Program-made: the position numbers and the translations under genes
Assembly: GCA_000091205.1 (NCBI GenBank)
Contig: AP006494.2
Source: Cyanidioschyzon merolae
Lineage: Eukaryota
Strand: one strand, 5' to 3'
DNA: 64,000 bases
Part shown: piece by piece, positions 1 through 64,000 of the stretch
Numbering within the stretch: the stretch's first letter is position 1
Layout: each line of letters begins with the position of its first letter
The notes under the pieces: model-generated
The model's database searches: none
What the model saw: the letters and a program-made list of their open reading frames with translations, nothing else
What the model was told of the DNA's origin: nothing

Positions 1-428
1 AGACTGATTGGGTTCAATGGTAGAAAATGACCCGTTGATCACCTTTTACGAAAAGCGAAGGCGACTATAGTAACCACTATGACCGTCCCTGTTCTCAAAA
101 GCTTGTTCGTGTTATCCTGAATCACTGGGATACAGTCGCAAAATAACTTAGTTCACACACAACTATCTTTTATCGAAGTTGCGACGAAAGAGTTCCTGGA
201 ACGTTGCGATCGTTATGAAGAACAGGGACACCGACCAGTTTTCCGAGTCGATGAGACTTCCTTCCGAAAACACGGTCGAAGCATATGTAGGTCTTCGCAG
301 AGAACGGGCTCGTTGTATGTATGATCGAACTCGAAGAGAACGTAGATATTATCTGTTCAAGCTACTGTGGATTCATATGGCGGCGTCAACTTCAACGCTG
401 CAGAGCGGGCCGTACTACCTAGTGGCGC

Positions 429-1523
429 TTGTGCGTTTTTGAAACCATGAGTTTCCAGAGCTCTGTTTTGCAAAACTCCCGAGAAGATATTTCAGAGAAT
501 GCCGTAAGAGCTAGGAGCTCGTCCGTTGGTAGTGAAGGGGGTCGTACGAGCCAAACCGTTCTCGGAGTTGCCCGTCTGAGGAAGGTTGCCGTACAGCAAG
601 TCAGCCGCATTTGGCACGCTGGAAGATGGCAGAATCTTCCAGATTTCACTCGTTTACTTCTCATTGCTCTTGTTTCCACCTATTGTCTGAGTTGGTACCC
701 GCCGTTCACGCAGTTTTTCTCGTTTACGCCGGCTGAGACACTAGCAGGGCTGCGGATCTGGAACGTGGTCACGTACGGATTCGTTGAGGTTCACGCGCTA
801 CACCTCTTTTTGACGCTCTTGGTACTCGTCACCGTAGGACGATCTTTAGAAGAAGTTTGGCGAGGATCGGAGTCTCCCGGCGGCTCAACGGAGCGCTTGT
901 TGGAGCTTGCTATGTACGTGCTTTTCATCACAGCTTTCGCGAGCGTGCTGTCGTTCGTTATCACTTTTGGCGCGTTTTTGTGGTGGAAACTCCGTCCTGA
1001 GTACTTGTTTGCAAGTAGCGCTGGTTTCTATGCAGGAAATGTAGCTTTACTTGTCGCGTATGCTCGATACCGACCGGAGCAGACGTTTCCGAGCCTGGGC
1101 ACTCTCGCTCGTTTCGTTCCAGTCCGTACGTTTCCTCTGATGTATGTGAACACGATCGTATCCCTCGTTCCGTTGGTACCGACCCTATGGCTCTCGGGAT
1201 TGGTGACCATTTGCGCCTTTGTCGGTAGCTGGGGATACTTCCGATTCGCGAAAAAGTTTCAGTTGCCAACCCCGGAGGTCGCCGGGGCTCCCGCCGAATT
1301 CCCACTGTACATGTTGCTGCCAGAATTCGTCATGCACATCCTCCAGCGTGTTGGAATCATGCGAGGCGCATGCGGGGACCCCGGGACAACCTCTTTAGAA
1401 GATGGATCCACTGAACAACGGGATGATTCCGCCCGAAGACGCGCAACTGCTGCGAGCCTTCTAGATCAGCACCTATATCGTTCCGCCACCAATCAAGACG
1501 CAGTATCCCCGACGAATGTGTGA
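429..1523 (+). CDS. polytopic membrane protein with rhomboid-like fold (TMEM115/PL6-like), tentative
   Basis: 364-aa ORF with multiple hydrophobic helices. The segment RIWNVVTYGFVEVHALHLFLTLLVLVTVGRSLEEVWG resembles the rhomboid-superfamily TM2 signature (R..T..F.H....HL.N...L..G..LE..G). No GxSG catalytic motif is visible, so it is probably an inactive rhomboid-like protein. The true start may be an internal Met. Confidence 0.35.
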   Translation: MCVFETMSFQSSVLQNSREDISENAVRARSSSVGSEGGRTSQTVLGVARLRKVAVQQVSRIWHAGRWQNLPDFTRLLLIALVSTYCLSWYPPFTQFFSFTPAETLAGLRIWNVVTYGFVEVHALHLFLTLLVLVTVGRSLEEVWRGSESPGGSTERLLELAMYVLFITAFASVLSFVITFGAFLWWKLRPEYLFASSAGFYAGNVALLVAYARYRPEQTFPSLGTLARFVPVRTFPLMYVNTIVSLVPLVPTLWLSGLVTICAFVGSWGYFRFAKKFQLPTPEVAGAPAEFPLYMLLPEFVMHILQRVGIMRGACGDPGTTSLEDGSTEQRDDSARRRATAASLLDQHLYRSATNQDAVSPTNV

Positions 1524-2415
1524 AGGTCTGTTGAACCCGCTGCATAACGTTGGTGCATCAATCGATATCTCTTTGAACGGCGGCTTCTGTGGCTGACCGT
1601 CGCTCTGCCAGCGCGCGCTGTACTCGAACTTAAGAGCGCACAAAGCTTTGCTCTCCCTGGATCAAACTCGATCAAGAGGAAAAATCGAACGCGCACTTAG
1701 TCGTTCGCTCCGGAGGGACCATCTTGCGGGGTTGAGCGTGGAGGCTTGCAGCAGAACTTGGGATGACCGAGAACCTTGCCGACTTTCCGTCCGCCGCAAC
1801 CGAGCAGCTCTTCATCCTACATGGTGTCTGAAGCTATTGACGCGACATCGATGGAGACGAATGCCGGTCTGGGAGATGCTCCAGCACGTATGCTTGAACT
1901 GATCAGGAAAGTACGGATCTTGGGCTGGAGTGCAACGATCCCAGAAGCTCGCTTGTCCGGGCGCGCCTGCAACTTATCAGAGGATATCATCGCCTTGCGG
2001 ACCGAGCCGACGAAACTAGTGGCTCTCCTGCGCATGCCACTCTGCGCTTGAGGATGCATGTGCCTCGCTGGGAAAGGCACTCATCGCATGCTTTCAATTT
2101 CCGGTACAGAGGCGAAAGGCGCTCCACATATGCGTACATTTGCCGATTAAGGATCGTGCGGCTCCCGTCGCATGCGCGTTATCACCGTTCGAAAAGTGCG
2201 CAGGTGCTGCAAGTTCGGGACTTGTGATCATATGGTGGAGTTTTATCGTCATCGTTCTTCTGGTGATGGCCTTGTCATGATTCGTGTCACCCGACAAGAA
2301 AGGTAGAGTGTAGGTGATGGATGCGCACGGGCTTTTTCGTGAAAATCAACCAGTCGGGCAACGCTGATTTGGCCTACAGGGGACCAATGTCGACCAGAAA
2401 TGGAATCGGTTGCGT

Positions 2416-4017
2416 TCACTCCCATTCTATTGTTCCGGGCGGCTTACTCGTGACGTCATAAACAATGCGATTCACGCCACTGACCTCGTTCACAATTCGC
2501 AGTGAAATTCGCCGCAGCACCTCGAAAGGAAGAGGATACCAGTCGGCAGTCATGTAATCCGAGGTAGCAACCGCTCTCAGCGCAATGACCTCTTCGTATG
2601 TCCGAAAATCTCCCATGACTCCTACAGCTTTGCTGGAAAGGAGCACAGCGAATGCTTGTCCAATCTGTTCATACAGCCCTGCACGGCGCAATTCATGCAG
2701 AAAAATAGCATCTGCTTCGCGCAGTTTGTTCAAACGTTCGGAAGTAATCTCACCGAGAACACGTATGGCCAATCCCGGTCCAGGGAAGGGGTGACGATAG
2801 ACAACCTCCGCCGGTAAGCCGAGCACTAAGCCAAGCTTACGAACCTCATCCTTAAACAGATATCGAAGCGGTTCAATGAGTTTGAGCCGCATTCGTTGTG
2901 GCAGACCCCCGACGTTGTGATGCGTTTTGATCGTGGCACTCGGGCCCTTGTGCGATATGGATTCGATCACATCCGGATACAACGTGCCTTGGAGCAAAAA
3001 ATCGGCTGAGATTTTTCGCGCCTGCTCCTCGAAGACCTTGATGAACTGATTGCCGATGGTCTTGCGTTTCTCTTCCGGATCGGTAACCCCTGCTAGCGCA
3101 TCCAAAAAGTGCGTAGATGCATTAATACAATCAACCTGAACATGCATTTGGTCTCTCAGCATCGCCATCACGTCAGTCGCTTCATTTTTGCGCAAAAGCC
3201 CGTTGTCCACAAAGATTCCGCGAAATCGATCTCCAATCGCCCTGGACACGAGCAGCGCTGCGACCGTGGAGTCGACGCCACCGCTCAGCGCACCGACAAC
3301 GAGCGCATGCTCTCCTGTTTGCTCGCGGATTGTCCGAATCGCTTCTTCGAGAAACGCTTCCATGTACCAGTCACCTCTGCAGCCGCATACTGCCCGGCAA
3401 AAATTAGCCAGCACTTCCGTACCGTGCTCAGAATGACTCACCTCCGGATGAAACTGTAGTCCATATATAGGTGCAAGCACCGATGCATGCGCGTTCGGCT
3501 GCCCGTACACGGCAGCGTAGTTGCAGTTTTCCGTGCGGGCAATGGGGTAAAAGCCCTCGGGCAGCGAAATCACCCGGTCACCATGACTCATCCAGACCGA
3601 GCAGGAAGTCTTGAGGCCGTGAAATAGCGCGCCACCGTCAGCAGGATCTTCGACTACCTGGAGAGTGGCATGTCCGTATTCTCTCTTATCGCCGCACTCC
3701 ACCTTCCCTCCGAGCTGGTACGCAATCTCCTGCATACCGTAGCAAATTCCCAGTATAGGAATACCAAGGGAGAATATGCGCGCGTCGAGGTGCGGTGAAT
3801 CAGACTCGTAAACAGACGCAGGGCCACCAGACAGAATCAAACCCTTCGGTTTCAGTTCCATCAGGCGCTCTGGTCCAACATCGTAAGGGTGAAGCTCCGA
3901 GTAAAACCCGATGTCCCGAAGGCGCCTCACAATCAGATGCGCGTACTGGCTCCCAAAGTCGAGGACCACGAGTAGATCGTGCCCCGCGTGGATCGAGTTC
4001 TCCAACGGCTCTGTCAT
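2416..4017 (-). CDS. guaA: GMP synthase (glutamine-hydrolysing), bacterial-type two-domain form
   Basis: 533-aa uninterrupted ORF. N-terminal class-I glutamine amidotransferase region ([27 protein letters not shown]...GICYGMQE...HPEV), ATP-pyrophosphatase P-loop ([14 protein letters not shown]) and the C-terminal dimerisation domain ending PPGTIEWE. This is a full-length match to the GMPS family. Confidence 0.9.
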
Positions 4018-4094
4018 ACGAATGTTCAGAAGTGTGGGTGTTCAAGCTGCACCCGCGGTACAGTTGTCGTTGCGTTCCTGCGTTTCTCGGCGTC

Positions 4095-5447
4095 TGCGTG
4101 GTGCACCCACATCGGATTAAGGTGGAACGATGTATTTCGCATCCTGGTCCAGCCTTTCGATTCCCTCCGAACTTTCTTTCTCGGTGTACTGCCTCGGTAT
4201 CCAAATTGCACCATCAAGCGATTACGGATTCTTATGTAACTTTTGGATTCGCTGTCACCCTTTTTCGGAACTGTCTCTTCGATACGTTGCCGCCGGAGTT
4301 CATTACGTCACCGGTATCAAGTTGCTCCATGACACACACGAGGAGAAGTTCGTACACTTCTCCACAGCATTACCTACTTCTCAGGCACAGGAATCCATTC
4401 TTCCGTTTTCCTTGCAAACGGCAAGCTCAAATCACGCTTTCCTCAAGTTTTCGGTGTTTCTGTCTCGGAATATCTCGCAGGTGCAGCAATCGGTGCCGCA
4501 AGACTGACGGGAGCAAGAAATCGATGTCGACCCTTGACGACTTGTTCAATAGCTGAGGCCGGAAGTGCACTGAACTACTCACGCCGAAGAGTCGATTCCG
4601 TTCGAAAGGAAAATCTCCCTCTCTTTGTGGACATCCTCGAAGCGGCACTCGGCAGCAGCATGACGTGGCTCAATGGAACTGCACCCCAGGGCTCTTGTGT
4701 ATTCTGGTTCCATGCCAAAGGGTCTTGGACTCGGACGATGGTCATTGCAGCGATCGCTTCTTCAAGAACGCGCATCACGGATTCGCAGGAAGAGAGCGAA
4801 GACGAATCGTCCTTGCTCGAATTGATCTCCTGTCTGACTATTCCTCCCGGTTCTTTTTCACCATAGACAACATCGCTTTCCACGAATCCCGTATCAAACG
4901 GGACGGCGCGGACCTGCGCATGCCGCGGACAGAGAACTCGCCGATGGCACCTCCTTGAACAGGCTCGTAAGTCTTGGGTACTGCAGTCGGCGCGGAAACG
5001 GCGCTCGATATCGAGGTGACCATGCTGCTCCCGTGATGGGCATTGACTGAGCGCTGAATCAAGAGCTCATATGCGACAGGGCGGCGCTCGGAAGCTGACG
5101 TGTGGAGGAGAGATCGGAGCACCTGCGCACCGTCAAGCGTGATCGCTGCAAATGGCGCTCGTGGGCTCAGTGCAAAGAATGTGACAACGGCAAGTGAGGC
5201 ACTGATCGCGGTCTCCGCATGAACATGAAAAGCGTTCACTTAAGCTGGAAGTAGCGAAATCGAGGCAATAGCGCTGCAATCAATTTTCCTCCGCTGTTTA
5301 GAAGGAGCTGGAGGAAATAGAGAGACCTGCGTATTTCACGCCCAAACCAAGAGAGGCGAAAAGGAAGCATTAGCAGAGAGAGCTCGCCAGGCAGGTGTTG
5401 ATGGCATTGGAAAGAGACTCAAACTTTAGAGTGTGCGCCCGCAGAGG
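4095..5447 (+). mobile_element. dispersed repeat family A, copy 1 (about 1.35 kb); internal ORF frameshifted
   Basis: Near-identical to 24612-25992. ORFs 4130..4507 and 4534..4866 are identical to 24649..25026 and 25053..25385. The 3' end carries the shared terminal motif ctcaaactttagagtgtgcgc. It begins 78 bp upstream of the guaA start codon. Confidence 0.8.
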
Positions 5448-6046
5448 AGGATCGCTCCCAATTTATTCCAAAATCGCTGGTGGACTCAGAGGATTCTGCG
5501 TAGCGATGTTTCCTTCGCAAATGCAGACAGCGGTCCATCCGATGGCTGTTATCGGAAATCTTTCGTCCTCCTCGAGCCGACCACCATCGGGACATATGCA
5601 AGGTGTCCTTTCTAGATTATGTCTTGAGGCGTTCTGGATCAGGCCCCTGTTCTATCAGTGAACACTGTTCGCTGTTTGGAAGAACACGGAAGTGTCCAAG
5701 TCGGCAATGGGGCCGCCTCCTGCTGCAAGATAGGATCTATGCATCCAAAAGACTTTAGTAAACTGTGATGATCCTCTAACTTAAAGAAAGCTTCTAGGCT
5801 AGCGTTCGTGCTTGCACTTGGGTCTCTTTGTGCTGTCAGGGAGAGCGCAGACGTCCGAAGGACTCGAGTCTCCTGCATCGTCCACTCTCATGAAATTCGC
5901 GGCAATCGCGACATCGCGCGAGTTCCGATCTCCCTGCAAGCATCCTATACCCACCAGGCTACCTGATTGAGGGTTTGCTATTGCTCTTTCTGCACGGGGA
6001 ACGGGTTGAAATATACACCAAAAACGCTGCTTGACTACTGCCAGTA

Positions 6047-7408
6047 TTGTTGAACCAGCGTTTCATGCTGCGATACCTTCGGGTGTTGTGTCTCCGCGAT
6101 TGGCTACTCGACCACACTGTTGCGTGGAGACAGTATGCTCGAGTTCGACGCAGCTTGCCGCTTACGGTTACTTTCACACCTCTCCAAATTGGTCTTCCAT
6201 GCGCGTCATTTGCAACCCGTGGAGACCGAGTGTGGAGCTCGACTATCCGCAAGCGCACGTTTTCAACGGAGAACGAGAGCTCGCCGAGCACGACTGACGT
6301 TGCTCCGGGGCCTGCAGTTGGAGACCGAGCACAACGCAGCACGACGCCCTCGCTCTATCCTGGAGGTGGAGACAAGCTCTCAGGGAGCGTCTCCAATTCT
6401 GCAGGCGTCGTGAAAGCCACTGAGGAAACCCTGCGGCAGATGAACCTGTTTACTGCGATTAACTCGGCGCTGTCGTGTGCACTTGAGAGTAACCCCAAAG
6501 TTCTCGTATTTGGAGAAGATGTTGCTTTTGGTGGTGTATTTCGTTGTACAAGTCAGCTTCAGAAGCGATTCGGCAGACAGAGAGTCTTCAATACGCCTCT
6601 GACAGAGCAGGGCATCGTAGGTTTTGCGGCCGGACTGGCAGCGATGGGTTATCGCCCGGTAGCGGAGATCCAGTTCGCAGACTATATATATCCCGCTTTC
6701 GATCAGATAGTGAATGAGATCGCGAAATATCGCTACCGATCTGGAGGACAGTTTAATTGTGGTGGAGTGGTTATCAGAGCGCCTTACGGCGCGGTCGGCC
6801 ATGGAGGGCACTACCATTCGCAATCTCCTGAGGCTTATTTTTTGCACACGGCCGGTATCAAGGTCGTTATACCCCGCGATCCGTTCACCGCAAAAGGCCT
6901 TTTGTTGCAGTCGATCGCTGAGGATGATCCGGTCATCTTCTTCGAGCCCAAGGCACTTTATCGAGCAGCCCAGGCAGAGGTACCTCTCAGCAAGTATGTG
7001 TTGCCACTTGGCCGGGCTGAGATCGTTCGCCCCGGGACGGACATCACCTTGGTGGCATACGGAGCGCAAGTCCGCGTGCTTCTCGAAGCAGCCCAAGTCG
7101 TCGCCAGAGAAGACAAGATCGAGGCAGAGGTCATAGATATTCAAACGATTCTGCCGTGGGATGAAGCGACAGTGTGCGAATCCGTTGCGCGCACCGGGCG
7201 ATGCATCGTCAGCCATGAGGCGCCGCTTACTGGTGGAGTCGGTGCCGAAGTTGCCGCTCGAATCCAGGAGGAATGTTTCCTCGACCTGGAGAGTCCGGTC
7301 ATGCGCGTATGTGGCTATGATATGCCTTTCCCTCTTGTCCACGAGAAGAACTATTTGCCATCCGCAGAAAAAGTTGTGCAGTGCATTCGAGATTGCCTGA
7401 ATTACTGA
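6047..7408 (+). CDS. BCKDHB: branched-chain 2-oxo acid dehydrogenase E1 component beta subunit (mitochondrial-type)
   Basis: From [11 protein letters not shown] onward the ORF aligns along its whole length to BCKDH E1-beta, for example [55 protein letters not shown] and PLTGG. The fit is better than to PDH E1-beta. The roughly 130-aa N-terminal extension is Arg/Ser-rich and presequence-like; the real start may be an internal Met. Confidence 0.85.
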
Positions 7409-7949
7409 AAGCTGCATAGATCTCCATCGAACGGCGCTAACGACGAATTAGACCTCATTGTTTCATCCTCGCTAAGGATTTGCACGGAAAAAACTCTTTC
7501 ACGAAGAGCAAACCAAAGCGCGCCTTGGAGAACAACTTCATTCCGAACCAGTGCCCTGCGATATCGCCGTCAGCAAAGTAATGCAGTCTCCAAATGCGAA
7601 GCAATCACCGAGCAACAAGCGCCCGCGAGAAACTCAAAAGGCTACAGTTTATGCGCGTTCGGCAAGGTCTTTGAAATGCTGCGCACTAGCCCCCAAGAGG
7701 CGAGGATGCATCGCGAAATGCTGCCGCATGGACGACAGACCTGGTCATGGCGGACTCTCTTCATTTCTTGCTCTGTATGTCATACGTGCGAGGTATCCGA
7801 CTCGATCGCTGGATCCATGTCACTCGCACCATTTGTTGGCTTGTGCGCTGTAGCAAACGCGTCTCGCAGTACTCGAGCTGCAGCCTCTGCAAAGTCGCCT
7901 TGCCGAGGTTCGAGCCCTGGCAGGAGCCCCGAGCTCAGCTGGGATCAGC

Positions 7950-8351
7950 CTACTTCCCAGACTTTTTGCCTCCACGTTTGCCACTGCCTTTACGTGGAGG
8001 GCCCCGCCCCTGCGCTCGCCAGACTTGCAGTTTCCGCCACCAGCGCTCCTGTTTCTCTGAAAGCTTAATCTCACAGTAAGGATTTTTCTCGAGACGCTCC
8101 GGGTACCACGAGAGCAACAGTGGTCCACGATACTGCTTTTTGAGTACGGGCACACCCGATCGTCCAGGAGAAGCGCCCGAGAACCTGGACTCGTGGAATA
8201 CCTGGGCACGAAGGACCTCTACTGGCTCCCCTGTAGCAGGAATAATACCCTTCTCCAACGCTCTAATTTTCGCCTCATCTTCCACGGAAAGCTCTAGGAC
8301 TGACGGCCTCTTGCATAGCGTGCGAATGATTCTCCTCGTGAGACACTGCAT
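7950..8351 (-). CDS. small basic protein, possibly mitochondrial ribosomal protein mS33 (tentative)
   Basis: 133-aa ORF. The C-terminal half (VPVLKKQYRGPLLLSWYPERL ... RKGSGKRGGKKSGK) resembles the MRPS33 family (..KKKETYDWYPNHH.. followed by a Lys/Gly-rich tail). This rests on recalled family features only. Confidence 0.3.
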   Translation of the reverse strand: MQCLTRRIIRTLCKRPSVLELSVEDEAKIRALEKGIIPATGEPVEVLRAQVFHESRFSGASPGRSGVPVLKKQYRGPLLLSWYPERLEKNPYCEIKLSEKQERWWRKLQVWRAQGRGPPRKGSGKRGGKKSGK

Positions 8352-8751
8352 ACTCTCGGCGCTTTAAAAGCGCTCGCGCTTCACCCTGAAGCAAATACCT
8401 TAACTTGCTCGTTAAGCGATCAGCGTACCAGAATCCAAAACGCTTGAGGGGCAGCTATGGCTTAGCGCAAACTAGATGCGCTCGCACACATCGTTGCATG
8501 TGATTGTTCCGAAAAGCGCTGCGGTGTTCGCTGCAGTAAACGGCACTGCCCAACGGGGACTTTACTAGACCCTGAGAATTTTGAATAGAGCAACTAATAC
8601 AAAGTTCTTTTCGTGGGGTTCTCAGTATTCGCTTTGCTGGAGCTACGCCAAACAATAGCAAACTGAGTCTCCGAGGCAGCTGCGGACAAGGTAATCCCCG
8701 AGCTTGCGCTACGAACGATAAATAGCACGAGAAGCTGCAATTGCGCAGTTC

Positions 8752-10359
8752 ATGTGGGCGTTTTGGAGTGGAGCAGAGCTTCTTGCGGTGAAAAAACGAG
8801 CGAGGGAAGCTGCTAGGCCACTCCAATGCTGTGTTCGCGGGTCCGCTCTTCAGGAGGGCATTAAAGCAGTGGCGATCGGTAAACACGGCGCCAAACCGGT
8901 GCCGGAATCGATTCTGGAACCATTAAAAGTAGAGCTGGAACGTGTTGAGCATCAATTGCAGGTCTTTAAGCGGCAGGGACCCAATATGGCAGCGGATGAC
9001 CCCGCAAGCTCTCTGAATATTGAGCAAGTCGCGCGACGAGCCTCCTTCCTGGCATCGTTATTTTTGAAATACGAGTTGCTGCCAGCGGAGGCGCAACTAC
9101 TGCAGCATTGTATACCGAAAAGCACGGCGTCCTTGCGTTTGGGCCGAGAGCGCTGTGACTGCTTTGCAAGTGACGTGCTTCAAACGCTGTGCACGAACCT
9201 GCTCCCCGAGTCCAAAGCGTTTCGCCTTGGCGTCAAGTTACTGAGCGCTCAAGTCTTGTCGCGTGAAGAAGCTATGGAGCTCGCATCCATCGTTTTGTCC
9301 TGTAATGCAAACACGATGGAGTCTCCGGCAGTCGATATAACGGATGTGGTTTCGTTTCGCGCGCTCACGATGCATACCATGCGGGTACGCCATGAAACCT
9401 CGGACGAACTACTCGGAATGGCGGAGGCAGCGAACAGCGCGATGAGCCCTTCGTTTCGCCCTCACCAGAGCAGCACACAAAGTCGACCTCCTCAACGCTA
9501 TGTGCAACTGGCCGAACCCTTCGATGGCTTCGAACGTCCGGGATGCCTGTTAACTACACCTATTATTGCCTGGCACTTGCAAGAGCGCTGGGGAATCGCG
9601 AACGTTGTAGGCGCTATGGGCGACTCGCCTGGGCCAAAATATGGTCCGAACCTCAAGTCGGTGGCACTGGAGCTTTCCCGAGCGCTCGGGCCGCATTCCA
9701 CTGCGGTGAATTTTGCCCAGAATCTCGATGATATCTTCAAGGGGAGCAGAGCAGGCAGCAGATGCTTCAACCTCGTTGACCAAGCAGTTATTTGTCCAGC
9801 ACTGTACGATCTTCTGCCGTTACGACGCAGCATCGTCAAACGCCCGGGCTGGTCAACGGTTGAGAAATTTGTAGGCTGCGCTCCCGAGCAGTGCAGTGTA
9901 CTTATCGCCTCCGCTTTCCATCCGCCATACACCAAGCGCATGATCGAGGTTTCCATGGGACTTGGGCTCTCCGGTGCAATCATCATTCGCAAGGGCATCG
10001 AAGGGACGCTCTCAATCGCCCCGGACTCGAACTTTATCGAGCTTGCCTGTTGTGCTCGTCGGGCGGATCACACTTATGAGCAAATCGAGTTGAAAGTACA
10101 GCCTTCAGTCGAGCGAGTGAAGACGTCGTCGCCGGCGAACGCAACCGTTTCCGCAACACTGACTGCAGCGGAAAACGCCCGGCTGCTGCGGAACTACTAC
10201 CAATCGCGTACATCATGCGGCGACGAGCAGTTCGACCGGATAATTCAAGCAACACTTGCATGCGTGGATGCCGGTATGCAGTGGCTCATGGAGCACATAC
10301 ACGAACAAGGCCTTGCTGGTGAAGCATCGAGCAGCGTGCCCCCGTGCGCGGGGGGATGA
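8752..10359 (+). CDS. glycosyl transferase family 3 (anthranilate phosphoribosyltransferase-like) domain protein
   Basis: The C-terminal 250 aa resemble the TrpD/YbiB fold: AFHPPYTKRMIEVSMGLGLSGAIIIRKGIEGTLSIAP compared with the TrpD FAPxYHPAMKHV...GxxRALVVHG.DGLDE pattern. The N-terminal 260 aa have no recognisable similarity. Confidence 0.4.
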   Translation: MWAFWSGAELLAVKKRAREAARPLQCCVRGSALQEGIKAVAIGKHGAKPVPESILEPLKVELERVEHQLQVFKRQGPNMAADDPASSLNIEQVARRASFLASLFLKYELLPAEAQLLQHCIPKSTASLRLGRERCDCFASDVLQTLCTNLLPESKAFRLGVKLLSAQVLSREEAMELASIVLSCNANTMESPAVDITDVVSFRALTMHTMRVRHETSDELLGMAEAANSAMSPSFRPHQSSTQSRPPQRYVQLAEPFDGFERPGCLLTTPIIAWHLQERWGIANVVGAMGDSPGPKYGPNLKSVALELSRALGPHSTAVNFAQNLDDIFKGSRAGSRCFNLVDQAVICPALYDLLPLRRSIVKRPGWSTVEKFVGCAPEQCSVLIASAFHPPYTKRMIEVSMGLGLSGAIIIRKGIEGTLSIAPDSNFIELACCARRADHTYEQIELKVQPSVERVKTSSPANATVSATLTAAENARLLRNYYQSRTSCGDEQFDRIIQATLACVDAGMQWLMEHIHEQGLAGEASSSVPPCAGG

Positions 10360-10905
10360 GCGGTGCTCACGTGCATGGGCTGTTCGTTGGAACGAGCCCG
10401 TGTGCGCTTTTTTACTGTTGAGCCTATGCCTCAATATCCGGTACTTCCAATGGAATATAACCATTCATAAACTTCCGATTGTGGTAAGAACTTTCCCTGG
10501 ACGAGTTGGCGCTCGAGAAACACTTCGCTACGCCGACACGGCGAGTGCTGGATATTTGAATGCTTCTGCCTTCGCTGCCGCCAGTCTGCGGCACCCACGG
10601 ACTCGTTTCGTTTCAAGTTTCACGATTCTGCAGTGTTGCTTTGCTGACGTTCGCAAATCTGGGGTGCTCGTGCGATTATTGGGGTCAAATTGTTGGGACA
10701 GCTCGTGAACGCTCTCTTTGCAGCGTTCGCCGAAAGATGCTCCAGAAGACTTGCGCGCTTTCCTGAACGAAACCGCTGTCACCGACACTCTTCGATTGCT
10801 GGGGCCGAATTCCAGCGAGCCGGTTGTCAAGTTGCGTAGGTTTCGTTCCCGATTTCCTGCTGCAGGCACGTCATTATCTGTCCTAATAGGTGGTCTTCAA
10901 CACGT

Positions 10906-12120
10906 TTGCCGCCCGAGATGGGGAGCACCGTTTCGGACTCGGAACCGGCGCCGCAGGCAATCCTTCGGGGTCACACGAGCCCAGTGACAGCGCTCTGTCT
11001 GCTGGGGCATAGCGAACGCGCTCTCAAGTCAGCTAAGCCACGCTCCGGTGTATGGGAAGACGCTCCCACAATAAACTGGCCCCGTATTGTCGTCTCAGGA
11101 GACTCGCGAGGTAACCTGCTGGTTTGGGATCTAGACCTCGAGCAGGTCATCGCTAACCAGAAACAGAGCACTGAGGCGCCACTGCTCTCCATTGAGGCAG
11201 CAACCGATGAGCCGAACCTTCTCATAACCCACAGTCGCGATGGTTGCGTCAGAGTCATCCAGATGGACCAGTTATCGAGTTCCGTGGCGGACATGAGGCA
11301 TGCGGCTGGTGAGATGCTGGAGCCTTTTCCGATGTCCAGAGGACGAGTGCTATTTCGGGGCGAACCGCACGGCTTCTGCCGCCCAGGGATCATCGAGTTC
11401 GCAGCATCCGATCGCATCCTTATAGCCACCAGTGGCGGTAAAAATCATGAATCCATCTACCTGTGGGATGCGCGGGTCAGCAGCGAGAAACCCGTTGGTA
11501 AGCTCTGTCGTGAAGGGACTCTGGAAGCGAGGCGATCATCTTCGACCACAGCTGGTGGCGATGGGATTTCCGCGCTTTGTTTATGTATGAAAGCCTTGCC
11601 TGCAGAGCGCACACTTCTCGCAGGCTACGAAGATAATCACATGTGTGCCTGGGACTATCGCGGACGTTCCGATTTACCGGTTGCGGAGGTTCCCGTGTTC
11701 CGGCACGCTCAACCGCTCCTAGCGCTGGACAGCATCCGTCCGCTCGCCGTAGACGGCTCGGAGCGGTTCTATACTCTCGCGACGAGCGGTTTTCATGGAC
11801 AAGTTGCTATGATGCGCTATGCACCAGCGACAGCCTGCTTTGAGACCACTGCACAGCTCACTGTGGCCAACGCGGCGATCTCCGAACTCGCCTATCGTCC
11901 GAGTGATACCCGCATACTCGTTGGAGGATGCTCAGATCACGGTGTTCGGGTACTTTCGGCCAAGTCGCCGTACAGAAAACTCGCACTGTTGCGAAAACAC
12001 CGCGGTGCCGTTCGATGCTTACGGTTTGCTGACTTTGGTTCAGTCTTCGCGACCGGTGCTGACGACTCCGCTATCGCCATCTGGACTATCTATGATACCT
12101 CATTTATTTCCAATGCTTAA
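10906..12120 (+). CDS. WD40-repeat protein
   Basis: 404-aa ORF with repeated WD-like blades (NLLVWDLDLEQ, DGCVRVIQM, ESIYLWDAR, DSAIAIWTIYD). Confidence 0.6.
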   Translation: MPPEMGSTVSDSEPAPQAILRGHTSPVTALCLLGHSERALKSAKPRSGVWEDAPTINWPRIVVSGDSRGNLLVWDLDLEQVIANQKQSTEAPLLSIEAATDEPNLLITHSRDGCVRVIQMDQLSSSVADMRHAAGEMLEPFPMSRGRVLFRGEPHGFCRPGIIEFAASDRILIATSGGKNHESIYLWDARVSSEKPVGKLCREGTLEARRSSSTTAGGDGISALCLCMKALPAERTLLAGYEDNHMCAWDYRGRSDLPVAEVPVFRHAQPLLALDSIRPLAVDGSERFYTLATSGFHGQVAMMRYAPATACFETTAQLTVANAAISELAYRPSDTRILVGGCSDHGVRVLSAKSPYRKLALLRKHRGAVRCLRFADFGSVFATGADDSAIAIWTIYDTSFISNA

Positions 12121-14271
12121 GGAGGCGTGTCGTTGCATCAGGCGGTGCAGATGCGCGAGGCGGCTCAGTGCATTGCTTGATAGAGCCGAAAAAGGAGCAC
12201 CCACAGGGGATACGATCGATGCAAGTACTCCAAAAGCTCCATGAAGGGAAAGCAGGTTGTGCAAGTGAACCAGCAACGCAGTCACACTGGTTACGGCGAT
12301 TGCCAACCCTGACGCACGGCGCGATAATATTGGCACTTTGTTTGGTGGTCGCCCAATGATTCCTTCCATTCTCCACAACAAAAGGAGGTAGTTGAGCGTT
12401 AGCATCAACATCAGCGCGGCCGCCTGAATGCCGTACAACCAGAAGAGGTCAGCGTTCGGGCCAATCCGGCCATGTCGTGGCAAATAAACTGTCCAGAGAA
12501 AGACGATTCCTCCAAAGTTGTCCGTCATTCGATTGCTCAAAATCCATGGCCCTAGGAAGAACCAAAATAGGGCAAGCGTCAGTGAGATGGCAAGTTGTTT
12601 TGCGCAAAGCTTCATCCGCCGGAGGGTCTCACCGTGACGCACCTGGGAAGGATGCTGATGCACAGCACCATAGCTTGGCTCTGGGTGCAGTCCGCACTTT
12701 CTCATGAGAACGAGGGCCGCGGATAAAACCACAAGCGCTGCACAGCCGATCAACAACGTCATTACTCGAAAAAAGTGAGGCATATTGAGGAAAAGAATCA
12801 AGCGGCACAGATTCGAGGCACGGCCCTCTTGGGGGACGTTCACTATGCTCTGGGCATCGTCTAGAAACGAAAGGATCTCCGTCACTGTGTCCGGTCCACA
12901 AAGCAGTTCATCAGGACTGTTATTGATTCGCTGCAGGCTAACTCGTACGTCTCTGCCGGCTACCTCACGCATCAGATTCTTTCCTATAGTGTACAGGCAA
13001 AAACGTCGAGACGGCGGGCAATACCGACTTGCTCTTCCGACAGGAACTCCATCCACTGTGACCTCAAAATCCGGAGAAGAACACGCTCTAGACCGGAACC
13101 AAATCACAAAATAAAGCTCGGAATTAGCATAGTCGTGAGGTTTTCTGCTAATCTCTGAATCCGCAAAGAACACTGGAGCCCGCATCCACACTAGGAGCCA
13201 CGGTGGTACCTCGTTTCGCTCAGGCTTTGTGCCAGTTCGTAAGGAGAAATCCCGGAACCCCAGGGCTCCCATGGTGGAGCTCGCGATGATAACTCGGAAA
13301 CGGCGCTCGTATCGCAAGTCGGCAAGCTCCAGATCAAGGAGACGTTTTCTTGGAACAACAGAATAGAGTCGCGGACAGAGGCCCATGAGCGTATGCAGGT
13401 GCCCTGACAGGTACACGAGCGGCCGGTTTTTTGCTGCCTTCCCCAGCGTTGAATGCAGGTCTAACTCAGTGTTAATAAATGATGATGGATAGTGAGCAGC
13501 AACGAACACAAAAGCGGAATCAATACCTTGATTCAACGCGCCCAACTCCAGATCTTCTCGTTGATCTCCACGTAGACGAGAAAGATCCCCGAAAAAGTTT
13601 AGAGGTCGGTGCAGGCTTGGTTCTGGCACTGCATCTACCCGCATAACAGCGTAGCTGCCGTTATGGAAGCTAAACCAACTGAATCGCGGCTGAAGGCACG
13701 AGACATTCGCTAGTGAATGGTACAACTGGCAATGTTGGCCGTAGTAGCGGTTTGTTCCCGCGAGTCGCGATGGCACACCAAACATGTCGTGGTTTCCCGG
13801 TAGATCAATCCAAGCGGTTTCCGCTGGAATGATCCCTTCCACCCGAGCTCTTTGGACGATTTCGGAGTACTGCGACCATTCGTCTACGCGCTGCTCGGAG
13901 AAGTGGCCAAGGCCTCTCCGCCGCTTCGCATTCGTGATATCACCGGTAACGATAACAACATCCGGCGCTACGAACGGTATCGCATCAAACACAATTGTCT
14001 TGAAATTATCCAGCGCGTCCACGTTCTGGTAATCGAGGTGAATATCGCTTATCTGCAGAACGGTGAAGAAACTGTCTCGAACTTGCGCTGGCAGCGATGC
14101 GGCGGAGCTTCGAGACGCATTCTCCGTGAAGCGATGCTCTGCTGCAGTCTTTTGCTGATCATGCGCAAGCGCGAGGTGTTTCTCGAAAATATTTCCCAAA
14201 AATCCATAAAGCTGGAGGAGTAAAATCAATCCAAGGAAGAGTCGGAGCGAACCCAGGCGAAAACCAAGCAT
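12100..14271 (-). CDS. TMEM62-like transmembrane protein with calcineurin-like metallophosphoesterase domain
   Basis: 723-aa ORF. The metallophosphatase motifs are present (QISDIHLD, VVIVTGDITN, DLPGNHD) and are followed by multiple C-terminal hydrophobic helices. Its 3' end overlaps the WD40 ORF by about 20 bp in convergent orientation. Confidence 0.6.
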   Translation of the reverse strand: MLGFRLGSLRLFLGLILLLQLYGFLGNIFEKHLALAHDQQKTAAEHRFTENASRSSAASLPAQVRDSFFTVLQISDIHLDYQNVDALDNFKTIVFDAIPFVAPDVVIVTGDITNAKRRRGLGHFSEQRVDEWSQYSEIVQRARVEGIIPAETAWIDLPGNHDMFGVPSRLAGTNRYYGQHCQLYHSLANVSCLQPRFSWFSFHNGSYAVMRVDAVPEPSLHRPLNFFGDLSRLRGDQREDLELGALNQGIDSAFVFVAAHYPSSFINTELDLHSTLGKAAKNRPLVYLSGHLHTLMGLCPRLYSVVPRKRLLDLELADLRYERRFRVIIASSTMGALGFRDFSLRTGTKPERNEVPPWLLVWMRAPVFFADSEISRKPHDYANSELYFVIWFRSRACSSPDFEVTVDGVPVGRASRYCPPSRRFCLYTIGKNLMREVAGRDVRVSLQRINNSPDELLCGPDTVTEILSFLDDAQSIVNVPQEGRASNLCRLILFLNMPHFFRVMTLLIGCAALVVLSAALVLMRKCGLHPEPSYGAVHQHPSQVRHGETLRRMKLCAKQLAISLTLALFWFFLGPWILSNRMTDNFGGIVFLWTVYLPRHGRIGPNADLFWLYGIQAAALMLMLTLNYLLLLWRMEGIIGRPPNKVPILSRRASGLAIAVTSVTALLVHLHNLLSLHGAFGVLASIVSPVGAPFSALSSNALSRLAHLHRLMQRHASLSIGNK

Positions 14272-14689
14272 TCGAGTTCAGCTCCGTCGAACGCTGTCCT
14301 CCGGGGCAGCGCTGACTCGTGCTTCACGTGCTTAAAGCTACAACGCAGACCACAGTTTTACAGTTCAAACTTGTTTACTGCACAGGCCTTTTATCCAGGC
14401 TGCGCGAGTCACTCTAAGGATCTCAGCTTCTGTTGCGATGCAGCTGTCCTTAACTGTCAACCTTTGTTCCCGTTCAAACGGTCTCGGCGTGGGTGCGTAG
14501 CAGGATAACAGCTTGCTTTCACACCGGCCACGGCAATAGTCTCTAGAGATACGTCAAGAACTTCCGCTGCAGTTCAAAACAGATGCCCGCTGATCCCAGT
14601 CACCACTGAAGCAGCAAATCTTTGCTCTGCATAGAAACGCGCTCGCGGAGACAAGGGCTTTTAGTTACGCCATTTGCACTCTACCCCCA

Positions 14690-15175
14690 GGTGCGTGTCA
14701 TCAAATGCTTTTTCGCTGTTTAGAGCAGACGCGTTCAAACTGCATTCTTTTGAAGAAATAAAAACCCAAGTGAACGGAATTGATATAGAAGTCGGGGATC
14801 CTGGAGTGCCTTCTTTGTCAGTTTCGACAAGAAAATGGCAAAAATTCCTCTTCCCGCCAGCCATCGAGGAAATAAGAGCAAGTGACGAAGGAAAAAAGAA
14901 GAAACAAAGGTGAGCCAGACGAGAAAAAGTGTTCGCCCGACGGGACGATGACGAGACTAATGGCACAGAGGGCGCGAGTTCCAGCAATCCTTGCGATGAT
15001 GAGTTCCACCAGCCGCGATAAATGCAAGCAGTTCGTGGATTGATACTTCAACACTGTTATTAGTATCAAACGTTGCGCGGTTCTGAAGAAGAGACCCGCG
15101 GAGCTGAACCGATCGAACTCTGTGAGGCATCCTCTAAAGCTCGAAGTGTGCAAGGAGAAACTGAAAACGATAGCA
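14690..15175 (+). repeat. dispersed repeat family F, copy 1 (about 0.49 kb, diverged)
   Basis: About 75-80% identical by eye to 17010-17500 and to the reverse complement of about 45470-45960. Shared strings include gtgtcatcaaatgcttttt, aatggcacagagggcgcgagttc and gctcgaagtgtgcaaggagaa. Confidence 0.6.
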
Positions 15176-15549
15176 TAGGATCAGTCACAAAAGTATGGGA
15201 GGCGTCCGCGCGTGGATATTTATTTATCCTAGGTGAGGTTGGAACATTTTTCTGTGTCACTGACATGCGTAGTATGCCGAAGCTGTAAACGTAAAAGTAT
15301 TTCGGAAAAATCTCAAGGCAGGAACAGTGCAAGCAGTTTGGTGTTACATTTTAATATTGCGCCTCTATCGTGGCGCGCTCAATTTCCAGAATACATTTAC
15401 GCAACTCAACCGCTGTTTCCAGGTGGAAACCTATTTGGCGTGGAGCACCCGCAGTAACCAACTTGAACTTGCGCGGTCTAGTTTCCGGGGGTGCTTTGCG
15501 TTCCCTCAGTTTGCTTCGCTGCCTTCGAAGCTCGTGCACTGGGTCTTAA

Positions 15550-16203
15550 ATGCGCGTCACCGGGGAGCTGCAGCCTGCACCGCTCGACTCGCAAACAAAG
15601 GATGACACACCTTCAGCGGTGAGCCCGCAAACGCCAGCTCAGTCTGCATTCGGAGCTCACGAGCAACGAGAGGCTCCTCCAATCAAGAGAAAGCGTTTTC
15701 GCAACTCGAGCGTGCGGTCCTCGAGCAAGGGTGAGCAAGGAGCACCACTGAGCGAGCTACATATGCTCGAGAAGGGCAAACGGGAGCTAGAGGAGAAGCT
15801 TGCGCGAATTGAGCGTCAGATTTATGATATGGAAACCTCCTACTTGGAGGATACTTGGATACATGGAAACGTTGCCCGCGGCTGGGAAACACTTATGCGC
15901 AAAGGATCGCGTTTGCGAGATGGAGCTGATGCAAGCGCACGAGGTTCCGCAGCTTCGCATCCGCGAACCCGGAAGATCCTGGACAACGATCGAATCTTTT
16001 CGCGCTCTTCGGCAACCTCTCCTGTTGGCAGAGCTCACGGAGTTCGTCATCCGAATGCGGTAGGCCTTGCTGGAGACGGACTCTCAAGGGATAACCGCAG
16101 AGGCGTTCCTAGTCGACAAAAGAAGAGACGACCAACAGTATTAGGCGTGCCAAGCATTCGCATCCCCTTGAATATCGCTGAGAACTCTCCAGCATCTTCA
16201 TGA
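15550..16203 (+). CDS. Eaf6/MEAF6-like subunit of the NuA4/HBO1 histone acetyltransferase complex
   Basis: LEEKLARIERQIYDMETSYLEDTWIHGNVARGWETLM matches the Eaf6 signature (coiled coil followed by SYLEDT..GN..RGW). The exact start codon is uncertain. Confidence 0.55.
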   Translation: MRVTGELQPAPLDSQTKDDTPSAVSPQTPAQSAFGAHEQREAPPIKRKRFRNSSVRSSSKGEQGAPLSELHMLEKGKRELEEKLARIERQIYDMETSYLEDTWIHGNVARGWETLMRKGSRLRDGADASARGSAASHPRTRKILDNDRIFSRSSATSPVGRAHGVRHPNAVGLAGDGLSRDNRRGVPSRQKKRRPTVLGVPSIRIPLNIAENSPASS

Positions 16204-17009
16204 ATACTTTTCTTGGCTTCGCGAGCGTACTACGTACTGTTCATAGCGGCTTCTTGCGGGATCATGGGCCCGGAAAAGGACCGTCAAAGATTCATTTATA
16301 TGCTCCAGCTCCTTTGATGGTGCAAGATCGGTGCTTTGAACCAGAGTCACCCCGGATGTGCGATTGCTGCCGCAACCCTGAACTAGGCCAATGCCCTTCC
16401 TCAAACTTTAATGTGTGCCATTAACCTTGGGCAAGTGTTTTCTCTATGGCGTAAGGGATAGATCTGTTCCAGAGTGTGTCGCTGTGACATACTCCGTTCA
16501 CTTCGATCCTTTACTGCTGTGCTCAGATGGTCGCGAGGCATCATATCTTGCGCTGAATTCACTGCATGTCTAGTGCGATGGCTCGTGCCCGATATAAGTG
16601 GTCGTCCTTTTTTTGGATGTGCAATCACAGGATTAGTTATGTGTGCGGTTGCAGATCTGTTGCTTTCCGCCAGTATAAAAAATCTGCGCGCTTTCCATTT
16701 TCATTCTAAGAGCTGAATACCGATGTTGTCAAGCCTCTCGCAGATTCGACGTAAAGGTTGACAGATGTTTTCGCGTAGCGCTAGCTATATTCGTCTGCTT
16801 CGCATTTGCTGTCCAGGAACTCAATCTGGTACAGTAAAAGAGCGCAGGTACAGTCCCCGTCAAGACGTATGCAACTATCAATTGTATGCCAGATGGTAGG
16901 TGGGTTCTCCGCGTGCGTTTCTGTCTCGAATCGTCTAAGCTATATGACTCATAGGTGGATGCACGCATTCGGTACGAGCGCATGCACCTTGTTTTAGTCT
17001 TTCACCTCA

Positions 17010-17500
17010 ATTGCGTTCCATCCCCAGCCGTGTGTCATCAAATGCTTTTTAGCGATTTGTACCAGATGCATTCAAAGTGCGTTCATCTAAAAAGAATATA
17101 AAACCATGGAAGAGGTATGCACACGGAAATCAGGAATCCTAGAGATTTGTCATCACCGGCTGCCGGCAAACAATGAAAAAATCCTCTCCTCGATGTTACT
17201 CGAGCAAAGACAAGCGAATGAAGAAGAAGATGGTGATGAGGGGATATAGGCGAGAAATCGTGCCTGGACGACGGGATGATGACAAGACTTCGGTTGAACG
17301 GAGGGCACGACTTCGAGGACTCCTTGCAGTGGTGAGTACAATCAGCGGCACAGCAGGCATGGACTTCGTGAAACGAGATTCCAACGCTGCCATCAGTATC
17401 CGACGATATGCTGTTCTGAAGACGAGACCCGAGCAGTTGACGTGATCCGACTTTGTTAGGAGCCTCTTACGCTCGAAGTGTGCAGGGAGAAGCTGAAGCC
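17010..17500 (+). repeat. dispersed repeat family F, copy 2
   Basis: See the family F copy 1 entry. It lies directly upstream of the partial B copy. Confidence 0.6.
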
Positions 17501-17559
17501 CGGAGCACAGTCCTGTCCAAAAAGGCTGGGAAGCGTCCGTGGGTGGATAGTAACGTTCC

Positions 17560-18218
17560 CGAATCGCTCTCCAGCTTGGATCTTCCTTCCGATACGTGTT
17601 TCCTTGGAGACGATATAATGTACCAGAAATCCTCCATCGAACGGATAGGCGCCCTCTTCATAGTGCAGCGAACAGCGCCTTCGACGAGGTATCGCTCAGA
17701 AGACGCCCGTGATCTTTTTTGGACCGCACCGGGCGCGGAAACGGTGACGGGCACTGCGGAGGGCGTCCTTTGCTCTCCGAGGGCGCGTGCCGAGCGCTGG
17801 TGCGAGCGTTCACGTGACGCATGGCAGGCCTCGGAGGACAATTTGAGATGGAGCTATATGAACACGAGGCCACAGCGAATTGTCATCGATGCGCAAGGCG
17901 CAGCGTGGATAGGCACGAAGAAGATGAAAGAGCCAAGCGAAGCGTGGATCGCGAATAGCGCCGGTGCACGCGATGCGTTGACAACACCCGGAAGGAGCGG
18001 GATTGGGACGTGAGCGCGGCCACATGCATCCTTCGACTGCTGAAAGTGAGGCTGGCACCATATGAGGGACCGGCGCTTCAAATGCTGGAGGTAAGATATA
18101 GGAGAATGATGCAGTCGCGGAAAAATCCCACAAAGGCTGGTGTTGATGCCAGTTGGAAGAGGCCAAAATTTTAGAGCGTGCATCTGAGTTAGAGGGCCAG
18201 TTGTATGTCATTCTGACG
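17560..18218 (+). mobile_element. repeat family B, partial copy (3' half including the conserved terminus)
   Basis: ORFs 17453..18013 and 17810..18211 are near-identical to 20563..21177 and 20974..21438. It ends with ggccaaaattttagagcgtgcatctgagttagagggccagttgtatgtcattctgacgtgg. Confidence 0.8.
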
Positions 18219-18383
18219 TGGGTCTAGAGGTCGAGGTCATGAAAAATATGTCTCGCCTGACAAAGACGAGGTCACAGAGCCAGGCTGGCCTCATGCAGAG
18301 CCGCTCCCGAATTCGCCATACTCCCCTTCGATACCAAGTGCTCGTGCGAGGCGGCTACGAGACGCGCCCCATACGTGAGGCGC

Positions 18384-19988
18384 TCATCGGGGTGCTGCGT
18401 CAGGTAGGCGTGGGGTAGCGCACTCCCCGGCGCCGTCATCAGGGTCGTTCTGATGCCGGATGCGGCTGGGGGTGCGCTGCTTTGAAGGAGTCTTCGCGCT
18501 ATTCTGCGCAGCAACGACGAGACATTCCTCGAATATTTCAGCGAAACGCTTGCGAGAGAACCGCACCTGACGCACTTCTGCAAATATGGAAGTAGCAGTT
18601 ACAGTTTCTGGAAGATGCGACAGAGTGTACGCACAGTCCTCAAAATTGCCGCGCAAAAGACAATCCTGCAGCACTCTAAGGATAGCAAGGGCGGCCTTGA
18701 ACAGAAAAGCATCACCGAGAAGAAAAAACGCATCCCATATGCGAAGAGCATCATCCAAGGGAAGCACTCGACAGTAGAGGGACATGATCCAGCTGATGAT
18801 ATACATGTCGGACTCAATTCCTATGGCATCAAAGTGAGCTGCCAGTACGGGATTCTCCGAAAAAACTAGTCTCTGTTGCAGCAAAAGATAAGCCTGCACT
18901 TCGGGATTCTGCATTTTGTAAAATGAGGACAGGCAGCGGGACTTGGAGAGAATGTTCGCAAAGCAACAAAACGCAGTCGGAGCATCTAGATACAGCAATA
19001 GCGCAGCAGCCAGGTAGGACATGCCCTGCGAATACCCGAATTCTGGACGAAAATGGGCGTATGCCTCTAAAAGGCGCCGAAGCTCGCTCTGAAACGGCGA
19101 GCCTTCCGCGTGGAAAAACCCCAGCTGTGGGAAAGTGCGAGGCAGATCGAGAACGATCGCTTTCTGGGCAGCTGGACAAATGCCTCCGTCCATTCGCTCC
19201 TTTTGGTGTGTAAGTAATGTCTCTGCCTCACCACCAGCGCCGCCCAAATCCCCATCTGCTTGGCCGATTGTAGCGTCCTGGTGATGCAACGCACGTCGAG
19301 TCCTTTTCGCTTGTTCGCAAAGGACATCGAACAGACCCGGAGCGATTTGCATAGCATTTCCAATCAACCGAGGCCAGGCTTGTCCGCGGACGTTCGAAGG
19401 TATTCCTTCAAAGATCAGGCTCCGAATGCGTTTCGATTTCAATCGCTTTTCCCAGTTGGGGATGATATCTTGTTCCCATTCTTGTGCTAGTTTTCCCTGG
19501 TACTCTTCCCAGTCCAGTAGCTCTCCGGAAGACTTGAAGGTCCTCAAAACATGCCAGCGTGAGTGATGTGCACTGTTCTGCGACTGCTTTGCACTACCGG
19601 GAGTCGCTGTCCGCTCCGCAAGGGGCTCGGCAGGCTCGCCTCCCCTGAACTGCAACTCGCCGTCCTCGCTTTGCCATAGGCGATTGCGCAGGCGCCTCCA
19701 AACGGAACCTGAGCGAGAGCGCAGCCGTCTAGACGCACTGATCCACCCCACTTCCTCAGTTTCAACGTTTGAGCAGGCGTCATTTCGGAAAAAGTCTGTG
19801 GCGTTCACCACCGTGAAGCCCGAACTCCGCGAGCACTCAGGATCCAACGCTTGTTCCGGGACAGGAATCGGCTCCTCGCCGAGGTCAACCTCGCTCCAAA
19901 AAACAGGTCCCTGCACCTCATTGCGTTGAGCTTCCTTCCCTGAGCCCATATTTCTTTCCGCATCCAGGAGTACCTCCGTAAACAACAC
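18384..19988 (-). CDS. TBC-domain Rab GTPase-activating protein
   Basis: 534-aa ORF carrying the TBC arginine-finger and glutamine-finger regions (IVLDLPRTFP ... YSQGMSYLAA) and a Rab-GAP helical core. Confidence 0.75.
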   Translation of the reverse strand: MLFTEVLLDAERNMGSGKEAQRNEVQGPVFWSEVDLGEEPIPVPEQALDPECSRSSGFTVVNATDFFRNDACSNVETEEVGWISASRRLRSRSGSVWRRLRNRLWQSEDGELQFRGGEPAEPLAERTATPGSAKQSQNSAHHSRWHVLRTFKSSGELLDWEEYQGKLAQEWEQDIIPNWEKRLKSKRIRSLIFEGIPSNVRGQAWPRLIGNAMQIAPGLFDVLCEQAKRTRRALHHQDATIGQADGDLGGAGGEAETLLTHQKERMDGGICPAAQKAIVLDLPRTFPQLGFFHAEGSPFQSELRRLLEAYAHFRPEFGYSQGMSYLAAALLLYLDAPTAFCCFANILSKSRCLSSFYKMQNPEVQAYLLLQQRLVFSENPVLAAHFDAIGIESDMYIISWIMSLYCRVLPLDDALRIWDAFFLLGDAFLFKAALAILRVLQDCLLRGNFEDCAYTLSHLPETVTATSIFAEVRQVRFSRKRFAEIFEECLVVAAQNSAKTPSKQRTPSRIRHQNDPDDGAGECATPRLPDAAPR

Positions 19989-20029
19989 TCATAGGGCACC
20001 CCTGCAGGATATCTGCGAAACCCATGTAA

Positions 20030-21345
20030 ATTAAAATGTAGTATGGAATTGCGCGCTCTGCTCCCGTCTTTCAATTTATTCCAAACACTCTTTACATACG
20101 CAACCTCAACACCACAAGTGCAGCAATAAGGGACCAAGATTCATATGCGCTTTAGGATTCTCGGTTGTCATTTCGTTGCGGATCCTTCGACTCCTTCCCG
20201 CCGGAACTCTTGATGTTAGCGGAATCGTGATGGTTCGTGAAGCCTTCAATCAAGGCTTCGTAAATTAATCGACGTCATGACCCAAATCATAACTAAACGC
20301 CTCCTCGCTTGGCCTTTCCTTACGTATAGCATGCTCACATCGCGCACACTCCAGGCTTTCTATGCCTCTGTTTCAAGGTCAATGGTGCGCGCAGCAATTC
20401 GCACCGCTGGGTTGACGACGGAAAATACCTGACGATGACTGCTGCAGACTTGTTTACGAGCTCGAGCCAAAAGTTCACTGATCGTCTCATGTCATATAAT
20501 CGATTACTTCCGCAACACGACTCCTCCTCTTTTCGTTTCCATCAACGAAACGGCATCCGGCTGTGTCGAGATATCTCCAATGGGTATGCCCCCGGAAACT
20601 CTCGTATCCTCTGTTTGCATCGGGAAGAGCCGTGGAATCCAACTTCGGTCACTGCAGCGGTCGCTGCCAGTGGAGACAGCGCCACGCTTTGCACGAAGGG
20701 AGCGTAGATGGGTTCAAATTTCTCGACTGGCTCTCCAGCTTGGATCTTCCTTCCGATACGTGTTTCCTTGGAGACGATATAATGTACCAGAAATCCTCCA
20801 TCGAACGGATAGGCGCCCTCTTCATAGTGCAGCGGACAGCGCCTTCGACGAGGTATCGCTCAGAAGACGCCCGTGATCTTTTTCGGACCGCACCGGGCGC
20901 GGAAACGGTGACGGGCACTGCGGAGGGCGTCCTTTGCTCTCCGAGGGCGCGTGCCGAGCGCTGGTGCGAGCGTTCACGTGACGCATGGCAGGCCTCGGAG
21001 GACAATTTGAGATGGAGCTATATGAACACGAGGCCACAGCGAATTGTCATCGATGCGCAAGGCGCAGCGTGGATAGGCACGAAGAAGATGAAAGAGCCAA
21101 GCGATGCGTCGATCGCGAATAGCGCCGGTGCACGCGATGTGTTGACACCACCCGGAAGGAGCGGGATTGGGACGTGAGCGCGGCCACATGCATCCTTCGA
21201 CTGCTGAAAGTGAGGCTGGCAGCATATGAGGGACCGGCGCTTCAAATGCTGGAGGTAAGATATAGGAGAATGATGCAGTCGCGGAAAAATCCCACAAAGG
21301 CTGGTGTTGATGCCAGTTGGAAGAGGCCAAAATTTTAGAGTGTAT
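20030..21345 (+). mobile_element. repeat family B, full copy (about 1.3 kb); left arm of an inverted pair
   Basis: It is the reverse complement of 31415-32775: ORFs 20435..20707 and 32093..32401 are identical, as are 20563..21177 and 31623..32237. It encodes decayed fragments of a protein with the motifs GYAPGNS and CFLGDDIMYQKSSIERIGALF. Confidence 0.85.
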
Positions 21346-22186
21346 GCCAGCTTTAGTGGACCTGTTCCATTGTATTTTTACATGAGTGTACTGTACAAGA
21401 ATATCGCATCGGGGTGAGCCGGCGCAACGAAGCTGCATGACGATGTGGCCCGCTTAGCGGATGGAATCCGATAGATGACAACAGAGGGGCCCTCTTCCAT
21501 CGAAAGTGCGCTGCTATGTTGGTTAAATACGATATTCTCTGTTGATTCCGCGACGTACAGCGAAGCGCGCTCAGTATTTTGGAACAAACCCTCAAAGTCG
21601 AACGGGGCTTGTCCACGACCCAGTGCCCGAGACGCGGCTGGGAAGGATTCTGTTGTTTTGGAGAGATTTACATGCTCGCTGCCCGTTCTCTGCAATTGTC
21701 GAGGTTCGAAGACAAGCCGCTTGACTCTTCGCGGCTGAACCTGAAGTTGAGAAATGCCCCTGCGTGCGATGGTCCATTATTTGAATAAATTCCTGCAAAC
21801 AACGCCGAGTCTCCCCATAAAAGTGGAAAAGCAGTTCGGGGTCGAATCACTGGTGCTGTGGCATACGAAATGGACTACGTTGGATAATCTCTTAGGAAGC
21901 TTTTTGGATCCTACTCTAGGCATTCTCAAGTCACTGCGCTCGTGAAAGAAGCGCCAGATTTGTGAACACCAGGCCTAAAACGCAATGCCTGGGAACGCGA
22001 TAACAGTAGAAGCGCGGTTTCTGGTGGCGGATCGTGGGTCACTAAGATGAATCATATTTATCCCTACTTGTACAGATTGTTCAGGTGGATTCGTGGCAGC
22101 CGCCAGCACGACGATCTCGAACCGCCAAAACCTGCCAACCTACGACGCTGTCGCACAAGAGACTGGGCACCTTCTCCAACTGCTGG

Positions 22187-23911
22187 ATGGGAAACGTCGG
22201 GAGCTCTGCCAGGCAACGCAGGAGAACAGCCGCCGGTATTCTTGCTGGCAGCCACGAGTCCCAGGCTACTGTTTGTGGTTCGCTGTTCGCGGCTTGCCTC
22301 GGACTCGAGACACGTAGTTCGTTGGGCCACTCGCCTGGACAAGAATGCGGGGCCGGCTCCTCTACACCCAGATTTGCAGACGGCACAAAGATTGAGCGGC
22401 GTCTTGTTGGCAAGTTCACCTCGCCTACGGGCCTTTACTCTCGGGAGCTATGGGACGAGCGGAAGGTCCGGCGGCTGATCTTGCACAATCGCTTAGCACC
22501 ACGTTTCCCGGGTGCAGAGTTCCCTGTTCGAGTGGTCGTAGAAGACGGAGTCAAGCGCATCAATATGGAGGGTAAGGGTCTATGTCCTGAATATATTCAA
22601 CACGAAATGGTTAGTGCGCTGGAAGAGTGCCCGATATGCTTCTTGTACTACCCGTGCTTGAACACAACACTCTGCTGCCACAGGGGAATATGTACGGAAT
22701 GTTTCCTTCAGCTTCGCCCACAGCGAGTCGTTGCCCACACGACAACGTCGTCGTGTCCGTTCTGCAAGCACGAGCTGATGGAGATCGTTTTCCATGGTGC
22801 ACGATCGGAGAAGGAAATGGATCAGCTTTACGAAGAAGAGAGTCGCGTAAGAGAAGCAATGGAACAGGCACGGGCTCGCCAGGAAGCCGAAGCAGCGGAA
22901 CGGAGGCTGGAGCTCAGGAGAATGCGAGTAGAGCACTGTATATCAACGCTGCGGGCCGTTGTGGCTGCCGCAGTCCATGAACGATTCGCACAATGGCTCA
23001 ATTTCGGTGGCGATTCTTTGCATGAAGCGAGCCGTCCGCAATCAGACGCAGATTGGAGAGCGTCTCTTCCAGAACCACCGGAAGACTTGCAAGACTTTAT
23101 GAACATATCGACTGCGCGGAAAAAAATATGTACATCTTTGCGTCGAACAAAATCCAGCCCGGTTATAACGAGTCGGACGGGTATTTCGGATCATATAGAA
23201 CACTCCTATGAGCGCCATCTAGCACTTGCGCAAGCTCACGGATGGCGAGGAAAGGACCCCCTGCACAATCGGACTGGAACGTTCAAATCTGAACAGCCGC
23301 GAGGTGAACCTAATAGCGAGACCCAACCAGCTACATGCAACCATTCTGAACTGCAAATTCTTCCCCTGGAAACGGTACCGAACCAGTACACGAGTTCGCG
23401 ACGACCTTCGCTGTCTTCTCCAGGGGTCTACGCTTCCTCTTCTCTTAATACGGTACCTGATTCGTCTCGTGCCCAAGATTCCGACGTGCTTACGCAGCAG
23501 ATGAGGCGTTTCGCTCCGGATGCTTCACCTGGGCAAGTCGCGATCAGCACTGATCCAGAAAGATGGAACTACAAACGTCGAAGATCAGCACGTTGCGTGA
23601 GCGTCTCCTCGAGCGCGGAACTTCTTTTGACTGTGAATTTGATGTGCCACAATACCTCCGAATCCGGTGCAACAGGAAGGAATCGCAGAAATGAACAGAG
23701 CGATACGTGCGAGCTTCCCGCCAGTGCGTTTTTGCGTCGATGGACTGGATCCAGCCGAGACCTCTACTTTGCCTGGGAACAAGAGGAACTTGCTCTTCTG
23801 CATGATATGGAGGCCAGAGGGCTCTTGGACTGGGCCGAGGAAACTGACATTACTTATGAGGAGCTGCTGCTAATTGAAGCAATCCGTAGAAGTCTCCTGG
23901 GGAACACGTAA
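22187..23911 (+). CDS. SIP5-like zinc-finger protein (N-myristoylation motif MGNVGSS)
   Basis: CPICFLYYPCLNTTLCCHRGICTECFLQL ... SCPFCKHE reproduces the fungal Sip5 signature (CPICFLYFP...CCQQPICTECFVQIKR...NCPYC). A C-terminal EAIRRSL motif is also shared. I chose the internal Met at 22187 because it creates an MGxxxS myristoylation site; the ORF itself opens at 22085. Confidence 0.6.
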   Translation: MGNVGSSARQRRRTAAGILAGSHESQATVCGSLFAACLGLETRSSLGHSPGQECGAGSSTPRFADGTKIERRLVGKFTSPTGLYSRELWDERKVRRLILHNRLAPRFPGAEFPVRVVVEDGVKRINMEGKGLCPEYIQHEMVSALEECPICFLYYPCLNTTLCCHRGICTECFLQLRPQRVVAHTTTSSCPFCKHELMEIVFHGARSEKEMDQLYEEESRVREAMEQARARQEAEAAERRLELRRMRVEHCISTLRAVVAAAVHERFAQWLNFGGDSLHEASRPQSDADWRASLPEPPEDLQDFMNISTARKKICTSLRRTKSSPVITSRTGISDHIEHSYERHLALAQAHGWRGKDPLHNRTGTFKSEQPRGEPNSETQPATCNHSELQILPLETVPNQYTSSRRPSLSSPGVYASSSLNTVPDSSRAQDSDVLTQQMRRFAPDASPGQVAISTDPERWNYKRRRSARCVSVSSSAELLLTVNLMCHNTSESGATGRNRRNEQSDTCELPASAFLRRWTGSSRDLYFAWEQEELALLHDMEARGLLDWAEETDITYEELLLIEAIRRSLLGNT

Positions 23912-24611
23912 ACGCGAGACCAGGATGACCGAAGTGGCCGTCATCCGCTGCAGAATCTATGTACGCTTACCGACCGATTTGTGTGCAATACCCCAGTTAT
24001 CAGCGAATTTTGCCAGAATGCGTTTTGACAGAGCGAGAATCGCTCCATGTTCGCGAGCAGTCACTTTGTCAAGATCGCAAATGCCCGCACTCCTTAGAGT
24101 CGAGGCTCCCGTTTCTGATGCAGTCGCGAGAACGGCAGAACTATGGGTTGTTTGGATTCCACGCAACAAAGATCACGAACACAAATGACTTTCCAATACT
24201 TTTAGCAGGATAAAGGTCGATTATAGGCCTCTAATACGTTGTCAGTTGCTGGACACCTTGTTGATCATGCACCAGCTCAAGCACGTTGGACAGACTCGTC
24301 GAACCAGTTTGCGCGCTACGCTGACTAGCCTCGAAACTGGGAAGTGTGCAGATAAATGTTGCATCATTTCACACATATGTCTAACACAGCAGCTCTTTTG
24401 TCAGCTTGTGCACCTCATGAATATATTCAAGCATACATGTCAGATGGCGTTTGAGAAACGGGTCCGATCGGCGAAGACGAGGGCCCGCATGCACGCAACC
24501 TGCATGGATTGTCGGCGGCCTCGCAGCGCGTCATGGAGGCGAATACTGTGCTTGTTTACCTCTGATAACGACTGGTCGTGTTGGGATATACATGGGCAAA
24601 AAGGAAGAAAC

Positions 24612-25992
24612 TCTGCGTGGTGCTCCCACATCGGATTAAGGTGGAACGATGTATTTCGCATCCTGGTCCAGCCTTTCGATTCCCTCCGAACTTTCTTTCT
24701 CGGTGTACTGCCTCGGTATCCAAATTGCACCATCAAGCGATTACGGATTCTTATGTAACTTTTGGATTCGCTGTCACCCTTTTTCGGAACTGTCTCTTCG
24801 ATACGTTGCCGCCGGAGTTCATTACGTCACCGGTATCAAGTTGCTCCATGACACACACGAGGAGAAGTTCGTACACTTCTCCACAGCATTACCTACTTCT
24901 CAGGCACAGGAATCCATTCTTCCGTTTTCCTTGCAAACGGCAAGCTCAAATCACGCTTTCCTCAAGTTTTCGGTGTTTCTGTCTCGGAATATCTCGCAGG
25001 TGCAGCAATCGGTGCCGCAAGACTGACGGGGGCAAGAAATCGATGTCGACCCTTGACGACTTGTTCAATAGCTGAGGCCGGAAGTGCACTGAACTACTCA
25101 CGCCGAAGAGTCGATTCCGTTCGAAAGGAAAATCTCCCTCTCTTTGTGGACATCCTCGAAGCGGCACTCGGCAGCAGCATGACGTGGCTCAATGGAACTG
25201 CACCCCAGGGCTCTTGTGTATTCTGGTTCCATGCCAAAGGGTCTTGGACTCGGACGATGGTCATTGCAGCGATCGCTTCTTCAAGAACGCGCATCACGGA
25301 TTCGCAGGAAGAGAGCGAAGACGAATCGTCCTTGCTCGAATTGATCTCCTGTCTGACTATTCCTCCCGGTTCTTTTTCACCATAGACAACATCGCTTTCC
25401 ACGAATCCCGTATCAAACGGGACGGGCGGACCTGCCATGCCGCGGACAGAGAACTCGCCGATGGCACCTCCTTGAACAGGCTCGTAAGTCTTGGGTACTG
25501 CAGTCGGCGCGAAAACGGCGCTCGATATCGAGGTGACCATGCTGCTCCCGTGATGGGCATTGACTGAGCGCTGAATCAAGAGCTCATATGCGACAGGGCG
25601 GCGCTCGGAAGCTGACGTGTGGAGGAGAGATCGGAGCACCTGCGCACCGTCAAGCGTGATCGCTGCAAATGGCGCTCGTGGGCTCAGTGCAAAGAATGTG
25701 ACAACGGCAAGTGAGGCACTGATCGCGGTCTCCGCATGAACATGAAAAGCGTTCACTTAAGCTGGAAGTAGCGAAATCGAGGCAATAGCGCTGCAATCAA
25801 TTTTCCTCCGCTGTTTAGAAGGAGCTGGAGGAAATAGAGAGACCTGCGTATTTCACGCCCAAACCAAGAGAGGCGAAAAGGAAGCATTAGCAGAGAGAGC
25901 TCGCCAGGCAGGTGTTGATGGCATTGGAAAGAGACTCAAACTTTAGAGGGTGCGCCTGACATAGGTGAGTTCGTCAGTTCCACTTCATTCCA
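24612..25992 (+). mobile_element. repeat family A, copy 2 (about 1.38 kb) carrying an intact 220-aa internal ORF on the minus strand (25094..25756)
   Basis: See the copy 1 entry. In this copy the 3' end extends into the shared terminus ...tttagagggtgcgcctgacataggtgagttcgtcagttccacttcattccaacacacgtg. The 220-aa ORF has no family I recognise. Confidence 0.8.
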
Positions 25993-28099
25993 ACACACGT
26001 GTACCGATGTTTTGCTCAGAGCAGTTTTTTAGAACATGCATACCAGTAAACGTTCTTTATTATTGTTTTTCCTCGGAGGCAACCGATGAAAAGAATGTAC
26101 TCTCTAGATTGGAGGGCGCTCGCTCGAAGAATTTGTACCACCACGCAGGCTACTAGTGGACGACCTCACTTATACAAGCTAGTCACTCTGTGTTCAGCAT
26201 GTGCACAAAACATGTTATTCGCAGTCCTTATCCTATAAGATGTGCACCCAAGATAGAGCTCAGCAAGCTCCTTATATATGGCCTCCTACAGATCAATCTA
26301 GTCCATTCTACATGTTCTCTAAGAATATTGGTAGAGTAGCCAAAGGATATGAAATTTGAACACTACTGGTACTAAGGATGATTAAGAGATACGGATGCGT
26401 AAAGAGACAGGATCGCTTTTCAGGAACATCTTCTCGCGTTTAATATCTTTGTACTGGTGTCATTCTGAAACGATAATGTTTATTGCAGCAGACTCTGTTG
26501 CTCGACTCATTGACGAATACTTTGTTCGGGAGAGTCAGTAGAAATGTGAATTGGTAATCCTGAGGGCAACCCGCCTTTAATTATGAAGAGACAATCGATT
26601 AAGGTGACATCATCAGTCGAAATGGCGATTCAGTTGTGTAGTCGCGAAAAAAAAAGCTCGTAATTGTTATGATCGACCAACTCATCCTCCTTTTTCGAAG
26701 CACATGTCATGGGTTCTCCATTCCAGATTGTTCTCCCACATTCTTAGGTAATATCCCTGTCTATAACTTACCACCGGCCAAGAAGTAAGCAGCCACTATT
26801 GGTGTTAAGCTGCTCCTTGTGCCAGCCTATTTTTCTATTTTCAGTCTGGCCGTTGGTGCCTTCTTAGTTGTCGCGTGCTAATACATCGCCCATGATTGAA
26901 TGCACAAGTCTAACTCATCCGTGACAGTTCGCTTCGACGAATCGTTCTTCGAGAGGTTAGTCTCTGCCTAAACCAGCCATGAGCTTCCGGGTTGCTTCTC
27001 TGCTCCTGAGCGGGACTGAGCGAAAGGTGCGCTCTGGTAGTTAGGCCCGCTCGCGATGCAAAAAGTGTCGAAATCTTACGTCAAGACTTGGAGATGTAAA
27101 TATGGAAAAGGCGAGTTTCGATCCCACTGTCTGCTCAGTTCTTCTGAATCCCAGAGCAAAACAAACAGATACTGGGCGAAGCGACCAAAACCATGCCACA
27201 CCGCAAAATAAATTGGAACGCTAAGAAAGAGTTGGTCCCTGAGAGCAATTATGAAGCATCCATTCAACTACTCGAAGAGCAGCGGCGGAGCTCCTTCATG
27301 GTTTCTCCGTTGCACCGAGGAGATGGAAAGCGAATTACAGGCACAGAGAAGACCGACGAAAACGTAGTCTGCATTCACTTCATGGAACCGAGGTCTGAGT
27401 CGAGTAATGAGACTCAGCTGCAACCGTTCAAGGCAGACGAAGAGAAACACTCCAAGGTGAGCGTGGATTCCGAGTTGAAGGGCGTCATGGCCGTCGCCGT
27501 GCCTCAAAATAAAGAGGACGGGACCAAAGACCGTACCGGAATGCAGATGACGCTACTTCATTTCCCAGGGCTCGGTACGATCGACATTCGGGAATCATTC
27601 ACTCCAGAATGGAGAGCGGTGGGTTAAATGATGGCGTCGGGAATGATCTCGACGCTCTGAGCATTGTATGGAGGAGAAGAGGGTGCTTAGCGCAGTTCAT
27701 TCCGAGCGTGGATGAGCGGTCAATATACCATGCGGGTGCGTCTTGACAGGAAAAAAATGAGACCAAGCTGGTGACGCCTACGCGTTCAGATGTACCGAGG
27801 CCAGAACGGTATATTCGTCTCCCAGTGCAGTCAGCTGGAGAAGGAAATGATCGATAAGTCGCGTCGACTCGTACAAGCCTATACCGCTAGATATGCAGTA
27901 CCGCGCTTGGACTGCACTCCTGCTACTTCAGAGGGAGCGTAGAGCGAGTGCCTAAATCGATTTTGTACGCTTCTCGTCGACAGGTTCAGGACGAGCTACA
28001 CGGATCCTGAGCATGTGTGCTCGATGACACAGATAGAATTGCACAGCGTGAATCAGAGATGGTTCCATTATATGTCGCATGGTAGGTCGAACAAATGTA

Positions 28100-28420
28100 A
28101 GACGAAGAGCAAATAAAAGGTCGGAGGCATTCGCTGCTGTAGTTCCACCAGCAGCAATGCGCTCAAGCGCGTTTTGCGCAGAGACATCAACGACTCGATC
28201 ACGATCCGAAAATGTTTCGTGCTTCTGGAGCGTCCAGTAGCTTTATGTTGAGCGAACTGCCGATGGAATCTTCTAGTGCTCGGTGCGGACACTGAGCAGG
28301 GACGTTGTAGACTAGCGATGGGAAAGTGTATGGCCAAGAGAGAGCATTCGATTCTCGACTCGACGAAGGCACTAGTGTGGTACGGGTCAGCAATCCGGCA
28401 TGGCTCGAGCGCCTTATACA
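28100..28420 (+). repeat. degenerate relic related to repeat family E
   Basis: gaaaatgtttcgtgcttctggagcgtccagtagctttatgt compared with E-arm ggaaatgtttcgtgcgttcggagcgtccagcggtttgtgt; the flanking similarity is weaker. It lies inside an AT-richer tract with no supported gene (26.0-29.0 kb). Confidence 0.4.
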
Positions 28421-29020
28421 CATACATCAGGAGCCCTTTTCATGGGCAATTGGCGATTGATAATGGCGCACCGTAATCCGATAGTGCAGAGTATTCGAAT
28501 GCCGCCAGGAAATGGAGTTTCGATCAAAGCCCCCGCCTATGTTGTTATGGATCTGGACGTCAAGCAGAAACCTTATGAGCTTGCTGACCGTCAGTATTGA
28601 ATCGCCCGCTACCAAGCTGCTTAACTAGAGAGCGTATCCATCGGCGGAACCTAGTGCCTTCTTTTTCAGCGTACGAACAGATCTACGTTGCTTTCTACAT
28701 TGCTTCGGCTACCCGCGGAGCGCAAAAGCGCTTGAGCCCATATGCAGCGCTCCAGGATTTCAGCGGGTGAAAACGCCGCGTTCGTTAGGTACCGAAATAA
28801 AATCTAGTGGCTGAAGTTTCCTCTTCCGTGCGTAACCTCTTCGACCGCAAAACTCAAAAACTCCTTCATTGAAGGCAGGCTACCGCATCCAGCTTGTTCA
28901 CGTTTTTCGTTCTCGTGCGATCAATGGAAGTTCAAAATATCTCATCGTTGAAAAAGCTTGTCGTGCGCGTAGCGCTAATGACTTTTTCATTACTGCCGAG
29001 GAGCGCTCGAGTCCGGTAGC

Positions 29021-29914
29021 TCAAACTTCACGTCCGACAATACTTGCTAAGCGCTCGGCCCAGTTGCTACCGGCCATGTGGGTTACAATCTGTAGCGCAT
29101 TCTGCAGCTTCTCCGTTTCACCCAAACCACCGAGAACAGCACACACGGAGCTAAACTTTTTCAGTAAAAATGCAAGCGCTTTCTTCTCCGAAAAATAGTA
29201 CAATTTAGGTAGTCGTTTGCCGTCGCTATCCTCGCGTTGATTCGTCGCCCCATTGTCGAGGAGCAGCCGCGCGACGACGTCTTCGTGTAGATATTCGAAG
29301 AGCCAGCTCGAATGCTGTAGCGCGTCGACAAATTGAGACCAGGGCTGAGGCGTATCCTCACTAAAGAAGTCCTCTATCGAAGAAAACAGTAACAGGACCG
29401 GATCTTGTGGAACCAAGAGTTGTAAGGAGCCATCTAGAACGGTATACCCAGCGGCAGCGTTGAGTCCGGCCTTGCCATCAAGAGCATTCGAGGACTCTAT
29501 TCGCTCTGCCTGACGACTGCAAACAAGCAACCAGCTGCCTTTCCCCAGCTCAGCTCGATAAAGTCCGAAAAGCCTCCACGGCTTGTCGACTTTATCGTCT
29601 AGCCGAACCTCCCACAGACATACTCGGAATCGCGCTCCTTGTGCAGCTTTCCGTGCTGACGGCAACTGGAGGCAGCGCTCACGAACGATCAAGTTTTGTC
29701 CTTCCAACTCTTTGGGCGTCAGGTATACGCCATATGCCTGGCAGTTCATGAAACAGCCAACAACTCTTGGTGGGTTATCATGCCAGCACACAACAATCCT
29801 ACAGAGTAGTGCCACAGATTCGCTGCTCCGTGGGACAGCTACTACTGAGCGGCATTCAATTCGAGACAAAAATGCCCCTGGAATGATGCGGTGAAGGACG
29901 TGCGGCGCAGACAT
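29021..29914 (-). CDS. RNASEH2B: ribonuclease H2 non-catalytic subunit B
   Basis: LLVPQDPVLLLFSSIED ... KRLPKLYYFSEKKALAFLLKKF parallels human RNASEH2B (ATPVDPLFLLLHYL ... KKYYKYSKEKTLKWLEKKV). I chose the start at the Met of MSAPHVL; the ORF extends to 30019. Confidence 0.5.
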   Translation of the reverse strand: MSAPHVLHRIIPGAFLSRIECRSVVAVPRSSESVALLCRIVVCWHDNPPRVVGCFMNCQAYGVYLTPKELEGQNLIVRERCLQLPSARKAAQGARFRVCLWEVRLDDKVDKPWRLFGLYRAELGKGSWLLVCSRQAERIESSNALDGKAGLNAAAGYTVLDGSLQLLVPQDPVLLLFSSIEDFFSEDTPQPWSQFVDALQHSSWLFEYLHEDVVARLLLDNGATNQREDSDGKRLPKLYYFSEKKALAFLLKKFSSVCAVLGGLGETEKLQNALQIVTHMAGSNWAERLASIVGREV

Positions 29915-30054
29915 GTCCCGCCACCGCCCGCGGACGGCGGTCGATGCAGTCGAAGCGCCACATCGTTCAAGATTCGCAGAGTGCGGCTTCCTCAAGAGCG
30001 AAAGCGCTTCGCTGTTCAAGTTTGGCCTTGCTCCAGCCGAATACTTTCTTCTAC

Positions 30055-30885
30055 ATGGTTCAAGAAGAATACTATTCGGTTGCTAGAGCGTTGCGCTCCG
30101 TACTCGCGAGCGGCACGCTTGACGGAGCGCGCGACTTTCGTTTTCGCTATGGCGAGAGCGCGCTCAGCGTTTGGTACGTGCCGATCCTGACTTGCGTTCT
30201 ATACTATGTTTTTCAGAGAGGAATACAACAATATATGAAAGAAAGGACTGCTCCAAAGCTGAAACAGCTTTTGTTTGTCTATAATATGACGATGAGTTTC
30301 GGCTCGGCTGCTCTTTTTGCGGCTCTTACCAAACTGCTGTGGTCTCGTTGGCAGTCGCTCTCCTTCCACGATATGATATGCTCGAAGCAGATGCACGAGG
30401 ACGGTAGAGTGCAGCTTCTGTACTGGATGAACTACTTCTTTAAGTATATTGAGCTAGCTGATACGCTTTTTCTCGCAATTAGAAAGCGCAAAATAATATT
30501 CCTGCACTCGTACCATCATGCTGCGACGCTGGTGCTGTGCTGGTCTCAGCTAGTGGAGCACTCCGCTGTTCAGTGGGTCGTCATTGATCTGAATTTATTT
30601 GTGCACATCATCATGTACTACTACTATGCGGTATCTGCGCTTGGAATCAAGCCCTGGTGGCGACGTTATCTGACCAAACTGCAAATATCTCAGTTCGTGA
30701 TCGACTTGACTGCCTGCGGCTACGCATACGGCTACTATGTGGTCTACGGTTGGGGGTCCTGTTACGGAACCGTCACGGGGGCTTACATGGGGATCGGAAT
30801 TCTCTTTTCGTATCTCCTGCTTTTCATCAAATTCTATATTGAGACATACAAAGGATCGAAGTCAGCCACGAAACTGAAGGTTTGA
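30055..30885 (+). CDS. ELO-family fatty-acid elongase (3-ketoacyl-CoA synthase)
   Basis: Histidine box LHSYHHAATL, the typical ELO helices and the MYYYY motif (IIMYYYYAVSALG). I chose the start at MVQEEYY; the ORF opens at 29944 and overlaps the divergent RNASEH2B ORF. Confidence 0.8.
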   Translation: MVQEEYYSVARALRSVLASGTLDGARDFRFRYGESALSVWYVPILTCVLYYVFQRGIQQYMKERTAPKLKQLLFVYNMTMSFGSAALFAALTKLLWSRWQSLSFHDMICSKQMHEDGRVQLLYWMNYFFKYIELADTLFLAIRKRKIIFLHSYHHAATLVLCWSQLVEHSAVQWVVIDLNLFVHIIMYYYYAVSALGIKPWWRRYLTKLQISQFVIDLTACGYAYGYYVVYGWGSCYGTVTGAYMGIGILFSYLLLFIKFYIETYKGSKSATKLKV

Positions 30886-31414
30886 GATGATCGCGTTGCG
30901 ATAGGCTGAGGTGCTCGTTCAAGAGCTACGGCCCGAGACCCCGTGCCCCGCGAACGAATGCTCTCTCGTAGAGTTCTCATGAGAACCGCGGCTGAACTTT
31001 GAGCAATAGTAGCCTAGGCTGTCACCAAAGAAACAATAAACATCGGTAGTTTTCGAATCGTACCCACATACAGCACCTACGTGGCCCAATATGAGAAGTC
31101 GGCGCTGCTGTAGACGCTATCACCGAATACCTGGCTATGAGCCAGTCTAGCAAATCTCACTGTCTGCAACGCAGGCGGCCTGCGCTTTCGTCTTCCCTGA
31201 TTGCAGACGGCTCTCGCGCATTCAGGGTTGGTTTGCTTGAAATTGTAGATCTAAGCCCTAGAATATGTTCTTTTACCGCATGCGCGTATGAAGTGGAGTG
31301 GTCCATCTAGACCGTTCTGGATGCGTGCCGTTCGCCTTCGAACAGGGATCAGTAGGCACGCTCGCTCAGATGCGAAAACGTTTACGCTAGTTCGAAAAGA
31401 AGAAGCAGTCTACA

Positions 31415-32775
31415 CCACGTCAGAATGACATACACCTGGCCCTCTAACTCAGACGCACGCTCTAAAATTTTGGCCTCTTCCGACTGGCATCAACACCAGC
31501 CTTTGTGGGATTTTTCCGCGACTGCATCATTCTCCTATATCTTACCTCCAGCATTTGAAGCGCCGGTCCCTCATATGCTGCCAGCCTCACTTTCAGCAGT
31601 CGAAGGATGCATGTGGCCGCGCTCACGTCCCAATCCCGCTCCTTCCGGGTGGTGTCAACACATCGCGTGCACCGGCGCTATTCGCGATCGACGCTTCGCT
31701 TGGCTCTTTCATCTTCTTCGTGCCTATCCACGCTGCGCCTTGCGCATCGATGACAATTCGCTGTGGCCTCGTGTTCATATAGCTCCATCTCAAATTGTTC
31801 TCCGAGGCCTGCCATGCGTCACGTGAACGCTCGCACCAGCGCTCGGCACGCGCCCTCGGAGAGCAAAGGACGCCCTCCGCAGTGCCCGTCACCGTTTCCG
31901 CGCCCGGTGCGGTCCGAAAAAGATCACGGGCGTCTTCTGAGCGATAACTCGTCGAAGGCGCTGTCCGCTGCACTATGAAGAGGGCGCCTATCCGTTCGAT
32001 GGAGGATTTCTGGTACATTATATCGTCTCCAAGGAAACACGTATCGGAAGGAAGATCCAAGCTGGAGAGCCAGTCGAGAAATTTGAACCCATCTACGCTC
32101 CCTTCGTGCAAAGCGTGGCGCTGTCTCCACTGGCAGCGACCGCTGCAGTGACCGAAGTTGGATTCCACGGCTCTTCCCGATGCAAACAGAGGATACGAGA
32201 GTTTCCGGGGGCATACCCATTGGAGATATCTCGACACAGCCGGATGCCGTTTCGTTGATGGAAACGAAAAGAGGAGGAGTCGTGTTGCGGAAGTAATCGA
32301 TTATATGACATGAGACGATCAGTGAACTTTTGGCTCGAGCTCGTAAACAAGTCTGCAGCAGTCATCGTCAGGTATTTTCCGTCGTCAACCCAGCGGTGCA
32401 AATTGCTGCGCGCACCATTGACCTTGAAACAGAGGCATAGAAAGCCTGGAGTGTGCGCGATGTGAGCATGCTATACGTAAGGAAAGGCCAAGCGAGGAGG
32501 CGTTTAGTTATGATTTGGGTCATGACGTCGATTAATTTACGAAGCCTTGATTGAAGGCTTCACGAACCATCACGATTCCGCTAACATCAAGAGTTCCGGC
32601 GGGAAGGAGTCGAAGGATCCGCAACGAAATGACAACCGAGAATCCTAAAGCGCATATGAATCTTGGTCCCTTATTGCTGCACTTGTGGTGTTGAGGTTGC
32701 GTATGTAAAGAGTGTTTGGAATAAATTGAAAGACGGGAGCAGAGCGCGCAATTCCATATCAAATTTTAATGCTAT
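31415..32775 (-). mobile_element. repeat family B, full copy; right arm of the inverted pair
   Basis: It is the reverse complement of 20030-21345. Its inner end has cgcacgctctaaaattttggcctcttcc, the reverse complement of the shared terminus. Confidence 0.85.
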
Positions 32776-33672
32776 GCCAGTAAAGTGTGCGCTGGAACTG
32801 CACGCGGGCGCATTGCGCAACCTCGAGAGCCTCGCAGGATGGCGATGACCGAAGTTGAAAATTGCTCGCTGACAATCAAAGAAAGAGAGTCCGTGACGTC
32901 CACCGGTACAGGTGTCGAACACTTGTTCTGTTTCTGGGGCTTAATATTCGGTGCAATGCATCGATCTGGGGCTCTGTGAAATTCGATAGCATGAATTGCG
33001 GGAAATAGCGGTCTCGGATACAATTTTTTCCGTACCCCCAAGCGAGGACGCCTCTAGGCTGATGTGCGTCTCCTATCGCCTCTTAATGGACCGACGAAGC
33101 CTTAATAGTTGTGCAAGGGCCGTGCAACGCGGGTTCTCCCGCAGAGCACAGCGCAGGCGACGAGACGCAGCAATCGCTCCGAACAGAACCCGCAGCGGTG
33201 CCTCCAGTTTCGCAAAGAACGATTGAGCCAGGCTCTACACCATGGGCATGGATGAAACGATCAAACGCTTTCACTTCACGGGGTGGCTGCTCCGCAAGCA
33301 CTCGAAGCTGGGGACATGCAAAGCGGAGCCGAAATCTCCGCCCTGGTTGTAGAGAGCTGCGGCACGGCGGGAGGATGCCTCCGGTGAGCTCCATCGCTCT
33401 CGCCGAGCAGACAACATCACCGATTGTTTTGATAGGAGGACCTTTGGTTCCAATTACATAACTGCGAACTGGCGAATAATGTCGGCAATCGGGAGAATGT
33501 TCTCGATGGCGAACCGGTGCTGCCGCAAAGCTCACCGGTAGGTTAGTAGCCTCGGGCGGTGATTGCTGTTTCAATCGGAGCGATTGAGGACGCGCTTCCC
33601 GTGCTATCATTGCTACTAGAAGACCTTGTGTAGTTCCGCACGCGCTGTGCTGATTGCATAGCGTCATCAATC

Positions 33673-34878
33673 ATGGCTGTGGGAACCAGATGGTTCATTC
33701 TGAGCAGGAAACTTTCAGGACTGCCTCCGCAGCGTCCTCGCCTCGAGGCGCTGCGAGCGCTGCTCCAGTCTGAAACCCCGGCTTTTGAGTTAGCTACCGA
33801 TGTGCCTGCTCAAGCAAGCGACCAGCTCGAGTGCTCCAAGCCTCACCGCGTCGACGCATACGCAGTGCAGAAAAAGCCTGAATGGCTGCAGGTGCGTCCT
33901 GCTGGTGACCACAAGTCCGTGGCTGAGTACAGGCGGCTCTACCGTGCAGTGCGTGACTTGAACTTGCACACCGTATGTGAGGAGGCCCGGTGTCCTAACA
34001 TTGGCGAGTGTTGGGGCGGTGGAACTGCGACAATAATGCTTATGGGAGACACTTGTACCCGAGGTTGTCGATTTTGCAGCATTAAAACTTCTCGAAGCCC
34101 GCCACCACTCGACCCAGCCGAACCGGAGAATGTGAGCTCTACTATTTCTCGATGGGGTCTCCGCTACGTTGTTCTCACGAGCGTCGATAGAGACGACCTT
34201 ACTGACGGGGGCGCTGCGCACATTGCCTCAACCGTGAAGCTTTTGAAACAGAGAGTGCCTTCTATTTTGGTGGAGACGCTTACTCCGGATTTCGGCGGGT
34301 CTACGTCGGCTGTTCACACGGTCGTTGAGTCCGGAGTCGATGTTTTCGCGCATAACATTGAGACTGTTGAGCGACTTCAACATGTTGTTCGTGACCGGAG
34401 AGCCGGTTACAAGCAGAGCCTGTATGTTCTGGAACAAGCCAAGGCGCATCCACAGCGTGGCAAGGAGATAGTGACCAAGTCCAGCATCATGCTGGGCGTC
34501 GGAGAGACCCGAGCAGAAGTCAAGCAGAGTATGATGGATCTTTTAAATGCTGGGGTCCAGATTCTTACATTGGGACAATATCTGCGACCGTCTCGAAAAA
34601 ATATGAAAGTTGAAGAATGGATTCATCCTGATGAATTCGAGGAATGGAAACACGAAGGTGAGAAACTCGGCTTTCTTTACGTAGCATCGGGCCCACTTGT
34701 CCGTTCTTCGTATAGAGCAGGTGAATTTTTCATAGAGTCTTTGTTCCGGAAAGAGCACAAACAAAGCGCCTCCAGGGGAAGCACCTCCTGGGAGAAAAAT
34801 ATTGGGTCAGGCACAGTTGCTGAGGCGGAACGACAGTATCAAGAGAATTTATCGCAGAGACCCTCACCTGTCGCCTAG
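33673..34878 (+). CDS. LIAS: lipoyl synthase, mitochondrial-type
   Basis: Radical-SAM and auxiliary cluster motifs [14 protein letters not shown] and [12 protein letters not shown], and a full-length family match. The N-terminal presequence is Arg-rich. Confidence 0.9.
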
Positions 34879-35286
34879 CTGGATCTCGAATCTTTGGAGT
34901 TGGCTCGGTAAGCCTAATAATGGCACCCGCACGCTCGAAGGCTTAGTACTCTTGTTCATAGCAATCTCTGCTTTTATCTTAAATTAGGTCTCTCGGAGCG
35001 GCCCGCGAGATTAAGCTCCCAGAATCGACCTGAAGGAACGATTCCCTTTCTTCATGCCTTAAACTACCTGAATATGAACGAGATTTCCCGAAAATATGCA
35101 CGCTACTGGCGAGCTAACGACGGTGTGAACCACATCACATTTGCTGTACGCTCTTCTGTTTCCAAAGCGGTGGGCATTGGGTTTGATTGAAAAGTGCTAC
35201 AAAATGAAGAAATACATAACAATAAGTTATGGATTTTTTGAATTCATCTAGTATTTATCTTCGATCCTAGCCTAAAACAAACGTGA

Positions 35287-36196
35287 ATGAGCGCTCAGGA
35301 GAGGTTAACTTGTCGGAACCATGAAACGATACAATCGCATCTCGGTACTCGTATCGCCTTGCGCAAAGCGCGTGGCTTCACAGTGCTCTGCAAGACTCAG
35401 TATAGCAGCGCTTACATGTCACATCGGAGTGCGTTCTTTGTGCTCCCCGGTGAGGTGACTGGAAACGCCGAAGAACTTGCTTATAATGCTTCTGGCGTGT
35501 TCTACAAGTGGGACTTGGAGCTGCGTTCGCTCTACGCTGGAGTCTTAACCTGCTCCGAGCAGTGCGCAACTTCTGCAAAGGCTGCGCAACGACTAGCAAC
35601 AGTGCAGTGTGACCTCGAAAACCCCAGGGGTGACCAAAAAGCTAGCGCACTTATACCGAGACCAGGAAAACGCGTCATTGCTGTTGTTTTGAGGGTCAAC
35701 AGACGCCAGGCGACTGCACTGATTCTTCATGTGGGGACAGTTCCAGCGAAAAGCGAATTTATAGGTGTTGTCCGTCAACAGGATATTCAGGAGGATAACT
35801 GGGACTCGGTGCGCGTCTACGACCATTTGCAACCGGGCGACCTTATTGCAGCGGTCGTGCTCTCAGATCTAGAGCAGAAGCACTATTACCTTCGCGTGGC
35901 ATCGATGCCTTTTTTAATTCGGCGATAACGTCCCGGGGTCTGGCAACTTTTACGCTGTCGTGGAAGAGAAAAACTCTAGTCTTATATCCGCTTGCTGTTG
36001 CAGTGAGCAGGAGGATCGGGCTCGTGAGAGGAGTTCCAACGGTCCTCGTCACTATGAAAGCGACCTTTTCCAATGGAATGGAGTGACTGAAACGACGGAA
36101 ACGATCTTCGCTCACAGCGTTGGGCGCGGAGGCTGCGAGTGCCAGTACATTTTGGCAGCATCGAAGGCACACTTGTCGACGAGATCGACGCGTTAG
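35287..36196 (+). CDS. exosome complex component CSL4 (EXOSC1); the ORF is split, probably by one short intron
   Basis: The S1 region RVIAVVLRVNRRQATALILHVGTVPAKSEF...PGDLIAAVVLSDLEQKHYYLRVAS matches CSL4 (IVTCKVSSINSRFAKVHILYVGSMPLKNSF...PGDIVLAKVISLGDAQSNYLLTTA). The expected continuation (ENELGVVVAHSESG plus the Zn-ribbon) reappears as ETTETIFAHSVGRGGCEC in another frame at about 36080-36196. Exon 1 is roughly 35287..35905 and exon 2 roughly 36078..36196. Confidence 0.55.
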
Positions 36197-36360
36197 CGGC
36201 CAGTTGTTTGCTAAGTTACAGGCAAAGCGAACAACGTTTGGAATCGAATCTAGATTTTCGAAAACCCCCAGCCTCTTTTCAAAAAAGTTTCTTGTTTTAC
36301 TGTTTACATCAGAATCGAAGCAAGTCATACCCATTACCAGGTTTTGCAAAGGCATGACGC

Positions 36361-37668
36361 TCACACGGAGGCAGTGCGCAAGGAGATGTTCCGCGCTGCT
36401 GATTCCCGTGATATGCGAAGCATCTGGTTGGTTGAATATGGGCCTCTCTCATGCAATTTCAGGAGCGTCACGGAATCGCCATCACTGAACACAGAGAATG
36501 GCTCGCTCATCCCTAGTGTCAATGAGGAGCGAGTTTCGTTCGTCTCTAGCCCGATGTTCGCCTTAACGCCTGTACGAAGCACCACAAATGGGTACTGAAC
36601 CCGAATGCCGTCCGTCCCCTTTGAAACGGATGCATCTTCTGGAACCATGCGATTCTCAGAAAGGCGCAAGGCTCTTACGCGTTTCGTGCCACTCGTATTG
36701 GAATTTTCGTCCCATAGTGTATATCCAGCATGTAATTCAGATTCCATGAGCTCGTGCTGTGCCTCGTGATTTTGGTCCAAACTCGTGGTCTCCTCTTGTC
36801 CAAACGCTGAGGCACCATTGCCGGCGGGAAATCTCTTGTGCGACGGAAGGCCATCAGGGCATATGTCTTTGTCGAGCGTCTCGCAAGACTTTTCTTGGCT
36901 GTTTCGTGTGATGAGATTCATAAATGCAGCCTGCTGCTCTGCCAAATCTCTGGCGATTTCCTGTTTTGTTTGAATGGAGGCCCTCAGTTCCTCGACGCGG
37001 AGTCGCAAACGCCGTATTTCGGTGTACCGAGGGTCGATGCGCTCGCCTGGAATCCCACGCCAGTGCACGCTACCATTTTCACCTTTTTCTATAGTTCCAG
37101 TGGCAAGAAGTACGTTGAATATATCATATATGCGGCGCCTAAGAGTCCGTTCAGCACAATTTCGCTCATCAGTGTAACCGTCTTCGCCGTACCTGGGGCT
37201 TGCAATGGTGCGTCCATTCCGCAATGGTGAGGCCTCGTGGGCCACTACGCACGCTAACCTATCTTTGCGCGCGGGCGACACCTCATGGAGTATGCCTTCC
37301 AGGTTTGCAGCGCTAGTTCGCTCTAATGTTTGCCCTTGCACAACGTCAGAACCAAGAAATTCTTCCACGAGCTCGTCAGCGATCCTAGCGTACGTCGCGA
37401 AACCAAGCAAACGAAGCTTCCGGCAGAAAGAAACGCTCAGTAACCGAAGTCCCTTGGAGGAGCGAGAAGGTGTCGGCTTTTCAGCCAAACAACCCCGCTG
37501 ACGCACAAGAGGTGTGCTTTGAGTGGCACGAACCGTTCGATTATCCATGGCGTTCCTGAGCGAGGCACTGTAACCTCTACAGGTAACGATTACGGATGCT
37601 GCGTCTCGTTGGCTACGGTGTCTGAAAAGCGATAAAGACACCTTTTCAAGGGGCGGATGCTTCCGCAA
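36361..37668 (-). CDS. transcription factor DP (E2F dimerisation partner)
   Basis: GLRLLSVSFCRKLRLLGFATYARIADELVEEF and RRRIYDIFNVLLATGTIEKGENGSVHWRGIP match the TFDP DNA-binding and DP domains ([32 protein letters not shown] and [30 protein letters not shown]), with an insertion between them. Confidence 0.6.
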   Translation of the reverse strand: MRKHPPLEKVSLSLFRHRSQRDAASVIVTCRGYSASLRNAMDNRTVRATQSTPLVRQRGCLAEKPTPSRSSKGLRLLSVSFCRKLRLLGFATYARIADELVEEFLGSDVVQGQTLERTSAANLEGILHEVSPARKDRLACVVAHEASPLRNGRTIASPRYGEDGYTDERNCAERTLRRRIYDIFNVLLATGTIEKGENGSVHWRGIPGERIDPRYTEIRRLRLRVEELRASIQTKQEIARDLAEQQAAFMNLITRNSQEKSCETLDKDICPDGLPSHKRFPAGNGASAFGQEETTSLDQNHEAQHELMESELHAGYTLWDENSNTSGTKRVRALRLSENRMVPEDASVSKGTDGIRVQYPFVVLRTGVKANIGLETNETRSSLTLGMSEPFSVFSDGDSVTLLKLHERGPYSTNQMLRISRESAARNISLRTASV

Positions 37669-38931
37669 CCGTACCTTGGCGACAGCAGTCCAATAAGAAG
37701 CTGCGCTGGCTGGTCTTGCGGCACTGCAAACTACCCTCAGAGCACATTGGCAGGTAGAGCGCGCCCCTGCGACGTCCGAGAATCACCCGCCTCTGTACGC
37801 GCGCGAAAACAGAGCGCTGCGACCGGAGTTGCGATTTCGATGCCGCGCAGCGCCTCGACGGCAACGCGGGTTATCAGCGTAATCGTGCGCGGCAACTGTT
37901 CATGTGCGTAGTTCAACGCGATTCCTCATCGCTCAGGCGGGTGCGTCTACGCGGAGCGGTGTTTATTCGTTGCTCGATCATGCAGGGGAGTGCGAGCGGT
38001 GGCTTCCGAGTACGAGATGGAGCACAATTACGTTTTGCTTCTTGTGTGGGGCCCTTCGCACGGAAGATTTTGAAAGTTCACCGTTGAGAGCGGCCTACCG
38101 TTCGGATGTTGCCCTCAGAGTGTAGATGGTCATCGCTAGCGATAAATGTGGATGCTCCTCGCGTGTAGAGCTTGCTGGCATGGACGGAAACCTGAGTGTT
38201 TATCACGGTTTTCACATTCACGCTTCAACCTTGACTGTCGATCTTAGGGCGGGATTTGAAGAGATTGCAGCGCCGATTCGCGATAAGCGCTCAAGCGTCG
38301 TGTAATCCAATCTACCAAATAATTTGCAGCATTTCGGGACTGATGTTTCCTGCCAGGACACCTTGACAGGTGCTCGTCTAGAAACGTGCATGATGATTGG
38401 CTTCATTGCTGTTGCCACTGAGCAAACTTCGGGATAATAGTGCCCTCATGGTTTCTCTTCTGAGTCCAAACCGAAAAGGGATCCCGAAGCGGACAGCGTG
38501 CATCAATTGGTGCACTTTTTGGTTAGTAACGGATCTGGCGCGGGGCGTGGAACTCGAAACTTTCTGGCGCTCGTCTGGTTAACCACAATCGCAGCCGATC
38601 CCGATATGGGTACAGCAAAGCAGCTCAGTCTCCGCGAGGCGATCAAAGCAGGATGCGTCCGGCATAGCCGCACGTGCCCTCCTTTGTCTCGATGCCCAGA
38701 GAATCCTCGAATAAATCTATCCTTTTTTCTTAGGCAAATAATTACCTGGCGTCGTTGGAATGCACACGAGCTTGGATTGCAGCGGCAGTCGTTTTCCCAA
38801 TTTTCTTGCGAACCGCGCATCCTGGAATATGGTTACATGTACCGATTTCGCCTCAGGAAGAAAGCCGTCCGCTTTGACGAAATCATGCTCGTTATTTTGA
38901 CCACAATGGCGGCTTTGAAGGGCCTCACTTT

Positions 38932-40312
38932 TTCCGATTAACGCACCACACTTTGTCAGACAAGATTTTTACGGGTCCATCGATTTTCCTCCAGCGCCCG
39001 CTTCCGAGTTGGGGTTTCTTCGCACAATCATCGATACCTGCTGTTGGCGGCTTGTTCCGAGACTGCCTACCTTTCCCTTATCTTGTCTCTGGCTATGAGT
39101 ACACCGGTCTCTCGTGCCTCATCAACTCCCAGATCTGATGTCGATGGATGCTGATGGCAGTGCAAGTCCCGATTACACCGCACGGGGATATTGTCGACGC
39201 ATTTCGTGCATTGGCAAATGTTGCAATGTATGCTTCATTTGCCATATTCACCTTCTTTGTATACAGCCCCTGTGCTCGCTTCGTAACGGCAACACAAGGC
39301 TATGCGTAGATGAGACCTTATCCTCACCACAACTCATCCTCCAAGCGCCACCGCGTGGCGCGTGAGCACTTGATTCAGCGCTCGATACATGCCCCCGAAG
39401 GGCACAGAGTCCTCCCTGGATGCTCTTCGCGACATCTGCAACCAGTGCTGCACCGCACGACGACGGGTTTCTTCTAGGCGACAAACTCGGCGAGTACGCT
39501 GTCCAACGGGCGCGTAGGCGCACATTGTCCCATTCGATAGCGGATTTGTGGAGAGCGATGTCGTCTAGTGTGAAACAAGGACCAGAAGAAATATCGACGC
39601 TGGAGATCGAGTCCAGAATATTCTCTCCATCCGCGCTCCCTTCGTGCAATAGAGTTGCATAGTACCCATTGGAAGCGATCATTAGATAGCAAAGGCGAGT
39701 CCGAGACCATTTTGGATGCAAAGCGAAGCGACGGGAGCCTCCAGGAGCATATACCATGAAAGGTATCAGGCTGTGTGGAATCCCGCGACATCGATGGACA
39801 CAAGGCAACATGGTTTGTCTTTCTGACGGACATTATCATCGGATATGACACAATCTGTGAACTTTTGGCATGAGCTCCTGATCAAGTCGTCAAGGAACCT
39901 GGTCGAGTACTTATCATCGTCAATGCAGCGGAGCGCGTCCCTGTGCCCGCGAGCTGCCTTGAAACAGTCAGACCGAAAGCTTGGGGAACTCATGATTTGG
40001 ATATGCTTGATGCAGGAAAAGCGGAGGAATGGAGGCCTTTGGATAAGAACTGCATAATGGTATCGGTTATTTTACTGACGTGGGGTTGAGGGCGTCGCGA
40101 ATCATCGTGGTTTCGACGAATTAACGGATTCTAGCGACAGGAAGGGACTGCTCCGAAAAGATGACCAGTATCGTAAACCAAGGAAAGAGTGCGTAAGTCC
40201 GCATTGATGTGCTTCGAAGGTCAAGGCTGTTCATCTAGAAAAAGCTGGGGAAAGAACGGAAATACAGGAGGAGAGCGAAGAATTCCGTGTTCTGTTTTGA
40301 TCTGACATGAGA
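38932..40312 (-). mobile_element. repeat family C, copy 1 (about 1.38 kb); left arm of an inverted pair
   Basis: It is the reverse complement of 43843-45224. ORFs 39248..39811, 39114..39365 and 39845..40057 are identical to 44152..44901, 44784..45035 and 44088..44300. It encodes a transposase-like fragment on the minus strand. Its inner end is ...gttttgatctgacatg. Confidence 0.85.
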
Positions 40313-42376
40313 AGGAAGCGTAGCTTGGTTTTTGATTTGCGCGCTCATTTCTCTCCCCAGTTTCCTGCAGCTACACGTTTGGGAACAAACATGGCTCACC
40401 CTGTGAGTCTTCACTGGTTAAGACGGACGGATGACGTAGCACTTCACCGGGACGCTATCAATTCCGTGGTTTCAGTGCAATCGAGTGAATCGCAGCCTCA
40501 AGACGAGCTGTTGCTGTCAGAGAGTCGCGCTGGTGCTACGGCTTCGACGTTGGGAACGTCATCAAAGCCTTCGTTAGCTGAAGTTTCAACCGGAATTAAG
40601 CCGCAAACCAATATACAACGTGACTCACTTCGCTTACCTGAAACAGAGCGAGAGTATGAAAAGAGATCGCGTTCGAGCCAGTGGGCGAATGGAGACCTGA
40701 GTTTTCCCGAGAGAGAATGCCCGACTGTGGAAGTGAAACCTCGTTTCAGGCGAAGAATCATTTTTGGTGAGAGAAGGCAGTACGCGTTCTTTCAGGATGC
40801 TTTGTTTCCAGCTCTGTCTGACGCACCAGAGACGAGAGGTGCTATGGCCGATTCGCCCTCCGCGGACACTCCAAAACCCGCCTCCCTTGAAAGCTGTTCA
40901 GAAAGGGGAAACGGAGCCGCTTTGCACAAGACGAGAGACTCGTGCGACGTCGTTCCTGCGTTTCGGGAAAGCATTTGTTTGGGAGCTGATGCGAACAGAC
41001 TGAGCGCCGTATCCGGAGACTCTCTCAAGCTCGAAGATGATTCGAACCAGAAGCATTTTTCACTGGATAGCTCCCTAGGCCCGAACTCAAGGGCTGCCTT
41101 ATCTGATGAAATTAGCTTCCCAGGGGCACGGACGCATAGCTCAGAAGCGCTGCAGTTGGAGCTGAACAAAAGCGCCGAGAATGCGGAGTGCTCAACGATC
41201 TACGTCTATCTTTACCCCGATGGTTATTCATTTTCAGAAACAGGGTACCCTAGGTTCAGTTTCGATGGAAACTCTGATCGAATACTCTTTTGCTTAGATC
41301 AGGGTGTCCTGCCCTCTAGTTTTGAATTTCGCGCTCCGAAACGGGCTGACAGCATCAATAACGTTCGTGACGCGGTCATACTGGATTATACGCGGCCGAA
41401 GCCAAAGAAATTCCACATTACTTTGAGGCCTGACTATTTGAATATATGCCTCGCAATTGCAGAAAGTCCATACGCTCGGGAACTAAGACAAGCAGATAGA
41501 GTGCTGCAGTTGGAAGCAGAGCTACTTAAGCTTTTGCACGTTTTGGATGACTTGGAGCCTCGACTTGACCATCAAACGCTGTCGTCTCATACAGAATCCG
41601 CGCAGGTTCTTAACTTTGCTAGAACTGCAAGGCAGCATGTGGAGGTTACATTCACTAGATCACTTCCGCTTTTGCGGCTGTTTCTGACGAAACGTATGAA
41701 CAGAAATCGTCGATCCAGAGGAAAAGCAAACATCGATCTTGCATCACAGATGCTGCTTCTCGTGGCTGGCAACGAAAACCTTAACCGTTATCGTCGTACG
41801 CGAATGCGCAGCGTCACCGGTCTTCCAAGGCAGACTTCTTCCCTAGAGCTGAAGACGCCGGCAGACATTGCGGGCGCCCAACCTCTTCGAAGACCTAGTT
41901 TCTCAAACGTCATCGGGCGTTTGCTTCGGCAGCTTCGTTTCGTGTTGCATCGAGCGAGTGCAACCACGATCCAGCCAAAGTCCAACGAAGCCCCAGCTGT
42001 GACGAATGCGGACGAACCCTCTGGACAGTTGGATACCCCTACTGCGTCTGATCGAAACGCCCGACCTGCATCGAGATCGGGCGAACCAAGAATTGTATGT
42101 CTACTCGATATCATCGTCCGACCGCAACGCGGATGCGAATGTGTCATCCGCAGAGGTCAGGAAAAGAATCGAGATTTGGACATTCTACGCATCCCCGTTG
42201 GATCGGAAAGAAACGCTCACATTTTTGCGAACCAGTTTCGGCGCCTCATGCGTGGGGAAGGTTTCGTATGCGAGCAGGACTTGACGCTTCCGAGCGAGAA
42301 CAGGGTCACAGGGGAAGATAACGCTTCGGAGACGCCAGCGGCGGACGCTAGTGCTTTGCGGTTAACGAACGAGTAA
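40307..42376 (+). CDS. hypothetical Ser-rich protein (689 aa)
   Basis: A long uninterrupted ORF with low-complexity Ser/Arg-rich stretches. I recognise no domain. Its first ATG is the last three bases of the C inverted-repeat arm. Confidence 0.35.
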   Translation: MRRKRSLVFDLRAHFSPQFPAATRLGTNMAHPVSLHWLRRTDDVALHRDAINSVVSVQSSESQPQDELLLSESRAGATASTLGTSSKPSLAEVSTGIKPQTNIQRDSLRLPETEREYEKRSRSSQWANGDLSFPERECPTVEVKPRFRRRIIFGERRQYAFFQDALFPALSDAPETRGAMADSPSADTPKPASLESCSERGNGAALHKTRDSCDVVPAFRESICLGADANRLSAVSGDSLKLEDDSNQKHFSLDSSLGPNSRAALSDEISFPGARTHSSEALQLELNKSAENAECSTIYVYLYPDGYSFSETGYPRFSFDGNSDRILFCLDQGVLPSSFEFRAPKRADSINNVRDAVILDYTRPKPKKFHITLRPDYLNICLAIAESPYARELRQADRVLQLEAELLKLLHVLDDLEPRLDHQTLSSHTESAQVLNFARTARQHVEVTFTRSLPLLRLFLTKRMNRNRRSRGKANIDLASQMLLLVAGNENLNRYRRTRMRSVTGLPRQTSSLELKTPADIAGAQPLRRPSFSNVIGRLLRQLRFVLHRASATTIQPKSNEAPAVTNADEPSGQLDTPTASDRNARPASRSGEPRIVCLLDIIVRPQRGCECVIRRGQEKNRDLDILRIPVGSERNAHIFANQFRRLMRGEGFVCEQDLTLPSENRVTGEDNASETPAADASALRLTNE

Positions 42377-42554
42377 GACGGACCGTCATATTCCAAACCC
42401 AAAGATGGAAAATTCATGTTCCGATAGAATTTCTCATAGAGCATAGTGCATGTTGCTGCGCGAGGCGGCCGCATGTATAGGACTGGGGAGGCGTTCGACT
42501 GTTCCAGGCTGCATACAGGAGGTGAAGCAGCACGGCTGCTGAAATGACGCTTCT

Positions 42555-43709
42555 CTAAGCGCTTCGAACGGGCAATTTCCATGACGCGGCGATTTCATCG
42601 AGCGCAGGCTGAATTTCTTGATACTGAAACTTAAGACCGCTTTGCAACAGACGCTTTGGGAGCACGCGTTGGCCCTGGAGCACAAGTTCCGCCGCTTCGC
42701 CAAGAATCAGTTGAAGTGTGAAACTGGGTACCGGTAGCCAGTTCGGGCGTTTGAGCGCTCTTGCAAGTGAATCGCAAAACTTTTGAAACTGAACTGGGGT
42801 TGGCGCCGTGACGTTGTACACACCTTGAAAATCGGGTGATTCCAGCTCGTGCATGATAATGTTCACCAGATCTTGAATGTGTATCCACGATATCCACTGG
42901 CGTCCAGATCCAATCGTTCCACCTATGAACAAGTTAAAGAGCGGAAGCATTCGGCTCAAAGCCCCCCCATCCGGGCCGAGTACTATGCCAAATCGATTGA
43001 TGACTGTCCGGATTCCCGCATCTTGAGCAGCTGCTTCCCACTTCTTTGCGACTGATGCTAAAAAGTCCGTCCCTATCGAAGGCGAATCCTCGTCGAACGT
43101 TTCTACTTCAGATGTACCGTAGTAGCCAACAGCAGATGTGGAGATGAGAACCTTTGGTTTCCTATCAGCATGATGAACAGCTCGGACGAGCTGAAGGGTC
43201 CCGTTCACGCGGCTCTCCAGAATGCGCCTCTTGCGCTCTGCCGTCCACCTACCTTCTGAAATGGGTTCGCCAGCTAGATTAATTATAGCATCACTTCCAG
43301 CCACTGCCTCCACGACCTCCTTTGCCGGCGCATCGGCAGCAGTCGCTTCAAAGTATATTGCTTCCACCTTATAGTTAAAGGTTTTGCGGGCTTTCTCAGT
43401 ATCACGCGCCAAAAGCGTCACCGCCTTCCCCGAACCGAGAAGTTTGCGCACAAGCGCCCGGCCAACAAAGCCTGAGCCGCCACTCACAAGCACGGTTTTC
43501 GCCCTAGTATCGGATGCCTCAATGCGTAGACTATTTTTGAAAGCCCGTCGAGCACAGCGATTTGACGATTGAAGACAGTTTCTAGGCTCTTGTTTGCACC
43601 AGTCACCTACGAAGCTCGAGACACGAGGACATGCTCCAGCAAAAGCAGGCGCGTGCAAAAGCGGTCGCTGCTGATTTGGCAGAGCCAACAAGCAAAAGAA
43701 AGACAACAT
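42555..43709 (-). CDS. SDR39U1-type NAD-dependent epimerase/dehydratase (YfcH/DUF1731 family) with N-terminal targeting-like extension
   Basis: Rossmann motif VLVSGGSGFVGRAL and a full-length YfcH-like architecture with the C-terminal DUF1731 region (QQRVLPKRLLQSGLKFQY). A hydrophobic, Arg-rich leader of about 75 aa precedes the conserved core. Confidence 0.75.
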   Translation of the reverse strand: MLSFFCLLALPNQQRPLLHAPAFAGACPRVSSFVGDWCKQEPRNCLQSSNRCARRAFKNSLRIEASDTRAKTVLVSGGSGFVGRALVRKLLGSGKAVTLLARDTEKARKTFNYKVEAIYFEATAADAPAKEVVEAVAGSDAIINLAGEPISEGRWTAERKRRILESRVNGTLQLVRAVHHADRKPKVLISTSAVGYYGTSEVETFDEDSPSIGTDFLASVAKKWEAAAQDAGIRTVINRFGIVLGPDGGALSRMLPLFNLFIGGTIGSGRQWISWIHIQDLVNIIMHELESPDFQGVYNVTAPTPVQFQKFCDSLARALKRPNWLPVPSFTLQLILGEAAELVLQGQRVLPKRLLQSGLKFQYQEIQPALDEIAASWKLPVRSA

Positions 43710-43842
43710 TCTTTATCCAGTCCAACAAATCGGACGTGGCTATGCGCTCTGTTCACACACGAAAGATAAAGTGTACACCTGTGCAGGGTTAAGAAAAATT
43801 TGACGTTTGTTCACGCGCTTCAGGGAAGCTACTTCCATGTCA

Positions 43843-45224
43843 GATCAAAACAGAACACGGAATTCTTCGCTCTCCTCCTGTATTTCCGTTCTTTCCCCAG
43901 CTTTTTCTAGATGAACAGCCTTGACCTTCGAAGCACATCAATGCGGACTTACGCACTCTTTCCTTGGTTTACGATACTGGTCATCTTTTCGGAGCAGTCC
44001 CTTCCTGTCGCTAGAATCCGTTAATTCGTCGAAACCACGATGATTCGCGACGCCCTCAACCCCACGTCAGTAAAATAACCGATACCATTATGCAGTTCTT
44101 ATCCAAAGGCCTCCATTCCTCCGCTTTTCCTGCATCAAGCATATCCAAATCATGAGTTCCCCAAGCTTTCGGTCTGACTGTTTCAAGGCAGCTCGCGGGC
44201 ACAGGGACGCGCTCCGCTGCATTGACGATGATAAGTACTCGACCAGGTTCCTTGACGACTTGATCAGGAGCTCATGCCAAAAGTTCACAGATTGTGTCAT
44301 ATCCGATGATAATGTCCGTCAGAAAGACAAACCATGTTGCCTTGTGTCCATCGATGTCGCGGGATTCCACAACAGCCTGATACCTTTCATGGGATATGCT
44401 CCTGGAGGCTCCCGTCGCTTCGCTTTGCATCCAAAATGGTCTCGGACTCGGACTTTGCTCATCTCAATGATCGCTTCCAATGGGTACTATGCAACTCTAT
44501 TGCACGAAGGGAGCGCGGATGGAGAGAATATTCTGGACTCGATCTCCAGCGTCGATATTTCTTCTGGTCCTTGTTTCACACTAGACGACATCGCTCTCCA
44601 CAAATCCGCTATCGAATGGGACAATGTGCGCCTACGCGCCCGTTGGACAGCGTACTCGCCGAGTTTGTCGCCTAGAAGAAACCCGTCGTCGTGCGGTGCA
44701 GCACTGGTTGCAGATGTCGCGAAGAGCATCCAGGGAGGACTCTGTGCCCTTCGGGGGCATGTATCGAGCGCTGAATCAAGTGCTCACGCGCCACGCGGTG
44801 GCGCTTGGAGGATGAGTTGTGGTGAGGATAAGGTCTCATCTACGCATAGCCTTGTGTTGCCGTTACGAAGCGAGCACAGGGGCTGTATACAAAGAAGGTG
44901 AATATGGCAAATGAAGCATACATTGCAACATTTGCCAATGCACGAAATGCGTCGACAATATCCCCGTGCGGTGTAATCGGGACTTGCACTGCCATCAGCA
45001 TCCATCGACATCAGATCTGGGAGTTGATGAGGCACGAGAGACCGGTGTACTCATAGCCAGAGACAAGATAAGGGAAAGGTAGGCAGTCTCGGAACAAGCC
45101 GCCAACAGCAGGTATCGATGATTGTGCGAAGAAACCCCAACTCGGAAGCGGGCGCTGGAGGAAAATCGATGGACCCGTAAAAATCTTGTCTGACAGAGTG
45201 TGGTGCGTTAATCGAGAAGAGTGA
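43843..45224 (+). mobile_element. repeat family C, copy 2; right arm of the inverted pair
   Basis: See copy 1. It carries the best-preserved transposase-like ORF (44152..44901, 249 aa). Confidence 0.85.
44152..44901 (+). pseudogene. decayed DDE-nuclease-like ORF, possibly PIF/Harbinger (DDE_Tnp_4)-related
   Basis: CLVSIDVAGFH compared with GAIDGTH (D1). LISMIASNGYYATLLHEGSADGENIL compared with [29 protein letters not shown], where the first Asp is lost. SAIEWDNVRLRARW compared with VIERAFGLLKGRWRIL, with the same IE-8aa-RW spacing. Related fragments occur in family B (GYAPGNS, DDIMYQKSSIERIGALF) and family D (GYAPGGSHPF, DDIAFHKSSIDW). The Harbinger assignment is an inference from motif memory and was not searched. 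Confidence 0.4.
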
Positions 45225-45469
45225 AATCCAAATTGCGCGCCAGTTTTCATGGCGCCCCTGCGCATGATTTCTGACACGCGTTCTGTATTTTCAATTCAGA
45301 GCTACAGATCCCCGATCTCCACGCACGCTCGGTCTTGGCTCTCTTCCAATGGTTTGTAGGCGCAAATGTTCGGCGACATCGACGTCCGCCGTTTGTGGGC
45401 TCTTGGGTGCTTACTTCGCAGACAGATTTGGTTCTCCGTTACATGCTAATTATTGTTAGCACAACGAAA

Positions 45470-45960
45470 AACGATCTACCACATTAGGGTGCATGAGAAC
45501 GCACATGTCCAGACGCCTCCCAACCATTTTTGACAGGGTGCTTGCTATCAGTTCCAGCTGCTCCTTGTACACCTCTGGAATGGTAGGCTGACCCGCAAAG
45601 TCGGATCTTGTCAGCTCTTCAGGTCTCGTCCTCATAACCAAACATCGTCTGAAATTGTTGGCGGCGATGATGGCCCGGTTCAGGAACTCCAAGCGTTTAT
45701 TGCCACTGGTGGAACGGACTTGTGCAAGGAGTCCTCGAACTCGCGCCCTCTGTGCCATTCGCTGCTCTTTCAGCTCGCCGTGCTTTCCTATCGTCCAAGT
45801 GCTCCGCTGGCTTCTCTCGATCTCGAACTCGTGAAGTGTATAACCCATTGCATTCCTTATTTTCGAAAATGAACGCACTCGTTTATGCCGTTGGGTAGGG
45901 ACCTTCTCGGATGGATAAGGACTTATGGAAGAAAGACAAATACGCCCCGGTATCACCGTG
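45470..45960 (-). repeat. dispersed repeat family F, copy 3
   Basis: Its reverse complement contains aatggcacagagggcgcgagttcgaggactccttgca, matching F1 and F2. It lies about 250 bp outside the C right arm. Confidence 0.55.
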
Positions 45961-47094
45961 ATGAACGCGTCAGCGATTCACCCAGTAGAGCGATCGTAAA
46001 GATTAAGATAGGAGACACTGCTCGAGGAGATGAAGCATAGAGCGTACGGAGGAATGCAAAGCAGGCCAAGACCTATAGAACTGGCAAGAGCTCGAACGTA
46101 AAGGATATGGTGTAACATCACAGTTTCCAATAGAGGGAAGTCCCAAGATGTCAGGGAAGAGTCATCTATGATTCGACGAATTGGGTGCTGCTGTATGGGC
46201 CTTGTCTACGAGCGAGACTGACGCCGCAAAATATACCCACTGCAGCTAGAATAGATAATGACTTCGTTCTCATCGAGTTCGATCGTACATACAACGGGCC
46301 TGCTCCCAGAATACCCATCTGCGCTCCGACCGTTTCTCCCGAAGAGAGTCTCATGGGCTGGAAAAAGAAACCGAAATCCATGCGCATTATACGAATAGGG
46401 ACGTTCGCGGAATTCAGTAGTTGGCATATCTGTGGAGATCACCGTCATTGAAATTGGACTTTTTATGCGACTGTGTCCGAATGTTCTCAGGACCACACGA
46501 AAAGGCCTTTTGAGAAACAGAGGTGTTTGCGTTGGATACGGTCTTCGCTTTTGCCTTCTCTAAGGTGATCAACGAGCCGTTTTCTACAGTTGACCCCCAG
46601 CACGATTTGAGCACGTCGTTTTCTGGCGCAGAGCGTGTATACTTCTTTCTTACAGTGTTTGACAATCACTCGAGTCCTGCAGTGTGACTGCCCTGAAGGA
46701 TGAATGTAGTCCTCCTTGCACTTCTCAGTAAAGAGTATATCCTATGGGCAACTCGTCAACGATCTATGCTGTACACTGCATCATGATTTCGATCATCTGC
46801 TTTACACTGGGAAAAAGCATAGATTACGCATAGCGGGGGTGAAATATATTTGATTTGAAAGACTAATAAGATCGTTGTCTGGTGCCGATTGCAATTAAAT
46901 TTGAGTAATATTTCCACCCAACACTGGGTTCGCGTGAAGGTTGCGAGAAGGGCTACAAGAGTTAAGCTCTTTCGAACTGGAGATATTCACCGTGGATCTT
47001 TCAGGTCCAAAAGGATATAAAAGAGCGCTTGAAGACATCTCTTCGTGCTTGCTATATTTGAAAGAGTCAAATATGAGAACTAGTATTTAGTTTA

Positions 47095-48822
47095 CATTCA
47101 GAGTACTAAATTCTTGAACAAGTCTACCGGCAGGTTATTTTTGTGTTTGGTTGTTTTTCCCACAGGTATTGAACAATAAGGTTGTCCGTTGGTGAGAGAA
47201 TGGCGGTGGATAGAGTTCATGCCATCGCCGCTAGCATACCGACACGGATCTTACTTGTACAAGTCAGTCATTTTACATTCAGCAGGTGCACCAGCGACCC
47301 TTGTGGCAGTGCTTGTTCTGAACATTGCGTACCCAAAATACAACGTACTACAATGTATATATTCGACAATCTTCTGATTCGCTCATTGTATCACATAGAT
47401 CCTCTGAGAAATACCATCTGCGAAGCCACATGATGTGGGGCTTTCACATCTTTCATACTAGCGGTGATAAACAGACACCGATGAACAGAAAAGTGCGCTG
47501 CGATGCACGACGATTGCGTGTTGCCAGCAGATTGTCGAATTCGCAGCGCAAGGCGAAGGCCCGCTGCAGGACTGACTGGCGTTCGTGTCAGTCGGTGATG
47601 CTCCATTTTGCAGAAACGATCAACTCGTATATATGTCCTCACATAGGGGCGACACGAAGTTCTTAAAGAGGCGACAAGCGACATTGAAGGCGGCATGAGC
47701 CCTAGCGGTGATTTCTTCTGGTGATCTCTTACAAATCGCCGAACGAAAGGACATTCCAATACCTCATCCTCCGGCGAGGCACCTCCTGGATTCCTTCACC
47801 CACATTCCTTGGTAATGCCCTTAGACAGTATTGCTTTCCCTCGCTAAACAGCGCTCAGGCAGTATGCAGCTGTATCTGTCGTTGAGCTGCCCTACTTTTC
47901 CAGAGATCGGCAGTGTCGGGAGTCGGGCCCCAGAGACGCCAAGAGGCGTACCGACCAATGAAATGACAGCGTCCGGACCCGTCACGACGCTCTGAGACTC
48001 GTGTCGAACGGAGTGGATGCTGTGTGAGATCCATTCATAGACACGTGCGCGTCCACGTGGCTCGTGGGGACGCTCCCTCGCAGATGCACTTGAGACGTCG
48101 CTGTGGTCATCAACAGCTTGGCTCTCCGGAGGCAGGAAGCGTGCATTCTCCAGCATATTCAATGAGTTAGCAACGTATCGGACCGATAACTCGCAACGCG
48201 TGGAGGTAGCGAATGGCGCTGGACGTGCACTCGCGAGCAACGGCTGCACTCATGCTCGGTCGGCGAGAGCGTGCAACCACAGCAGGAATCGATTCTTCAC
48301 GGCTCCCGTGGATGCGTTCAGAGCGACAAACACGCGTGACCAGCGCGAGTGCGCACAGTGACCGGTAGAGAAGAAGAGTGTGAAACAGAGCTGCATGCAC
48401 GTGGTGGTGTACGGTGAGCTGATTGAGCGCCGGATGGCGAGAGAATCGAGCGAGACGTGCTTGCTGTGATGCGCTTCAACAATCCAAAATGCGCTCAGGC
48501 ACGTCCTGCACCGAGACTCGAACGCCCAATCGGTATCTGGAAATGTTTCGTGCGTTCGGAGCGTCCAGCGGTTTGTGTCATACGTACATTCGAGGCAACT
48601 GTTTCATACTGAGTGTGGGGATTGTGCTGGAATGCTGGAGACTTGCGCTGAGAAAATCAGAGGCTGGCAGCAATAGGAGCGGATTCCGGCATGTAGCAGG
48701 GCAATAGTATGGTACGGTTAGGAATCCAGACAGGATGTGGCACAGCGTATATAGAGAGGAACCTGTTTCCCATGGTAGTTGGTAGACGATGCTAGTGTTT
48801 CTCTCTTTAAGATGCTATTGAT
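47095..48822 (+). mobile_element. repeat family E, copy 1 (about 1.73 kb); left arm of an inverted pair
   Basis: It is the reverse complement of 55683-57412. ORFs 47182..47433, 47391..47759, 47821..48249, 48167..48400 and 48423..48707 are identical or near-identical to 57072..57323, 56746..57114, 56256..56684, 56105..56338 and 55798..56082. No recognisable coding domain. AT-rich tracts flank it. Confidence 0.85.
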
Positions 48823-49463
48823 TATAGAACAGTTTACAAAGCTTGGGTTCTGAAATTCTCACGTTGATTTGTTCATTAATTGTCTTGTCGACTCCAACGA
48901 GCTCTTCGAGTGCTGTGCTAAATGAATCGATACTTCTTCAAGACGAAACATAGCATAGTGCTTTCAAGATGCGAGGTCTAGTACACTATTCATGTACTTC
49001 TGCATACAATGGAACTCCAAGACCGTGGGCACTTTTGGAGGTATCTGATTTCATTTTCGAAGTACCCCTGGCGGCGAGGGTTGGTGTGATCCGATTCAAT
49101 ACCCGTTCTAAAACGTCATTCAGGAGAAAGTCTCGCGAGAGTATTTCAGGTGTTTGATCGGCTAGTTGCTCATGGGTGTTATTGGGTATGCAGCTGTCCC
49201 AGTGAAATCGTCTGTGAGCTCTCGAAACAACTAAAGAAGCGGAGTACTTCGTAGAGTCCCATGACGAAAAGCATGCCTTGTCAAGCTGTGTCCGATGCTT
49301 CCCTTCTTCTTTGCTCGGTAACCGGTGCTTTATACACAAGAAGTTCATGTTTTCTAATTCAGTCAACGATGCCCATTAAAAACCAGGGAAGCATACTGAA
49401 AACTAGCGCATTCTAGCATGGATAAACAATTATTGTTTGGAGCGAAACGACTTGAGAAAAAGT

Positions 49464-50636
49464 CTACCCCCTTCGATACCGATTGCCTTCCCCGCGGCGA
49501 TGGTCGTCTTTGAAAAGATCCCATTTCCGCTTTGCAGCTATAATCTGGTCCTCAAGCTGCGTATCCCGGGCGCCATGTGTATCATTCAAATCCGTCTCCA
49601 GTGGCTTCTTTTGCGGCTCAGGTTGCGAATTATGCTCATCACGATGTATGTGAGCAAGGCAGCAGTCACCGAAAGGAAGCTTTGTAGGTGGCTCCTCTGA
49701 AGTAATCGTGCGCCCCTGCAGAAATCGTCGAAACGCATGCGCGTTCTCAAAGTACCTCGTTCGCGAGCAATGGTTGTCTATATATACAATTTTCGGCTTT
49801 CTTCGACCTAGCGTCTCCGCATCACAAGCATGCTTTTCGTCTGCCCTTACCTCTTTGACGGATTGCTCGTACTGAGAAGCCAGGGCCTCGAGAGCTGACA
49901 TCTCGCGACCGAGTTCATACCCGCGGATAAAAGCCCACTCAGCTGCAACCGCTATAAAGCGCAGAACAAGGTTTCGCTGTTCCTCTTCAGTATCCGAATG
50001 CACGTCCGTAGGCAGTAAAGGGAACGGAAGCGCTTCAAAAGCTGTTTTTTCGTGCATGCTACCTTTCATACATATCCGTTTCGAAAAATTGCGAACAAGA
50101 TCGCACAGTCTCCGCAGATTCCTCGTGAAGTTGATTTTTGCTTCCCGCACGCCCATTGGCAATTCCGCCCCGAGTTCTTCTGAAGTTAAATTACGGATTG
50201 ACTCCAGAAATGGGCTATCCAGACCAAACGGCCCTAGCCACAGGCAGCCCTGCACCAGCTTCAGGTATTGCTGGTACAGCTGCCGAACTTCGGCGCAGGC
50301 GCCTCTTCTCTCTGCATAAGTGTTTCGTTCTGAAAGCTCACCGAAACCTTTTCTTTCAAGCAACTTATCCGCAAGAATTGCGATGTAAAAGGGAAAAAGA
50401 ATAAAACTCTGTAGTCTCCAAGTCGGAACATCCTCCAAAGCGGAGTATTCACCATGACAACCAAGTTGAGTCCGAGCTACTCGGAGCGTTTCGAGTGCGG
50501 AACTCAGCTCGGAATCATTCACAAAAACCTCTCTCGCCGAAAAAGCTGCGTCGTCTAACGCTAGCCTTATTGCCAGGTAAACACTTTCGATAAGCTTATG
50601 ACCGTTTGCGTTTGAGGCTCGTTCCTCTGTGTTCAT
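49464..50636 (-). CDS. hypothetical protein (390 aa)
   Basis: A long ORF with balanced composition. No domain recognised. Confidence 0.35.
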   Translation of the reverse strand: MNTEERASNANGHKLIESVYLAIRLALDDAAFSAREVFVNDSELSSALETLRVARTQLGCHGEYSALEDVPTWRLQSFILFPFYIAILADKLLERKGFGELSERNTYAERRGACAEVRQLYQQYLKLVQGCLWLGPFGLDSPFLESIRNLTSEELGAELPMGVREAKINFTRNLRRLCDLVRNFSKRICMKGSMHEKTAFEALPFPLLPTDVHSDTEEEQRNLVLRFIAVAAEWAFIRGYELGREMSALEALASQYEQSVKEVRADEKHACDAETLGRRKPKIVYIDNHCSRTRYFENAHAFRRFLQGRTITSEEPPTKLPFGDCCLAHIHRDEHNSQPEPQKKPLETDLNDTHGARDTQLEDQIIAAKRKWDLFKDDHRRGEGNRYRRG

Positions 50637-50709
50637 TGTGGAAGGTTTTTACCACACCGATAACGAGCATGCTTAAAAGAATCTTCAGGTTGCGCAGCAG
50701 CGTCGCTCT

Positions 50710-52290
50710 GTGGCATCGCGAGCGCTCAGTGTAGTGGTATTGGTGTTCCCCGGAGGGATGCGTTCCCGAAACGCTACTCCACCTTGTTTCGTGCAGAAAC
50801 TGTTTCGGTTTTCGCGTAAGTGCACTTCTTTTCAGCAATGCGCTAGTGTTCAAATTGTGAAACGGGAGGCGCCTGGTTCAAGAGTGGTGGTGGCGCTTGC
50901 GTTCAACTACCACAACTGCCAAGCTGCACCACACGTTGGTAGCGAATTCCGGCAGGGCGAGGTTGCTCAAAGGATCGTTAAGTACAGGACTTCAGACGGT
51001 GGGGAACGGGCGGTCTCTGTTAGAATATTTGGGAAAGCGAAAGAGAATAAACAACAACACGTGGAGCCGCCGTCGCAGCAACCACTGCAAAAGCTGCCCA
51101 CGCAGCAGCAGGAACAGAAACCTGAGGCCACCGCCAGTGACTTTACAGCTCAGAACCGACGTCTCAGCAGCTCTTTCGTTACCAAGGCTGTCAAACTCGT
51201 AGGTCCCGCAGTGGTTCGAATAGATACGGAACGGGTCGTGCAGCTACCTGCAGATCCAGTGCTGGAAGATCCGCTTTTCCGATACTTCTTTGGCGATGAG
51301 TTTCAGCGACAGTTGCCGAAGGAGCGCACGGAGCGAGGCCAGGGGTCTGGGTTCTTCATTTCCTCCGATGGTCTGCTTCTAACGAATGCCCATGTTGTTG
51401 CAAAAGCATCGAAGGTAACCGTCACCTTAATCGACGGGCGCTCGTATCCAGGAAAAGTCGTGGGCACCGATGATCTACTCGACTTGGCTGTCATCCGGAT
51501 CGATACACATTCGGAGAAGGTCCCAACTGCTCCCTTGGGCTCATCCGGAGAGCTCCAGGTGGGAGACTGGGTCATTGCACTGGGCAATCCAGTCGGTCTT
51601 GACAATACAGTCACGTTGGGCATCGTGAGTAGCCTTAATAGGTCGAGCGCGGAAGTTGGCATTCCGGATAAGAAAATCAACTTTATTCAGACTGACGCTG
51701 CAATAAACCCTGGTAACAGTGGTGGTCCGCTCGTCAATGAATTCGGTGAAGTCGTCGGGATCAGCACAGCGATTAGGCCAAACGCGGAGGGCATCGGTTT
51801 CGCGATACCAATTGACACAGCGAAAGCTGTCCTCGACATGCTCGCGAAGGGCGAAAAAGTTCAACACCCATTCATTGGGATTCAGATGGTAACGCTCACG
51901 CCGGAACTTGCCAAACAGAACAACCAAGACCCTAATGCGCTCGCTCTTATTCCGGAGGTTTCGGGTGTACTTGTCCTGAAAGTCTTGCCCAAAACCCCCG
52001 CTGCAGAATCGGGACTTCGCCGATTCGATGTCATTCTCGCGGTGAACGGCAATGCGATATCAAATGCGAGAGATATTCAAAAAATCGTCGACAGCTCGAG
52101 GGTCGGTCAGGAGTTGAAAATACGGGTCCTTCGCGGCGTCGATGGAAAGACGATCGATATCAGTATCCGGACGGCAGACATGACGCAGTTTAGGTTAGAA
52201 GAAGAGAAGAAACTGTCACCGGAGGAGGGGCAGGAGGCACCTCCCGGCATAGTGCCCATGCCCCGCCATCGAAGATTCTCAATTCCCTAA
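50710..52290 (+). CDS. DegP/HtrA-family serine protease with C-terminal PDZ domain
   Basis: Trypsin-fold triad context (TNAHVV ... DLAVIRID ... GNSGGPL) and a PDZ region (GVLVLKVLPKTPAAESGLRRFDVILAVNG). A 150-190 aa N-terminal extension precedes the protease core, with a hydrophobic leader and a Gln-rich linker. Confidence 0.85.
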   Translation: MASRALSVVVLVFPGGMRSRNATPPCFVQKLFRFSRKCTSFQQCASVQIVKREAPGSRVVVALAFNYHNCQAAPHVGSEFRQGEVAQRIVKYRTSDGGERAVSVRIFGKAKENKQQHVEPPSQQPLQKLPTQQQEQKPEATASDFTAQNRRLSSSFVTKAVKLVGPAVVRIDTERVVQLPADPVLEDPLFRYFFGDEFQRQLPKERTERGQGSGFFISSDGLLLTNAHVVAKASKVTVTLIDGRSYPGKVVGTDDLLDLAVIRIDTHSEKVPTAPLGSSGELQVGDWVIALGNPVGLDNTVTLGIVSSLNRSSAEVGIPDKKINFIQTDAAINPGNSGGPLVNEFGEVVGISTAIRPNAEGIGFAIPIDTAKAVLDMLAKGEKVQHPFIGIQMVTLTPELAKQNNQDPNALALIPEVSGVLVLKVLPKTPAAESGLRRFDVILAVNGNAISNARDIQKIVDSSRVGQELKIRVLRGVDGKTIDISIRTADMTQFRLEEEKKLSPEEGQEAPPGIVPMPRHRRFSIP

Positions 52291-52501
52291 AGCAAAAGCG
52301 TCATAGGTGTTTTGCCAATCACGGCTTTCACTAATACGTGCAGATGAAACTGATTGGATATCGCGCCTCGGCACTTAGGCTCCCGTATATTACTTCGCTC
52401 GTGTGAGAGCGTTTGGAGGAGCCTCAACAATGTTCATCCTTGCGGATCGTAAAATTTTCTACACCATTCTCTCGTGCAAAACGTTCGGATCCACTTCGCG
52501 T

Positions 52502-53329
52502 TCATAGGCTGCTCTGGTCCATCCGAGCAATCCGCTGCTCTTCAGCCAGGATGCTTTCTGTCAAGAGATCTGGAGTAGGACACTGACGTATCCAAAAGCC
52601 TTCATGATCCATAAAACTGAAAAGGTCTGGAGCAGAACGTCCCGACTGGGCCTGCCGCAGCAAAGGAACGTATAGATCACAAAACTCATACAGGCTCTCG
52701 GAGAATCTTGCAGGTAATCCATCAGTATATGCAACCGTTTCCACTAGAGCGACTTTTTGATCCCTGCTTGCAAAACATAGCATGACTGGAAGAGCGTGCG
52801 CAGCGAGCAGTTCGTGAAGTTGACTGCATTGCTTGGCACTTCGCACACCAACTAACCACAACAGGAGCCGTTCACTGAAGAGAGCCGTAAGTTCAGAGAA
52901 AGAGGCAAGTTCCTGGCAAAGTGCGCAACTCCGTTCAAGATGTGATTCATGCTCGTCCACGCAAAGCAGTAGAGCTACTAGTGGCATACCTCGTTCCTCG
53001 CTCACGCCTAAGGCACTCACGAGGTCGCTGGCAGCCCTCCCAAGGTCTAAGACCTTCAGTTTGGCCAAATTATGTTCAAGATCATTTCGTTTCCGAGTGC
53101 ACTGCTCTTCCAGGAACTCGTGCAACTTCGCACCGCACATAGCTTCCTGTGAACGGAGGACGGTACTGAGCTCCTCGACTGTGGTGAAGCGTCCACCTGC
53201 ACCGGTTCCACCATTTAGCGACGACATGGCTGCTCGTGGTGCCTCTGCTCGCCGTAAAGCATCCAAACATACTTGTGTGCTTGTCGCGGAAGCTTTTGAG
53301 TGGCCGAGCGCTTCCCCACTATAGCGCAT
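52502..53329 (-). CDS. hypothetical protein (275 aa)
   Basis: An ORF with no recognised domain. It may be part of a larger spliced gene. Confidence 0.3.
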   Translation of the reverse strand: MRYSGEALGHSKASATSTQVCLDALRRAEAPRAAMSSLNGGTGAGGRFTTVEELSTVLRSQEAMCGAKLHEFLEEQCTRKRNDLEHNLAKLKVLDLGRAASDLVSALGVSEERGMPLVALLLCVDEHESHLERSCALCQELASFSELTALFSERLLLWLVGVRSAKQCSQLHELLAAHALPVMLCFASRDQKVALVETVAYTDGLPARFSESLYEFCDLYVPLLRQAQSGRSAPDLFSFMDHEGFWIRQCPTPDLLTESILAEEQRIARMDQSSL

Positions 53330-55682
53330 CCGAGAAAGAGCTGCTGTAACCCGTCGCAGAGCAACAAATGCTATCCTTGTGTCGCAGACTTCTCGAACAC
53401 CAGCATGGGCTGTTCGAGCCGCCCTGGGTTGCTGCTCGCCCTGTGCGTCACAGAGTTCATCAGGTGTTCCGCCACGTGAGGTATAATGTGCTCTTCACAA
53501 CCAATATTCGGCCCGATCTATTCCCATGTTGTCCCTGCTGTACACTTCGTGCACATATGTGCACACAGGTTTTGTTCAACCAGCGCCCTCATTTTGAGAC
53601 GGACCTCCTTTTTCTGTAAGATGTTGACTTTCACGAACATGATCTGGAAGAATTCCTCTCAAAGACTGTGTATGTTAGCGTATTTCGAAGCGCCCCGGGA
53701 GAGAGGCTGACGGTTGTTTTGTTGCAGTACGCGGTGCCCAGTGAAAGCTTCTGCTTTGACTCGACTGGTGCCACGATACGCACGTGGACACGTACTCCGA
53801 AAACAGTCGTTTCGTTTGGAGAAATATTGGAATTGTGATAGCTCTTCGCTATAGTGAGACAGGACTTTTGTTTGTGCTTGGAACAACCTACTTGCTCTGG
53901 GACACGTATGACTCTGATGTGAAGGCCGTTCACGCAGCAGATTGCGTGACACGGTCGGTGGAGTTTGCGCCGTGTACGGAAAGATCGTTTGTAACTTTAT
54001 CCGGAGATCTCAACTCAACGCCCGAATTGCATGAGATAGAGCTGCCTCTGAATGGTTCAACGATTCTGCCGAGCCTTGGAGCCAGTGCACCTTGCAGTGA
54101 TTCGAGGACCACGGAAGCCTCCCTATCCTCGCCAACAACTCCGAGCCCTGGAACGGCTTACTCGAAAGCAAGATTCGCTCGCTATCCCCGACTTCCAGAG
54201 GAACGTATTGTGCAGCTTCCAGAAAATCAAACTTTGTGCCATACGTACGATGCGATGGTAACGGATGTGCTCGAGCCTCTGTGAGCGACTCGGAGGAAGA
54301 AGTTTTGTATAAGTTATTGACTCTATTCTCACTCAACCATCGCATGCCGCTGCGGAACAAATCCTTTGCTCTTCAGAGGGTTTCGAGGAAGAATCTTTTA
54401 GTCCAATGATGTATCCCCTTCGGGTCACTTCCCCGCTGTGGCACACACAAGCTTTATGTCGGATCTGAGTCAGTGCGATTTCTCGAACGTCATTGCTTGG
54501 TTTTATAAGAAAACAAAGGGGCACCACTTGCCCAGGGTTTGGTTCATCGCGAACACTTGATCGTGAACATCGGAACATCGCTCTATTGCGAAGCTGGTTG
54601 CACCGAGCCACAGAAGAGCGGTATTTCTAGCAAGAGGCTCGACCCGAAACTCTGAAGAACACCATCGGATGAAGTGAGAGCATTATCACACTGTCCGACG
54701 TGGCCTGTGAGCGCCGACACTCATCCAATATATTCGTGTTCACGAGCTGCTGTTGCATAGAAAAACCGCAACAGCAGCAGCTGCTACAACGAGCGTTCCT
54801 CTGGTGTGCGACACCGGCAGGATTTACATCGGGCGCAGAGCCTCTCAACAGCGTGAGGCGGTTTTATGTCTCAAATGCCGGTGCGAGCCGTTCAAAGCAA
54901 ACATTTTGCATTGAGGAATACTACACTGCCAGCATCTTGTTCATAATAGATTCATGACACCGAGGAGGTTTCGTAGAGAATACGTGATAAGAGTCTGAGC
55001 ACATTCCTGAGGAGTTTGCGCTACATCGGTGTGCCGTATGGAGCATTTTATGGACGGAAAAGTATGAGGGCACGAAACTTCAGAACCTCGAATCAAACTG
55101 CAACATATCTACAAACTGTCAAATAGGACGTCCACTTGCCTTGTCTCTATTCTTCTACAGGTAACAGGGACTGATGCAATGAATTTTTAGTGGCGTATTG
55201 GAATCCGGGCCGAATATCCAAAGAGGCGCTGGATGCTCGATTTCCAATCTGTAGCCGCGCATCCGGGCAAGGTTGCTCGGAAAACCGGTCTATTTCGGCA
55301 GCAGTCCGCAGTTCGCGACCTCAGACATTGCGCGCGGACTACACACTAGAGCAGAGCATGCGGCTGGCCGCCCTGCATCCTGATGCAACCACAGACGCAG
55401 TAGGTAGCCTCGACAACAATAGACCGAAGCGTTGCGCATCAAGGCACTTTTGGTGGTTGCTCGCGGACGAAAAATTTTATCCCAGTTTTTCCACTTAAGA
55501 TCGTATGAACACGAGATTCCCAACCAACATGCCTAATAACAACAAGAGATAGAGCAAATCTATCACAGAATTTGAATTATGAAGGTCTTCATTCGATGTG
55601 AAGCTTTTACAAGCGTTATAAACACCTGCGGATTCGAACGCATATACTGTTGCTATCAAAAGCGTCTGATACATATCCTACA

Positions 55683-57412
55683 CTCAATAGCATCTTAAAG
55701 AGAGAAACACTAGCATCGTCTACCAACTACCATGGGAAACAGGTTCCTCTCTATATACGCTGTGCCACATCCTGTCTGGATTCCTAACCGTACCATACTA
55801 TTGCCCTGCTACATGCCGGAATCCGCTCCTATTGCTGCCAGCCTCTGATTTTCTCAGCGCAAGTCTCCAGCATTCCAGCACAATCCCCACACTCAGTATG
55901 AAACAGTTGCCTCGAATGTACGTATGACACAAACCGCTGGACGCTCCGAACGCACGAAACATTTCCAGATACCGATTGGGCGTTCGAGTCTCGGTGCAGG
56001 ACGTGCCTGAGCGCATTTTGGATTGTTGAAGCGCATCACAGCAAGCACGTCTCGCTCGATTCTCTCGCCATCCGGCGCTCAATCAGCTCACCGTACACCA
56101 CCACGTGCATGCAGCTCTGTTTCACACTCTTCTTCTCTACCGGTCACTGTGCGCACTCGCGCTGGTCACGCGTGTTTGTCGCTCTGAACGCATCCACGGG
56201 AGCCGTGAAGAATCGATTCCTGCTGTGGTTGCACGCTCTCGCCGACCGAGCATGAGTGCAGCCGTTGCTCGCGAGTGCACGTCCAGCGCCATTCGCTACC
56301 TCCACGCGTTGCGAGTTATCGGTCCGATACGTTGCTAACTCATTGAATATGCTGGAGAATGCACGCTTCCTGCCTCCGGAGAGCCAAGCTGTTGATGACC
56401 ACAGCGACGTCTCAAGTGCATCTGCGAGGGAGCGTCCCCACGAGCCACGTGGACGCGCACGTGTCTATGAATGGATCTCACACAGCATCCACTCCGTTCG
56501 ACACGAGTCTCAGAGCGTCGTGACGGGTCCGGACGCTGTCATTTCATTGGTCGGTACGCCTCTTGGCGTCTCTGGGGCCCGACTCCCGACACTGCCGATC
56601 TCTGGAAAAGTAGGGCAGCTCAACGACAGATACAGCTGCATACTGCCTGAGCGCTGTTTAGCGAGGGAAAGCAATACTGTCTAAGGGCATTACCAAGGAA
56701 TGTGGGTGAAGGAATCCAGGAGGTGCCTCGCCGGAGGATGAGGTATTGGAATGTCCTTTCGTTCGGCGATTTGTAAGAGATCACCAGAAGAAATCACCGC
56801 TAGGGCTCATGCCGCCTTCAATGTCGCTTGTCGCCTCTTTAAGAACTTCGTGTCGCCCCTATGTGAGGACATATATACGAGTTGATCGTTTCTGCAAAAT
56901 GGAGCATCACCGACTGACACGAACGCCAGTCAGTCCTGCAGGGGGCCTTCGCCTTGCGCTACGAATTCGACAATCTGCTGGCAACACGCAATCGTCGTGC
57001 ATCGCAGCGCACTTTTCTGTTCATCGGTGTCTGTTTATCACCGCTAGTATGAAAGATGTGAAAGCCCCACATCATGTGGCTTCGCAGATGGTATTTCTCA
57101 GAGGATCTATGTGATACAATGAGCGAATCAGAAGATTGTCGAATATATACATTGTAGTACGTTGTATTTTGGGTACGCAATGTTCAGAACAAGCACTGCC
57201 ACAAGGGTCGCTGGTGCACCTGCTGAATGTAAAATGACTGACTTGTACAAGTAAGATCCGTGTCGGTATGCTAGCGGCGATGGCATGAACTCTATCCACC
57301 GCCATTCTCTCACCAACGGACAACCTTATTGTTCAATACCTGTGGGAAAAACAACCAAACACAAAAATAACCTGCCGGTAGACTTGTTCAAGAATTTAGT
57401 ACTCTGAGTATA
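55683..57412 (-). mobile_element. repeat family E, copy 2; right arm of the inverted pair
   Basis: See the E copy 1 entry. Confidence 0.85.
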
Positions 57413-57461
57413 ACGCTGAGCACCTCCCTAACTATACTGGGAGCGAGCTGTTTTTCGAGAC

Positions 57462-57749
57462 ATGGTTGATTCACGTGAAAGCGAAGATGCTGGTGAGAGT
57501 CCACTGGAGAACTACACTCCAAACAGACCAACTCTAGACAAGTTCAAGAAGAACCCCTTGGTGCCCGCCGGCGCCCTCCTTACTGCTATAGTGCTTGCCG
57601 GTGGAATTACTGCTTTCCAGAGGGGAAACGTTATCTGGAGTCAAAGGATGATGCGGGCACGTGTTGCAGCGCAAGGCGCGACGTTGCTCATTTTGGCTGC
57701 TTCAGTGGGCGCGTTCAGAGGGGGGCCCTCCCCGCAGTCGACGAAGTGA
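57462..57749 (+). CDS. HIG1-domain protein (Rcf1/HIGD-like respiratory supercomplex factor)
   Basis: FKKNPLVPAGALLTAIVLAGGITAFQRGNVIWSQRMMRARVAAQGATLLILAA matches the HIG_1_N consensus (K...P.vP.G...T...L.........gn...sq.lMr.RV.AQg.T). It starts 50 bp outside the E right arm. Confidence 0.55.
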   Translation: MVDSRESEDAGESPLENYTPNRPTLDKFKKNPLVPAGALLTAIVLAGGITAFQRGNVIWSQRMMRARVAAQGATLLILAASVGAFRGGPSPQSTK

Positions 57750-57850
57750 GTGCTGCGTCGTGAGCAGCACTAGGAAGCCAAGGCTCCCTTTCGTCTGCTG
57801 TATTCCTGTGCGAATGAGTACTCGTCGGACGTGATTAAGCGCTTCGCGAC

Positions 57851-57927
57851 TGGTTGTCTTTGGGTGTGCTTGCTTGTGTACGTGTCTGTCTGCCTGTCAG
57901 CCTGTCTGCCTGTTTGGTTTCTTGTCC
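57851..57927. repeat. GT/CTGT-rich microsatellite-like tract
   Basis: gggtgtgcttgcttgtgtacgtgtctgtctgcctgtcagcctgtctgcctgtttggtttcttg; imperfect (TGTC/TGCC)n downstream of the HIG1 ORF. Confidence 0.6.
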
Positions 57928-58048
57928 AATGCCATGCTGAACTACAGCGACATACTGACTCGCAGCTTTGATGGTCTTTTACATTAAATGTACAGGCAGT
58001 GTGCGTGACGGGTATAGGCTGGTGGCATGTGCCGAATAAGCTCCGGGT

Positions 58049-59143
58049 CTATCGCGCAGGGGCGTTTCTATTCATGGGAAACACCACAGAGTCGCCAAGA
58101 GGTATTGATCTGGTGCTGATGGAGGCATATTCCCAGACGTCTCTGTCGATTTTCAGCGGACAGCCAGCGAGAAATGCAAAAACCGCACCGTCGCTGCCTC
58201 TCATCCGCACAAACCAGGGCTGTCTCTGTGAGCTACGCAGCTCAAGACACACGTATGCACGGAGCTGCTCAGGGTTCCTTCGCGATACGGGCGCGAGAAC
58301 CACCTGGAGTATGTCGCTTTGAAGCCGTTGACGAATTAAGTCCAGAAACAGCGCGTGAGCGCCCTGCAGCCTTTTGGATCGGATGGCATTCAGCAGGGCA
58401 GAAAAGAGCAAGTTCGACTCTCGTATTTCTGAGCTCTCTCGAGCCTGCATAAGCTTGTAAATGCTCTTCACTTCGGTGAATACGTCTCTACTTCTCCACA
58501 GATATTGTAAGAGCTTGAGCCGCATCTGAATGGAGAAGGATCCCGCAGACATTCGACTTCGAGGCTCTCGCTCAGCGAAAGCAGCAGGTGGCTCAGTGTG
58601 CACTATGCTCAGGACAATCATATCCCGCTCCAGCTTGTCCTCAAGGAATAAAGGGAGAAGCCTTTCCGTGGCCGGCGCCGAGAACTCATCCGCCCGACCC
58701 GTGGCCCGGCGTGATTCTGTAGAAATCAAGTCCTTATCGAAGTTATGGTCTTGTCGCTTATTCCAGCCCTGAAAGCGCTTGCCTGAGGTGGCCTGTTTCG
58801 AATCTAGCAGGGCGAGGTACAGTACGTAGACCTCAGGTGTCCCTGGAAGCGTAAGTGTCTCTGACCGCTCAAGCACAAGTTCTATGCCGTTGCTTTCATC
58901 AAACTGAAAAGTACTTAGCTTAGGCAAATCGAAGCTACTACGCAGATAGAAGGAGCGCTTGTGCTGCGCTGCAGACCGCACAATGGCAGGGCCTTTCCCC
59001 CGGACGGCTTCGAAACCGTGGGCCTTTCGCTTGCGAACGAGGAACAGTTCGCGCGTCGCTTCCGTAACAGTTGCGTGTGAGGCCAGCTTTCTTCGCTCAG
59101 CAAGACGTGAATTGCTTGCTAACGGGACAGGAAGACTCCACAT
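58049..59143 (-). CDS. hypothetical protein (364 aa)
   Basis: A long ORF. No domain recognised. Confidence 0.35.
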   Translation of the reverse strand: MWSLPVPLASNSRLAERRKLASHATVTEATRELFLVRKRKAHGFEAVRGKGPAIVRSAAQHKRSFYLRSSFDLPKLSTFQFDESNGIELVLERSETLTLPGTPEVYVLYLALLDSKQATSGKRFQGWNKRQDHNFDKDLISTESRRATGRADEFSAPATERLLPLFLEDKLERDMIVLSIVHTEPPAAFAEREPRSRMSAGSFSIQMRLKLLQYLWRSRDVFTEVKSIYKLMQARESSEIRESNLLFSALLNAIRSKRLQGAHALFLDLIRQRLQSDILQVVLAPVSRRNPEQLRAYVCLELRSSQRQPWFVRMRGSDGAVFAFLAGCPLKIDRDVWEYASISTRSIPLGDSVVFPMNRNAPAR

Positions 59144-59499
59144 TCGATATTTGAGTCACTATACAGTCCAAGAAGAGAGATATAACGAACGGTGTTTGGA
59201 GAAATCAGCCGACCACACCGTGTAAGGCGACACCACGATCGAATTTGCTATCTATATATATTCAGTGGTTCAACCGTTTCCCGGTCTTGCGTGTCAATTT
59301 TCCGAAATTGTTTAGATGTAGTCTCGACATTCGATGTGCGACAACATTTGCATATGTGATTATACGCATTTTTCGAGCTCTCGGCGTTGTTTTCGTTGTG
59401 GCTCCTTCGTCTCTTTGCAGATGGTAACTTTACGTCACCAGAATAAAAATGAGTCGTGATGTGTTCGAACAAGAGTTCGTAAAACAATATATATCATGA

Positions 59500-60612
59500 A
59501 CCGAGTCGAACGCACACTGCATCACTCTTCGCTTTTTTCATGTACAGCAATCTCAAATCACACATTCTTCAAGTATTAGGTCGTTCTGTTTGAGGCCAAC
59601 TGGTATGTGCAGTGGTTCGCGCTGCCAGATCCACTACTGAAAAAACTTGACGTCGCCCCTTGACACGCTCCTCACGCGCTCATGCCAGGAGTTTTACTGA
59701 ATTTGTCACATTAAACAATCGATTCTGTTCGCAATGCAAATCCGCCTCTCTATTTGGTCGTCGACGAAACCGGATTCCCCATCAGGTTGATAGGTCTGAC
59801 GGGATATGCTCCCGGAGGCTCTCATCCGTTCCGCTTGCATGGAATAGAGCCTCAGACTCGCTCTTCAATCATCGCGAGGATCGCTTCCAGAGGAGCGTGC
59901 GCCACTGCTTTCCACGAAGAGAGCTTAGACAGATCGAATTTTCTCGAATTGTTTTGCAACCTGGATATTCCTTCTGTTCCATGTTTCATCATGGACGACA
60001 TTGCGTTCCACAAATCCTCGATCGACTGGTACAGTGTGCACATGCGCATGCTGCTGATAGAGTACTCGTCGATGTCATTGTATGCAAGAAGCTCTTGATC
60101 ATAGTGTACTGCGCCGTGCTTAGATACGAAGGAGCGTATTCGAAGAAGCCTTCTATACCCGTCAAGCGTATGCGCCGAGCGATGAAGCACGTGTTGATCC
60201 ACCATAGTGCTGTGCTCGGAGGAAGAGAGGCGGTGCATGTATGATTACGCCTGCCAACAGCCGAGTGTCACCGTTGCGAAAGACGCGTAGAAGCACCATA
60301 CAGGGAAGATGAAATCGGCGAGCGAAGCTTAAATTGCAACTTCCGCCTGTAAAAGAAGTGCGTCACAAAAAGACGGAGGCGCAGAAGATGAGACTCTAAC
60401 GCAGCCATCAACATACTTCGACAGCTGACAACGGTGCCGGAGGGAGAAGAGAGACTGCCATATTTGAAGACCGGGGATGAGATAGGGTAAAAGGAAGCAA
60501 TGGGAAAAAGCCTAAAAAGGATGAAGATGTTAACGCTGGGAAGAAACCTAAAGTTTAGAGTGTGCGTCCGAGTTTGCAGATCTGTTCCAGTTCATTCTGA
60601 CATGGGTGTAAT
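59500..60612 (+). mobile_element. repeat family D (single copy in this window); related to B and C
   Basis: It encodes a decayed protein fragment (59754..60098) with GYAPGGSHPFRLHG and CFIMDDIAFHKSSIDW. Its 3' end (60535-60612) is clearly homologous to the B terminus (..aaagtttagagtgtgcgtccgagtttgcagatctgttccagttcattctgacatggg). The 5' boundary is uncertain. Confidence 0.6.
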
Positions 60613-61212
60613 GATATATAGCTATTCCGCGATAATCGACTGCTGCTCCAGCGAATGCAGCTGTAGGACTCCTGCAATCGTTGCGGCATCTGCAGATTCC
60701 TTACGCTCAGTGCATCTTTAAAATTTCGTCCCCTGTACTCGACGTGTCCGCGCATGGCTCGCTCTTGTAACCAAAAGACGCGCTACAGGGGCCGAGTCAC
60801 AAGCCTCTGCAGAGTTGCTCCAAGCAAAGGTCGAGTCTGCGTACAAAGCGCACTACATCTGCGCGAGAAGACGCACCTACTTGGTGCCCAGATAGAGCGT
60901 TTCTTCCAACGGATGAAAGGCGCTCACAATCCTGAATCTCGAAAAGCGCGGCAGATATTAATCCAGTTGCCCAGCTTCGAAATTTGCCAAGCTTTATTGG
61001 TCCTCGTCGTGATGGCAAGAGCTCGCGGAATAGAGACAGCCCGATGAAAATAGACTGACTCTTCGTGCATTGTGATGCACCCTCTAGTGAACTTGTGCAC
61101 CGGGGCAGCAACCCGAGCCCGAGCCCGAACTCCTGCAGCACTAGTCCCGCAGCATCAATGCAAGGATGAAGCGCTGAACTAGCCAAATCCCATCAGAGAA
61201 TGGACGCTACCA

Positions 61213-62907
61213 TCAGAGTGCAGGGTCGGAGGCATCACATGCTAATTTTCGCATCGTCTCCCGCTTTTCAGCGCTTTCAACGGCCGTCATGTACTCGAGA
61301 TACTCGTTCGCAAGTTTGAGCTCACCTCGCTGCCTCAGATAGGTCATCATACGGACAACGACGTCGGCCTCGTCGGTGTCAATTGTCGCATGTGGCGCTC
61401 TAAGCGCCCTGCGGATCTCCAGGTACGTTGCGTAATGTTTTGCTGCCGAGTCGTATTGTCCAGTTTCCCAGAACAGATCTCCAGCTCTCTTTGCATAGCT
61501 CCAATTATCAGGATTCCAGGTCAATGCTTTTTCTAGACAGCGAACGGCGTCATCAAGCCGACCAATGTCTTGGAGTGCCTGGGAGACTGCCGCCCACATG
61601 CGATCGTCACATGGTCGCAGAGTTGCCGCTTTCTCAAAGTAATAGAGTGCATAGTGAGGCATGTGGAGCAGTTCGTAGGTCTGCCCCAAACCATAATAAG
61701 GACGAAAGTCCGCTGGGTCGAGATCGATAGCGCGTCGATAGGCCTCCACAGCTGCGGATGTGTTGCGCATCTCGAGGAACTCGTGACCCATCAGGATCCA
61801 AGCGGTGGTGTACGAACGGTTAAGGGTCAGCGCTCTTCGAAAGTACTGCACCGCTTTTTCATGGTTTTGACGTAAAGCAAAATAATTGCCCACAACGCAG
61901 CATGTTTCCGCCCGATACTTGTCGATCTGCACGCAATCACGAGCAAGGGTGCTTAATGTTGCCTGATCCTCCTGCACGAAGAGGATGTTCGAATAAAGGT
62001 CAACAGCGTCGAGAAAGTACGGGTCTAACTCGCGAAGGCGCCTGCACAGTTCTGCTGCAGTTTCAAAATCATGCGCACTGAAGTGAGCATGGGCCAACAG
62101 ATGCAGTAAAGTTACCGAGTCGGGAAACTCAGATGATAACGCCTGCAGCACTGGAATGATCGAAGTTTCCCCCGAAAAGGTTCCGGACTGCATGACGAGG
62201 AAGAATGCAAACATCCAGGCCTTACCGGTCTCCAGTAACGTACGCAGCGCCGAAATGATAGAGCTGTAGTCCTCTCCGAGTTCATGCAACGCCGTCCATG
62301 CTGCCCAGAGATGTGGTTTCCGCTGCAGCGCTTCGATAAAAGCACAAAGTGCCTCTTTTCGACAACCACAGGCCTTCAACGCAGTCCCGCGTAACCAGCA
62401 AATATAAGCGTCCTCGGGAAGGCTCGCATCGGACTGCACAGCTTTATCCATCTCCTGGACGATAGAGGCCGCCAGCGTGTTCTGTGGCTTGCAGGGGGCA
62501 GCACACCCCGCAGGAGACACTTCTAAAAGCATTTCCTCCTTGCGCTTTTCTCCATGGAGGAATAGCGAGTACCAACGCAGGAAACGACCGAGCTTCGAAG
62601 TGCAAGCCTCAAGGATAGAGGCTGCTCGCAGGTATTCGCGAGCATCGAACAGCGCTTTTCCATAAAAAAACAGATCGCTTTCTCCACGCTTCGTTCCAAC
62701 GGTTTCCGCATCGTTATCTAACAGCTGCGGTTCGAGCTTCCGGCCCAAGCTTGCAACCAACTCCCCTAGCCACCGCGCTGAAAGCACGAGGCCTCGATCG
62801 AGGCTCTCCCGCAGCGCTTCTTTGAGCTCCCTATATTTCTGCTCAGTGTGGACCTGGCGGAGCACAGCAAGCGCAACATCGACCTCCGATGTCATAAAGG
62901 CCGTCAC
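61213..62907 (-). CDS. CDC23: anaphase-promoting complex subunit 8 (CDC23), TPR protein
   Basis: A C-terminal TPR array with the APC8-typical run CCVVGNYFALRQNHEKAVQYFRRALTLNRSYTTAWILMGHEFLEMRNTSAAVEAYRRAIDLDPADFRPYYGLGQTYELLHMPHYALYYF, plus the N-terminal APC8 region. Confidence 0.8.
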   Translation of the reverse strand: MTAFMTSEVDVALAVLRQVHTEQKYRELKEALRESLDRGLVLSARWLGELVASLGRKLEPQLLDNDAETVGTKRGESDLFFYGKALFDAREYLRAASILEACTSKLGRFLRWYSLFLHGEKRKEEMLLEVSPAGCAAPCKPQNTLAASIVQEMDKAVQSDASLPEDAYICWLRGTALKACGCRKEALCAFIEALQRKPHLWAAWTALHELGEDYSSIISALRTLLETGKAWMFAFFLVMQSGTFSGETSIIPVLQALSSEFPDSVTLLHLLAHAHFSAHDFETAAELCRRLRELDPYFLDAVDLYSNILFVQEDQATLSTLARDCVQIDKYRAETCCVVGNYFALRQNHEKAVQYFRRALTLNRSYTTAWILMGHEFLEMRNTSAAVEAYRRAIDLDPADFRPYYGLGQTYELLHMPHYALYYFEKAATLRPCDDRMWAAVSQALQDIGRLDDAVRCLEKALTWNPDNWSYAKRAGDLFWETGQYDSAAKHYATYLEIRRALRAPHATIDTDEADVVVRMMTYLRQRGELKLANEYLEYMTAVESAEKRETMRKLACDASDPAL

Positions 62908-63111
62908 ACTCGGTCCAGCGGTTGCAAATGTTCTGTGCGTAGTGACTAGTTTGCGTCAACGCTGGGTCAGAGCACTTGCACCGCCCTACGGCGCAAGCGT
63001 ACTTGTCCCGCCAAATGTCAGGCCACGACGCTTATTACGTTTGTGCATTTCGTGGCTCGCACTGCTACATAACTTGCCACGAAGTTCCTTTGAAGGTGAG
63101 AGTAGTTTTCC

Positions 63112-64000
63112 ATGGAAGATATGGGAAGTTTTTTGACGGTAGACGAGGCCTGTAGAGCAGTCTCTGGGCCGCGGTCGTTCTTGAAACGGCTCCGCACCAT
63201 TCTCAGTGCTGAAGTGGCTCTGCTGAAGGCGCTCGTCAAGTCTCCTTTCGAAAAGCGGCTTGTGTCTCTACGGGACGGCGCTTTCATCAACACGCTGGTG
63301 CTAAACGAGCACCAGACTGAGAAACCAGTACTTGTTCTTGCGCACGGCTGGGGCTCTGGCTTGGGTTTCTTCGCCAAGAACCTTGACGCGCTCGCTGGTG
63401 CATACCGCATTTACTGTTTTGATTGGATTGGAAGCGGAGGTTCGTCACGTCCCAAGTTCGACACAAGCATGAACGTGGCCGAGTCCGAGGATTTCTTCTT
63501 GCGACGCTTTGATGAGTGGACGAAGCGAGTCGGTCTGGAGAACGAAAAGTTCATTCTCGCGGGTCACTCGCTTGGCGGCTACCTCGCCGCCGTCTACGCG
63601 CTCCAGCACCCAGAGCGTCTGCGTGGCTTGGCGCTCATCAGTCCGTTCGGAGTTCCGGATGGGAAAGAGTCACAGAAGCGATCAACGACAACTGTTAGCT
63701 CCCATCCGACGGGAGCACAGGCCCCTCGTCTGACGATGATCGCCACAGCGTCTGAGGCGACACCGAATAACTTGCAAAGCGAACCTGCGAACGATAGCCA
63801 CCCTACTGCCTCGGCGGATCGCTTGCCAACGAAATACCGAGTCTTGCGAGGCGTGCTTCGCACGTTTTGGAAATTGAATGTAACGCCTCAGAGAATTCTG
63901 CGATGGACGTCCACTGCTTCGACCTCCTGGAGCCATGACCTGATATCCAAGTACATCTCGCGTCGATTCGCATCTTCGATCACCAGTGTACGAGAGCGCC
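63112..64000 (+). CDS. alpha/beta-hydrolase, ABHD4/ABHD5 (CGI-58)-like; partial, continues past the window end
   Basis: I translated from 63112 directly: MEDMGSFL...PVLVLAHGWGSGLGFF...YCFDWIGSGGSSRP...FILAGHSLGGYLAAVYALQHPERL. This gives an HG oxyanion motif and a GHSLGG nucleophile elbow. There is no stop before 64000, so it is absent from the supplied ORF track. Confidence 0.7.
   Translation, partial: MEDMGSFLTVDEACRAVSGPRSFLKRLRTILSAEVALLKALVKSPFEKRLVSLRDGAFINTLVLNEHQTEKPVLVLAHGWGSGLGFFAKNLDALAGAYRIYCFDWIGSGGSSRPKFDTSMNVAESEDFFLRRFDEWTKRVGLENEKFILAGHSLGGYLAAVYALQHPERLRGLALISPFGVPDGKESQKRSTTTVSSHPTGAQAPRLTMIATASEATPNNLQSEPANDSHPTASADRLPTKYRVLRGVLRTFWKLNVTPQRILRWTSTASTSWSHDLISKYISRRFASSITSVRER

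Follow-up and report, generated by a model that had tools for sequence, protein, structure and literature searches.

Near-identical inverted repeats evolving in concert bracket an ancestral, probably invertible gene block on chromosome 12 of Cyanidioschyzon merolae

Introduction

Recurrent NAHR inversions between inverted copies of transposons or of segmental duplications, such as those between yeast Ty pairs, in Drosophila and in human inversion polymorphisms, involve near-identical inverted copies that enclose a spacer lying in its original place, and they have breakpoints inside the repeats, homogenised arms and both orientations in populations. [quoted passage not shown] It differs in that its flipping is unphased by long reads, its arms are short (1.7 kb) and belong to no assigned element class, and the host genome is very compact, transposon-poor and haploid. 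Concerted inverted arms, with orientation isomers expected, are also characteristic of primate Y palindromes, plastid inverted repeats and the yeast 2-micron system; in contrast to these, family E has no dedicated recombinase such as FLP, and its arms are non-coding, probably transposon-derived, and contain no genes for conversion to protect. In bacterial composite transposons, and in inversion by IS26 or Tn3, inverted element copies likewise bracket host genes, and in the replicative-inversion variant the host DNA stays in place, as it does at the E cassette. Here, however, there is no transposase and no consistent target duplication, the cargo is ancestral and syntenic, and the host is a eukaryote.

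Within C. merolae itself, Bao & Jurka (2013) described unclassified repeats, the CMe-1A Fanzor1 elements and TE-N2_CMe (PMC3627910). Compared by description, CMe-1A and TE-N2_CMe resemble family E in being C. merolae-specific and dispersed, in lacking TIRs and in having undeterminable target duplications (PMC3627910), whereas family E has no Fanzor/TnpB-like ORF. The genome behaviour seen at the locus is of a familiar kind, and no new mechanism emerges from it.

C. merolae serves as a model for gene targeting, and its genome is treated as the ‘simplest’ among free-living eukaryotes. The few repeats of this genome are concentrated in the region analysed here (a 64,000-nucleotide stretch, referred to as the window). 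They evolve in concert, and each local rearrangement with respect to the sister genus is bounded by them, which explains gene-order change in a compact genome.

Results

The left arm, E1 (47098-48821, plus strand), and the right arm, E2 (55684-57407, minus strand), form an inverted pair that encloses 6.86 kb and, in a base-by-base comparison, differs at 2 of 1724 positions (arm positions 453 and 472), where E2 has the alleles found in a divergent natural haplotype. The pair had been annotated initially as inverted and near-identical, with coordinates that lie within 3-5 nt of the refined ones. A raw repeat search of the window gave arms of 1736 nt (47092-48827 and 55678-57413, spacing 6850 nt) with 6 mismatches, 4 of which fall in the terminal 6 nt at either end. 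These terminal nucleotides are flank-specific in all strains compared, and the true repeat is therefore the shorter one, with TCAGAG at its outer terminus and CTATTGA at its inner end. Identity over such a length cannot be due to chance. Between cassette 2 and E1 lies a left flank (45225-47097) that contains old, diverged repeats and in which no convincing gene was found; its junction with E1 is seen in contigs L012 and L015.

High-identity repeats are hard to finish, and 13 former gaps in the C. merolae genome were 99.4-100% identical to other regions (Nozaki et al., 2007; PMC1955436). A repeat falsely duplicated in the assembly or finishing of the 10D reference was considered as an alternative. 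However, the same inverted-repeat structure is present in independent read sets and in assemblies from other samples: Logan contigs L028 and L029 comprise the spacer plus exactly 30 nt (k-1) of arm at each end, in inverted orientation, L014 is a collapsed, arm-only contig, and many contigs stop 127-147 nt inside the arm. The recurrence in independent assemblies of all four junctions, of the collapsed arm contig and of k-mer-length breaks at the arm boundaries rules out an assembly artefact, and we regard its probability as negligible.

The arms had previously been said to have no recognisable coding capacity, and searches agree with this. The longest ORF, of 142 aa, has no Pfam match, and look-up of the arm ORF led to one contig only. 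Three concatenated minus-strand ORFs of the arm had no homologue among 5.8 billion proteins, and Rfam and tRNA scans of the window returned nothing. A third, ancient copy, E3 (26011-28476, plus strand), is ∼ 61-62% identical to the arms, covers arm positions 8-1692 (nhmmer E = 2e-25 and 3e-54) and includes an extra block of 740 nt at 26817-27554. This E1-E3 alignment is that of nhmmer, as global alignment with MAFFT put the first half out of register. E3 starts with the same TCAGAG terminus as the arms, its upstream flank is unrelated to the arm flanks, and its 3' end agrees with the arm end only to within ∼ 44 nt. Family E is a discrete, non-coding dispersed repeat family with independent copies that share a terminus; it is non-autonomous, ∼ 1.72 kb in length and specific to the Cyanidioschyzon lineage. 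The TCAGAG terminus common to E3 and the arms suggests that the arms arose by transposition.

Searches for the hallmarks of a transposon class in family E found no TIR beyond TCA...TGA, no target-site duplication, no poly(A) and no ORF with homologues. The 6-nt flanks are TTACAT/TTATAG and TTATAC/GTGTAG, and comparison of the four arm flanks for target-site duplication turned up a single 5/6 match, which does not hold across strains. Only two outer arm flanks were recovered in a metagenome scan with the outer arm end, and a pattern that E1 and E3 have conserved had 0 hits in a scan of viral contigs. A Helitron, which has 5'-TC and 3'-CTRR ends with a 3' subterminal hairpin and inserts between A and T of the host, was considered, as the reverse-orientation ends read TC...CTGA. 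At the junctions, however, the host has A/A, C/G and ?/G, and a GC-rich hairpin is lacking. A solo LTR needs TG...CA termini, and those of E are TCAGAG...TATTGA; LTR elements have not been reported in C. merolae (PMC1955436). A foldback (FB-like) element was rejected because TRF found no tandem subrepeats in the arms, where no internal repeat exceeds 16 nt. Nor does E belong to family T (Tc1/IS630-like, class II), since it has neither the TIR CATGTCAGA...TCTGACATG nor a DDE_3-like ORF, both of which the T copies possess.

The spacer (48822-55683), recovered from independent read sets as a single contig with k-1 nt of arm on either end, contains the three genes recognised at the outset, which Pfam and comparison with a sister-genus relative have refined. 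The TAP42-like gene of 390 aa (49464-50636, minus strand; PF04177, E = 1.3e-8) has a 42% identical orthologue in the relative and points its 3' end towards E1. It is followed by a DegP/HtrA serine protease with Trypsin_2 and PDZ domains (50758-52290, plus strand), which is 76% identical to that of the relative and has an ORF that, taken from an upstream GTG, starts at 50710. The 275-aa gene (52502-53329, minus strand) is lineage-restricted and orthologous to a 239-aa gene of the relative (42% identity, E = 4e-51). No record was returned for the 10D proteins of 275 aa and 390 aa when they were looked up by exact sequence. A stretch of ∼ 2 kb described as unannotated does lie within the cassette; it is not empty, however, as it holds an endonuclease/exonuclease/phosphatase (Exo_endo_phos) pseudogene (53425-54455, plus strand) with at least six in-frame stops and one frameshift, the 3' end of which is towards E2. 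Both ends of the block are therefore 3' ends of genes, so that flipping should be selectively neutral and not a switch.

The order and strands of the genes from ANAPC8 through HIG1, Exo_endo_phos, g239, DegP and TAP42 match those of the sister-genus relative, in which the 21-kb syntenic region contains no repeats. The latter finding fits the expansion of repeats published for Cyanidioschyzon (12.7% of the genome versus 0.59%; PMC9812998). The enclosed genes and both flanks are thus collinear with a repeat-free locus, which indicates that the block is ancestral, lies in place and was never mobilised. The initial annotation, which had proposed this synteny check, had set two things together against its own reading: enclosed genes that are syntenic and repeat-free in relatives, which is what was found, and an extremely abundant family E, whereas nothing suggests a high abundance of young copies, the metagenome scan having recovered just the two outer flanks. 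The arm and the adjacent non-genic stretches had no match at the relative’s locus (tblastx, blastn), and so which arm is the original cannot be polarised.

Next, the arms were compared among natural sequences. At arm positions 25, 46, 94 and 135 the two arms of 10D have G, A, T and C, and T, G, C and A stand in their place in E1 of L015 as well as in E2 of L002-L006; L015 and L002-L006 are from different samples, E1 and E2 of one divergent genome not having been seen together. No site within the repeat groups the sequences by paralogue, and lineage-specific variants are common to E1 and E2. Moreover, arm divergence from 10D amounts to 14/1722 in L001 and 22/1700 in L014, as against 2/1724 between the 10D arms. 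Together, these data show that E1 and E2 evolve in concert and that sequence is exchanged between the arms.

The 6.9-kb block probably also flips by recombination between the arms. In L012 the left flank and arm are joined to the right end of the spacer, and in L039, L041 and L046 the TAP42 end and arm are joined to HIG1, both of which represent the flipped order; L040 has the 10D order. The tally is therefore four metagenome contigs flipped to one in the 10D order, although the four may not be independent, as some samples may re-assemble the same reads. Short-read assemblers cannot phase a perfect 1.7-kb repeat, for which the de Bruijn graph is identical in both isomers, and flipping is consequently probable rather than proven. 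Most assemblies break at the arm, and contigs that cross it may reflect an arbitrary choice of path; in sample 3300050379 the E arm was crossed (L041) and the shorter cassette-2 arm was not (L023). The unphased contigs nevertheless point to inversion by crossover. Experiments in 10D have demonstrated that short repeats on one chromosome undergo homologous recombination with each other (PMC13353863). Recombination hot-spots, offered originally as one alternative, gain support from the concerted evolution of the arms and from contigs in both spacer orientations.

The initial annotation had also held that three inverted pairs in the window were more than random insertion would give. Indeed, wherever gene order in the window departs from that of the relative, the difference is an inversion with its breakpoints at inverted repeat or transposon copies: cassette 2 is inverted and cassette 1 corresponds to two nested inversions. 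These neighbouring cassettes are bounded by copies of family T, and look-up of the DDE-like ORF of cassette 2 led to one contig only. The window’s other copies are very diverged, and lie beside the close, near-identical inverted pairs. That the region, with its many transposons and rearrangements, might be the mating-type locus was considered and rejected: the mapped candidate, CMK076C-CMK078C, is on chromosome 11 (PMC13353863), and the window is on chromosome 12 of strain 10D, a chromosome of 859,119 bp (PMC1955436).

Discussion

The best explanation, to which we assign a probability of roughly 0.7, is that TE-derived inverted repeats surround an ancestral block that has stayed in place, and undergo gene conversion and probably recombination-driven inversion. 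After the lineage had separated from the repeat-poor sister genus, family E copies would have inserted on either side of the ancestral block of four genes on chromosome 12. Recombination between the arms would then lead to gene conversion, maintaining ∼ 99.9% identity within a genome alongside 0.1-1.3% divergence between strains, and those exchanges resolved as crossovers would invert the 6.9-kb block. The locus would probably exist as two orientation isomers in natural populations.

Inverted arms around a cargo are also the architecture of a composite transposon, and paired-end or foldback-mediated mobilisation of host segments had been suggested at the outset. That suggestion is contradicted for cassette 3 by the ancestral position of the cargo, which is collinear together with both flanks with the sister-genus locus. 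Moreover, there is no direct duplication around the cassette (TTACAT on one outer side and GTATAA on the other bear no relation to each other), and the arms are devoid of a transposase, a TIR or foldback-type subrepeats, so that two arms moving the enclosed genes as a unit is extremely unlikely. A young local hop, in which one E copy landed ∼ 7 kb away in inverted orientation and neither conversion nor flipping followed, accounts for the near-identity of the arms and for the finding of only two outer flanks among natural samples, and DNA transposons do typically hop locally. However, strains with 0.2-2.5% divergence from 10D (L012, L015 and L001-L006) have both junctions too, which means that the pair is older than those splits. 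Given this age, the difference of just 0.12% between the 10D arms and the shared lineage-specific variants require homogenisation, and a hop alone appears improbable.

Two further explanations generate the repeat pair and the inversion together. Intramolecular replicative (copy-in) transposition, comparable to that of IS26 or Tn3, would give the second copy and an inversion in one step, with homologous flips later. Consistent with this, all cassettes in the window are an inverted pair of one element bracketing in-place DNA, cassettes 1 and 2 are inverted with respect to the relative, and TTATAC, upstream of E2, has 5 of 6 positions in common with TTATAG, downstream of E1, as expected of a target duplication that was split. 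In the reciprocal pair of flanks only 2 of 6 positions agree, however, and the 5/6 match, itself near chance in AT-rich sequence, falls to 4/6 in strain L007. The cassette-3 block of 10D, furthermore, has the orientation of the outgroup, E lacks a transposase, and we know of no replicative DNA transposition of the intramolecular IS26/Tn3 type established in red algae; we therefore consider this route unlikely. The alternative, an inverted segmental duplication made by the inversion itself through staggered breaks or template switching, dispenses with transposition. Inversions with flanking inverted duplications are known from Drosophila and Anopheles, and the lack of transposon hallmarks in E would fit such an origin. 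Yet the boundary of the arm falls at the terminus of E3, an old and independent copy, a coincidence not expected of duplications defined by breaks, and the uninverted 10D block speaks against this origin too; it is very unlikely. A bolder reading holds that three nested cassettes, all of them invertible, form a natural cluster in this region and flip appreciably in clonal and wild populations, and/or that E and T create cassettes by an inversion-generating replicative transposition undescribed in eukaryotes. This we regard as unlikely; if it were true, C. merolae, a genetically tractable alga with proficient homologous recombination, would be a direct experimental system for rates of inverted-repeat inversion and conversion.

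Under the preferred reading, of TE-derived arms that convert and probably invert around an in-place block, the reference orientation of several 5-10 kb blocks, including those with DegP, the TAP42-like gene and others, may fail in other strains or subcultures. At this locus, conversion and inversion between inverted repeats could be measured on substrates that already exist in nature.

The sequence flanking the arms was described earlier as AT-rich at both of them. This is true of three of the 50-nt flanks, which are 74%, 66% and 60% AT as compared with 48% for the whole window, and not of the HIG1-side flank, at only 50%. On that side the HIG1 gene (57462-57749, plus strand; BAM80787.1 / XP_005536823.1) has its ATG at 57462, 49-55 bp beyond E2, in keeping with the ∼ 50 bp first noted. 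At this distance the HIG1 promoter region would have to lie in the outer end of the arm, which suggests that E2 supplies the HIG1 promoter.

Family E arms and the enclosed gene block

Self-comparison of the window placed the raw inverted arms of cassette 3 at 47092-48827 and 55678-57413, 6850 nt apart, with six mismatches base by base, four of them within the outermost or innermost 6 nt. These terminal mismatched bases track the flank, not the repeat, in all strains examined, and the repeat proper therefore comprises 47098-48821 (E1, the left arm) and 55684-57407 (E2, the right arm, inverted with respect to E1), each of 1724 nt. E1 and E2 differ at two sites, arm positions 453 and 472, and their identity ends sharply on all four sides. 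For the arm coordinates, the listed genes and the 50-bp gap before HIG1, the initial annotation agrees with this self-comparison and with gene and domain annotation; the AT-rich tracts that it placed around both arms are present at three of the four arm flanks and absent from the remaining one. The HIG1 protein just beyond E2 is identical to BAM80787.1/XP_005536823.1 of C. merolae 10D, whose record is 859,119 bp long, the length that Nozaki et al. 2007 list for chromosome 12 (Table 1; PMC1955436).

A 271,863-bp contig from a relative encodes an orthologue of the TAP42-like protein, 42% identical to it; the relative is closer than Cyanidium caldarium and is probably Cyanidiococcus. The gene order there is ANAPC8, g354, HIG1, Exo_endo_phos, g239, DegP, TAP42, g668, epimerase, E2F/DP, EXOSC1 and LIAS. 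Comparison of this neighbourhood with the window by tblastn showed that the order and relative strands of ANAPC8 ... HIG1, (E2), Exo_endo_phos, g239, DegP, TAP42, (E1) match those of the relative, the 275-aa gene being the counterpart of g239. The window copy of Exo_endo_phos is a pseudogene (53425-54455) with at least six in-frame stops and a frameshift, and fills part of the 2 kb at first left unannotated; the gene is intact in the relative (375 aa), and no gene is called there in other C. merolae strains either. A search of the relative's 21-kb region revealed no direct or inverted repeats of at least 60 nt, and no part of the arm sequence was detectable in it. This collinearity with a repeat-free region shows that the block is ancestral, in place and never mobilised, and that the repeats arrived around it within the Cyanidioschyzon lineage. 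A composite or foldback transposon is ruled out for cassette 3, the block being in place and the repeats added around it.

Nature of family E

The longest ORF in the arms is 142 aa. Searches of the arms for a Pfam domain, an Rfam family, a tRNA, a protein homologue, and internal tandem or inverted structure found none, and a scan of viral contigs gave no arm match. An old third copy, E3, was located by nhmmer on the plus strand at about 26011-28476. It aligns in two parts (arm positions 8-802 with 26017-26816, E = 2e-25; arm positions 799-1692 with 27555-28454, E = 3e-54), separated by an extra 740-nt block (26817-27554), at an identity of about 61-62%. The terminus TCAGAG starts E3 and both arms, and the sequence upstream of E3 is unrelated to that upstream of the arms. 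The alignment and the common terminus indicate that the arms are not an arbitrary duplicated stretch and that family E is a discrete repeat about 1.72 kb long, read most simply as a non-autonomous mobile element. E3 itself sits in the cassette 1 spacer, where a T-family copy has its 3' end some 15-20 nt upstream of it.

Family E displays no terminal inverted repeat beyond TCA...TGA, no consistent target duplication (element-oriented flanks TTACAT/TTATAG and TTATAC/GTGTAG) and neither LTR nor poly(A) hallmarks, the LTR class being rejected on that account. Assignment to the Helitrons fails on host dinucleotide and hairpin, and a test of membership in family T also failed. Unclassified repeats lacking terminal inverted repeats are already known in C. 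merolae (PMC3627910), in which repeats make up 12.7% of the genome, compared with 0.59% in Cyanidiococcus (PMC9812998).

The inverted repeat in natural strains

Independent assemblies, derived from hot-spring metagenomes and from sequencing runs, match the window at 97.5-99.9% identity. Contigs entering from the HIG1 side end 127-147 nt inside the arm, which is the k-mer length; contig L014 is the arm by itself (47098-48797); L012 and L015 span the point where the left flank meets E1; and two Logan contigs, L028 and L029, are exactly the spacer, extended at either end by 30 nt (k-1) of the arm in inverted orientation. Because independent assemblies reproduce the structure, an assembly artefact is rejected: the family E inverted repeat is real and common to natural strains. 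One MEGAHIT contig, L001 (ENA ERZ27247235 k141_521875), extends from HIG1 across the entire arm, unbroken at the outer boundary, and ends at the inner one. Such a path would not be expected for a repeat with two copies; possible causes are low coverage at the left junction and a mixture of strains.

Every arm-bearing contig was aligned to the arm. At arm positions 25, 46, 94 and 135 both 10D arms carry G, A, T and C, and E1 of L015 and E2 of L002-L006 carry T, G, C and A; these contigs come from different samples, and do not show E1 and E2 of one divergent genome together. No site inside the repeat divides E1 from E2 sequences among the aligned contigs. Differences from 10D number 14/1722 in L001 and 22/1700 in L014, similar to the divergence of unique sequence, as against just 2/1724 between the two 10D arms. 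Both junctions are found in diverged strains, so the E1/E2 pair is older than the strain split; had the arms not been homogenised, the 10D pair would be expected to differ by no less than orthologous arms do. The arms thus evolve in concert. At the two sites that distinguish it from E1 (window 56942 and 56961; arm 472 and 453), E2 of 10D has the same alleles as a divergent natural haplotype (L001, L014, L041), with 10D-type sites on either side at arm positions 439 and 489. The patch 453-472 looks like a conversion tract of less than 50 nt.

Orientation of the cassette 3 block

The whole E arm is crossed by five contigs. L012 (7.4 kb) reads 41600->40315, cassette-2 arm, 45225-47097, E, 55683->54603, and so connects the left flank with the spacer's right end. 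In L039 (from a 54.5-kb contig), L041 and L046 the arm lies between the spacer's TAP42 end and HIG1. These four represent one flipped isomer, and L040 (28 kb) follows the 10D order. Cassette 2 is in the outgroup orientation in L012 and in the 10D orientation in L018. Contigs of both orientations are what arm-to-arm recombination predicts, and experiments in 10D have demonstrated homologous recombination between short repeats on one chromosome (PMC13353863). The assembly graph is, however, the same for both isomers, and most assemblies correctly end at the arm; sample 3300050379 crosses the E arm yet leaves the shorter cassette-2 arm uncrossed; and some samples are possibly re-assemblies of the same reads. 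The probability that the orientation polymorphism of cassette 3 is real is therefore put at roughly 55-60%. At each end of the spacer a gene has its 3' end (TAP42-like at one, the pseudogene at the other); inversion would thus leave promoters unrewired, and a regulatory switch is unlikely.

Inversions between repeat copies across the window

Cassettes 1 and 2 have arms of another family, T, not family E. This class II family has eight copies in the window, at 4093-5439, 17556-18221 (partial), 20030-21384, 24612-25956, 31416-32770 (minus strand), 38925-40314 (minus strand), 43832-45224 and 59608-60623. It has the terminal inverted repeats CATGTCAGA...TCTGACATG and an ORF that matches DDE_3 below threshold. 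For the entire C. merolae genome, Nozaki et al. (PMC1955436) report just eight class II elements; from the equal count, the whole complement may sit inside these 64 kb. Close pairs in the window are not all inverted: the copies at 4093-5439 and 24612-25956 form a direct pair, 99.6% identical and 20.5 kb apart, with weaker homology running beyond the T end to 5532/26052.

In cassette 2 (38925-45224) the block, made up of the 689-aa gene (g668) and the epimerase, stands in the opposite orientation to that in the relative. In cassette 1 (17556-32770) RabGAP (18447-19907, minus strand) has switched to the opposite side of the SIP5-ELO block, in reverse orientation, compared with the relative; two nested inversions with breakpoints at the T copies at 17.6, 20.0 and 31.4 kb explain this placement. 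All gene-order differences between window and relative are thus inversions bounded by inverted repeat copies, which justifies the earlier suspicion of a common cause behind the three cassettes. That cause is recombination between inverted repeat copies, possibly with some help from local transposition and from preferential deletion of close direct pairs; it is not mobilisation of host segments, one of the causes proposed. Replicative transposition that generates inversions could conceivably also make such cassettes, and one split flank match (5/6) is compatible with it, but this match is weak and unstable across strains.

In its behaviour the cassette 3 locus resembles a well-known class, inverted transposon copies or segmental duplications with arm-to-arm conversion and recombination-driven inversion, to which yeast Ty pairs, human recurrent inversions, Y-chromosome palindromes and plastid or 2-micron flip-flop belong; it is mechanistically ordinary. 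The mating-type region was rejected, since it is on chromosome 11 and the window on chromosome 12. The locus is useful to the genomics of C. merolae and offers a natural substrate for recombination.

A reciprocal translocation has been reported between 10D and MS1 (PMC13353863). Contig L026 tracks the window leftward from 43990 as far as 41639, a point within the 689-aa gene, and continues (positions 2353-3720) into unrelated DNA with an ATP-synt_C gene; L012 begins nearby, at 41600, and the break at about 41600-41639 may be a structural variant or a chimeric contig. Diverged old repeats, 65-70% identical, were also observed: 46219-46597 matches 10-388 (inverted), 45512-45759 matches 17298-17537 and 14959-15206, and 17008-17549 matches 14671-15218. 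Such relics make up most of the region between cassettes 2 and 3.
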